DNA from: Bugula neritina
Lineage: Eukaryota > Animalia > Bryozoa
Assembly (NCBI GenBank): GCA_964035545.1
Contig: OZ037766.1
Span: 23,362,767-23,426,766 of the forward strand
DNA: 64,000 nt
Direction: 5' to 3'
The notes under the pieces are model-generated. The model saw only the letters and a program-made list of their open reading frames with translations, was not told the origin of the DNA and searched no databases. This document shows positions 1 through 64,000 of the stretch, one piece after another. A program made the translations under genes and the position numbers. Each line of letters starts with the position of its first letter. The first letter of the stretch is position 1.

Positions 1-3000
1 TCTTTGCTGGCGTCAACTGCTTCAGTAATTAAATTTCTAGAATCGAGAGCATTCTCAAACATTAAAGTGTCCATTTCATTGGTATTTGCTTTAGAAGCTT
101 GGAAACATGGATTATCCCAGCTATAATCAATTGGGTAATCTGTATTAGCTGAAGATGCATTTTCAGAAGCACGAACACACATAGGAGAGACTACATTTTT
201 TGAACATGTTTGGGCTGTGTTACGCAATCTGTTGAATGTTTGAGAAAGTGCAGACCTGGAAATGTTATTAGGCATTTCATCAAATGTCTGAGAATGCAAC
301 AATTCTGGTTTCTCACCATTTCTAGCCATCCCTGTTGAGGTCTCCACCATTAGCTCATAGGGGTTGCCTATTTCGTGTTCGTCACTTTGTGAACTAGAGT
401 GAAGCTCATCACTCGTATAGGAGTTGATCATACAACGTGGGACAATTCTTGGAGCAGTCACATGCAACTCTTCAGCAGTTGACTCATACTCTGGAGGGCA
501 TCGAATAACGTTGTCTTTGAATGAGTCAACTGATTCATTATTCGAATTTCCATGAGCGATGGTGCTTTCGATCATCGAATTGACGGTTCTCTCATTGTTG
601 GCTGTTGAAGCCTGCGAAAAAAAATCACCCTTTTTATAATCAACTAGTTTTTTTGTATGAGCAGCATACGTAGCTTCTGTAGCACAAACATTCCTAGGAT
701 CTGCTACACCCTTTGAGCATGCTTTGGCTGTGTTGTTCAGTCTATTGATCATTAGAGAAAAGACGGATCCGGCATTGTTTTTAGGCCTTCCTAATTCATC
801 ATTTTCAACAATAGGTCTGGCATCAGTTGATTGAAAATGCAACAAGTTTGGTATATTGCTATTACTTGCTATTTGTGAAGCAGGCTCAACCGTTGTTTTA
901 TAGGAGATGCCTGGTTTGTGTTCGTCACCCTGAGAACTAGATTGGAGCTCATCGCTTGTACAAGAGTAATTAACGGTAAGTCGGGCAACTGTTGGAGTGG
1001 CTTTGTATAACTCTTCAGCATTAGACTTATATTTCAGCTGGCTAGAAATAACGTCATCTGTAGAAGCGTCAATTGTTTCAGTATTTACCATTGCGGGTTC
1101 GAAAGTGTTTACAAAAATTGAATCGTCCGCGCTATTGACATTTGCTTTAAATGCTTGCGAAAGTGCATCATCCCAATTATAATCAACTTGATTATTTGTG
1201 TGAGCTGAAGAGGAAGTTTTTGAAACAAAATTGCGCATAGGGGCATGTACTTGCGACGTTTTAGCATTAGACTGACTTTTATGCATACTAGGAATAATAT
1301 TATCTTTGAAATAGTTCGGTGGTTCAATGAGCTCTTTTTTGGCATCCAATGTGTTTTCGACAATTAAATTGTCCGCTCTGTTTTCAGTTGCTTTAAAATC
1401 CATTAAAAGTGGATCATCCCAACTACAATCAACCAGATCACTTAAAGTAGCTTCAGATAGAGTTTTCGATGCACTAATGTCTATAGGGGTGCTTACTTGT
1501 GACTTTTTGGCCTTAGACTTATATTCACGGATACGAGGAACCATATTATCGTTGAAAGAGTAAAATCGGTCAATATTATCATTTTTTGAATCAAAAGTGT
1601 TTTCGACACTTGAATTGTCAGATCTGCTATTTGCTTTAACATCCATGGAAAGTATATCATCCCAGCTATAGTCCACTAGTTTGTTTGCACAAACTGAAGA
1701 TGGAGATTCCAAAGCACCGAAGTGCGTAGGGGCATTTACATGAAATCCTTTAGCAGTAGACTCATACTCCGGCGAGTTAGGAACAAAGCCCTCTTTGCAG
1801 GAATCAGCTGCTTCAGACTTTGAACTTCTGAGATAGAACGTGTTTTCAGAAATTGAGTTTTCTGCACTATTGACATTTGATTTAAATGCTGGCGAAAGTG
1901 TATCACACCAACTATAATCAACTGGGTTATCTGTGTGAGCTGAAGAGGGAGTTTCTGAAGCACTATTTTGCATAGGGGCATTTACTTGTGAATCTTTAGC
2001 ATTAGAGTGATATTCAGGTAGTCTAGGAATCACAATCTCTTTGGAGCAGTTAACTGGTTCAATAACTTCTTTTTTAGCATCAAATGTGTATTCGGCAATT
2101 AATTTGTCAGCTCGAGTTTTAGTTTCTTCAAAGTCTATTAAAAGTGTGTCATCCCAACTATAATCAACTAGGTTATTTGTATTAGGCAAAGAGGGTGTTT
2201 CTGAAGCACAACTATGCATAGGGGCATTTACCCGTGACTTTTTAGCATTAAATTGATATTCTTGTAGCCTAGGAACCATATTGCTGAAAGAGTGAACTAA
2301 GTCAATATTTACATTTTTAGGATCGAAAGCGTTTTCAAAAATTAAACTGTCAACTTTGGTATTTGCTTCAAAGTCCTTCAAAAGTGGGTCATCCCAACTA
2401 CAGTCAACTTGTTCAAATGTAAGAGCTGAAGATGGAGGTTCTGAAGCACCAAAGTGCATAGGAGCATTTACATGTAACCTTTTTGCAGTGGACTGGTGTG
2501 CTGTAGGGTTCGGAATAACATCATCTTTAGAAGAATCAGCTGCTTTAGAATTTGCATTTCTAAGATAGAAAGTGTTTTCAAAAATTGAGTTTTCTGCACT
2601 ATGGACATCTACTTTAAATGCTTGCGAAAGTGTATCACACCAACTATAATCAACTGGGTTATTTGTGTGAGCTGAAGATGGAGTTTCTGAAGCACTATTT
2701 TGCATAGGGACATTTACTCGTGGATTTTTAGCATTAGACTGATATTCAGGTAGTCTAGGAATCGCGATATCCTTGGAGCAGTTAACTGGTTCAATGACCT
2801 CATTTTTAGCATCAAATGTGTATTCGGCAATTAATTTGTCCGCTCGACTTTTATTTTCTCTAAAGTCTATCAAAAGTGTGTCATCCCAACAATAATCAAC
2901 TGGGTAATTTGTATGAGCTGAAGAGGGCGTTTCTGAAGCACAATTATGCATAGAGGCATTTACTCGTGAATTTTTATCTTTAGATTGAGATTCTTGTAGC

Positions 3001-5204
3001 CTAGGAACCAGATTGTTGAGGGAGTGAGCTACTGAGTCAATATTCACAATTTCAGGATTGAAAGCGTTTTCAACAATCAAACTCTTTGCTTTGTTATTAG
3101 CTTTAAAGTCCTCCGAAAGTGGATCATCCCAACTACAATCAACTAGTTTATATGTAAGAGCTGGAAATCGCGTTTTCGAAGCATCAAAGTGCATAGGGGT
3201 ATTTACATGTAACCCTTCAGCGGTGGACTGATGTTCTAGAGGACTAACAATAGCATTATCGTTGAAATAGTCAACATGCTCAACAATGGCGTTTCTAAGA
3301 GTGGTAGTCTTTCCACTAATTAAATTACCCGCTTCGTTGTTGGCCCTCAAAGTCTGCAAAAGTGAATCATCTTCTTCATAATTAACCAGGTTATTCTCAT
3401 GAGCTGAAACTGGAGGATCTAAAACACGAACACGCTTAGGAGGTGCTACATCCTTTGAGTATGTTTGAGCTGTGTTGTGCAAACTGTAGGCCATTTGAGA
3501 AGATGCAGATCTGGCATTATTTTTAGGCATCTCAAGTTCATCAATTTTTACAGTTTGTCTATCATCAGATGATTGAAGTCTCAACAGTTCTGGTATTTCA
3601 CCATTTCTAACCATCTCAGAAGCGATCTCCACCATTCTTTTATATGAGATGCCTGGTTCATCTTCGTCACTCTGAGAAAGAGAGTGGAGCTCATCACTCA
3701 TACACAAATTATTAACACTGCGCTGGCCATTTCTTCGAGCAGTCTTGTCTAACTCATCAATAGTGGACTGATATTCCGGAGGGCTAAGAACAACATTTTC
3801 TTTAGAAGCATCTACTGGTGCAATAATGGCAGATTCAGGATTCAAAGCATTATCATCGATTTCTGTTTTCGCTCTGTTGTTAGTTAGTTTAAAATCATCC
3901 CAACAACAATCAACTAGGCTATTTGCAAGAGTTGTAAATGGAATTCCCGAAGCACCAACATTCGTAGGGGCAGTTACTTGTAGTTTTTCTGCAGTAGACT
4001 GATATTCTGGAGGGCTAGGAATAACATCGTCTATCGAGGAATCAATTGACTCAGTGTTCACATTTCTTGGATTCAAGGCTTTTTGAGAAAGTGAATTTTC
4101 CGCCTTATTGACATTTAATTTAAAAGCTTGTGAAAGTGGCTCATCCCAACTACAATCAAGTGAGTTAATTGATTGAGCTGAAGATGGAATTTCAGAGGCA
4201 CAAATATGCATGGGATCAGCATTGTCTTCTTTTGAGCATGTTTGGGCTGTGCTGCTCCATTTGCTGGCCACTTGAGAACAGGCAGATCTGTCGGCTTTTT
4301 TGGACATCTCCAATTCATACTTTTCGACAATTTCTTTGGCATCAGATAATTGGAAATATGATAATTCTGGTATATCACTGGTCTTTTCTGAAACAAGCGC
4401 CAACATTGTTTCAGGAGAGATCCGTGCTCTGATGTTTTGATTTTCAGATGTAGAGTGGAGCTCATCACACATACAACATTTTACAACACCACTTGGGGCA
4501 ATTGTTGGAGCATTTACATGTAACTCTCCAGCATTGGACTGATCTTCTGGAGAGTTAGTAGGAACACTATCTTTGAATGAGTCAGGTGGTGCAATAATCA
4601 CATTTTTAGGATTGAAAGAATTTTTGGTGAGTAAGCTGCTCACTCTCTTATTGGTTGCTTCCCAGGCCTGTGGAAATGACTCAGCGCTACCACAATCCAT
4701 TAAGTTTTTTGTCGAAGCCAAAGATGTATATTTTGAAGTACCCCTTTGCCTAGAATCTGCTGCATTATTTGAGCCCGTTTGGGTTTTGTTAGATAATATG
4801 TTGGCCTTCAGAGAAAAGGCAGTTTTGGAGTCATTTATAGGTAGCTTAATTTCCTCATCAGGAATTGACATATTAGCTCTGTTAGAGCTTATGGTACGAG
4901 CCGGCAAAAGAGATAAATCAACTTTTCCGGGAGGATCACCAAAGTGCTTAGACGATTCCAAATTGTTGAAAGTGTCGGTTCTGGCTGTGCTCTGTAAAAC
5001 AGCCTCAGTACAAGAATGATCACAAGAGGTGAAACCCTCAGAATTATCAGAGTTGGCGTCAACTTGAACATTAGCAAGTGGCGTGGCTGATGGCAGTGTG
5101 GAGCTCTTTGACAAGTCATCAACTTCAAACAACTTTGCCACTTGATCCACAGAGAGACAAGTATTGTCAACATTGCATTGTATTGCAAGTTTTTTGCTGG
5201 CCAT
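1..5204 (-). CDS. Paralog A: giant coding exon of an uncharacterised repeat-rich, low-complexity protein (MASKKLAIQCNVDN..., at least 1734 aa, continues past the window edge)
   Basis: ATG at 5204 in GTTATGG context with an in-frame TGA 12 nt upstream; splice acceptor tttacag| at 5307/5306. The frame is consistent from the ATG to position 1 (AVDASKD) and the ORF track lists no stop-terminated ORF in this frame. Colinear and roughly 95% identical by eye to paralog E apart from one 1077-bp in-frame indel. Confidence 0.85.
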   Translation of the reverse strand, partial: MASKKLAIQCNVDNTCLSVDQVAKLFEVDDLSKSSTLPSATPLANVQVDANSDNSEGFTSCDHSCTEAVLQSTARTDTFNNLESSKHFGDPPGKVDLSLLPARTISSNRANMSIPDEEIKLPINDSKTAFSLKANILSNKTQTGSNNAADSRQRGTSKYTSLASTKNLMDCGSAESFPQAWEATNKRVSSLLTKNSFNPKNVIIAPPDSFKDSVPTNSPEDQSNAGELHVNAPTIAPSGVVKCCMCDELHSTSENQNIRARISPETMLALVSEKTSDIPELSYFQLSDAKEIVEKYELEMSKKADRSACSQVASKWSSTAQTCSKEDNADPMHICASEIPSSAQSINSLDCSWDEPLSQAFKLNVNKAENSLSQKALNPRNVNTESIDSSIDDVIPSPPEYQSTAEKLQVTAPTNVGASGIPFTTLANSLVDCCWDDFKLTNNRAKTEIDDNALNPESAIIAPVDASKENVVLSPPEYQSTIDELDKTARRNGQRSVNNLCMSDELHSLSQSDEDEPGISYKRMVEIASEMVRNGEIPELLRLQSSDDRQTVKIDELEMPKNNARSASSQMAYSLHNTAQTYSKDVAPPKRVRVLDPPVSAHENNLVNYEEDDSLLQTLRANNEAGNLISGKTTTLRNAIVEHVDYFNDNAIVSPLEHQSTAEGLHVNTPMHFDASKTRFPALTYKLVDCSWDDPLSEDFKANNKAKSLIVENAFNPEIVNIDSVAHSLNNLVPRLQESQSKDKNSRVNASMHNCASETPSSAHTNYPVDYCWDDTLLIDFRENKSRADKLIAEYTFDAKNEVIEPVNCSKDIAIPRLPEYQSNAKNPRVNVPMQNSASETPSSAHTNNPVDYSWCDTLSQAFKVDVHSAENSIFENTFYLRNANSKAADSSKDDVIPNPTAHQSTAKRLHVNAPMHFGASEPPSSALTFEQVDCSWDDPLLKDFEANTKVDSLIFENAFDPKNVNIDLVHSFSNMVPRLQEYQFNAKKSRVNAPMHSCASETPSLPNTNNLVDYSWDDTLLIDFEETKTRADKLIAEYTFDAKKEVIEPVNCSKEIVIPRLPEYHSNAKDSQVNAPMQNSASETPSSAHTDNPVDYSWCDTLSPAFKSNVNSAENSISENTFYLRSSKSEAADSCKEGFVPNSPEYESTAKGFHVNAPTHFGALESPSSVCANKLVDYSWDDILSMDVKANSRSDNSSVENTFDSKNDNIDRFYSFNDNMVPRIREYKSKAKKSQVSTPIDISASKTLSEATLSDLVDCSWDDPLLMDFKATENRADNLIVENTLDAKKELIEPPNYFKDNIIPSMHKSQSNAKTSQVHAPMRNFVSKTSSSAHTNNQVDYNWDDALSQAFKANVNSADDSIFVNTFEPAMVNTETIDASTDDVISSQLKYKSNAEELYKATPTVARLTVNYSCTSDELQSSSQGDEHKPGISYKTTVEPASQIASNSNIPNLLHFQSTDARPIVENDELGRPKNNAGSVFSLMINRLNNTAKACSKGVADPRNVCATEATYAAHTKKLVDYKKGDFFSQASTANNERTVNSMIESTIAHGNSNNESVDSFKDNVIRCPPEYESTAEELHVTAPRIVPRCMINSYTSDELHSSSQSDEHEIGNPYELMVETSTGMARNGEKPELLHSQTFDEMPNNISRSALSQTFNRLRNTAQTCSKNVVSPMCVRASENASSANTDYPIDYSWDNPCFQASKANTNEMDTLMFENALDSRNLITEAVDASK

Positions 5205-5863
5205 AACATTGGCTCACGCTGGGGTAATTTCAAAAAGGCTACTTAACCAAGTATATGCTTAACACAATCAGAGTGTTTCAAAGTAGAAGCAGCCTGTGTC
5301 AGCTGTCTGTAAATAAAGATACAAAATACAAAATATTAGTACAATTTTTTACACAGCATTACCCAACTATTTTTAAAAGAAAAACACAAGAAATTCTTTT
5401 TGGGATTATTAAAAATTACAATGAGTAAACAGCAGACACTGACAGCCGACAGGTATCATACACAGCCTTTAACAAGGGGTTACTTAAATTTAGAACAATG
5501 GTTCCCAACCCTTTTTATACTATTTCCCCCTTCTATAAAGGTTGACTAATAGTTCACCTCTACCCTCCTCACCCCCCCTCGTTTGAAGAGCAAGAATATT
5601 TTATGACCTAATGAATCAAAATATATGAAACAGTGCAATATATTTTGTTCTATTATATTTGCATATAATTTAATTATCATAATAGTAATTATATTATTGT
5701 TATTTTATTGTTATAAACACAGAGCAGGTCGCTTATTAATGTTGCAGTTTCAGTTGACGCTTCTGTGCCAGCTTGCCTAAGCCTGGCTCTGTTTTTAACT
5801 AGGCCCATCTTGAGTCACTCTGTAGGTTTAGGCAATTTCTTTTCTCTTTGAATTGATGAGAAT

Positions 5864-6895
5864 TGTTGTATTACTCTATTACTATTATTATAATCACACT
5901 TTGGGGTCATATTACTATATGAGTTTTGTAGCAAACCAAATAAAACTTCACTTCCTGTTAAACAATCCAACATTGTGGCAGCAGTGTTTTCTGCTAACAG
6001 ATTATCTCAGAGTATTAATTCACACATTGTGACTTTGTGCCAGGCCATCCACTATCGTTATTGAACTCAAACATGTCTCAACTTTGACTTCCAGCAAAAT
6101 TTGACTTTGTGAGTAAAAAGGTTTTAGCATACTTCGTACCAAAAAATGTCATTCATTTACGTAGCATGTTCCATGCAAGGACACAGAAACTTGAGGAGTC
6201 TATTAAAACTTTTATAAGAGAACTCTATAGATAAAGTATAGACTGTGAACTTGGTACAGAGAAAGATAATGCCATAATATACAGGCTAGTAGTTAGTTTG
6301 ATCAATAAAGAGTTCTCAACCAAACTGCAACTACAATATGATTTAGACCTAGCTAAGGCAATATCAATATCAAGACAACATGAGGAGATAACACAAGAGA
6401 TTACCAAGCAAGTGCAGGTCAATGCAGTATTGTTTTGACATTATAACCCAACTAGTACTACCACACCATCACATCACAGCAGACAGCGCAGACACTCACA
6501 CACTCGAGAAGTAAGAGGCCAGAGAAGTTACCAGCATAACACCAGTTCTAGTAGTAATAATACACCACCACTTAACCATCACCATGTAGTCAACTGCAAT
6601 AACAGTGATTCCAGTCATAGACATAAACAGTGCCTTGCATATGGCAAACAGTGCCACTATTGTAAGAAACAGAATTACCTCTCCAAATTCTGCAAGACCC
6701 GTAAGATGGCACAACAGAAGAGCGCATCAGAATTAGTCAACGATGGAGATATAGACTATTAATCAATATTTTCTATCTGAATGCAGTCACCATCATATGT
6801 GACAATGGCAAGCTTTGGTATGTAAACATTCCTGTAAATGGCTCTAATGTACAATTTAAGGTAGACACTGAGGCAGACGTAACAGTGTTATCAAA
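5864..6895 (+). mobile_element. Degenerate Ty3/Gypsy 5' half: 109-bp LTR (5864-5972), PBS-like site, gag and protease remnants
   Basis: TGTTG...CAACA LTR containing AATAAA, followed by ttgtggcagcagtg (resembles a tRNA-Leu PBS). Remnant peptides CLAYGKQCHYCKKQNY..KFC (Zn knuckle) and VQFKVDTEADVTVL (protease). The same LTR recurs at 58225-58333. Confidence 0.75.
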
Positions 6896-6913
6896 AAAGA
6901 GCAAATAGAAAAG

Positions 6914-7985
6914 GGTTACTAGTCAATATTCCGAAGGCCCATTGCTCCGAAGGTCCATTATTCCGAAGGTGCATTAGTCTGAAAATTAGTTGATATAATA
7001 TTATATCACTGAGAATATCATAAATTTCACTCACAATCTTGCTATATTATTGCTATAGCTGTGGGTGGCTAGCATGTGGCTTACTTGTAAATTTTTAGCC
7101 TGAGATTACACTATGATTCTGCCTCAATTAAGGGCTGCATCATCTATCAACATTCTATAAACTAAGTACACAGCAAGTTATCCACTAGCTTGTCAGCTAG
7201 CAAGCCTGTAATTAGTAATCTATGCATTAGTATCTCCTCATCTCCAAGTGTTCACTGAAGTATGAAGTGTTGTGCAAGGGTGATATAATAAGTATTTTTA
7301 TTTCACAGTTTATATAAAAATAACAGCTAGAGGCAATGAACTCAAAATATCCAGTTCAATGGCTATAGTGACTGCAATTCTATTCTAGCTACAGTCAATC
7401 AGCTTATATAGGCCCTTCATATGTTGACTACTAACTGAAAAACTAAAAAAATATTAAAGCCAAGCTAACATTTTGGGTTTACTGTACTGTATTTATGATA
7501 AGCTTAATAAAAGTTTACCTCATGTTTTATAAAAAATAGTTTGAATTTGAAGTTGGCGTCAAAAAATTATTGGTATTGAATAAAATAGTAAATTTCTGGC
7601 TTGGCAGTTAATTATTTGATATCGCATATTTAAGCTCTAAGATTATCTGTAAGCTGCGTAATTGCATTATTCTATGCTATTATTCCTAATATCAGTAAAT
7701 GCAAGCATTGATAAAAACAAAAAATAATAAACATCTTGGAAGCTACTCTAAAATTGAATAACCAAAGCTGCACACTAAACCAAACAACTCCACAAGATAT
7801 GTAAATGAGGGCAACATTATTAGTATATAAGAATTCAGGTCCGCCAAATAAAATCTCACCTGAACTAAAATTTGAAAACCATGTTGTAGATTTTCCTTTT
7901 TTAGACTAATGCACCTTCGGACTAATGCACCTTTGGACTAATGCACTTTCAAAGCAATGCACCTTCGGAATATTGCTCCGTCTCC
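6914..7985. mobile_element. Non-autonomous Mutator-like (MULE) foldback element
   Basis: 9-bp TSD ATAGAAAAG at 6905-6913 and 7986-7994; GG...CC termini; inverted subterminal ~20-bp tandem repeats (ccgaaggtgcattagt / actaatgcaccttcgg). The paralogous site near 58485 is empty. Confidence 0.8.
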
Positions 7986-8680
7986 ATAGAAAAGTAAGTA
8001 AAAATGGCACACTGATGTTAAATTTTTCTAAGCGTAAACTCCAAACCCTTCACTCCAAATCCCCAATCCTTGAACCCAAACCCCTACGCCCAACTCAAAA
8101 CCTCACCCACCAACTCCAGAACCCCAAGTACAAACCCAAAATGTGCACCTGAAACCTCTCTTTCAAACCCCAAGCCCCCACTCCAATATTGGAAAACGTG
8201 TGCCATATTTACCTACTTTTCTATTTGTGCCATTATATTACCTGTACCAATTCTACTAGACACCACCCAAAATACATCAATTGGAGAAGATTTTAAACCA
8301 TCCTTCATTGCTGAATTGTGAACAAACTCAATGAAATCATCCTCTAAAAACTTTCAACAGATCATTGCAATGGGTTACATGTCAAGTTAAAAATCTAACT
8401 CTTTCTTTTTGAGAAGTATAGCTCAGAGAAATACCCTTAAAATTCCAATAAAATTTCAAAGAGATGCCCAGAAGTGTTTTAGAAAAAGAATCTGAACCAG
8501 GTAGTTTCCGGTAGAATTGGCACAGGGAATAATGGCACAAATAAAAAGTTAAGTAAAAATGGGACAATTCCAATATTACCATTGAAGATTTGAGTTGGGG
8601 GCTAAGCATTCAGCATGGGGGGTTTGGAAGGTTCGGAAAATTTAACACCAGTGAATGATTTTTATCTAAAATTTGAGCAG
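7986..8680. mobile_element. Foldback-type non-autonomous DNA element remnants (aaaaatggcaca subterminal repeats, AAACCC-rich core)
   Basis: aaaaatggcaca repeats at about 7995 face inverted tgtgccatattt repeats at about 8200-8250; a second degenerate copy lies at 8500-8680; homologous to 58430-58668. Confidence 0.55.
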
Positions 8681-9268
8681 ATTGTTTTCCTATAACAGTT
8701 TATTGAGTGTGAGGAAAGACACCATGTTTTGGAAAGAAGCGCCACCACTTTAGTGTAACTTTAAGAACATTGCTGCTTCGATAAAAAGCAATAATATGAT
8801 TGAACTCCTGAATTTTTAGGTTCAGGTTATTTAGTGTAGCGAATATATTTACAAGGTATGTAGTATACAGTGCATAGAAAGTTACTTGCATAGCTGCTAA
8901 AAGTTGGCCTTTTGGCTTTTGCAAATTTTTTAACGTCTATTCAAAATGGAACAGAGAATAGTTAGGGTAGATTAATTATTAAACACATCCATGTGAGATT
9001 GCAGAATATGGTTTGGTTAAATAGATGAACTGAAATGAAGATTTATAGATATGCATATAACTTGTAAGAGCTCAAAAAGCCATCAACAACATGCTTGAAT
9101 TTTTCAAAATCCAAATCCCCCAAAATGTCCACACTCTCCCTAGGGGGGAACTCCCCCTAGGTTGAGAATCAGCTAACATAAATATTATCTTTAAAATTTA
9201 ATTGTTGAACTTATAAGTTTGATGAAAATGTGACTCCCAGACAAAAGAATTATAATAATACCTATTAC

Positions 9269-9480
9269 CTCAAGAAAGTGCCACTAGGCAGTAGAGATTT
9301 GCAGTGTATGCAGGTATGAATTGTAATATCATTCACTTCTGTTCAGGTTCAAATAGCGAGTTTAGGAAGAAAGCATCAATCAACATGAAAATATTCAGGT
9401 TCATCCGCGTTATCCCATCAACAATGAATGACATCATCTCTTTATGGCTTCTCATTATATAAAAATGTTTGAAATATTTT
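9269..9480 (-). other. Putative non-coding first exon of paralog A (its 5' boundary is uncertain)
   Basis: Donor TGAG|gt is conserved at the same position upstream of A (9269), B (16093), C (22731) and D (39349); flanking sequence is conserved between copies. Confidence 0.5.
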
Positions 9481-10819
9481 ATGCAAAACATTGCTAGAAA
9501 TTTATCCAGTTAATCTATTATTTGCATAGCTTTCCAAAAAACCTCTTAACATGGCTTGCTAGCTATAGAAGTTGAATTTTTTAAGGATTTACTTTATGTT
9601 GATTAGTAGTAGGGGTAACTGGTGTACAATATGGTCATAGGTGTACAAAAAGCCGCTCAAATTGTGAGAAATGTTATTGAATTTAAGTTGCGATTTTTTT
9701 GAAAAGAAGGCAATGACATAATTATTCAGCCATTATATTTATAACACTTGAAAAACATGCATGTTTTAGAGGCAAGTCAAAATCTATTTTTACCCACAGT
9801 TTGTAAGTGTTTTAAAATGTTGTTAAAGCTTAGTAACTTTTAAATGCTGTTGCTAATAATGCATAATCATGGTATCTACTGTACGTTATAACATTGAAAA
9901 AATATATCAGCATGTATTAAAACAACTTGTGATTTGCTCTTTTTACTCCCCCCCCCCATTTTGCATTCCAGCTGCTGATGATTGCACTGTAATCATATGA
10001 GAATTTAGTACCAGTAAAATACAATCTCACCTAATTGCGCTAAAGTAAATTTAAAAACTATAATGCTGTAGATCTATGTTTTCCACAGTGCAACTTTTTG
10101 GAAAGTTTAGAAAGAAGTTTGAAAAAAATGGAAAAGTGCAGAGAAAAAATCAACTGTTGCATAAGCTAAAAACAGTCAAACCTATTACCGCTTTTCTCTG
10201 TTGCAGTTGAAATATTATGCTAAAGTTTAGAATTCAAGGACAGAAAAATGAATATGCACAATTATAATACAATTATCAAAGCACCAAAAAAACCCTAGCC
10301 TCACTGTGGAACAAAAATTTATCTTATGATTTTTACAAGTAAGAGTGCATGCATCATTTAAACAAGAAGACTAGACTATATTGGAGTTCCTAGCACACTA
10401 TCATATTTATACAAAATAACATTATTTGTTTCTAAAGACGGTAACTTGGGCGGTAACTTTGACAGTTTTGCTTCTTGAACTATCAAAGACACTGGTTCAG
10501 ATTGGCTTTGTCGTCTGAAGGGTTTTGATGGTGTGCTCTTAACAGCTTTACGGTGTTTATAGAACCCGGTGAAGTCATCATCATCACAATCCTCTTGATC
10601 TAAAACCATTTGCTCAGATATCTCACACATGATGCATATAAACAGCAGGTAAGTTCGAATTTTCAGTGAAATAAAGAGCCACTGCTTTCCCTGTCTATAG
10701 AGATATTCTCATGTTGTTTAACTATAGGAGGTTGCAAGAGTATTCTCATGTCATTTTAACATCTCAACAACTTGTAGTTTTTGGTTACCTATGATTGTTA
10801 TTTATGTTTATGTGCTACA

Positions 10820-11760
10820 GAACAGGGGAACCACCCAATTGCTGGACCAAAGTGGTAAAACAGTAATTACAGCAAAGAATAAAACTCTAGAAAAGTTCGC
10901 CAAACATTTTGAACAGTTGCTTATAAATGTGCCAGGGAAAATGAATCAGGAACCCCCTTAACAGTCTTACAAATATGCCACCCAGTTTAAGTCTAGATGA
11001 TATGCCAAAGTTTCGATGAGATACTGGTTGCTATACAGATGCAACCAAAGAGAGTAAAGCTCCTGGAGAATGTGGCATTTTAGCTGGAGTGTGGAAGTAA
11101 AATGTAATCAGGCTTAAAGAAAGACTATAATATGATCTGATTGCTTATATATTGAGTAACCAGAAGGTGCCACAGAATTGGAAAAATGCAAACATTGTGC
11201 CCATTTTTAAACAAAACAGTAGGAAGAACTGTGGAAATTAAAGAAGAATCTCACTTCTGCCTATAGCTGGAAAGATAATGGTCCGTATCATCCTCGACAG
11301 AACCAATGTAAATATAACTCCAGGAATACTTCCAGAGACACAGAGTGGTTTTCGAAACAGCAGGAGCACTATTAATATGATAATTAGCTTTTGCCAAATT
11401 CAAGAGAAATTTGCTGAACAGAACATGAAGCTGTATGCTGTATTCATATACTTTACAAGCGCCTTGGACACAGTATCAAGAAATGGCCTCTGGAAGATAC
11501 TAAAGAAGTTTGGCTTAACTGGGAAAATTATCAACCTAATTAAAGCTCTTCATGCAGGCATGCAAGCCAAGGTAGTGCAAAGTAAAGATGCTTCAATTGT
11601 GAGTTTGCAGTAACCAATAGTGCCAAGCAGGAGTGTGTTCTTGCGCCCACACTGTTTTCATTTTACTCCACCGCTATGCTTGAAATGGCATTTAAAGATG
11701 TAAATGAAGGGATTTATTTTCAAACTCGACATGGGGCTGATCTCTTTGATGAATCTTGAA
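10820..11760 (+). mobile_element. Degenerate RTE-clade LINE fragment (reverse transcriptase region) in the last intron of paralog B
   Basis: ORF 11278..11613 ILPETQSGFRNSRSTINMI..QIQEKFAEQNMKLYAVF..ALDTVSRNGLWKILKKFG followed by a KQECVLAPTLF-like motif, typical of non-LTR RT; multiple stops. Boundaries approximate. Confidence 0.85.
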
Positions 11761-12481
11761 ACTACCACTTTAAGAATAATAAGTTAAAATAATTATTACC
11801 ATAGTTATGTGTTTTGTGCGTCCAGGTATATAGCAAACGGTTAATGCTCTATCCTTGATGCACATAATCTGAGCAGTGTAAAATGTTTGCCTAGAATAAT
11901 AAAATCATGATAAAAGCTTACTTTGACTACGCGGTTGAGCAAAATCTCCAAATAATACTCGCTCTATCTCGATCCTCGCTAAAACAAAGCAATCAACCAG
12001 AAGTTAAGACTGTTCGCACTGAGACATTAGCATGAAAACATAGCTATTGAAATTATCAGCCAAAAAATTAAAACTATGATGAATCAGATATTATGGCAAT
12101 ATACTATATTGCCATAACATTGTCACACTATAACAATATCTTAAACTAACAAACAGCTAATATATCTGATTATTAGGTTCCTCACCTGTGGTAGAGGACA
12201 CTTTAACAGTTTGATGTACAACATTAGTGTCTTTGACGGACTCTGAAAACAAAAAAACAATGGAATATATTAGTACAACATTCTTATCCAAAACGTAGAC
12301 CTTGCCTTGAAGCAGCTACAAAGTAAAAACATAAAATGTAAATCAGATTGAAAACTACAACCGAGAATGTTGCATGAAACATACTTCTTATTTTAAACAG
12401 AACGTACAATTAAAATGTTAATATACAATGCAGAGTAAATTGAAATAATCAATCTGAAACCAGAAATGTTATTTTACCAAC

Positions 12482-12586
12482 CTAAGGGAACAACATGGTA
12501 CATCGGTTTCGCCACAAAATAAGTCACCGGATCCTCCAACCCATCAACAAGCTCTGGAAGAGTGACGGGTTCATTGGCAACTACAT
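12482..12586 (-). CDS. Highly conserved 105-nt exon of paralog B (DVVANEPVTLPELVDGLEDPVTYFVAKPMYHVVPL)
   Basis: ttcag| ... |gttggt, phase 1-1; only 2 differences in 105 nt from each of the copies in D and E. Confidence 0.85.
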
Positions 12587-15500
12587 CTGAATTAAAATAT
12601 GAATTAGATACTTCACAACTGTATGCCATAAGTCAGACTGGACCAAAGTTATGTCAAGTTAACCAAACCTTTAAATAGGTTACACTAAATAATACTATGG
12701 GCTCAAACAATAGAGTACAAGCAGTGTACACAACATACTCATCTATATAAACTGACCATCTAATCTGCAATAAAATTAAAAAGTGTTGCATGATAAAATT
12801 CACAATTTATGCTTGTCTCAACTTCAGTGAAGATTTGTAAAAAAAATATTTCCAAATTAAAAAGAACACATAAAAACGTACTTCAATATAGGATATTTTA
12901 TAAACTTAACCAATTGGACCTTTTTCAGGCGTCCCCAATGTCTCCCTACATATAATCAAAAGTTGTGGTCTTTCAAAATGAAATTTGTAGATCAAAATGG
13001 ACTCACACTCATTTTTGTGGCTTTGTTTGCTGAGCAATGCTAAAGCATCACTTCAGCATTGCTTAGTATCCAAGGTCACAAATTTGCTCCAAGTTTATTT
13101 CCATCAAATTCATTCATGAAGAAAAATTTTCAGAAAAATTCTTGAACTGCTAATATGTGTGCTTATACTAAAATATTTGTCTTTTGAAAAACAATTCTGC
13201 GTCTTAGTTAAAATTTTAAGTTGCAGCCAAACTTCAAATTTTCAAAGAGTTTGCTCTTTATACAAAAGTTCATCTTATTCAGGACACAACTCTTGATTGT
13301 AAAGGGGATATCAGGGGCTTCTGCAAAGGGTATATTTATAATTTTGGGAAAAAGTGTTGAGAGTAAAAATATTATGACAAACTTCTTTTTTCACACTTAA
13401 ACATTAATAAACTGGCTCCAATATAGTAGTTTATCTCTTTGAAAACGAAACTCGCTTTCCCTTAAATTGCAATTTCAAAATACTAAAAATCTTGGCATGA
13501 AAATGGCTATCCTAAATCTAAGAAATGCGTTCAAGCTTTTAAGCAGGAATAAAAAGTGCAGCAGTTGAAATTTGATGCCAAATGAGCTTGTATAATCTTG
13601 CTGAAAAAAAACATACAAATAAAACTTTTAATAACACACCTTGCACTACATTTTGATCAGGAGCTTCAAGATAAGTTTCAGCAACGCCTCTGAATACAGA
13701 TGGGTTAATAGCAAGATGCGTGGAAGTATGAGGAGAAGCATGATCCAGGTCAGAGCAGTTACTCCTTGAGTCCAAGTTTGAATCTAAGCAATTAATTGAA
13801 AAAAAAATCTCGCTTACTTGTTTTGGATTAGTGAATTTGAAAGCATCAAAAGCAAAATTTAGCCAACTATGTGAACAACTGTTTTGAAACATTTCTTTAC
13901 CTACCGAAATTGGCAAGATCTTGATTAAGTGCTAATGAATTGCGAGGCACTGAACTGCAATGTGAAGAGTCGATCACATCACTTGTAAACATGCCACTGG
14001 ATTGCTGTAAATTGTTTACACTTTCTATTTTAGCCTCAGAAGAAATGGAATTAAACAGAGACTCTGCTACATCTTGTTTAGTTAGTTCAGGCAAAACTAA
14101 TTTTCCATCGAAAGTTTTGGAAGATTCTCTAAACTTTTGATTTTTGGAGAGTGCATCTATATCTGGCAGAAATAGCTCAGAAACCTCATCTATGACTTGC
14201 TTCGAAAATTTTGACAAAGATTTTGGCAATTCATGTGCTTTTTTTTTGCAGTCAAGTTCATTAGAAACAGATGAGCAGAACTGCATAGAATCAATGACAC
14301 TGTTACTGATCTTAGGAACAATCATTTTCACATCTGACAATTTATCCAGCTGTTTTTTGCTGTTTTCATGATTAGAACCAACTTCTAACATTTCAAGGAA
14401 ATTCTTTGTGTCTGCATCTTCAAACAGATCAAGTGCTTTTATGTTGCTTTCTTGTTCATGGGTTTTACTGTTTAGCACTCCATTTAAACCAGTCTCTACA
14501 TGCTTGGGCAACTCTTCTAACTTTTGTACGTCAGCTACATGAACAGTTGACTCAAGTTCCATCACATGTTTAACCAGTTTAGAAGAAACAGCCTCATCAT
14601 GACTAGACAACTTTTCTAATTCTTTTTTATCAGGCACCCAACCAGTAGGATTCAGTAGCTTAACTTGCTTAGCTAATCTTGAAGAACAAGCTGTTTCTTT
14701 ATTTGGCAGTTTTTTCATGTTCTCTAGTGAAGAAACTGACGCTTTTGACTCATGAGCTGAAGATGAAGTTTCTGAAGCACTGATGTGTATACAAGCATTT
14801 ACATGTAACTCTTTAGCATCAGACTGATATTTTGGATTACTAGAAATTACATTATCTATAGGGTAGTCAACTGGTTCAATAATCACATTTTTTGGATCGA
14901 AAGTATCTGCTTTGTCATTTGCTCTAAAGGCATTCAAAAGTGAATCATCCCAACTGCAGTCAACTAGTTTAAGTGTATGAGCTGGAGATGGGGTTTTTGA
15001 AGCACCAAACTGCATAGGGGTATTCACATGTAACCCTTTAGCAGTGGACTGATACTCCGAAGGACTAGGAATAGCATCATCCTCGAAAGAATCAACAGGC
15101 TGAATAATCGCGTTTCTATGAGCAATAGTGTTTTCCATTATTGAATTGCCAACTCTGTTGTTGTTGACTTTCAAAGCCTTAGAAAGTGAATCATCTATAT
15201 AATAATCAACTAGGTTGTTTGTATGAGCTGAAGATGTATATTTTGAAGCACTGGTTTGCATAGAATCTGCTGCATTATTGGAGCCCGTTTGGGCTTTGTT
15301 AAGTAATATGTTGCCCTTTTTGGTGTCTTTTATAGGTAGCTCCATTTCTCCATTAAAATTTGGCATATTAGCTCTATTTGAGCTCACGGTACTAGATGGC
15401 AAAAAGATAAATCAACTTTCCTGGGAAGCTCACCAATGTGCTTAGACGAGCCAAAGTTATTGAAAGTGTCAGCTCTTGCTGTGCTTTGTAAAACAGCGTT

Positions 15501-17339
15501 AGTACAAGGATGATCACAGAATTTGAGACCCTCAGATTGCTCATAGTTGGCATCAATTTGAACATTAGTCGATGGCGTGGCTGATGGCTGTGAAGAGCTC
15601 TTTGAAAAGTCATCAACTTCAAACAGCTTTGCCACTTGATCCACAGAGAGACAAGTATTGTCAAAGTTGCATTGTAATGCTTGTCTTTTGCTAGCCATTA
15701 CGTTGGCTCAGGTTAGTGCAATTTCAAGAAGGCTATTTAACCAAGTATAAACTTAGTACAATCAAAGTTTTTCAAAATAGAAACAGTCTGTATTAGCTGC
15801 CTGCAAAAAAATATACAATATGCAAAATATTAGTAATTCTTTACACGGCATTACTCAACTAACTTCAAAGCGAAAACACAAATAAAATATATTCTGAAAC
15901 TATTGCAAATTAAAACGAATAAAAAACAGGCACTGACAGTTATTATTTACTGCATTTAGCATGTGAGCATTTGGTTTTAGAAATTAGTAAAATTCGTGTT
16001 CAGTCAACATATACTTAAAATGAAATTGTAAAACTTTTAAGTTTAATGAAATTGTGACTCCCGGATAAAATAATTGTGATAATACCAGTTACCTCAAGAA
16101 AGTACCACTAGGCAGTAAATATTCGCAATGTATGCAGATACAAATTGTAATATCATTCATTTCTGTTCAGGTTCAAATAGCGAGCTTAGGAATAAGCATC
16201 AATCAACATAAAATTATTCAGGTTCATCCTCCAACAATGAATGACATCATCTGTTTATGGCTTTGCATTATATAAAAATGTTTGAGATATTTTATGCAAA
16301 ACTATGCTAGAAATTTATCCAGTCTATCCAAAAATCGTCTTGCAGAGTTTTGCAATAAAATTTTTTAACATGACTTGGTATCTACAGAAGCTGATTTTGT
16401 TAGGAATTTATTCTATGCTGATTTGTTGTAGGGTTGACCGGGTCACAATAGTCGTAGATGTTAAAAAAGCGGTCAAATGGTAAAAGAAATTATTGACTTG
16501 GAGTTGTGAGTTTAGCTTTAACAAAAAGGCAATGACATAACTTTTCAGCCATTCAATTTACAACACTTGCAATGCACACATGTTGGAGAGGTAAATAAAA
16601 ATTTGTTTTTACCCACAGTTTGTAAATTTTTAAGATGTCGTTAAGGCTTTGTAATATTTTACACTTAAGGGTGACAAGCCTAGTTTTTCTTGATTTTGCT
16701 GCCATTGCTTGTCTTCCAATTTCTAAGCTAATATATTAACAGATTCTAAAACAAGTTATTCTTGGGCTACATTTATTTTCAATTGGGCCACACGAGGTAC
16801 AATGGGCCTTGCTGATAGGGGCACAATCTATCCACAACTGGCTTGTTAATCTTGTAAAATATTAAAGACATCATAGTGAGACTACGAAAACACAAGGTTA
16901 GGATGCCTTAATATATATATCTGGTGAAGTTATAACTCTGCCTTTTCATACATCATATACAAAGCCTTCTGCTGTAGCCAATAATGTATAATCACGGTAT
17001 CCACTGTACGTTACATCATTCAGGGAATATACACTAAAGCAACTTGTGGTTTGCTGATTTCACCCCCCCCCCTTCCGCATTCCAGCCTCAGACTTCAGAC
17101 GCCTTAGCTAGGCTGCAGTTCATTGAAAAAGTCTACTTGGAATTTTGTAGCACATGTTACTGAAGTATTTTCTGATGAAAGTTCTTCACAGTATAGTTAA
17201 AAACAATTTTTGAGCTGCAGGTACCGTGCTGATGTTTGCATTGTTTTCAAATAAAAATTTAGTACCAGTAAAATACAATCTCACCATTTGTGCTAGACTG
17301 AAAATTTAGAACTATCTTGTACATCTTTTTTCCCAAAGC

Positions 17340-20300
17340 AAGATTTTTAGAATTTGCATTTTTCATCTTTTTGCAAAGTTATCGACAAAAAAAATGCTCA
17401 TTTTTGGTCAAATTTGTCTAAAAAGCTGACTTTTCAATGTCAGTAAACAGCAAACAATGATATTTGGATCAACATTGCGCTGTCTGAAGGCTGAGATATT
17501 TTTACAGTGCAACTTTTTTCCCTTAAATTTTTGCTGCATGTGGAAATTTACAATTTATGCTTGTCCCAATTTAAGTGAAGAGTTATATGCAGCAATATAT
17601 TTATGCTTATATGCATACAATTTATTTATACTTACTTGAAAGCAAGAAGTTGCAAAAAATTTAAAAAAAATTATACATTGTTTTAAAGTTATTTTTCAAT
17701 TTTTTTGTTTCTTATGCGATAGTTTTACATATAAAATATACTGAATATGAAACTAAATAAAATTTATTTACCTAAGGCAAATAAACGACAATATTTACAC
17801 AGCTTTTGGGGTAAAAATCCTTTGCACAAATAGCCTACAAAAATCTTTATTTTGTTTAACTTTTAGGCAACAGATACTGCAATAATGGCAAAGTAATGAC
17901 TGGATTGCAAGTTATTTTCACTGGTATTTCTACAATGCAATTTTCAAAAGTAAAAAAAACACACACAAATGTAGTTCAGTATAAGATGTTTTATAAACTT
18001 TACCAACGGATCACTATAGAACAAAATGGCTAAGGTTGAAGAAACTTTGACACTGGTGAGATTTCAACATTTTAATGCACGACGAACTACTTTATTACAA
18101 ACCATAATATTAATAAAACAGTTTCATCAAAAGCCGCAAGATAAGTTTCAGCAATGCTTCTGAATACAGATAGATCAGTAGCCATACGTGAGGAAGGTCG
18201 AGTAGATGCATGATCCAGATCAGAACAGTTACTTGGTAAGTCCAGGTTTGAATCTACGAAATAATTTTAAAATATTTTAGCATAACTGTTTCAGATTAGT
18301 GAATTTATGTATATAATAACTGCTAACCGTGCAACTGGATTGCTGTGAAATGTTTACACTTTCTATTTTAGCCTCGAAACAAACATGACTAAGCGGAGAC
18401 TTGACTAAATTCTGTTTAATTGGTACAAGGAAAGCAATTCTTCATTGAACATATAATGAGAAGATATTTTAAACTTCTGCTTTTTGGAGAGTGAATCTGT
18501 AACTTGAAGAAATTGCTCAGTAAGCCCATCTATGACTTGCATCGGAAGAACTGACAAATGTTTTGTCGATTCATGAGCCTTTTCTTTGCAGACAACTTGA
18601 TTAGAGACAGATGAGCATAACTGCATGGAATCAATCACACTGCTACTGATTTCGAAAACATCACATTTCCTGACAAATCTTTCGGCTCTTCATTGCTGTT
18701 TCAACAATCTGAACTAAATTCTAAGAAGTCTGAAAAATCTTTGTATTTTGCATTTTCAAACAGATCATGAGCGTTTATGTTGGTTTCTTTTTCATTGGTC
18801 CGGTTGTTTGAGACCTCCATTATTCCAGTTGCTATACGTTTGGCCAACTTCTAATTTTTTTTGATCGGACACCCAACATGTCAGTTCTAATCGCATTACC
18901 TGTTTAGCTAGTCTTAAGGAAAAATTAGTTTCCTTATTGAGTAATAAATTTGACTTCTTTTGCTAGGAACCTAAACCAGTTGGCTCAAGCTGCTTTACGT
19001 TGCTAGCTAGTGTTGCAGGAAAATAGCATTCTAAATTATAAACAATTTATGTTTTTTCTTGATTAAACATCAAATCAGTTGACTCTAGTTGCATCACTTG
19101 TTTGGCTAAACTTGAAAAAAGTTGCTGTTTCTTAATTGGGCAATTTTTCTATACTCTTTTGCAAAGATACTAAATTATTTGGTTCATGTTGCATGTTGGC
19201 TAGCTAGGCTTTAAGAAAAGTTGCCTTTACTAGTAGGAACCTTCTTTAACCTTTCCTCATCAGACACCAAGCCGATTGAGTATTTCTGCAATGCAACTGC
19301 TATTAATAAAAAAACACATGCAAGGGTAGTTTAGAATAGGATGGATGTTTTATCAACTTGACCAACTTATCACTATAAAAAAAGGGCTAAATAAGCTGAA
19401 GAAACCTTAACACTGGTGAGGTCTCAACATTATAATGCACGACAAATTATTTATTGCAAACCCAAACATTAATAAAATAGTTTCATAAAAAAACTGCAAG
19501 ATAAATTTCAGCAAAGCTTCTGAATACAGATGGATTAATAGCTATACGCAAAGAAGGTCGAGTAGAAGCATGATTCTGATCAGGATACTTAATTTGTAAG
19601 TCCAAGTTTGAATCTACACAATAATTTTAGAAAATTTCAGCTAATCTGTTTGAGATTAGTGAATTTAAATATTTATTAATTGCTAATTCTAGTTATGTCA
19701 TCTAGAAAGTTTCCTTATTGAGTAATATTATATTTGTCTTCTTTTGCTCAGAACCCAAACCAGTTGGCTCAAGCTGCTTTACGTTGCTAGCTAGTGTGGC
19801 AGGAAAATACTGTTCTTTACTAGAAACAATTTCTAGCTTATTTTGATCAAACATCAAATCAGTTGACTCCAGTTGCATCACTTGTTTGGCTGAACTTCAA
19901 ACAGTTGCTGTTTCTTAATTGGGCAATTTCTTTATACTCTTTTGCAAAGATACTAAATCATTTGGTTCATGTTGCATGTTGGCTAGCTAGGCTTTGAGAA
20001 AAGTTGCCTTTACTAGTAGGAACCTTCTTTAACATTTCCTCATCAGACACCAAGCCGATTGAGTATTTCTGCAATGCAACTGCTAAAAATAAAAAAGAAC
20101 ACATGCAAGGGTAGTTTAGAATAGGATGTTTTAACAACTTGACCAACTTATCAATGTAAAAAAAGGCTAAAGCTGAAGAAACTTTAACACTGGTGAGGTT
20201 TCAACATTTTAATGCACGACGAATTATTTTTTGCAAACTCAAACATTAATAAACTCAAACATTAATAAAATAGTTTCATAAAAAACTGCAAGATAAATTT

Positions 20301-22731
20301 TAGCAAAGCTTTTGAATGCAGGCGGATTAATAGCTATATGTGAGGAAGGTCTAGTAGAAGAACGATCCAGATCAGGACACTTACTTTGTAAGTCCAAGTT
20401 TGAATCTACACAGTAATTTTGGAAAATTTCAGCGTTTCTGTTTAAGATTAGTGAATTTAAATATTTATTAATTGCTAATTCTAGTCATCTAGAAAGTTTC
20501 CTTATTGAGTAATATTATATTTGACTTTTTCTGCTTAGAACCCAAACCAGTTGGCTCAAGCTGCTTTACGTTGCTAGCTAGTGTTGCAGGAAAATACTAA
20601 TCTTTATGTTTTTTTATCAAACACCAAATCGGTTGACTTCAGCTGCATCACCTGTTTGGCTACACTTGAAAAAGTCGCTGTTTCTTAATTGGGCAATTTC
20701 TTCATACTCTTTTGCAAAGAAACTGAATTATTTGGTTCATGTTGCATGTTGGCTAGCTGGGCCTTGGCAAACGTTGCTTTTACTAGTAGGAAATTTCTTT
20801 AACGTTTCCTCATCAGACATCAAGTCAATTGACTCAAATTGCATGACATTTCGAGTTTGCTTTAATGAAAAGTTGTCTATTAATAATTGAACAACTTCTT
20901 AAACTTTCTTCTATTAGACGGGGAAAATTTCAGCATTCTTTTCGACAAATCTTTTGCTAGATTTGGAGAAACATAGGTTTTATCATTTAGAATTTTATTA
21001 AGCTTTTGTCACTTAAACACCAGCACATGTGACTCAGGCGCTAAGTTTAGGTGTAATTCTCTGGCATCATTTTCAATGATTGATCTATTAACCAATGCGA
21101 TTAAAAGTCAAAGAATTGTGATACCTCACTATTATTAGCCATTTCTGAAGCAATCTCCACCATTTTTTTAAAAGGATGCCTGGTTTGTCTTTGTCATTTT
21201 GAGAATTAGAGTGGGGCTCTTCACTCATACAATAGTAACAACACCAATTGAGACAATTATTAGAGCATTTACATGTAACTCTCTAGCATTAGATCAATAT
21301 TTTAGAATACCAGGAATCACATTATCTTTGGAGTAATCAACTGGTTCAATAGCCACATTGTTAGATTAATATATAGTAGTTGCTCACTGGAGCTTCAAGA
21401 TTCATGAGAGCGTTCACTCGGTTTGTTAAGGTTTATGTCTCTGGCCGTGTGTAGCTATATTAGCTATGCGGTGGCTAGTACGGCAACTTGTGGTAACACG
21501 CTAGTGTACATATCTGAGAGAATACTATCATAGGCTCAATTCACAATGCGCCACTATAAAACACATTTTGAGAATCACAAGTGTTTCCAACAATTGCTAT
21601 AAAACTTTTGAACGTTCATCATCCCATTCACAATCAGCTAGGTTAAGAGCTGAAGATAGAGTTTGATGACCGCGGGACGTTATGTGCTACCTCATCTTTT
21701 TATGCCTACTTTGGGCCACGTCAATACGCCAGCATCAAACATCTGTAAACTATGGTCAACCCTAATCATGGCATTATTTTGTACTTTTACTTCGTTGTAA
21801 TTTAATTCCAAATTATTGTTATAAATATACTTGTTCTGCGATGACAACCAGCACTGTTCTCTCTCAAATGTACTCACAAAGAGTTATGTTCTACCTTTGC
21901 AAAACACACTCATAACCCAAGGTTGTAGTAGCTCGTAAAACTAAACAATGGAGTTTCCAAAGCACCAATGCGTATATGGTCCTCTACATGTAATTTTCAG
22001 CATTGAACTCATATTTAAAAAGACTAAGAATTACAATAGTTTTCAAAAAATCAACTCTTTCAAAAATCACAATTATAAATCAAAAACCTTTTTAATAAGT
22101 AAATTATTCACTCTGTTGTTGTTTGTTTGAAAGCAGCAAAAGTGAATGATCCTTATAATAAACAACTAGGTCACTTCGATAAGTTGGAGATCAGAGTGTT
22201 TAAAAATAGAAACAATCTATATCAGCCGTCTGTAAATAAATATACAATATACAAAAGATTTGTGCAACTCTTTCCACAGCATTGCTCAACTAACTTTAAT
22301 GCAAAAACGCACAAAAAATATATTTTGTTCAATTATTGCAAACTAAAACAAATAAACAACAGGTGTTGTGGTATTTACACAGTTTATGTAAACTGAAATA
22401 GCCTTTTCTCGATGTTTTAGCTGATCAATTCATACTCTGTTTTTAAAAAAGATAGTCACTTCCTGTTTGATAAATTGTAGTGCTTGATTAAAATAATTTG
22501 AAGATAAAAAGTCCACTGATAAATGCTTGCTAAATAGACATCAAACGAATAAACAACAGGCACTGACAGGTATCGTCGACAGCATTTAGCATGTGAGCAC
22601 ACGGCTTTTGAACTTGTAAAAATCCATGTTCAGCCAACATAATTATACTAAAGATGCAATTGTTCAATTTTTAAGTTGTATAAAAAAGCTAACCCTAGAT
22701 ATTAGAATTGTAACAATTAATGCCATCCACC
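17340..22731 (-). pseudogene. Paralog C: decayed, 3'-truncated copy
   Basis: Acceptor region near 22230 homologous to 5306; giant-exon remnants with stops and indels; shares insertions with D; lacks the downstream small exons and joins B-upstream sequence near 17300. Confidence 0.75.
18930..20830. repeat. Local tandem multiplication (~785-bp period) within paralog C
   Basis: aaaccagttggctcaagctgctttacgttgctagctagtg recurs at about 18975, 19757 and 20545; the exon-like DSNLD block recurs at about 18130-18255, 19490-19615 and 20285-20407. Confidence 0.85.
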
Positions 22732-23781
22732 TCAGGTAACTACAACTTGCCAGCAGAAAATTGCAATGCAGGTGAATATTGTAATCGCAAGCATTTATAT
22801 TGTCATGATTGTAGCTCAAACTAGCACCAAATCTGATTGACAAGTATTTCACACCATATGCTATAGCAGCGTATTTCTTGATAGATTATGGTAATGAAAG
22901 TTACATTTATAAGTGATCTTCTCAACTCTGCAGAAGCATATTCACTGGTTTTATCAGATTATTTGGTAAAACAATAGGGTGTACACAAAAGTTACAATAT
23001 AAACATATAGATGAAAGTTGCCTTCTCTGGGAAAAACATCTAGAGAACCTCCGAATCTTTAAGGACTTTTAAGCCGACGCTGGCCGGCTGCATGAGAGAC
23101 TTTGATAATTTAAATATCGTCAATTTGCTAACATAAGTAACATGAAGGATTTAGAAGCTTGGGGGAAAAGTTTAAAAATAAATTAGAAAAATAAAGGGAA
23201 ATGCGCAGAGACAAAAGCAAATGTTGAATTGGTTAAAAACAGTCAAACCTATTACCACTTTTCCTCGATGCAGTTGAAATGTTATGCTAAAATTTAAAAA
23301 TCAAGCAAAGAAAAGTAAATATGCAAAAGTATAATACAATTATTAAAACACCAACACAATGATAGTGTCACTTTTAAAAAAAACAACCTTATTTTAGACT
23401 TTATGCAGATAAGAGTGCATGCAACATTTAAACAGGAGGACTCGACTATACTGGAGTTCTCAGCTCTCTATCATACTTATACAAAATAACATTTTTGTTT
23501 TTAGATATGGTAAATTAGACGGTAACTTTGACGATTTTGCGACTCGAACTTTCAATGACACAGTTGGTGCTAATTCGGCTTGGCTTTCTCGTCTAAAGGG
23601 TTTTGTTGGTGTGCTCTCAACAGTCGGACAATGTCGATAAAACCCGGTGAAGTCATCATCATCAAAATCTTCCTGATCTAAATATATTTGCTCAGGCATC
23701 TTACACATAATGCATATAAACAGTAGGCAATTGCAAATTTTCAGTGAGATAGAGAGCCACTGCTATCCCTTTCAATAGAGT

Positions 23782-23905
<124 letters not shown>

Positions 23906-25834
23906 GAAGAGCTCAAGATGTTTCTCAATCTAGATCACACCATGTGTGAATAATGGTTTACCTATAAAGTTAAATGACAACAGTTCTGGTTGAAGTAATA
24001 AAAACTATACTTTGTATATTTCTGGTTCACCTAAGCCTTGTTATTTACACACTTTTGGGACTGCCACTTTCAGAATAATGAGTTAAAAAAAACTATAACT
24101 ATATAGTCTGGCAGAAAAATGCCAATTTTTGACTTAGGTTCGCAACCCCGGATAAAGTTTTTTTCTCTCCTGATTATTCAAATATAGGGTCTAGGTAAAT
24201 GTTTCCAGGTGGGTGTGGACTTCTTACCCTTGAGCATTTTGAGAAATTCAAGATGGCCGCCAGGCACCAAACGATTTTTTTCTAATTCAAATGTACCTAC
24301 CCATTGGGGCTAAATTTAAGGTTCCAATGCTTTGAAATCTTTAGAAATTAATATAATAAAGATGCATGTGCATTATTGAGTAATAGGCAAATGATACCCA
24401 AGGGTAACTAAGCTAAGCCTTAATAATTCATTTTAGCCTTGCCGTGTTTATAAATTCCTTGCATCTCTGCATCAGTTTGTTTTAACTTCATGAAAATTTA
24501 CTATATGGTGTGATTTTATATGCTGATTACAAATATGTCCACCGAATAAAGCTGAAAAGGGTTCTGCAAACTTAAAATGCAACGTCATTGCCATATGAGC
24601 TATAAATAGCAATTTATTTCAAACTAGCATGCCTATCAAAAAGGTTTGTTGAGCTGCCAACTTAATGGTTATTTTCAGTTTTAAAACTTTAGCTATGTTT
24701 TTTAAAGTTATAAAAAGGGGTTAACAACCTTAATAACACAGCACCATGGCTTCTTAACATAATTTAATTGCTTTATTATTGACGCATCATTTATCTGACA
24801 TTTTTGCTTTCGAAAACTATTTCTACAATCAGCACATTCGACTTTTCCTCTAAAAGCATTTGTAAACAGTTTTTTTAGGAATGAAAATGTATTTCATGCT
24901 GGGGGAAGTAATACATCTATTAGAACAGCGGTTTCCTACCTTTTTCATACCAATCCCCTTTCATTAACGTTTACTATTAATTTCTCTCCTTTTAATGACA
25001 TATGTTGGGTGCACTGGAACACTAATAGCTGAAAGTGATTTGGTAGAAATAGTTAATTCTACTTTTGGTGGTTTCTCCAAAATGCTAAATAGAAAGAGTT
25101 TCCCTAGAATGTACGAGGTTTGAGAATATTGGTGGGAGAACTGTTAAAGCTAGTCATGATGAAAGTGTAATCACTAGCATGAAAGACCTTGAAAAGATGT
25201 TGATTAAGATTGCAGAGAGCTCAATAACAGCAAAACTGTGGGTCATGTGCTTTATTGGACCAATTTTTATCAACACCCACATCATAGCTGTTAGAGAAGG
25301 AGACTGGGCCTTACACCTAGCAATGGAAGAGGAAATGCACTATCTGCACAGCATGGAGGTCATGCCCCAAGATGTAAGGATTGAATTCGCGGCTGGTAAC
25401 CACACAATGCATCATAAACGCGGCCAGCTCGACGGCATCTGCTCGAACATGACCATTGAGGTGACCTTCGTGAGATTTGGTCACAGCAAGGGGAAGTCAT
25501 TGGCATCACCACTAAATCTGAACCTCTCAAGGTGTGGGTGTACAGCACTTTTGCATGCAACAAGATACAATAAGGCCTCAGTGACATGAAGAATGAGTCT
25601 GAAATAAATGCTTTCACTACTCATAAGGATGAGATGCAATCAAGTATCCAATCTGATTCAAAGGACAGGGAGTCTGTCAAACGGAAGATTGAACTCTGCA
25701 ATGACCCACTCAAAAAATGATGCCACCCAGTGGCTCTTGTCAATATTGAAGCAGATGAGTGCAACTGAGATGCGGATGCTTTGACACATTTACAATATAA
25801 ATTGGGAAGACCATGTAACAAATGATAATATAAA

Positions 25835-26150
25835 GGAGGAGGCCAAAATAGAAGCCATCGCAATAGACATGAGGAGGAGACCTCCTCAATGGTATGAACA
25901 TGTGCGCAGAAGAGATAGGGAGGAAGATATTATAATGGTGGCTGAGATGAAGATATAGAGAAAGAGGAAGAAAGGGGCCAAAGAAAAGGTTAATGGATAC
26001 AGTGGAGGATGGCATACTGAAATGTGGCTTCTCAGATGAAGATGTTGACAATAGAATCAGATGACACTCTCTGATAGCACTTAGTGGCCTGCAAAACCAC
26101 TACTCATCCTGGACCACAGCATACTAGGTGAGAAAGTCCAAGACAAGGTC
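25835..26150 (+). mobile_element. 5'-truncated LINE (RTE-like) 3' end nested in the Academ
   Basis: Remnant MRRRPPQWYEHVRRRDREEDIIMVAEMK..KRK.G.PKKR.MDTVED resembles the LINE ORF2 C-terminus (RL.W.GHV.R...GRP.KRW.D). Boundaries approximate. Confidence 0.65.
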
Positions 26151-26603
26151 CTATAATGAACAATTTGCTGCTTTCCCATGGCCTCTCAGGGGCAACAATG
26201 TAAAATATTGGAAAGGGAGTCATACTAAATGTCTTGGTAGAAGGAAAGTGTGATTTGGTGACACTAGTGCTTCTTTTCAGGATGACTATTCATACAAGCT
26301 ACCAAGTTTATGCTATGTTGCTACAATTATGCAAAGTGCTCCTTCATGACATCTACAAGACAAAAGGCTTGGGAAACCAAGGTCAGCAATGCTATTTGCG
26401 ATGTGCCTTTAACTTATGTACTTTGCCTCCTACAGATGAAGCTATTAGACAATGTCACCAGAGCACACCTCCAGGTAGCCATATGAAACTTCGGCATTAA
26501 ACCCACTATAGAACATTGGTAGGTGAAAGGGGATCTAATAGAATCTCTTTTCCCAAAAGAAGTAGAAAATGATGTTGTGCTTACACCAGACAGTATTATG
26601 AAG

Positions 26604-27017
26604 TGGATTATTTTAGTTAATTCAGTGTACACTCGACGACTCTAGCTTTTGGCGATTTTTTACAATTTAGCTGCTATTGTATATAGATTTTTGCCTCAAA
26701 CTATCAAAATTTTAACAAATAAAACTCTGAATAATTAAGGCTTTTCCAATTATGCATGATTTTCTATGTCTTTTCCTAATTTATTATTACATTGAGATAT
26801 TATATAGGCCGTGATGACTCACAAATATATATGTAGCTCGTATGACAATGACGCCGCGCTTAAATGTTGCAGGACCTCTTTCCAGTCATTTTTGTTATAC
26901 ATAGATAGAATCAGCAAAGTCTATTACTCCATATAGTAAATTTTCATGAACTTTGAGCAAACTTTAAATGGTTTGAGCATAATCTGATGATGTGTACTAA
27001 ATAAAGTAAAATAGCCC
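26604..27017. mobile_element. Probable MITE interrupting the Academ transposase
   Basis: The transposase frame DVVLTPDSIMK resumes as FIKCSC after about 415 bp; imperfect terminal inverted repeats; an inverted relative of its interior lies at about 24480-24610. Confidence 0.45.
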
Positions 27018-27809
27018 AAATTCATTAAATGCTCCTGTGGAGGCCAACAATCATGCAAAACAACAAGATATGGCTATTCTAGTACATCTATCCCATACAC
27101 AGAGTTCTGCCCTTGTGAAGCAGCAACAGGAGTGTGCTGCAATGAACTAACATTTCTAACAAATGCTAATGATAAAAAAAATGAAAAGGTGTTTAATATG
27201 AACATGAGTGAAAGTTTGTCGCATTTGTACAATTATAGATATGTTGCATTTTAACTTTAGCTGAGCAATATGCTGCCTCTGTATCTTTTTTCACTTTCTA
27301 TTCACTGGCAATAAGCAATGATTTTCTTTATATATTTGTCCAGTGTCCAAACAGTTATTCAAAAACCTTGTATCATTTCTCTGCACCATATGTGATGTTT
27401 TATTGAAGCAATTCCGATTTTTGAGCTGAGAAACATGTCTCTTGGCTTTTTATTTTGATTCCTTTTTCACTGGCATGACACATATTCATTCCAAAAATGC
27501 ACATCTATTTGAATCATCAAAAAAATTTTGTTTTTTCAACATAATATAGACTTTATGCCTACTAGATTACGATTTTTTCATAATTGGCGGCCATCTTGGA
27601 TTTCTCGAAATGCTCAAGGGTGGCAGGTCCACACCCACCTGGAAACATGTACCTGGACCCTCAAGATAAATAATCAAAAGAGAAAAAAACTTTATCCAAG
27701 ATTGCGAACCTAACCCCCAGTTCTGCCAGACTAATATGTTTCGTATGCCTAGGTATATAGCAAATGGTTAATGCTCTATGCTCTGTGCATAATATGATGT
27801 AAGCATTGT

Positions 27810-28564
27810 CACAGGATAGTTAAGGGCATCCTTACTAAGAATATCATAAATTTAGCTCACAATGTAGTCTAGGTTCTTGCTATAATATTGTTCTGTGGGT
27901 GGCATGCGTGTTGCCTGCCTGTGTATGTTTAGCCTAATATTAGACTATGACCAATAAACAGCAAGCTCAATTAGGGCTGCATTATATATCAACATTCCAT
28001 TGTGGCTACTCTATAAATGAATTACACACCAAGCTATTCACTAGCTTGTAGGCTAGCAGGTCTGCAATTAGTAATGGACAAGCCAATATCTTCTCATCTC
28101 TACGCGTTCACTGAAGCGTGAAGTGACGCGCAGTGCTTATTAGTAAAGAAAAATTATCTCATTTTCAGCGTATAAATCACTAATTTATAGAAAATCTATA
28201 AAAGCTATTGAAAACATTACAAAAACCGCGCTGCAGAAACATCTCAGGATTCCAACAGTGTTTTCTTTTTTCAGATATTATGTTTTCCTGCTGAGATATT
28301 TTACTGGGACTGACATGATGTTTTTTCAGCTAAAAATAGGAGAAAAAGGGTAGTTTTTTGTCTGTAGCTTGGCCAAAAAATGGAAAATTAAAAATTCCAA
28401 AAAAACCGCGCTGAGGAAGAAAGCTATCTACAACATAGTTTTTAAATTTTTATTCTAGCATAATTAGGTAAGATTTTATTTTACTGGGACTGATTTCTTA
28501 TATGATAACAATGCATCATCGGCATAGCAGCTAGAACTAAAAGGTTGCCCTTAACTATCCTGTG
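27810..28564. mobile_element. Non-autonomous CMC/EnSpm-like MITE
   Basis: Perfect 19-bp TIR CACAGGATAGTTAAGGGCA, 2-bp TSD GT, empty site in E at about 41078; the interior is homologous to about 7030-7290. Confidence 0.8.
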
Positions 28565-29265
28565 GTAATTCGTTAGCTGAGAATAAGAAAAACATGATAA
28601 AAGCTTACTTTGACTACATGGTTGAGCGAAGTCTCCAAACATTATTTTCTCTATGCTGATTTTTGCTAAAAAAAAGTCACCAGAAGTTAGGACTGTTCAC
28701 AATGAGACCATAACATAAAAACGTAGCTATCGAAATTATCAGCCAATATATTGGAACTATAATAATAAATCGCATAATCAGATGAACGAGTTTAAAGTTG
28801 CATGAAGGTATAAAGGCAATTTTAAACATGGACATTTATTGCTTTCGGAAAATGGACTGCTCAGCGAGAGTAAAAAAATTTTGGTAAATTTTACTGCAGC
28901 TAGTCTTGTAAAGATGTAGTGTGCAAAATCTCAGTTTTAAAATGTATACAGTTTACCTGTATACAAGTTTCTAAACATTTTGAACAAGTTGTGCTTGCCA
29001 AACGTCATTAGAAGCTTTTTAAATTAATCATGGCATAAAATGACAGTGTAAGTTACTAATTTGGACATTAGGACGGCTACAGCAATAACACTAATATAAA
29101 CACAAGTTACAAAAGTACAAAGTTACATAGAGTAATACATACAGAGGCAACCTTCGATGACATGGGATGATTGAATAGATTCTTGGCGTTCACTTCGTGT
29201 GGCAAGCATATTTGTAATCATGACTTTACAATTGGCAGGAACTATAATAAAACATAACACAGTAT

Positions 29266-29620
29266 TGTGGTAAATTTATGTTGTGTGTGTGTGTCCTTTG
29301 TTGCCGAGATCGGTGCTTCGGTCCTCCGAAACACCGATATGCCGATTCTCGGCATATCGGAATACCGAAGTACCGAAATGCCGGATTCGGCATTTCGGAT
29401 TCCCGAAGTACCGATATTCGGTATTTCGGGCCTCCGATCTCGGCAAACAAAGGAATGTCTTTGTCCTGCATGTATATAAAAGCCAGCGAGTTCCAGTATA
29501 GTTCAGTCTACTACTGGAGCTCGCTGGATAAAGACCATTGATTCACTCGGACTATACTACAATAAAGATTATCTACATTTACCTTATTTCTCGCCTTGTT
29601 TCTCATACAAGCATGTAACA
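29266..29620 (+). mobile_element. Probable solo LTR with a multi-hairpin palindromic U3 region
   Basis: TG...CA ends, TATATAAAAG at about 29473, AATAAA at 29561; absent from the paralogous intron in E (about 41745). The TSD match is poor (gtat / gcac). Confidence 0.65.
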
Positions 29621-29761
29621 GCACTAGTTTCATTCACAATCCACAAAACTATCACAGTATTATGAAGGCTAATATAGACTGAAAAGTAGCTCATTAGTTG
29701 CAACAAAATTTAACTGAAGAGAATGGGATGTTTTTAAACAAGTTACAGAATGATCATATAG

Positions 29762-32700
29762 TATCGTGAATTTACGATTCACTATAATTAGTAGGTCCAC
29801 TTATTCAAAGCCACTTCACCAGGTTTATTAAAAATTGAATAGAATTTACTATTTACAAATTATACAGCAATAAAAATTATTAACACTAATGTACACGATT
29901 ACATAACAGAGAGTTATTTATACACAATTTTACATGATTAAGATCCAGTCCACTCTGTCGGCCAAGCCGCCTAACAAGTTTCCACTATACATTGGCAGCT
30001 CCGCCTACTACTAGTTGTTATCTTCATCCCATTGGTAGTCACGGTGGTACCATCATAACGACATGATGCTGACTGCATCATGTATCAGTCCGATATAAAG
30101 TTATCCTTTCGATATAAAAGCTAACCAAGCGGGAACACAATACTGAAACTCTTTACATCCTCCCCACCTATCAAAAAGTACACTCTTCTCAACTAGTACA
30201 TAATTGAAAAAGAATATATAATAAAAGATAATAATAAAACAGAATATAACATAATATAAGTACTCTACTAGTTTACAGCAATAATTACATAACGCACAAT
30301 ATATTTACATCATCGCCACCGAGAATGAGTATAAGTTGCTATCAGTCCAAGTAGGGAGAGACGGGGGGGGGGAGAGGAGAAGGAAAAGGTGAGTCAGTCG
30401 AGATGAGGTATGAAGAAGTCCGGGTCACCAAATTTTTTTGTTAGTCTTTCTTCAAGTCTCGTCTGTAATTGGTCAACTTAGCCGCCGCCCGCTTTTGTTC
30501 TTTACAGAGACAGGCCATACGTCTCTGTAGCTTCTTTATATCCATCAAAAGGGAGTAAAAAGAGACTAATCTGGAATAGTGCTTTCGTCAGTCGTGTCAC
30601 GGGTACCCCTCTTTTTTTTCTTTCGGTTACTATGTAGGATGGAGGTAGCTGTGGTCGGAGGGTGAGATCCTCCCTCTACTGTTCGTCCTGAGCGGGATAC
30701 TAGAACTCGGAGGGGCGGTGTAACTATCTCTGGAGTCGGTGCGGTCGATGTTGTATCTATAGTCGGGGGGAGGGTCAGTGTCAGAGTCACTCTCTACAGT
30801 TAGTCGGGTCGGGGGAAATTGAGTCATTAATGCTTGTCCTCTGTCCGGTGCAGTCACGTGAGGCAGTATAAGATCCCTAAACTCAGTGTAGGAGTCAGCA
30901 TCAACTTCATACAAATGTCCAGTATAACGGTTTTGTGTTCTTTGGTGTTGGAGTATGGCGTACCTGTAGAAGTGATAAACTCCACAGGGACAAAATGTCA
31001 CAGTAAAATGTTGGGGTACGTGGATCTTCAGTCGTTTCATGGTGGAGAAAGTCTGTCTACATTCGCTACATCGCCGTTTGTCATCAGTCCCTATAATGGC
31101 TTGTATGAGGGTTCCCGTCCGTCTAGTAGTCCAAGTCGTACGCCATAGTAATGCTTGTGGCAAATCAAGAAGTCGGTCAGTCGTCTTAGTTGGTTCAGTC
31201 ATGTCTACTTGCATTACAGTCTGTTCAGTCAGTGTAGTCGGTTGATCTGACACTGTTGACAAGTGAATGTCGGACAACATGTCCAACTCTGCCTCTGACA
31301 TGTTGTCCCATGTTGTAATAAAGGTATCTAGTAGAGCCTGTATCTCTGCGGATACAGATTCAGTCTCACCTGCAATAGAGTATTTAAATTTATCGTACTA
31401 ACTTTGAATCACTCTTTATGCATGGGACTCCCTTCTTCAGTGTGATACTGACACCTGAATCACACAGTCTATTAACCCACTGATCGCAAAATTAGCTGGG
31501 CCGACTCTCCCACTCTAGTCGTCAATGCATCGCCTGACATTAGGAGTTTCAACTTTATTGTTATGACAAAGCGAGACTGATATCGGCTACTAGAATAAAT
31601 TTTAATTAGGTAATAGAATTTCTAGTAAACTCACCCTCCAAAGCAGTTGCTGCATCAGCCATGACGTTTGCTGTCTGTTTATATAAGGCTCCTAGTAGCC
31701 AAGTTTATTTACTGCAAAAGACGTGCTGTCTGTTTGCTGGTTGTAATTGGAAAAAGCGCTCACAGCTAGAATGGTTATGTAACACCCTATGCCCTATTGA
31801 GTTAGCTTTGCTCTGCTGACCTTTTCTATTCGCCACTGGGCAGCATACTATCAATTACTTTGCCCCCCCAAACTTTTCTTTGCACATGTCGACATGCTAT
31901 AAAATGCTATGCATGTCGACCAAGTCGCACAAGAAGTCTCTCAAATAAGATGGTGGCGTCCTAGTACGTTGGCTACGTTTCAACTGTACTGGGTAATTTG
32001 CTGCTACTTGTGACTCTACCACCACGAGTGGTGTCACCAGTACGAGGAGGGGGGTCCACCAGTACGAGTGGTTCCCTCTCAGCTGCCTCTTCCTTGTGAA
32101 TTTGAGAAAATTCCATTTCATCCGGGGCGACAGGCGTGTCAGCCAGCTCCACTGGTGGCGGGGCCGGCTCAAACCAATCTTCCGGTGTGTCGGCCGCCTT
32201 CTCCTGGAGTAAGGTGTACTACTGTAAGCTCGCATGATTTGCAGCAGTACCAAGTCCCACTCTTCTTGGCTCTTACCAATAAGTAGGCTTCTCAGTGAGT
32301 CCCTTAGCATTCGGTTGTTCCGCTCAACAACCCCATCCCCTTACCGTCGTCCGACTCTGGTTTACCCATCACGTTTTACAGAGATCGCTCAAAAGTTGCG
32401 ACTGAAACTGGGCGCACTGATCAGAGTGTATTTGTTCCAGCAAGCCGAAATAACAAAATAGTTGCTGATCTTAGGCTCTGGCCACCGGGGGGGCTGACGC
32501 ATCTGGAATAGCCAGCGCATCAGTCCACCGCGTGAAATGGTCAGTTAACACCAGTATCCATTTATTACCTCCCACTCTCGTGGGCATGGGACCTACCAGA
32601 TCTACAGCAATTACCTGCCACAGACAACCGGCTTGGAGGCAGCGCCTCCCTGTGGTCTCAGTGGAGCGGCCATGCTTACTAGCTTGGCATACTTCACACT

Positions 32701-34235
32701 TCCGCAGCCGGAGTCGGACATCCCGGGTCATACCGGGCCAAAACCACTAGAGTTGAAGACACCTAATCACCCGCCCAGCTCCTGCATGAGCCTGCTTATA
32801 GGTGTCCCAGATCAACTCCCGCCACAGAGCAAAAGGACAGACTACCCTCACGCGTTCACGGCGATTTGTGCCGGTTGCCAACGTTATCGTTATTAAAGTC
32901 AATGTGGCACCTGTGTCGCTTCAGAAATGGCATGCCCAAGATGGCATCCTCCTTGAATTGACTGACAATAAAGTTGCCGCTGATCATCTGATCACAGACT
33001 GTGCGAAGTGCCCACCACTACCACAACTTCAGCATATGGGGCCCCGCCTGCCGTCGACAGCTGCCGGCGCCCTGGTGGGTCGCTCGACTGTCGACTGTTG
33101 GCGTAGTTGCCTGATTTCGGCTAACAGCTCGCGAACCAAGCTTGTGGTCAAGCTAGTAGGCTCGTCGGCTGCCGCCGTGGCGACATGTACAGTCGTCTTG
33201 ACCAACGACGTTGACGTCGACACGTCGTCGTCGGCCTTGACCTGCTGCACTGTTGTCTCAGGCTGTCACGTACCGTCGGTTTGAAAATAAGCATTTCCAA
33301 GCCTGAGAGCTTGCTCCATGGTCTCAACCTCAGCTGCCCACAGGTGTTGCTTCAGCCCTAGGGTGTTAACAGACTGGAGGAAAGCATCTAGTGCCAAAAT
33401 CTGCTGACCATTTGCAGGCAAGTCACCATAAGCGACTTGTGCTAGCCGTTCTACTACGGTTGCGTGCTCTCGGAAGGTTGTCTTAAGATTTCTCCTAAGT
33501 CTGAGCTCTCAATGCCTCAAAAATATTGCCGAAATCCTGGCTTATCCCATAGGGTTTAGCCGGCCCTGTCAGACACAACCGTAGCTGGATCAGAGTAACT
33601 CTGGCAGGTCATCGACAGATGGCGGCCACATCACTGAACTCAGTGATAAATTGCTCCACATCCTCTTCTTCTGAGAAGATGGGAGCATGTAAATGATACC
33701 TGTCCATAGGCAGCGCTGAGCCGCCTATGTCGTCCTCCATCGCTACCGGTTCCTGACCGGGTATGTCCTCGTCGCCGGCCATCTCTTACTCTCTGGCTAG
33801 GAGCATTTTCAACAAGAAGGATCTCACCGCTGCCATCACTGTTATGAATATACAATTCACTATTATTAGTGGGTCTACTTATTCAAAGCCACTTCACTAG
33901 GTTTATCACGAATTGAATAGAATTTATTATTTACAAATTATACAGCAATAAACGTTACTAACACTAATGTACACTATTACATAACAGAGAGTGATTTATA
34001 CACAACTTTACATGATTAAGATTCAATCCGCTCTGCCGGCCAAGCTGCCTAACAAGTTTCCACTATACATTGGCAGCTCTGCCCACTACTAGTTATTATC
34101 TTCATCCCATTGGTTGTCACGGTAGTGCCATCATAACGACATGATGCTGGCTGCATCATGTATCAGTCTGATATAGAGTTATCCTGTCGAAATAAAAGCT
34201 AACTAAGTGGGAACACAATACTAAAACTCTTTACG
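29762..34235 (-). mobile_element. Internally deleted Ty3/Gypsy LTR retrotransposon with an accessory zinc-finger gene
   Basis: 396-bp LTRs at 29762-30157 and 33840-34235 (about 88% identical over the first 200 bp counted); TSD ATAG; tRNA-Leu-type PBS TGATGGCAGCGGTG just inside 33840; PPT near 30158-30168. Gag remnant about 33780-33000; PR-RT-RH deleted; integrase remnant (VDLVGPMP, TDHFTRW) at 32890-32200. Confidence 0.92.
30630..31662 (-). CDS. Putative spliced accessory gene of the retrotransposon: exon 31662-31635, intron 31634-31370, exon 31369-30630; about 255 aa with a C2H2 zinc finger
   Basis: ATG GCT GAT GCA GCA ACT GCT TTG GAG G|gtgagt ... ttgcag|GT GAG ACT joins in frame to ORF 30630..31301. 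CSECRQTFSTMKRLKIHVPQH fits C-x2-C-x3-F-x5-L-x2-H-x3-H; a second C-x-C-x12-H module follows. Confidence 0.65.
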
Positions 34236-35074
34236 ATAGCTCTAAAAACTTTTTATTCAATTATAATGTGTGATGAATTCTGTGAACTAGTTTGATGGGA
34301 CAAAGGCTTAACAATATTAAAGTTTTGCATCTTGAAAAAGAAACTTTTCATCACCATTAGGATTTCATTCTTTTCAAATGCAAGTGAAAGTGCAATTGTT
34401 TTTTGGTTCACAAAATAAAACTATCAAAGCAACAACAGAATCGCATTTATATCCTAAATTGATGATACCCAAGGAAGCGTGCTTGAATAGTTTTCAAATT
34501 TACATAATAGAATTTTTAATTATAGAGAGTTCGTAAAAAACTTACTGCTAGAGACATTGTACCAGACAGATTGGAGAACTTGTTTCAAGCTGGATAAAGA
34601 AAATTTACGCCCAGCTTCTAAGTCATTGCCTTTGTGAGCGTGTAGTTCTGGAAACTTTGTAATAGTTGGTTCTTTGTTCTGCGGCTTTGACTGCAAATCA
34701 GCGCTACAAGTAAACTGCACGTGTAGTCCACATATTAATACATCCATTTACCATACAGATGAATGGTGCACAGACTGGGTGGTAACTAAAGCAAATAAGA
34801 CTGTCAGGTGTACAAGAAAACAATGTAGCTGGCTTTTCCAGTTGGACATCATGCTTTGTAAATAAAAAGTTGTTGAATCAGTATTACTATAAATTTGCAT
34901 AAGATTATAATTGACTGATCAGACAATTTATTTAAGCCAATATTTATGTTATGTTTATTATTCCCAAATATTCACAATATACTATTAGGCTGTGGTGTGC
35001 TGCTTAGTTATTATTTTACCTCGTTTATTTTTACTTTTACAAGAGTGACAATAAAGATACACCTTGGCCTAGGC

Positions 35075-35165
35075 CCTAGGAGTTAGAGCTCTGGCTTACT
35101 AATCACAGGTTCAGTGGTTCAAACCTCAACATATACTATTAGACATGCTAAAAAGGGCATTCAGT
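35075..35165 (+). mobile_element. Possible old tRNA-derived SINE remnant (paralogous copy at about 42350-42445)
   Basis: gttagagc...GGTTCAAACC resembles Pol III A and B boxes; too degenerate to be a tRNA gene. Confidence 0.3.
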
Positions 35166-35960
35166 CATGATCTCTCTCTATCACATTGGAAAACAAGTTT
35201 TTAGACAGCTTCCAAAGATCCTTTCCATCAGGAGTTACCTCAGCAATGGTGATTATAAACCCATATAAGATTTTTTCATATATATACAGATTACTCACCA
35301 GATTAAAACATAAAGATATTTCTTTAAGGCACTTACTAAACAAAAGTTGGTCTACGGAAACTTTCTTCCTTTATTGAACAATTTTGCAGACTCTCAAGTA
35401 CGGCACTTTACCTATGCATAAAAAAAACCACAACCATTGTCAAAATGACATTAAAAAAATTCGGGCATGTGTTGTGCCTATGATAATAAAGTAAAATAAA
35501 AATGTTGCTTACGTCTGTTTCAAAACTTGTGTGCTGATTCATCAATATCTAGAGCTGTTCTGTTTGACATTGTGGCAATATACTATGTTGCAATAATATT
35601 GTCAGACAATAACAATATCCTAAACCAACAAACAGCTATTGCATCTGATATTTAATTTTCTCATCTGTGGTTGAGGACACTCTAACAGTTTGACGTACAA
35701 CATTTGTGTCTTTGACGAACTCTGAAAACAATAAAACAATGGAATATATTAGTACAACATTCTTATCCGAAACGTAGACCTGGCATCAAAGCAGTTATAA
35801 AATGAAAACACAAAATGTAAAGCACACTAAAAACAACAGAAGATTATGTTGCATGGAACAGACTTCTTATTTCAAACAAAACGTACAGTTACAATGTTAT
35901 TATACAATATAGAGTAAATTAAAATATTCAACCTGAAACCAGAAATGTTATTTTACCAAC

Positions 35961-36065
35961 CTAAGGGAACAACATGGTACATCGGTTTTGCCACAAAATA
36001 AGACACCGGATCCTCCAACCCATCAACAAGCTCTGGAAGAGTGACGGGTTCATTGGCAACTACAT
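35961..36065 (-). CDS. Highly conserved 105-nt exon, copy in pseudogene D
   Basis: Same splice sites as in B and E; 103 of 105 nt identical to each. Confidence 0.7.
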
Positions 36066-39000
36066 CTGAATTAAAACATGAATTAGGTACTTCACAACTG
36101 TATGCAATAGGCCAGAGTGGGTAAAGATTATGTCAAGTTAACTAAATCTTTGCACTGTTGGAAGGCTATTAAGATATTTCACTGGTGCAAGTTTTTTTTT
36201 AGTGAATTTTTTTAGCTTGTGGAAATTTACAATTTATGCTTGTCTCAATTTAAATGAGCAATTATATGCAGCAACATCTTCATGCATGTATGCATAATAT
36301 TTACTTATACTTATTTTCAACAAAGTCATAGCTTGTCTTGTTGCCATTTTTTAATCATTTGTCTTCTTTATGCAATATTTTTATATATTATATATACTAA
36401 ACATGAAACTAAATAAAAGTTATTTACCTAAGAAAAATAAAGGACAATATTTACACAGCTTTCAAGGTAAAAACCCTTTGCACAAACAGCCTAAAAAAAT
36501 GCTTACTTTTGTCAATTTTTAGGCAACAGACACTGCAACAATGGCAAAGTAATGACTGGATTGCGAGTTATTTTTACTGGTATTTCTACAATTCAATCGC
36601 CAAAATTAAAAAAGAACACATGCAAGGGTAGTTTTGTACAGGATTTTTTATAAACTTAATCAACTTATCACTGTAGAACAAAAGTCCTAAAGGCTGAAGA
36701 AACTTTGACACTGGTGAAATTTCAAAATTATATTGCACGAAGGGTTATTTCTTGCAAACCTAAATACTAATAAAACACTTTCATAAAAAAACTGCAAGAT
36801 AGATTTCAGCAAAGATTCTGAATACAGATGGATTAATAGCCATACATGAGGAAGATTGAGTAGAAGCTTGATTCTGATCAGAACAGTTACTTTGTAAGTC
36901 CAAAGTTGAATCTACGCAAGAAGTTTAGAAAATTCAGCATAACTGTATAAGATTAGTGAATTTAAATTTATAAAATAATTGTTAGCCTAATTAGTCAACT
37001 TTGTGAAACAAAATTTTAAAACACTTTTTTAATTTCCAAAATTGGAAAAATCTTGATTTGGTGCTAATCAATTTTGAGGCATGACTAAACTGCATTGTAA
37101 AGATTCGATCACATCAACTGTAACCATGCAACTGGATTGCTGTAAAATGTTTACAATTGTTATTTTAGCCTCAGAATAAATGGAACTAAGCAGAGACTCA
37201 ACTAAATCCTGTTTAATTGGTTGGTACAAGGAACCCAAACCAGTTGGCTCAAGCTGCTTTACGTTGCCAGATAGTGTGGCAGAAAAATACTGTTCTTTAT
37301 TAGAAATAGTTTCTAGCTTATCTTGATCAAACACCAAATCAGTTGGCTCCAGCTGCATCACTTGTTTGGCTAAACTTGAAGAAAACGCTGTATCTCAATT
37401 GGGCAATTTCTTCACATTCTTTTGAGAAAAAAACTAAATCATTTTGTTTATGTTGCATGTTAGCTATAGCTAGGCCTAGAGAAAAGTTGCTTTTATTAGT
37501 AGCAACTTTCTTTAACATTTCTTTATCAGAAACCAAGCCAATTGGCTCAAGTTGCGTGAAAATTTGAGCTTGTTTTGATGAAATGTCGTCTCAATACTTG
37601 GGTAAAATTTTGCATATTCCTCTGTTGAAGTGGGAAAATTGTATCATTCCTTTTGAAAAATGTCTTGCTAGATTTGAAGAAACATAGGTTTTGCCATTCA
37701 GAATTGTAATAATCTTTTGTTGCTCAAACACTAACGCATTTGACTCAGGCGTTAAGTTTAGGCATTATTTTCTGACATCATTTTTGACAATTGATCTATC
37801 ATCCTATGATTAAAAACTAAACAATTGTGATATCTCAAAATTTTTAGCCCTTTCTGAAGCAATCTCCATCATTTTTATAGGGGATGCCTGCATGGTTGAC
37901 GTATTTGTCACTCTGAGAAATAGAGTGAAACTCATCACTCATACAAAGCGAACAACACCGCTTCGGATAATTGGTAATTTAAACATAACTCTTCAGCATC
38001 AAATCAATGTTTTAGAGTACCATGCAGGAATCACATTACTTTTGAAGTGATTAAAGGGTTTAAAAATCACATGGTTAGATTACGATATAGTGCTTACTAA
38101 ATAAAGAAAGCGTTTGCAAGGTAAATCAGGGTGTATGTCCCTAGCTGTGTGTAGCTATACTAGCTATGCGGTGGCTAGTAGGACAACTCTTTACAACAAA
38201 ATAGCGCACGTATCTGATAGACTACCATCTTAGGTTTAGTTTACAATCCACCACTATAAGACACATTTTTAGGATCGAATATGTGTTTGAAAATTGAATT
38301 GTCAGCTCTTTCATTTGCTATAAAGTGATCTGAAAGTGTATCATCTTATTCACAAGCAACTATGTCATGTGTACTAGCTGGGAACTTTTGTGCTACCCTC
38401 TTTTCCTATGCTTATTGAAGCCACATGCATACGCCAGCATCAAGCAGCTGTATTATGTTTAAACTGTATTATGGAACTTCTTTCGCTCATACCGGGAACT
38501 CCGCTACTTACTGCATGATCTACGGCTACGCTCATGGACCTATATTACTGAGATAACTAGTGTATAATCTCTATTGTGATAATCTCTATCTTGATAATTA
38601 AGTTTACTTCGATATAATTTACTCTTTATTTATTGTTATAAATATACTTGTTCCGCTACAACAACCAACCATGTTCTCTCTCAAATGTACACACTAACAG
38701 TTATGTTCCAGCATTGTAAAAAACACTCACGACCCAAATTCTATAGCCCGCAAAGCGACAGCAACAGAGTCTCAAAAACATTAATGTGTATAGGGTCATT
38801 TACATGTAACATTTAGCAGTGAACTCAAATTTCAGAGGGCTAAGAATAACGATATCTTCCAAAAAGAGAACTGGTTCAATAATTGTATTTCTAAGATTAA
38901 AAGCCTTTTCGGTAAATAGATTGTTCACTGTGTTGTCGTTTGCTTTAAAAGCCTGCAAAATGTGAATGATCTTCATAATAAACAACTATTGGATATTTCT

Positions 39001-39995
39001 ATGAGCTGAAGATTAGAGTGTTCAGAAAAAGAAAGTGTCTGTATCAGTTCCTTGTAAATCAATATACAATATACAAGATATTCATGCAACTCTTTCCATA
39101 GCATTACTCAACCAACTTTAATGTGAAAAATCACGAAAAATATATTCTAGAATTGTTGCAAGTAAAACAAATAAACAACAGGCACTGACAAGTATTGTCT
39201 ACAGCATTTAGCATGTGGGCACTTGGTTTCAGAAACTAGTAAAATTCTTGTTCTGCCAACAATATACTTAAAATGCAAGTGTTCAATGCTTAACTAGTAT
39301 GAAAAGTTACACCTAGATATTGGAATTGTAAAAATTAATGCCATTTACCTCAGGTAACTACAACTTGACAGCAGAGATTTGCAACGTATGCAAATAAATA
39401 TTGTAATCCCAAGCATTTATATTATCATAAGAGGCTCATACTACCAGTAAACCTGATTGACAATTGTATTATATCATATGCTATAGCAGGGTATTTTTTG
39501 ATACATTATGTCGTAGAAATTCACATCCATATAGTTGATCTCTACTCTGCAGAAGTATAATCACAGGTTTTATTAGGTTATTTGGTAAAACTATAGGCCT
39601 ACAGTATACACAAAAGTTAAAATATAAACATATAGACGAGAGTTGCCTTCTCTTGGAAAAACATCTGGAGAACCAATGAATCTTTAAAGACTTTCAAGCT
39701 GACGCTCGATGGCTGCATGAGAGGCTTTGTTAATTTAAATAGCGTCAATTTGCTAACATACGTAATATAAAGGATTTAGAAGCCTGAAGGAAAAGTTTAA
39801 AAAAATTGGAAAGAGAAAGGGGCAAGTGCAGAGACAAAAGCAAACATTGCATTGACTAAAATCAGTCGAACCTATTACCACTCTTCCTCGTTGCAGTTGA
39901 AATATTATGCTAAAGTTTAGAAATCAAGCAAAATGAATCAAATATGTGTGACTATAATACAATTATAAAAATGCTAGTTTAACTTGAAAAAAAAG

Positions 39996-40001
39996 TTTAT
40001 T
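39996..40001 (-). terminator. Putative polyadenylation signal of paralog E
   Basis: AATAAA on the minus strand about 55 nt downstream of the TAG at 40054; the equivalent positions in D and B read AATAAG and GATAAA. Confidence 0.5.
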
Positions 40002-40403
40002 TAGGACTTTATACAGATGAGAGTGCATGCAACATTTAAACAAGAGCTCTAGTCTATACTGGAGTTCCCAGCACACTATCATACTTATACAAAATAACAT
40101 TATCGGTTTTTAAAGACGGGGACTTGGACGGAGACTTGGACGGTAACTTTGACGGTTTTACGGCTTGAACTTTCAAAGACACAGTTGGTGCTGATTCAGC
40201 TTGACTTTGTCGTCTAAAGGGTTTTGTTGATGTGCTCTCAACAACCGGACGATGTCGATAAAACCCGGTAAAGTCATCATCATCAAAATCTTCCTGATCT
40301 AAATATATTTGCTCAGACATCTCACACATAATGCATATAAACAGTAGGCAATTGCAAATTTTCAGTGAGATAGAGAGCCACCGCTTTCCCTTCCAATAGA
40401 GTA

Positions 40404-40711
<308 letters not shown>

Positions 40712-42821
40712 CAGCTGTTGCATGCATTTCCTATTGTTACTAAAAAAAGTTGTCCAACTTCCAAATACATAATAGTCAGAAACTGCAGGTTTAGCCCAAA
40801 ATAGCCTGTAGAAGAGCTTAAGATGTTTCTCATACTAGATTACACCGTGTGTGAATAATGGTTCACCTATGAAGTTAGATGGCAAAAGTTCTGGTTGAAG
40901 TAATAAAAACTATACTTTGTATATTTCTGGCTCACCTAAGCCTTGTTATTTACACACTTTTGGCACTGCCACTTTGAGAATAATAAGTTGAAAAATTACT
41001 ATAACTATATGTTTCGTGTGCCCAGGTATATAGCAATCGATAAATGTTTTATGCTCTGGGCATATGATGTAAGCATTGCAATTTGTTTCATGAGAATAAT
41101 AAAAATATCATAAAAGCTTACTTTGACTACGTGGTTGAGCAAAATCTCCAAACAATACTTTCTGTATGTCGATCCTCGCTAAAAAAATCAACCAGAATTT
41201 AGGATAGTTCACAATGAAACATATCAACATGAAAACATAGCCATTGAAATTATCAACCAAAATATTAGAACTGTAATGAACCACATACCTAAAAAACCAA
41301 GTTTCAAACATAGACATTTTATGCTTATAGAAATTGGGTTACTCAACGAGAGTAAAAAAGTTTTGGTTATGTTACTGCAGCTAATCTTTTAAAGATGTAG
41401 TGTACAGAATACCAGGTTAGAAATGTTTGCAGTTTTCCTGCATACAAGTTTTTAAACATTTTCAATGCGTTGTGCTTGCCAAACGTCGTCAGAAACTTTT
41501 TAGATTAGTAATAGCATAAAATGACAGCGAAATTAACCAATTTGGATATCAAGGCAGCTACAGCAACAACATTTATTTCAAACATAAGTTACACAGCTAC
41601 AAAGTTACATAGAGTAATACATACAGAGGCAACTTTCGATGGCATGGGATGAACGAATCGATTCTTGGCGTTCACTTCGTGTGGCAAGCATATTTGTAAA
41701 CATAGTTTTACAATTGGCAGGAACTGCAGTAAAACATGACGCAGTATTAGAAAGACAAACATAGACTGAAAAGTAACACATTAATTGCAACAACATCTAT
41801 TTGAAGAGAATGGCATGATGTCAAACAAGGTACGGAATGATTATGCAGCTATGAAAAATATTTCATCAATCATACTGTGTGATAGATTCTTTGAACTAGT
41901 TTAATGGGTCCAAAGCTTCACAGTAGTAAAGTTTGGTGTGCAGCAAATGAAACTTTGTTATCACCATTAGAATTTGTAAATCTTTTCAAATGCCAGTGAA
42001 AGTGCAATTGTTTTAGGCTCACAGAACAGAACTATCAAGGCAACAATAGAGGTGCATTTATATGCAGGTAATTACATATTTGGTTATAGAAAGTTTGCAA
42101 GAAACTTACAGCTTGAGACATTGGACCAGCAAGAATGGAGAACTTGTTTCAATTTGGATGAAGAAGATTTACGGCCAGCTTCTAAGTCACTGCTTCTATG
42201 AGCGTGTAGTTCTGGAAACTTTGTAATATTCGGTTCTGTTTTCTGTCGCTTTGACTGCAACTTAGCTCTACAAATAGACTGCATGTGTAGTGGTTAAAGC
42301 AGTATGGCCTATTATTATGTTATATCTTGGCAGACCATTGGTGATATAGGAAATGGCATCATTAGAGCTCTAACTTACTTATCACAAGGTCAGCGGTTCT
42401 ATTTGCAATAAATACTACTAGGGATGTTAAGAAGGGCATTCAATCATGATCTCTTTTCTGTCAATATAGAAAACAAGTTCTTAACCAGTTTTAAAATACC
42501 CTTTCCATCAGGAGTTACCTCAGCAATGGTGATTATAAACCGATATAAGTTATCTTCATTTAAACAGACTACTCACCAGCTTAAAACATAAAGATATTTC
42601 CCTAAAGCACTTACTCAGTAAAGGTTGGTCTACGGAAACAATCTTCATTTATAGACTCATCTTTCAGACTCTCAAACGGCACTTTAACTATGCAACAGAA
42701 GAAATAATATAATTGCCAAATTGACATTGAATATATTCTGAGCATTTGTTTCAATGATCGCAAAGTAAAATGAAATTATTGCTCAAGTTTGCTTCCAAAC
42801 TTTTATAGTGCATAATGAACC

Positions 42822-45800
42822 TGTTGTATTATAATGTACTCGCTATAATGTTACGCTTTTATTAGGTCAAGGTTACCTTCAGTTTGAATAAAGTTATCGC
42901 CATGTTAAATACAATACTTGCTCGTGTTCATTAACAAAATATAATCTACTTCATCCGCAACCATAATATTACATGGTAGCCAGTACATGTTGCTGAAACC
43001 AAGTTAAAGTTATTAGCTATTTTATATTTACAAAGTTAAAGTGTGTTTTATCGCTATGGCTAAGTTTAACCCCCCTAAAGAGTTCGACTTTGATCCGTCT
43101 GGCTGGGCTGAATGGTTTGCTCGCTGGAGTCGTTATAGGACACTGTCAAAACTCAATCAAGAAGAAGAACAGTTGCAAGTTGACAGCTTTCTCTATTGTA
43201 TGGGAAATAAAAGCGAGAGCATTTTCAATGGTTTAGCACTGTCGGATGAAGATGTTAAAAACTATCAAAAAGTATCTGAAGCTTTTCAGAAGTATTTCTC
43301 TCCACGTAAGTACGTGATTTATGAAAGAGCTCGTTTCTTCAGGCGCTGCCAACAACAAGGAGAAACCGTTGAACAGTATGTTAGGTCTCTAAATGACATA
43401 GCAGATAGGTGTGATTTTTCCAATAGATCAGAGCAAATGCGAGACAGAATTGTAGTAGGAATCACAGACACTAACTGCAGTCATGAAATGCAGAAAATGA
43501 ATGTTGAAGACCTAACTGAAGAGGTTGCCATAAATATGGCTAGACAATTTGAGCAAGTAGACAAAAACATTAAGGACTTGACAGAAAGTCATACTCAGGG
43601 TAGTACTAGTAGTACTTCGGTAGATGCTGTCTCTAAATTCAGTAGTAGTGGTAGTCACACAAACAAGTCTCAGAAGCACAGTTCTAGGAATAATAGTACT
43701 AAGCAAACTAATAACTCTACTCCATGTGGTCGATGTGGTTATGTAAACCACACAAGAGGTACATGCCCTGCAAAAGATTGTAAGTGTAAGCGCTGTGGTA
43801 AACTCGGACACTACGCAAAAATGTGTAAATCTAAGCCTGCCAGTCAAGTTCAGCAAGTTGAAGAAGAGGACAGCGTATTTCTTGGTGAGATAGCTGAGAG
43901 TAACGTCGGAGTGTGGACCAAGACTATTATTGTAGACAAGCTTGACTTTCCAGTTCAGTTCAAACTCGATACTGGCGCAGATGTCTCCATACTTCCTCAA
44001 AGGCTATGTTCTAATGTGCTATTAGTAAAGACTAAGAAGCAGTTTTTAGGCCCAGGTAACACTAAGATACCAGTTGTAGGCTGTTTTAATGCTAAGCTTT
44101 CTGTAGACAATGTTACTCACACTGAAACTATTCATGTTGTAAACCAAACAAAAGCCTTGCTAAGTCGTAATGCTTGTGTTAAGCTAGGGTTAATTTCTTG
44201 TAAGTGTGATGTAGACTCTGTTACTAATGTTACTGACAACTCTGTATTTTGTAGAGAATTCCCAAAACTTTTTAGTGGTCTAGGTAAAATGAATCATACC
44301 GTAGGTATAGAGTTGCGTTCTGAGTGCAAACCATTTGCTATTAACACCCCTCGTTCGGTCCCCTACCCCTTGTTGTCTAGTGTTAAGCAAGAGTTGAGTG
44401 ATATGGTTGCTAAAGGAGTAATTTCTCCAGTCAGTGAGCCCACAGATTGGTGAGCTCCCATGGTTGTAGTCCCCAAGGCTAATCGCAAGGTGAGGATCTG
44501 TGCTGATTACACTGAGTTGAACAAAGTTGTTCGTAGAGAAGTGCACCCCATGGCTCATGTTGAGTCAAGTCTCGCCAAGCTTGGCAATGGTAACTTTTTT
44601 ACAGTACTCGATGCTAACTCAGGTTTCTATCAGATTCCTCTCTCCCCCAAAGCTAAAATGTTGACTACATTCTTGTCTCCTTTTGGTAGGTTTGCCTTTA
44701 ACCGTTTACCTTTTGGGTTGTCCTCTAGTCCAGAATTGTACTGCAAAATTGTTTCACAGGTTCTGGAAGGTTTGGATGGTGTTGTCTGTCACATGGACGA
44801 TGTTTGCATTTGGGGTAAATCTCAAGAAGAACATGATAGTCGTGTTCGTGCTGTTTTGCGTAGGATGGTTGACGCTGGTATGACTCTAAATGTTGAAAAA
44901 TGTAAGTTCTCTTGTAGCAGTATCAAGTTTCTTGGTCATGTCATATCCTCTTCTGGCATTCGTGCTAATCCCGATGCAATCCAGGGCATAGAAAGTTTTG
45001 CCACTCCAACTTGTGTCAAGGATGTTTGTAGTTTCCTTGGAATGGCTAATCAGCTTAGCAAGTTCTCCACCAGGTTAGGTGAACTCAGTGCTCCCTTGCG
45101 TGAGCTTCTTCATAAAAACACTCTTTGGATTTGGGATGTTGCTCAAAAACAAGCCTTCTGTGACATCAAGAAAGAGTTACAACGCTGTGTTGAACTCGCT
45201 CCCTATAGTCCCCAGCGTGAAACAGTTATTCACACTGATGCTTCTCAATGTGGTATAGGTGCTGCTCTGTTCCAATATCAAGACAATGGCGAGCTACGCC
45301 TAGTCTGTGCTGCTTCTCGTGCGCTCAGTGAGACAGAGAAGAGGTATGCTACCATAGAGCAAGAAGCTTTAGCAGTTGTTTGGGCTTGTGAAAAGTTTAG
45401 GGATTATATTGTTGGTCTTAGAGTGGTTATCAAAACTGATCACAAACCTTTAGTTCCCCTCTTAAATGATATTGAGCTTGACAAGAACCCTGCACGTATT
45501 CAGAGGTTTAGAATGCGTCTCATGAGGTTCCAATATCACGTGGAACACATTTCTGGAAAGAAGAATGTTATTGCAGATGCCCTTTCTCGTTCTGTAGGTC
45601 CCATTAGTGAGGCTGATGTTATGTTTATGGAAGAAGTAGAGCTTTTTGCTGTGTCAGCATTGCATAATACTGCCACTTCTCCTCGTTTGAAAGAGTTGAA
45701 AGTTCAACAAGAGAATGATGAGGTCTTATCTCGTGTTCTCCAATATGTTAGGTCTGGTTGGCCCACATATTTGCCTTCTCATGAAATTTTGTTGCGCCCC

Positions 45801-47203
45801 TATTTTGAATGTAGGTCTAGGCTCTCTACGATTGAAGATATTTTAGTTCTTGACAGTCGCATTGTTATTCCCCATGCCGAACGTCTAGCTGTGCTTGACA
45901 AAATCCACAGTGGCCACCTTGGCATCACCAAATGTAGGTCTCGAGCTGCACAGTCAGTCTGGTGGCCCAATATGTCCCAGCAAATTGCGGAGATGGTTAA
46001 AAAATGTGAGTCCTGTAGGAAGGAGTCAAATGTCCAACAATCTCCACTCCTTCGTTCTGAGTTTCCTAGTCGTCCTTGGGAAAAACTAGGCAGTGACTTG
46101 TTCTATTTTGACAGTAAGTGGTTCTTGCTAGTAGTCGATTACTATTCTCGTTTTATCGAAGTTGCGTTGTTGGAGGATCTCACCAGTTCTAAGGTTATAC
46201 TCCATTTGAAGAGCATATTTGCTCGACATGGTGTCCCAGAGGTCCTGATTTCTGACAATGGTGTGCAATATGCTTCAGAAGAATTTAAATCCTTCGCCCG
46301 AAAGTTTGGTTTTACCCATGTTACCAGTTCTCCTAAACACCCTCAGGGAAATGGTGCAGCTGAACGAGCTGTTCAGACTGTTAAAAACATTCTGAAGAAA
46401 GGACAAGATTCGTATTTAGGGTTAATGGCTTATAGGTCTTCACCGTTGGAAAATGGTGTCTCTCCAGCTGAGTTGTTGATGGGTCGGAAACTGCGCACTA
46501 CGGTGCCTTCTTTGCCATCAGTGTTGGCCCCAAAGCAGCCCGATGTAGAACGGGTTAAGCAAAAAGAAGCTCATGCTAGAGCTCAGAGCAAAGATACATT
46601 TGACTTAAGACATCGAGTTGTGGTCCCTCCATCGTTAAGTCCTGGTGATAGAGTTCATGTGCGTGATCTGAATCGTGATGCTGAAGTTGTTAGTACTTTC
46701 CCTGCAAGGCCCCGATCGATTGTTGTTAAAAGTACTAATGGTGTCCCACTCAGACGCAATGTTACCAACCTAGTGCCATTACAAACTACTGAGTTGTCTG
46801 ATGACAATAATGTCGCTAAAAAGTCTAGTTTTGGTAGAACTATTAAACCTAGACAGATTTTGGATTTGTAAATAGACTATGTGCTGTGTTTGTTTTCATT
46901 TTATTATGTATTGTATTGCCATTGTGTTTGTTTTTACCAGTGTACTAAAATGTCTCTGTGTATCATCAATATGTTTCCAATGTGTGTTTTCTGCTGTATT
47001 ACAATTTTGTGTAGTCTCCCCATCTTTTATTATTGTCTTAAGAAAGGGAGGTGTTGTATTATAATGTATTCGCTATAATGTTACGCTTTTATTAGGTCAA
47101 GGTTACCTTCAGTTTGAATAAAGTTATCGCCATGTTAAATACAATACTTGCTCGTGTTCATTAACAAAATATAATCCACTTCATCCGCAACCATAATATT
47201 ACA
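42822..47203 (+). mobile_element. Full-length young Ty3/Gypsy retrotransposon (Mag / K02A2.6-like), antisense within an intron of paralog E
   Basis: 152-bp LTRs at 42822-42973 and 47052-47203 (150/152 identical); TSD GAACC; PBS TGGTAGCCAGTAC (12/13 match to the tRNA-Ile(AAU) 3' end as I recall it); PPT AAGAAAGGGAGG. Confidence 0.97.
43056..46871 (+). pseudogene. Single-frame gag-pol (two CCHC knuckles, protease, RT, RNase H, integrase) with one nonsense codon at 44451-44453
   Basis: CGRCGYVNHTRGTC and CKRCGKLGHYAKMC, KLDTGADVS, HMDD, TDAS/DHKPL, HSGH..CESC, DYYSR/SDNG/AERAV. ORFs 43041..44453 and 44460..46871 share a frame; DW*APMVVVPK corresponds to the usual DWCAPMVVVPK. Confidence 0.95.
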
Positions 47204-47667
47204 GAACCTAATAAAATACTCTTACTACAAATTTGACCAAATTATCGTGTAATGCAGACTAATAAATAACTAGAGCATGTTCTGCTTCACATCATGGCAG
47301 TACATATTGCCGTAATAATGTCACACAATTGCATCGTCCTAAACTTATGTACAGCTAATATGTATAGTTAGTAAATTTCTCACCTGTGGTTGAGGACACT
47401 TTATCTGTATGATGTACAACATTTGTACTTTTGACGGACTCTTTAAACAATAAAACAACAGAGTATATTAGTACAACATTTTTATTCAAAATGTAAACCT
47501 GTCAACAAAGCAAAAACATAAAACTTAGAGCAGGTTGAAAACTACTGCAGATTATGTTCGCACAAGGCTTCTTATCAAAAACGGAACCTACAGTTACAAT
47601 GTTAATATACAATGTAGAGTAGAAATGAAATTGTTTTTTCTAAAAACAGAAATCAAATTTTACCAAC

Positions 47668-47772
47668 CTAAGGGAACAACATGGTACATCGGTTTTGCCA
47701 CAAAATAAGTCACCGGATCCTCCAACCCATCAACAAGCTCTGGAAGAGTGACAGGTTCATTGGCAACTACAT
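47668..47772 (-). CDS. Highly conserved 105-nt exon, copy in paralog E
   Basis: Phase-1 acceptor matches the donor GCC G|gtaagt at 48199; peptide identical to B. Confidence 0.85.
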
Positions 47773-48289
47773 CTGAATTAAAACATGAATTAGATACTTC
47801 AAAACTTTATGCAATGAATCAGACTGAATCAAGGTTTTTTCAGTTAACAAAATATTTTGCGCAAATTACACTATAAATCATATTATGGCCACAGAAAAAA
47901 ATACAAAAAGTGTGCATGTGACTTGCACAACATAAACATATAAACTGACTATATCATCTGCAATGCAAGTTTAAACCTTTTGCATTTGGAAATTAACACT
48001 TTACGCTTGTCTCAATTCGACTGGATTTTTATATAAAAATACCTATAAAGTAAAATGAACACCTAAAAAAGTACTTCAATATGGGGTGTTTTTTAAACTT
48101 GACTACTAGACCATTTTCGGAGGCCTACAGTCCCTCATTAGAAATGAGAGCTATAGCAAATTGTGTGAACAAATGTTGCAAAACACGTCTTTACTTACCG
48201 GCAGAAGTGACATAATCCTTCTTAAGTGCTAATAAATTCTGAGGCACTTTTCTGTAATGTGAAGATTTGATCAGATCACTCTCATCATG

Positions 48290-49072
48290 ACTAGGCAACT
48301 CTTCTAATTTTATTTTATTAGCTGCAACAATTGACTCAAGGTCCATCACATGTTTAACCAGTTTAGAAGAAAAGGCTTCATCATGACTAGACAGCTTTTC
48401 CAACTTATCTTGGTTGGCGACATCAACAGTTGACTCAAGGTCCATCACATGATTAACCAGTGTAGAAGAAAAAGCTTCACTATGACTAGGCAACTCTTCT
48501 AACTTTATTTGATTAGCTGCAACAATTGACTCAAGGTCCATTACATGTTTAACCAGTTTAGAAGAAAAGGCTTCATTATGTCTAGGCAGCTTTTCCAACT
48601 TATCTTGGTTGGCGACATCAACAGTTGACTCAAGGTCCATCACATGATTAACCAGTGTAGAAGAAAAAGCTTCATCATGACTAGGCAACTTTTCTAACTT
48701 ATCCTGGTCGGCAACATCAACATTTGACTTAATGTTCATCACATGTTTAACCAGTTTAGAAGAAAAAGCTTCATCATGACTAGGCAACTTTTCTAACTTT
48801 ATTTGATTAGCTGCAACAGTTGACTCAAGGTCCATTACATGTTTAACCAGTTTAGAAGAAAAGGATTCATCATGACTAGGCAGCTTTTCCAACTTATCTT
48901 GGTTGGCGACATCAACAGTTGACTCAAGGTCCATCACATGGTTAACCAGTGTAGAAAAAAAAGCTTCATCATGACTAGGCAGCTTTTCTAACTTATCTTG
49001 GTTGACGACATCAACAGTTGACTCAATATCCATCACCTGTTTAACCAGTTTAGAAGAAAAGGCCTCATCATG
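48290..49072 (-). repeat. Coding minisatellite: 8 units of 99/96 bp (HDEAFSSKLVKHVMDLESTVDVANQDKLEKLPS)
   Basis: Unit lengths 33,33,32,33,33,32,33,32 aa sum to 783 bp; more degenerate units continue to about 50400. Confidence 0.95.
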
Positions 49073-50699
49073 ACTAGGCAATGTTTTTAAGTGTTTTCGA
49101 TCAGATACCCGATTAGTTGGTTCCTGTTGCATTACCTGTTCAACTAAACTAGAGGAAAAGTAAGTTTTCTTATTAGGCAAAACTTCCAAATTTCTTTGCG
49201 CAGAAACTGAACCAGTTGGTTCTAGTCGCATAACATTTTCAGCTAATCTTGAAGAATGAGCTTTTTCTTCATTGGGAATTTTTTCTATATTCCTTATTGA
49301 AAAAACTGAAGCATTTGGCTCATGTTGCTGAATGAGGCCATCTAGGATTGAGGGAAAGTTGTTTTTACTAGTAGGAAGCTTTTCTACTTTTTTCTTATTT
49401 AACACCAAGTGAGTTGAATTAAGTCTGGTCACATTTCCGCTTTGCTTTGATGAAAGATTGTCTTTATTATTAGAAAACTTTTCGAACTTTCTTTTCTTTG
49501 ACAGGGAAAATGGTAGCATTCCTTTTGAAAAATTTTTAGCTCTATTTGAAGAAACATCGGTCTCACAGTCCAAAACTTTATTAACATTCTGTTGCTCAGA
49601 CACCAGAGCATTTGAATCAGGGTGAATTATGTCTTTAGCAAGCTTCGAAAAAAAATCGTCTATTCCTTTTGATAAATTTTCTAATCTTCTCAGTTTCGAC
49701 TCCAAACCGATTGACTCATGTTTCAACGCGCCTCTAGCTAGTGTAGAAGAAGCATCATGTTCATCTTTAGGCTGTTTTTCAAAATTGTCCTCATCACAAG
49801 CCAAAGTATTTGGTTGTATTTGCATTATATCACTAATTAGTTTTGAACCGAAGTCCTTTATTTTTTCTGGCACGTTTATTTGTAACTCTTTCAGTTGATA
49901 CTCCAACTTATTACAGACAGACATCATCAAATTGCTGCTATCTAGTGGTAAAGAAAAGTTACCTTCGTTCCTGAACGGATCTTGAAGTTTCTGTTGGTCA
50001 GAGTAAGGAGCATATGACTGCCTTATACGCTCAGATATGGTTGAGAAAAATTGGTTCTTTTCATTCAAAAACTTGTCCAGCAGCTTTATTCTAAGCAGGG
50101 GAATATTTTGGGTACAATCAACGCCATTTGACTCAAGCAGCTTTAAAGCAGAATTGTATTCGTTACTAGCCATATTTGATAGCTTCTTTTGGTCAGACAC
50201 CCAAACATTTGACTCAAGTTGTGACACATGGCTAGCTAGTGTTTGATGAAAACCTTCTTTACAATATGGAAAATTATCTGACCTGTTTTGGTCAGACGCC
50301 ATAACAAAGGGCTGAAGTTCCGTTACAAGTTTAGTTTGATTGGGAAGCAAATTGTCTTGTTTATCAGAAACTTGCCCAAGTCTCAATTGATGATTAGGAT
50401 AACTTTCATTAGGTTCATGCATTGGTTGTAATTTCATCATTATATTGGTAGCTTCTGCGGGCACAGCTTCCAAAACTCTAGATGGCTCTTCAGTTCTTAT
50501 TTCATAGTCTTCTTGTTCATTGGAAGTTGGGTCGAGTGGCAGAGATTCAATGAAACGACAACTGGTTACTTCCGGAGAAGAAAATCTTACTCGATTACAT
50601 ACTCTTGAGACTTTTTTTTTGCGGCCGATAATTGGTTTGACAATAATTGGTGGATTATCAAACAATTCTCCTCTTTCACTGGTCCTTTCTGAAAAAGGA

Positions 50700-53600
50700 T
50701 TTATTGTCCTGGTATAGGGGATGCCGAGTTTTTCATCGTCTCTGTGTGAATTAGAGTGAAGCTCATCACTCATGCAAGAGTTAATAACACTATTTGGGAC
50801 ACTTTTTGGAGCGTTAACATGTATTTCTTCAGTCGCGGACTTATACTCTGGAAGATAAGAAATAAGATTATCTGTGCTGGCGTCAACTGCTTCAGTATTT
50901 AAATTTTTAGAATCGAGAGCATTCTCAAACATTAAAGTGTCCATTTCATTGGTATTTGCTTTAGAAGCTTGCAAGCGTGGATCATCCCAGCTATAATCAA
51001 TTGGGTAATCTGTATAAGCTGAAGATGCAGTTTCAGAAGCACGAACACGCATAGGAGCGACTACATTGTTTGAACATGTTTGGGCTGTGTTGCGCAATCT
51101 ATTGAATGTTTGAGAAAACGCAGACCTGGAAATATTATTAGGCATTTCATCAAATGTCTGAGAGTGCAACAATTCTGGTTTTTCACCATTTCTAGCCATC
51201 CCTGTTGCCGTCTCCACTACTCGCTTATAGGGGTTGCCTAGTTCGTGTTCGTCACTTTGCGAACTAGAGTTAAGCTCATCACTCGTATAGGAGTTGATCA
51301 TACAACGTTGGACAATTCTTGGAGCAGTCACATGCAACTCTTCAACAGTTGACTCATACTCCGGAGGGCATGGAATTACATTGTCTTTGAAAGAGTCAAC
51401 TGGTTCATTGCTCGAATTTCCATAAGCAATGGTGCTTTCAATCATCGAATTGACACCTCTCTCGTTGTTGGCTATTAGAGCATGCGAAAAAATTTCACCC
51501 TTTTTATAATCAACTAGTTTTTTTGTATGAGCAGCATATGTAGCTTCTGAATCACAAACATTCATATGAGCTGTTACATCCCTTGAGCATGCCTTGGCTG
51601 TGTTGCTCAGTCTATTGACCATTGGAGAAAAGACAGACCTGGCACTGTTTTTAGGCCATCCTAATTCATCATTTTCGACAATCGGTCTGACATCAGATGA
51701 TTGAAAATGCAACAATTTTGGTATATTGTTATTACTAGCTGTTTGTGAAGCAGGCTCAACCATTGTTTTATAGGAGATGCCTGGTTTGTGTTTGTCACTA
51801 TGAGAACTAGACTGGCGCTCATCACTTGTACAAGAATTAATAACACTAAGTCGGGCATTTGTTGGAGTGGCTTTATAAAACTCTTCAGCATTAGACTTAT
51901 ATTTCAGCTGGCTAGAAATAACATCATCTGTGGAAGCGTCAATTGTTTCAGCATTTACCATTGTGGGTTCGAAAGAGTTTTCAAAAACTGAATCGTCCGC
52001 ACTATTGACATTTGCTTTAAATGCTAGCGAAAGTGCATCATCCCAATTATAATCAACTTGGTTATTTGTGTGAACTGAAGAAAAAGTTTTTGAAACAAAA
52101 TTGCGCATAGAGGCATTTACTAGTGACGTTTTAGCATTAGACTGACTTTTATGCATACTAGGAATCACATTATCTTTAGAATAGTGCAGTGGTTCAATAA
52201 GCTCTTTTTTAGCATCCAATGTGTTTTCGACAATTAAATTGTCCGCTCTGTTTTCAGTTGCTTTAAAATCCATTAAAAGTGGATCATCCCAATTACAATC
52301 AACCAGGTCACTTAAAGTGGCTTCAGATAGAGTTTTTGATGCACTAATGTTTATAGGGGCACTTACTCGTGACTGTTTGGCCATAGACCTATATTCACGG
52401 ATACGAGGAACCATATTATCGTTGAAGGAGTAAAATTGGTCAATATTATCATTTTTGGAATCAAAAGTGTTTTCGACAGTTGAATTGTCAGCTCTGCTAT
52501 TTGCTTTAAAATTCGTAGAAAGTATATCATCCCAGCTATAGTCCACTAGTTTGTATGCAAAAACTGAGGATGGAGATTCCAAAGCACCAAAGTGCTTAGG
52601 GGCATTTACATGAAATCCTTTAGCAGTGGACTCATACTCCGGCAAGTTAGGAACAACATTATCTTTAAACAAGTCAACTGATTCGACAATCGAATTTTGG
52701 AAAGCGACAGTGTTTTTCATTATTGAATTGCTCTCTCTGTTGTTGCTTGCTTTCAAAACCTTTGAAAGGAAGTATGAATCTCTTTTAAATTCAACCAAAT
52801 TATTTGTATGAGCTGTAGATGTAGGTTCTGAAGCACAAGCATGCAAAGGAGCTTCTACAACCTTTGAGCATGTTTTGGCTGTGTTTGGCAATCTGCTGGT
52901 CGTTTGAGAAAAGGCGGATCTGGCATTATGTTTAGGCGTTTCCAACTCATCATTTTGGGTCATTGGTCTATCATCAAATGATTGAAAATCTAACAATCTT
53001 GGAATCTCACCATTTCTAGCCATTCTAGTCATTCTTCTATATGGTACGCCTGGCTCATCATTCTCACTGTGGGAAATAGAGTAGAGCTCATCACCTGTAC
53101 AAGAGTTAACAACACTACGTGGTGCAATTTTTGCAGCGGTTACGTGTAACTCTTCCGTAGAAGGCTGACCTTTTGGAATTTTCAGAATGACATCATCTTT
53201 GAAACCATGAACTGCTTCAGTATTCACATTTCTAAGAGTGATACTGTTTTCTATTATTGAATTGTCCGGACTATTGATATTTGGCTTAAAAGCTTGCGGA
53301 TGTGGATCATCCCAATTATAATCTACTGGGCTATTTGAATGAGCTGAATTTTGAGTTTCAAAAGCACGAACATGCCTAGGAATGGCTACATTTTTTGACC
53401 ATGTTTGAGCTGTGTCGGGCAACCTGTTAGCTATTAAAGAAATGGGATGTCTGGAACTTTTATTAGGCAACTCAAAGTCATTATTTTCGACAATCGGTCT
53501 CTCGTCAAGTGATTGAAAATCCAACAATTTTGCTACATCAGTATTTATTGCTGTTTGTGAAGCAGACCTCAGCATTTTTTTGTATGGGATGCTTGGTTCA

Positions 53601-56600
53601 TCTTCTTCACTCTGAGAACTAGAATGCAGCTCATCACTTGTACAAGAGTTAATAACACTACGGTGCGCACTTTTTGGAGCGGTTATGTGTAACCCTTTGG
53701 CAGTGCACTGATGTTCCGGAGATTTCGGAATATCGTCCTCTTTGAAGGAATCAGCTGCTTCAGAATTTGAATTTTTGAGATAGAACGTGTTGTCAGAAAG
53801 TGAGTTTTCTGCACTATTGACATTTGATTTAAATGCTGGCGAAAGTGTATCATACCAACTATAATCAACTGAGTTATTTGTATGAGCTGAAGAGGGAGTT
53901 TCTGAAGCACTATTTTGCATAGGGGCATTTAATCGTGAATTTTTAGCATTAGACTGATATTCAGGTAGTCTAGGAATCACGATATCTTTGGAGCAGTTGA
54001 CTGGTTCATTAACCTCATTTTTAGCATCAAATGTGTATTCGGCAATTAATTTGTCCGCTCGACTTTTAGTTTCTTCAAAATCTATCAAAAGTGTGTCATC
54101 CCAACTATAATCAACTAGGTTATTTGTATTAGGCGGAGAAAGTGTTTCTGAAGCACAACTATGCATAGGGGCATTTACTCGTGACTTTTTAGCATTAAAT
54201 TGATATTCTTGTAGTCTAGGAACCATATTGCTGAAGGAGTGAACTAAGTCAATATTTACATTTTGAGGATCTAAAGCGTTTTCAAAAATTGAACTGTCAG
54301 CTTTGGTATTTGCTTCAAAGTCCTTCAAAAGTGGGTCATCCCAACTACAGTCAACTTGTTCAAATGTAAGAGCTGAAGATGGAGGTTCTGAAGCATCAAA
54401 GTGCATAGGAGCATTTACATGTAACCTTTCTGCAGTGGACTGGTGTGCTGTAGGGTTTGGAATAACATCATCTTTAGAACAATCAGCTGCTCTAGAATTT
54501 GCATTTCTAAGATAGAAGGTGTTTTCAGAAATTGAGTTTTCTCCACTGTTGACATTTACTTTAAATGCTTGCGAAAGTGTATTATACCAACTATAATCAA
54601 CTGGGTTATTTGTGTGAGCTGAAGAGGGAGTTTCTGAAGCACTATTGTGCATAGGGGCATTTACTCGTGGATTTTTAGCATTAGACTGATATTCAGGTAG
54701 TCTAGGAATCACGATATCCTTGGAGCAGTTAAATGGTTCAATGACCTCATTTTTAGCATCAAATGTGTATTCGGCAATTAATTTGTCTGCTCAACTTTTA
54801 TTTTCTCTAAAGTCTATCAAAAGTGTGTCATCCCAACAGTAATCAACTGGGTAATTTGTATGAGCTGAAGAGGGCGTTTCTGAAGCACAATTATGCATAG
54901 AGGCATTTACTCGTGAATTTTTATCTTTAGATTGAGATTCTTGTAGCCTAGGAACCAGATTGTTGAGGGAGTGAGCTACTGAGTCAATATTCACAATTTC
55001 AGGATTGAAAGCATTTTCAACAATCAAACTCTTTGCTTTGTTATTAGCTTTAAAGTCCTCCGAAAGTGGATCATCCCAACTACAATCAACTAGTTTATAT
55101 GTAAGAGCTGGAAATCGCGTTTTCGAAGCATCAAAGTGCATAGGGGTATTCACATGTAACCCTTCAGCAGTGGACTGATGTTCTAGAGGACTAACAATAG
55201 CATTATCATTGAAATAATCAACATGCTCAACAATGGCGTTTCTAAGAGTGGTAGTCTTTCCACTAATTGAATTACCCGCTTCGTTGTTGGCCCTCAAAGT
55301 CTGCAAAAGTGAATCATCTTCTTCATGATTAACCAGGTTATTCTCATGAGCTGAAACTGGAGTTTCTAAAACACGAACACGCTTAGGAGGTGCTACATCC
55401 TTTGAGCATGTTTGAGCTGTGTTGTGCAAACTGTTGGCCATTTGAGAAAATGCGGATCTGGCATTATTTTTAGGCAACTCAAGTTCATCAATTTTTACAG
55501 TTTGTCTATCATCATATGATTGAAATTTCAACAATTCTGGTATCTCACCATTTCTAACCATCTCTGAAGCGATCTCCACCATTCTTTTATATGGGATGCC
55601 TGGTTCATCTTCGTCACTCTGAGAAAGAGAGTGGAGCTCATCACTCATACACAAATTATTAACACTGCGCTGGCCATTTATTCGAGCAGTCTTGTCTAAC
55701 TCATCAATAGTGGACTGATATTCCGGAGGGCTAAGAACAACATTTTCGTTAGAGGCATCTACTGGTGCAATAATGGCAGATTCAGGATTCAAAGCATTAT
55801 CATCGATTTCTGTTTTCGCTCTGTTGTTAGTTAGTTTAAAATCATTCCAACAACAATCAACTAGGCTATTTGCAAGAGTTGTAAATGGAATTCCCGAAGC
55901 ACCAACATTCGTAGGGGCAGTTACTTGTAGTTTTTCGGCAGTAGACTGATATTCTGGAGGGCTAGGAATAACATCGTCTATCGAGGAATCAATTGACTCA
56001 GTGTTCACATTTCTTGGATTCAAGGCTTTTTGAGAAAGTGAATTTTCCGCCTTATTGACATTTAATTTAAAAGCTTGTGAAAGTGGCTCATCCCAACTAC
56101 AATCAAGTGAGTTAATTGATTGAGCTGAAGATGGAATTTCAGAGGCACAAATATGCATGGGATCAGCATTGTCTTCTTTTGAGCATGTTTGGGCTGTGCT
56201 GCTCCATTTGCTGGCCACTTGAGAACAGGCAGATCTGTCGGCTTTTTTAGAGATCTCCAATTCATACTTTTCGACAATTTCTTTGGCATCAGATAATTGG
56301 AAATATGATAATTCTGGTATATCACTGGTCATTTCTGAAACAAGCTCCAGCATTCTTTCAGGAGAGATGCGTGCTCTAGTGTTTTGATTTTCAGATGTAG
56401 AGTGGAGCTCATCACACATACAACATTTTACAACACCACTTGGGGCAATTGTTGGAGCATTTACATGTAACTCTTCAGCATTGGACTGATCTTCTGGAGA
56501 GTCAGTAGGAACGCTATCTTTGAATGAGTCAGGTGGTGCAATAATCACATTTTTAGGATTGAAAGAATTTTTGGTGAGTAAACTGCTCACTCTCTTATTG

Positions 56601-56700
56601 GTTGCTTCACAGGCCTGTGGAAATGAATCAGCGCTACCACAATCCATTAAGTTTTTTGTCGAAGCCAAAGATGTATATTTTGAAGTACCCCTTTGCATAG
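50700..56700 (-). repeat. Coding array of degenerate ~82-aa and ~180-aa units
   Basis: Recurrent IP..PEYQS.A..LHVNAP...ASE..SSAH.N..VDYSWDD.L...F; long units add SDELHS.S....EPGIPYK.M....IP.LL.FQS.D...NDELE.PKN.ARSAFSQ..NRL.NTAQTCSK. Confidence 0.9.
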
Positions 56701-57709
56701 AATCTGCTGCTTTAATTGAGCCCGTTTGGGTTTTGTTAGGCAATATGTTGGCCTTCAGAGAAAAGGCAGTTTTGGAGTCATTTATAGGTAACTCAATTTC
56801 CTGATCAGGAATTGACATATTAGCTCTGTTAGAGCTTATGGTACGAGCCGGCAAAAGAGATAAATCAACTTTTCCGGGAGGATCACCAAAGTGCTTAAAC
56901 AATTCCAAATTGTTGAAAGTGTCGGTTCTGGCTGTGCTCTGTAAAACAGCTTCAGTACAAGAATGATCACAAGAGGTGAAACCCTCAGAATTATCAGAGT
57001 TGGCATCAACTTGAACATTAGCAGGTGGCGTGGTTGATAGCAGTGTGGAGCTCCTTGAAAAGTCATCAACTCCAAACAACTTTGCCACTTGATCCACAGA
57101 GAGACAAGTATCGTCAACATTGCATTGTATTGCATGTTTTTTGCTGGCCATAACATTGGCTCACGTTGGGGTAATTTCAAGAAGGCTACTTAACCAAGTA
57201 TATGCTTAACACAATCGGAGTGTTTCAAAATAGAAACAGTCTGTGTCAGCTGCCTGTAAACAAAGATACAAAATACAAAATGTTACTACAATTCTTTACA
57301 CAACATTACTCAACTATTTTCAAAAGAAAAACACAAAAAATATTTTTTGGGATTATTGAAAATCACAATGAATAAACAGCAGACACTGACAGGTATCATC
57401 CACAGCCTTTAACACCTGGTTACTTAATTTTAGAACAATGGTTCCCAACCTTTATATAGTATTCCCCCTTCTATAAAAGTTGACTAATAATTCACCCCTA
57501 TTCTCCTCACCCCCCCCTCGCTTGAAGAGCGAGAAGATTTTATGACTCAATGAATCAAAATATATGAAACAGTGCAATATATTTGTTCTATTATATTTGC
57601 ATATATTATAATTATCATAATAGTAATATCATTGTTATTTTATTGTTATAAAACACAGAGCAAATCACTTATTAATGTTACGGTTTCAGTTGATGCTTTT
57701 GTGCCAGCT

Positions 57710-58333
57710 CTCCAAAAGCCACTTAGTCAATTGATACCAACAACTCTTGTATGTGTTCGAAAAGATTTTCACTGGAGTGAACAGACGTACAAAGTAGTTG
57801 GAAATGCCAGCACACCAAGATCATACATCATACTCAACGAGAAAACTGGATGTACATTTAGACGGAACAGGCGTCAGTTACTTCCAGCTATCAAAGAGGC
57901 AGATGCTAACACCAGCCAATAACCTCCAGTGAGCATCTCTGATAATACGGACAACAACCCAATTAACAACAACTGCCAAATAACTAGTTCCGGACGAGTA
58001 GTCAAAGCGCCAAAGCGATATTCTCTTTAACTGCGGCCATTTGCTTCACTGCCACCTACACCAAGCAACTCAAAGCTTTTGTTATGTTGCGTCATGCTTT
58101 ATGAGTAAGCCTTTTCTCTTTGTTCACTGTTTGTATTCTTAATATGTTACACAAATAAGTTTTTTTGCCTTCAGTTCGTTATACTACTGTTGTTCACATT
58201 TTATACAAAATCTAAAGAGAGGCATTTCGCATTATTTTATTACTAGTATTATAATCATACTTTGGAGTTATGTTAACATATGAGTTTTGTAGCGAACCAA
58301 ATAAAACTTCACTTCCTGTTAAACAATCCCGCA
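57710..58333 (+). mobile_element. Degenerate Ty3/Gypsy 3' half: integrase C-terminus, PPT and 109-bp 3' LTR (58225-58333)
   Basis: STPRSYII..FRRNRRQLLP and TSSGRVVKAPKRY are typical Gypsy integrase tails; AAAGAGAGG PPT; LTR homologous to 5864-5972. Confidence 0.75.
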
Positions 58334-58429
58334 GAATTTTACCTCATATGGATAGGTGGTGCTGGATGGCACCAAAACTCTGCTTTGCCAGCTATATGTG
58401 GGAAGAGTTTGCTTGTTGAAACTCGGAGT

Positions 58430-58668
58430 GATTTTAGGTTAAAATGGCACAGGTAAAAATGGTGCAGGTAAGAATGGCACAAACAGAAAAGTAAGTAAAA
58501 ATGGCACACTGATGTTAAATTTTTCCAAGCTTAAACTCCAAACCCTCCACTTCAAATCCTCAATCTTTGAACCCAAACCCCTACCCCCAACTCAAACCCT
58601 CACCCACAAACTCCAGAACCCCAAGTACAAACCCAAAATCCGCACTTCAAACCTCTTTTTCAAACTCC
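58430..58668. mobile_element. Left part of the aaaaatggcaca foldback element, interrupted by an LTR retrotransposon
   Basis: Homologous to 7986-8170; homology stops exactly at the LTR start TG at 58669. Confidence 0.6.
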
Positions 58669-61600
58669 TGTAGTGAATTTCTCACCAGGTATTTACGTTA
58701 TAACCAGGCTATTATTTACAAGATACAAGAATTGAATTACTACTAACATGAATTGTGCGATTACATAACACTGAGCACTTTGCACACAACTACTCTAAGC
58801 GAAGTCCCAAGCTGCTCTGCCCGGCTAGCTACTCAGCGTGCTTCCACTACGCGTAGCTAGCTCCACCTGCTATCAATTAACAGTCCTTCCTGATTGGCTG
58901 GTATTAGTGGTGCCACTGTCGACTGTAAGATGTACGTCGGCTGGGATTCGATGTAGTCAACCTCCACAATAAGATAACATAGAGTCGACCCTTTCGATAT
59001 ATAAACTAATTGTTAATTGCACTACTGAAATCACTTACACTCGCCACACCTATCGAAAGGTACACTCTATGATTAATTCCTGCATGGCAACATTATAAAA
59101 TAGAAAGGTTTAAAAAGTAGACAAGAATAAAAGAACACAAAATAACACCAGAATAACATAGTCAAATTGATTTACATAACAGTAACAAGACGAACGATTA
59201 ATGGCCCGTCGACAGGGTCGATGTGTCTCTCGCCCGATCATGTAAAGGGAGCATGAACATAGGAGGGGAAAAGGGTGGACTATATCACACTCACATAGTC
59301 TGAACCAAGCAATTGGTGGTGTCGAGAAGCCACCAGAAGAATCAAGCGTGGCAAAGGAATCTCCCCAAAGAGGGGGAGAAAGGGGGGGTCGACTGGTCTC
59401 TTTCTAGAGGGTAGTGTCGAACACCAACAGTCCACACTGATCACCGTCAAATTCCCAAAGGGGAATACAAAGTTTCTTCATCTATGCTTTCGTCTTTACT
59501 TATTAATTTTCATGCAGGATTCTTTTAATATTACGTATTACATTTATTACTTCTTATTATTACGATTTGCTCCCTCTTTTCAGCATTATTATGTCGTCGC
59601 TACGGCGAAAAGAGAGAAGAACTCCTCTGTCTGATCGCATCCACTGCACCTCACTGTTGTAGGGCACCATCTGCCACGACAGTCACCAGAACTGCTGCTA
59701 TGGCGCTGCAGGAATCCAGTCAAGCAGTCAGAATCTCAGTCGACGAATAATGCAATGAATGATGGGTGACTGCGTGACGGTGGTGCCAGGAGAAAGAATA
59801 TGCTCCGCCATCAAAGTCTCACCTGCAACAGAATGCCAGAAACTGTTGAAGGGGTTTTCACCTAGTCAGTACGACACCTCGACTGAGTCTCGCAATCTAC
59901 TAACCACTGATTATTGTTAAATCACGCGGTCGACTGCCTCACTCAAAGTCGTCAGTGAAATCACCTGACTTGGAAAACCAGCTTTACCGTTATGATAAAG
60001 CGAGACTGATTTAAAGCTACCAGCTTGAATTCTACTTAAATAATAGAATTATACTAGTAGACTTACCATAAGATAGCCACGACATTAGTCTGCTGCCCAC
60101 TTAGGCCTCGTAGTACGCTAGCTTGCCGGGTACGTGCGCGTACGTTGGCAGTTGAATTAGAAAAGAACGCTCTTCACAGTGAAAGTGATTACATAATACC
60201 CCTTTCACTAGCGAGCTGGCTTCGCTCTTTTCTTTACCCCCGGTGGTGTTATCATGATATATATTTACACCACTGGGTAGGCAACTCACAGTTGTGTCTC
60301 CTTGTATTTCGGAAACACAACTCTCAATTGCTCGACACCCCAGATTTCTTTTATGATAGCTGATGGATGTTTTTCCACTGCATCACACAAGAAATCTTTT
60401 AAATAAGATGGAGGCGCCCTAGTGCGTTGCCTACGCTCCAACTGCACTGGGGAATTTGCTACTACTGGTGACTCTCCCACCACGGGTGGTGTCGCCAGTA
60501 CGGGGGATCCACCAGTACGGGTGGTCCTCTCCCAGCTGCCTCTTCCTCATGACTTTGCGGAATTTCCATTTCTTCCGGGGCGATAGGCCTGTCGGCCGGC
60601 TCCACTGGTGGTGGGGCCGGCTCAGACAGGTCTTCCGGTGTGTCGGCCTCCTTCTCCTGGGATGGAGGTGGCCGAGGCAAGTCGGGCGACGCGTCGGCCG
60701 CCCCGTCCTGATCTTGCAGTATCTCCTCTATCTCTCTATACGCCATGCCTCGCCCCCTCATAGGAGGGGGTCTAGCAGGCTCTAAGAGAGGAGGTGCTTG
60801 ACCTGCTGCATCAGGACTCGCCCAGCAAGATTTCAGCCGTGCTTCGTTCTGGACCGACACTTGTCCAGACCGTTCCACTTTATAGGTGTGATTAGCCATC
60901 ACCTCAATCACGCAGTACGAACTTCCGCTGCAACTTAGCCGCCTGTCCGCGCCGCCGGCGATGACTGGTCATCCAGACCCAGTCTCCCACCTTATACAAG
61001 AGGGGGTCATCAGAGTCACCACTCCTGACCTGCCATTGCTGCTTACGTAGCACCTCGTGAGCCGTCCCCATGCGTTTTACAAGCTCATCCACGTAGTCGT
61101 GGACGTTGCTCTCGGGAGCCGGAACATGATAGGTTACGTGCTCAGGAACCCTGGTTTCTCTCCCCAGCATGAGAAAATTAGGGGTCTCCAGTGTACTGGA
61201 GTGAGAGGTACTACGGTAAGCTCGCATGATTTGTGGCAGCACCAAGTCTCACTCTTCCTGGCTCCTACCGATAAGCAGGCTTCTCAGTGAGTCCCCTAGC
61301 ATTCGATAGTTCCGCTCCACAACCCCGTTCCCTTGCGGGTGATACGGGGTCGTCCGACTCTGGTTTACCCCCCCCCATTTTACAGAGATCGCTCATAAGT
61401 TGCGACTGAAACTGGGCGCCTTGATCAGAGTGTATCTGCTCCGGCAAGCCGAAATAGCAGAATACCTGCTGATCCAAGGCTCTGGCCACCGAGGGGGCCG
61501 ATGCATCTGGAATAGCCAGTGCATCAGCCCACCGCGTGAAATGGTCAGGTAATACCAGTATCCAGTTGTTACCTCTCACTGTTGTGGGCATGGGGCCTAC

Positions 61601-64000
61601 CAGATCTACAGCAACTACTTGCCACGAACGACCGGCATGGAGGCGGCGCCTCCCTGCGGTCTCAGTGGAGCGGTCATGCTTACTAGCTTGGCATACCTCG
61701 CACTTCCACACCCGGAGTCGGACATCTCGGGTCATACCGAGCCAAAACCACTGGAGTTGAAGACACCTAGTCACCCGACTAGCTCCTGCGTGAGCTTGCT
61801 TATGGGTGTCTCAGATCAACTCCCGCCTCAGAGCGGATGGCAACACCACTCTCTCTCATTCACTGCAATTGGTGCCGGCTGCCAACGTTATCGTTAGCAG
61901 CCCATCGCTGTTAAACCGGAGGGAGTCCCAGCGGTCACAGAAGTACTTAAACTCTGCACTTTTCACCCGCTGTTCGGCCTCTTTCGACCGCCGTCCCTCC
62001 TTCTTGGCCCGGACTAGGTCAGCTACCACCCCTGGTAGCGTAGCTTAGAGCCGACACAGCTCCCTGACGTTCCTGAGCAGTGTGGGGTTTGCGTGAAGGT
62101 TGTTAACAGCTTCATTAGGGGATTCGGACCGGAGTTGTCCTTCTTCCCAGCTGTATACCCCGCTTTCCCCAACTGTTCTTCAACGTCCGAGCAAGGGGGT
62201 CCACCATCCCTGCGCTCAATATTCTGGCACTGCTTGCACCCATCTGCCTGGCGGCGGCTGAGCCCGTCGGCATTACCGTGTTTCTTACCGGGTCAGTGTT
62301 CGATCCGATAAAAAAACTTTGCCAGGATTTCCAGCCAGCGCGCTACTTGGCTTGATGGTTCCGCCCGTCGACACAGCCATATCAAAAACGCATGATCCGT
62401 CCGGAGCCGGAACGTACGCCCATATAGATATGGTTTAAAGTGTTTGACCGCCTTGACTACTGCCAAGAGTTCCCTCCTGGTTGTACAGCAGTTCTTCTCA
62501 GGCGCCGACAGGGCTTTGCTATAATAAGCCACCACCACCTCGCGACCATCTTGGACTTGCGATAGTACAGCCCCCACATTATGGTTACTGGCATCAGTAT
62601 CCAAAATGTACTCCTTCGCAGGGTCAGGGTACGCCAAGATGGGTGCTTCCACCAGGCGATCTTTCAGGTGGTCAAATGCCTTCTGCTCGGCCTGTGTCCA
62701 CTGCCATCGCACTCCTTTTGCTGTCAGCCGATTTAACGGCTGTGCAATTCCTGCGAAGTCTGGTATGTACTGACGATTGTACCCTACCAGTCTCAGGAAT
62801 GCCGGCAATTCAGGGAGGTCGACAGGGACAGCCCAGTCCCTCATAGCCCGTACCTTCTCGGGGTCGGTGGCGACCCTGTCTCGACCAACTACTTAACCTC
62901 GCGCTGCAGTAATGCACACTTCGAGGGCTTGAGCTTCAGGCCCGCAGCTCGAAGTCTGTCAAACACCTCCCTGAGTTGACTGACATGTGTGTCGAAGTCG
63001 GGGGAGATGACAATGACATCATCAAAATAAATGAGCAAGGTCTTCCAGTGTAGCCCACTCAGGACCTGCTCCATGAGTCGTTGGAAGGTGGCCGGTGCGG
63101 ACGTAAGTCCGAATGGCAACACCTTCCATTTCCAGAGCCCATCCCGCGTTATAAACGAGGCCTTGTCCTGTGCTCCAGGACTCAGGGGCACCTGCCAATA
63201 CCCGCTTAACAAGTCCAACGTGCTAAAGAACTTGCTACCAGTTAAGGCATCGAGCGACTCATTGATCCTAGGAAGAAGGTAAGCGTCCTGGATGGTCACG
63301 CTGTTCAGCCTGCGATAATCAACGCAAAACCTCCAGCTCCCATCCTTTTTCCGAACCAGGACAACTGGAGAACTCCAGGCCCCATGGCCTGGCTCAATCA
63401 GGTCCCGGTTCAGAAGGTCTTGCACCTGCCGGCTCACTTCTTTCTCCTTCTCAGGACCTAACCGGCGGGTCGGCTGCCGGATGGGCGCCGTCCTCGCCGC
63501 CAGGGGTATCTCATGACAGACAGTCTTAGTCAGACCCATGTTATGGTCGCCGCAACTAAACACGTCCTTGTACTCGGAGAGTAGCCGCGCCATCACCAGG
63601 CGTTCCCGCTTGCTCTCACATCCATCACAGGCATCCTTGTACAACTCTGCTACGTGTTCAGGCACCGGCCCCCTGCCGTCTCTAGTGGGTACCCCACGAG
63701 CTTTGTCCACTGTCTCCAGCGCGGGCCCGACATCCTCCTCCTGTACGGAGTGGAACTTCCTCACTAGAGACCCAGCCGGCAATTCTACCGGCTCTGTGAA
63801 AGGATTCACGTACTGGACCAGGAGCTCCCCCCGCTCATCCAGTCTATTCAGACTGTTAGCAAGCTGAACACCCCCCAGTGCACCTTCCACCACTCCTAGC
63901 TCGGAGATTTCCCTACAGTTCACTCTGCAGCGAACTGTAGCACGGGAGCGCCCAGGTACAGTACAGCACTGTACCACCTGCACTCCCCCCACTAAGGGTC
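58669..64000 (-). mobile_element. GC-rich Ty3/Gypsy retrotransposon (3' LTR 58669-59039; runs off the right edge), same family as 29762-34235
   Basis: TG...CA LTR followed by a PPT-like tract; integrase region and 3' internal region are clearly homologous to the 30-34 kb element. Confidence 0.93.
60290..64000 (-). pseudogene. Frameshifted pol: RT (62889-63992), RNase H (62293-62844), integrase (about 61850-60290)
   Basis: WSSPVVLVRKKDGSWRFCVDYRRLN, LPFGL, YFDD; LDTDAS, RTDH; VDLVGPMP, DHFTRW, HSDQG; split over several frames. Confidence 0.93.

What the first reader, a model, noticed from the sequence alone, without database searches (positions are those of the whole stretch)
30630..31800. 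Gypsy retrotransposon carrying its own intron-containing C2H2 zinc-finger gene in the env position
Seen: between the integrase end (about 31900) and the 3' LTR, on the same strand as pol, lie a TATATAAA (31685-31678), a 28-nt ATG mini-exon, a 265-nt GT-AG intron and a 740-nt exon. They splice in frame to about 255 aa with an acidic N-terminus, a textbook C2H2 finger (31070-31008) and a second C-x-C-x12-H module whose last ligand may have been Cys (CGT is one transition from TGT). A neighbouring frame (30566..30790), reachable by one frameshift near a G run, holds a basic RKKKKR NLS-like patch. The ORF is open although gag and integrase of this copy are broken. Established: this slot normally holds env or nothing, and retrotransposition should purge sense-strand introns unless the genomic RNA escapes splicing. 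Inference: an element-encoded nuclear regulator (trans-activator or anti-silencing factor) expressed from a subgenomic transcript. Caveat: the TATA lies only 15 nt from the ATG, so both may not be used together.
Basis: partly seen in the sequence, partly recalled or inferred. Interest (0 to 1): 0.85.

Follow-up and report, generated by a model that had tools for sequence, protein, structure and literature searches.

The report
Gypsy element's spliced zinc-finger regulator gene
A Gypsy jumping gene in an animal (likely a bryozoan) carries, right after its integrase, its own intron-containing gene for a two-zinc-finger protein that likely acts in the nucleus to switch the element on; distant relatives carry the same module fused to their integrase, and this particular copy is broken.

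Summary
The anatomy is real: 28-nt ATG exon, 265-nt GT-AG intron and zinc-finger exon lie between the integrase tail and the 3' LTR of a 4.47-kb deleted Gypsy element. The splice is corroborated: 3 of 9 informative homologous ORFs have exon 1 joined exactly to exon 2, 6 keep the intron, and a contig skips exactly the 265 nt (short side). The module belongs to the element lineage: whole Gypsy Pol proteins end in it, and a sister element in the window keeps the intron but another cargo. 142 relatives at 50% clustering; none of those scanned reaches a Pfam cut-off for the module. One claim fails: the ORF is not intact here. Relatives run about 280-330 aa through a basic patch and a predicted coiled coil; this copy changes frame three times and lacks a zinc ligand. 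The TATA is too close to the ATG. Best reading: a likely DNA-binding trans-activator (0.5); CERV/Rev-like export and integrase tethering are rivals. No RNA was seen. The scan earlier noted an analogous Cys/His ORF in a protist Gypsy. New variant; interest 0.62.

The parts
34236..34239 (-). target-site duplication, upstream copy (4 bp)
   Evidence: same 4-mer at 29758-29761; both flanks match one contiguous paralogous stretch at 41742-42012
33840..34235 (-). 5' LTR (396 nt)
   Evidence: 91% identical to the 3' LTR over 390 nt; 26 transitions, 9 transversions, K2P 0.097
33821..33838 (-). primer-binding-site-like sequence
   Evidence: position directly behind the LTR; likeness to a tRNA-Leu 3' end is recalled, not tested
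33000..33782 (-). gag remnant, several stops and a frame change
   Evidence: three-frame reading; no Pfam hit; gag identity inferred from position and a Cys/His knuckle remnant
31900..32972 (-). pol remnant: protease scrap, integrase with internal deletion, integrase C-terminal tail; RT and RNase H deleted
   Evidence: Pfam Integrase_H2C2 E 3.6e-6; tblastn with whole Pol P0184/P0185
31663..31899 (-). non-coding spacer, candidate internal promoter; holds a 12-nt direct repeat (31735-31724, 31680-31669) and the TATA-like 8-mer 31685-31678
   Evidence: 63% identical to the sister element's spacer, z 7.0; repeat D7, found nowhere else in the window; promoter role untested
31635..31662 (-). exon 1, ATG mini-exon (9 codons + 1 nt)
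   Evidence: 6-7 of 9 residues identical in three natural joined ORFs; ATG and donor also in the sister element
31370..31634 (-). phase-1 GT-AG intron, 265 nt
   Evidence: contig joint skipping 265 nt with these ends; 70% identical to the sister element's 244-nt intron, z 14.7
30433..31369 (-). exon 2 coding region as defined by relatives; in this copy broken by frame changes near 30780, 30555 and 30470
31263..31310 (-). acidic-hydrophobic motif, candidate activation domain
   Evidence: conserved island in a variable N-terminus; such windows upstream of the fingers in 17 of 47 relatives against 4.8 in shuffles
31008..31070 (-). finger 1, C2H2
   Evidence: Pfam zf-C2H2_4 E 0.024, under cut-off; ligands kept in 90% or more of distant relatives
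30927..30992 (-). finger 2, C-x-C-x12-H-x5-C type; fourth ligand lost in this copy
30608..30625 (-). basic patch (NLS-like), off the 255-aa frame in this copy
   Evidence: basic patch in 22 of 23 hand-picked long homologues
30433..30554 (-). remnant of the C-terminal long helix (predicted coiled coil)
   Evidence: tblastn E 1e-10 to 4e-12; helix 238-280 in the model of relative P0015
30158..30172 (-). polypurine tract
   Evidence: sequence
29762..30157 (-). 3' LTR (396 nt)
29758..29761 (-). target-site duplication, downstream copy
59823..60085 (-). sister Gypsy element: homologous ATG mini-exon (19 nt) and 244-nt GT-AG intron in the same slot, followed by unrelated sequence

Best explanation
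This is an accessory gene of a Gypsy (Ty3/Gypsy) lineage, sitting between integrase and 3' LTR, whose spliced message encodes a two-zinc-finger protein that likely works as a nuclear, DNA-binding trans-activator of the element; the copy in this window is dead. Shown: position, intron, both joined and intron-bearing forms in the family, conserved ligands, Pol fusions in distant relatives, decay of this copy. Predicted: one compact two-finger domain, a basic nuclear signal and a C-terminal coiled coil. Inferred: the module began as (or is also made as) a Pol C-terminal extension; in this branch stop codons cut it from pol and it gained its own ATG exon and intron, so it needs a subgenomic RNA, from an internal start in the spacer or by splicing from the 5' leader. 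The acidic motif would recruit co-activators, the fingers would bind the LTR or internal promoter, the coil would dimerise. Genomic RNA that is spliced before packaging would give the intron-less copies.
For: Splice: 14 stored proteins cover the exon-2 start; 3 begin with the exon-1 peptide joined to exon 2, 6 show the intron's 3' end read in frame, 5 are uninformative; contig joint 31364/31630 skips 265 nt with the intron's ends, and a second joint ends at the same donor boundary. Element link: 2 of 7987 long candidates hit, both RT-RNase H-integrase polyproteins ending in the module, E 2e-25 and 3.5e-5; a second member of the first cluster has it too; their RT region is 48-65% identical to the window's sister element; 3 further ORFs carry the integrase-tail motif in frame upstream (3 of 19 long N-termini, shuffles 0.04). 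Constraint: column identity 0.81 over residues 65-200 against 0.57 over 23-64 in 25 close relatives, p 2e-7; Cys/His kept at 25-45% overall identity. Fold: pLDDT 92.6, pTM 0.82 for the core of relative P0187; best structural neighbours are DNA-binding tandem C2H2 proteins, weakly (Z 3.9 or less), and by sequence profile (E 5e-7 to 1e-3). Activation-like motif upstream in 17 of 47, shuffles 4.8, 0 of 300 as high; downstream 4 of 63, 10 of 300 as high. No membrane segment (max 19-residue hydropathy under 1.0 in 23 of 23); export-signal-like motifs not above shuffles (5 of 23 against 4.3).
Against: No RNA, no binding or reporter data. The genomic context of the close homologues was not seen (four locus scans found nothing), and it is unknown whether the three joined ORFs come from DNA or RNA assemblies. 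The exact-intron joint rests on one contig with a 24-letter short side, marked 'between: not known', under the tool's own caution. Differences between this copy and others in exon 2 are 11 synonymous to 16 non-synonymous, p 0.03-0.17 by transition weight: weak (only the 27 exon rows among the 40 shown of 223). The acidic-motif rule was set after seeing the sequences and relatives are not independent. C2H2 fingers also bind RNA and protein; the finger-1 helix is basic and little varied. No motif shared by LTR and spacer above shuffles. The TATA does not fit the ATG. The sister element replicated with a similar integrase and no trace of the module, so it is not essential.
Confidence: 0.5

Rival explanations
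1. A CERV/Rev-like factor: the protein binds a structured element in the unspliced genomic RNA, possibly in this intron, and lets it leave the nucleus; that would also explain why the intron persists.
For: Cer1 CERV sits in the same slot, comes from a spliced mRNA, has a Cys finger and a leucine zipper and is needed for gRNA export (PMC10309623). The intron is better kept between the two elements (70%) than spacer (63%) or LTR (59%); the sister intron folds at z -5.7 and 40 of 80 mapped pairs recur in this intron's centroid.
Against: This intron folds at only z -1.6; pol windows of the sister element reach z -4 to -7.4 too; changed pairs keep pairing 16 of 33 times against 13.0 expected, p 0.16; paired sites are hardly better kept than unpaired (122/163 against 49/72); no relevant Rfam match; no export-signal excess; the best-folding intron belongs to the element that lacks the protein.
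Confidence: 0.2
2. An integration-targeting or chromatin-tethering module, the counterpart of the chromovirus chromodomain: fused to integrase in some lineages, supplied in trans in this one.
For: In-frame fusion behind the integrase tail in P0184, P0198, P0185 and probably P0090, P0110, P0114, in at least two separate supported clades of the domain tree.
Against: The fusions have 190-470 residues of low-complexity linker with the same acidic motif, so they may be processed or separately translated; here pol and the gene are parted by 13-18 stops per frame. No insertion-site data.
Confidence: 0.15
3. An anti-silencing factor that binds the element's DNA or host repressors rather than activating directly.
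For: Same anatomy (nuclear, DNA-binding-like, coil) fits; rapid diversification into 142 clusters fits conflict. The analogy to plant transposon anti-silencing proteins is recalled, not tested.
Against: No enzymatic or chromatin-reader domain found; the acidic-hydrophobic motif points to activation.
Confidence: 0.1
4. A captured host gene or nested insertion riding along without use to the element.
For: Annotated genes of Bugula neritina (KAF6037488.1, KAF6040923.1) and Watersipora subatra (XP_067940963.1/4.1) carry the domain; an intron suits capture at DNA level.
Against: No bracketing direct or terminal inverted repeats; spacer and intron are shared with a sister element; Pol fusions exist; the annotated genes fall at several places among unnamed rows, not as one group; constraint is seen among multi-copy relatives. 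Direction of transfer was not tested with a rooted tree.
Confidence: 0.05

Closest known systems
CERV of Cer1 (C. elegans Gypsy element; PMC10309623, abstract, passages and section 15 read)
   Same: Non-env ORF between pol and 3' LTR, spliced mRNA, nuclear, Cys finger plus coiled coil/zipper, regulates its own element.
   Different: CERV is 517 aa with a G-protein-like domain and a C4 loop and has no homologue outside Caenorhabditis by that paper; this protein is about 300 aa with C2H2 + C2HC fingers and an acidic motif, has its own ATG exon behind pol, and occurs as a Pol fusion. No direct sequence comparison with CERV was run.
Foamy virus Tas/Bel from the internal promoter (PMC7828637, figure legends only; mechanism otherwise recalled)
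   Same: Accessory trans-activator gene just before the 3' LTR, tied to an internal promoter.
   Different: Retrovirus with env; no zinc-finger homology known to me; promoter use here untested.
Non-env ORF3s of bdelloid LTR retrotransposons (PMC5408684, passages)
   Same: Family-specific, exchangeable cargo in the ORF3 slot, described as separate spliced units; here two sister elements share the intron but not the cargo.
   Different: Rotifer cargos are GDSL esterase, DEDDy exonuclease, TM or coiled-coil proteins; the word 'zinc' does not occur in that text.
Tor3b/4b elements of Oikopleura (PMC4402516, passages)
   Same: ORF3 transcribed from an internal promoter in pol or in the spacer behind pol.
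   Different: Their ORF3 is a membrane Env and those RNAs showed no splicing.
Chromoviruses (chromodomain at the integrase C-terminus; named in PMC6338049 part 1, otherwise recalled)
   Same: Extra domain at the end of Pol, as in P0184/P0185.
   Different: Different domain; long linker; split off as a spliced gene in this branch.
Tandem C2H2 transcription factors (Kaiso, SALL, CTCF, ZBTB)
   Same: Finger 1 and the finger pair superpose over about 50-57 residues (Z up to 3.9, rmsd 2.3-3.9).
   Different: No TGEKP linker, C-x-C second finger, extra helices before and after that pack into one 120-residue domain with no match at Z 5 or more among 48,161 chains.

Membership tests
Ty3/Gypsy LTR retrotransposon | Paired LTRs, PBS, PPT, short TSD | tested here: met
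Ty3/Gypsy LTR retrotransposon | pol order PR-RT-RH-IN | tested here: met
   RT/RH deleted in this copy; PR scrap precedes IN; full order in the sister element (IN about 85% identical) and in P0184/P0185
Named Gypsy clade (GyDB/Repbase) | RT phylogeny with reference elements | not testable with these tools
   no reference RT set available
Errantivirus / env-bearing Gypsy | ORF3 with signal peptide, transmembrane anchor and fusion-protein fold | tested here: not met
   max 19-residue hydropathy under 1.0 in 23 of 23 long homologues and 0.89 here; predicted zinc-finger fold
Classical C2H2 zinc-finger protein | C-x2-C-x12-H-x3-H finger with F and L core | tested here: met
   finger 1 pattern, though below Pfam cut-off
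Classical C2H2 zinc-finger protein | Tandem array with TGEKP-type linkers | tested here: not met
   5-residue linker and C-x-C second finger
CERV (Cer1) | Spliced non-env ORF between pol and 3' LTR | tested here: met
CERV (Cer1) | H, M (C4 loop) and G domains | tested here: inconclusive
   model shows no G-protein-like domain and no Caenorhabditis name among 30 clusters looked up; no direct comparison with CERV
CERV / Rev-like export factor | Needed for export of unspliced RNA; binds a structured element | not testable with these tools
   intron structure only a lead
Tas-like trans-activator | Binds and activates LTR and internal promoter | not testable with these tools
   anatomy fits; no shared LTR/spacer motif
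Nested transposon insertion | Own TSD or terminal repeats around the segment | tested here: not met
   slot shared with sister element

The most novel reading that the evidence does not exclude
A widespread, uncatalogued two-finger domain is a mobile regulatory module of an invertebrate Gypsy lineage: carried as a Pol C-terminal extension in some branches, split off in bryozoan elements into a spliced expression cassette (ATG mini-exon plus conserved intron) whose cargo can be swapped, and acting as the element's own transcription factor. That would make these LTR retrotransposons 'complex' in the retroviral sense and a source of new host zinc-finger genes (Bugula, Watersipora).
Probability: 0.3. 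Interest if true: 0.85.

Novelty: new variant of a known kind. Interest (0 to 1): 0.62.

Why it matters
Self-encoded regulators are the mark of complex retroviruses and, in the papers found here, only CERV is a worked-out case in a Gypsy element. A second, unrelated solution with transcription-factor anatomy, seen both fused to integrase and as a separate spliced gene, makes it testable how accessory genes arise from Pol tails, how a sense-strand intron survives retrotransposition (intron-bearing and intron-less forms coexist), and whether retroelements seed host zinc-finger genes. The claim that it is not in print rests only on ten searches of an open-access library; Repbase, GyDB and subscription journals were not searched.

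Tried and rejected
No whole genome is held. Locus scans for relatives found none: metagenomes twice, viral contigs, prokaryote genomes; alignment A4 was too loose to scan. Sequencing runs: one holder, kind unknown, no RNA holder listed; not evidence on expression. Summed contig depth is higher over the gene than over unique flanks and highest over integrase, but the tool says it is no copy number. ESM Atlas: unnamed hypothetical clusters at 0.95 and generic C2H2 sets, leads only. Foldseek against PDB and viral models: no match at E 0.001; VIA on the whole model returned only coiled coils, on the core nothing at Z 5. Homodimer prediction: no answer, score 0.02, alignment not used. Rfam: one sub-threshold hit on the other strand over pol, dismissed. 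Intron covariation not significant; differences to other copies that return to the sister element's letter are not independent support. No strong acceptor passed my pyrimidine filter upstream of exon 1, so double splicing from the leader is neither shown nor excluded; three donor-like sites lie near the gag start. Shared LTR/spacer words not above shuffles. Domain trees (104 rows, 123 columns; 30 near-identical close homologues, cluster duplicates, P0161, P0185 and rows without the full motif left out) resolve the window's clade (8 rows, 99/98) but not the deep forks; no root, no donor test. Paper searches with no or no relevant hit: (0 papers). Supplements were not read and may list such ORFs (notably PMC13524379).

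Full report
Observation. On the minus strand lies a 4,474-nt element, 34235-29762, with 396-nt LTRs 91% alike (K2P 0.097), a PBS-like site, a polypurine tract and a 4-bp target duplication; both flanks match one contiguous paralogous stretch. gag is broken, RT and RNase H are deleted and integrase is partly deleted.

The gene is real. Exon 2 finds 35 homologues among 174 candidates, mostly 57-81% identical, from JGI and ENA assemblies, and 142 among the 50%-cluster representatives. Of 30 clusters looked up, three carried a species name, all bryozoan: Bugula neritina twice and Watersipora subatra; the host is therefore likely a bryozoan, by inference only. Among 25 close relatives column identity is 0.81 over the finger domain and 0.57 over the N-terminal linker, and the Cys/His ligands persist at 25-45% identity. 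A direct nucleotide test was weak: 11 synonymous to 16 non-synonymous differences, p 0.03-0.17 (from the 40 of 223 rows shown).

The intron is real. Gene calls on unspliced assemblies give a natural test. Of 14 stored proteins that cover the start of exon 2, three begin with the exon-1 peptide (6-7 of 9 residues identical) joined directly to exon 2, six show the intron's end read in frame, five start too late to tell. Whether the three come from DNA or RNA is unknown; either needs splicing. In run X1, which looks like genomic DNA (unique flanks and introns covered) but is recorded as '?', one contig skips 265 nt with the intron's ends, a second stops at the same donor boundary, and another copy keeps the intron; the first has only 24 letters on its short side. 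The sister element at 59040-64000 keeps ATG, donor and acceptor and 70% of the intron.

This copy is not intact. Relatives run about 280-330 aa, through a basic patch (22 of 23 chosen long homologues) into a long helix (17 of 30 that reach that region by my motif count). Here the frame leaves the family's near 30780, again near 30555 and 30470, and finger 2 lacks the ligand kept by 29 of 29 close relatives. The contrast 'open ORF in a broken element' falls away. The TATA lies 23 nt before the ATG, so by the usual spacing (recalled) transcription would start at or behind the ATG; it is absent from the sister element. The ATG, not the TATA, is what is conserved.

It belongs to the element lineage. 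A profile search among long proteins returned two hits, both whole RT-RNase H-integrase polyproteins that end in this module; a second member of the first cluster does likewise. Their RT region is 48-65% identical to the sister element. Three more ORFs have the integrase-tail motif in frame upstream. Here 13-18 stops per frame part pol from exon 2. No repeats bracket the segment. The sister element has no trace of the module and an unrelated short cargo. The domain tree puts the window in a supported 8-row clade and the fusions elsewhere; deep forks are open. The context of the close homologues themselves was not seen.

Protein. Models of natural relatives give one confident 120-residue domain, helix-C2H2-C2HC-helices (pLDDT 92.6), disordered arms and a C-terminal helix. 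No Pfam family covers it at cut-off; structure searches find only partial likeness to tandem C2H2 DNA-binding proteins. There is no membrane segment, so it is not env. Acidic-hydrophobic windows of activation-domain type stand upstream of the fingers in 17 of 47 relatives against 4.8 in shuffles (rule set after inspection); export-signal-like motifs are not enriched.

Mechanism. Activation motif, two fingers, nuclear signal and coil are transcription-factor anatomy, so I commit to a trans-activator made from a subgenomic spliced RNA (0.5). The CERV-like export reading (0.2) has the best precedent (PMC10309623) and some support from intron conservation, but structure tests were not significant. 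Integrase tethering (0.15) rests on the fusions; anti-silencing 0.1; passenger 0.05. All functional steps are inferred.

Comparison and novelty. Non-env ORF3s, spliced ORF3 messages and internal promoters are in print (PMC10309623: abstract, passages, section 15; PMC5408684, PMC4402516, PMC13524379, PMC7828637: passages; PMC6338049: first quarter). None of the passages seen describes this domain; PMC13524379 has no 'zinc finger' or 'C2H2' in its main text and reports bryozoan env elements in another gene order. Ten searches found no report; Repbase, GyDB, closed journals and supplements were not seen. Verdict: a new variant of a known kind, real at family level, dead in this copy; interest 0.62.

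Noticed in passing
window 59040-64000 (-): Sister Gypsy element with RT, integrase about 85% identical, homologous ATG exon and intron, but an unrelated cargo: an 86-codon frame (59820-59563) with three stops, no Pfam hit. Suggests a cassette with exchangeable cargo, or recombination at the acceptor.
   Followed up: partly
P0182, P0181/P0040, P0176: P0182 departs from its genomic twins exactly before the G-E-T exon start and there carries about 65 residues closely like the N-terminus of the Bugula gene KAF6037488.1, whose finger part is another paralogue: possibly a host exon spliced into element acceptors.
   Followed up: partly
P0179 (Watersipora), P0204 (Bugula), P0052: Proteins with two copies of the domain, two of them annotated host genes: candidates for domestication.
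   Followed up: no
window 59823-60066 (-): The sister intron folds into a long rod (z -5.7); several pol windows of that element fold as strongly (z to -7.4 near 60800-60430).
   Followed up: partly
window about 42800-47200 (+): A third, distant Gypsy element with long gag-PR and RT-IN frames (43017-44453, 44454-46871) and 152-nt direct repeats 98.7% alike; no trace of the finger module.
   Followed up: partly
window 48191-57160 (-), 1-5200 and 12000-21400: Giant repetitive open frames (2199 and 789 aa, 243-246-nt and 99-nt repeat units) present in several diverged copies in the window; the 789-aa frame has no Pfam hit.
   Followed up: no
window 41742-42012: Uninterrupted paralogue of the insertion site; the element landed in another repeat.
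   Followed up: yes
window 29320-29440: GC-rich palindromic repeat beside the 3' flank, very deeply covered by contigs of run X1; probably a MITE-like repeat.
   Followed up: no
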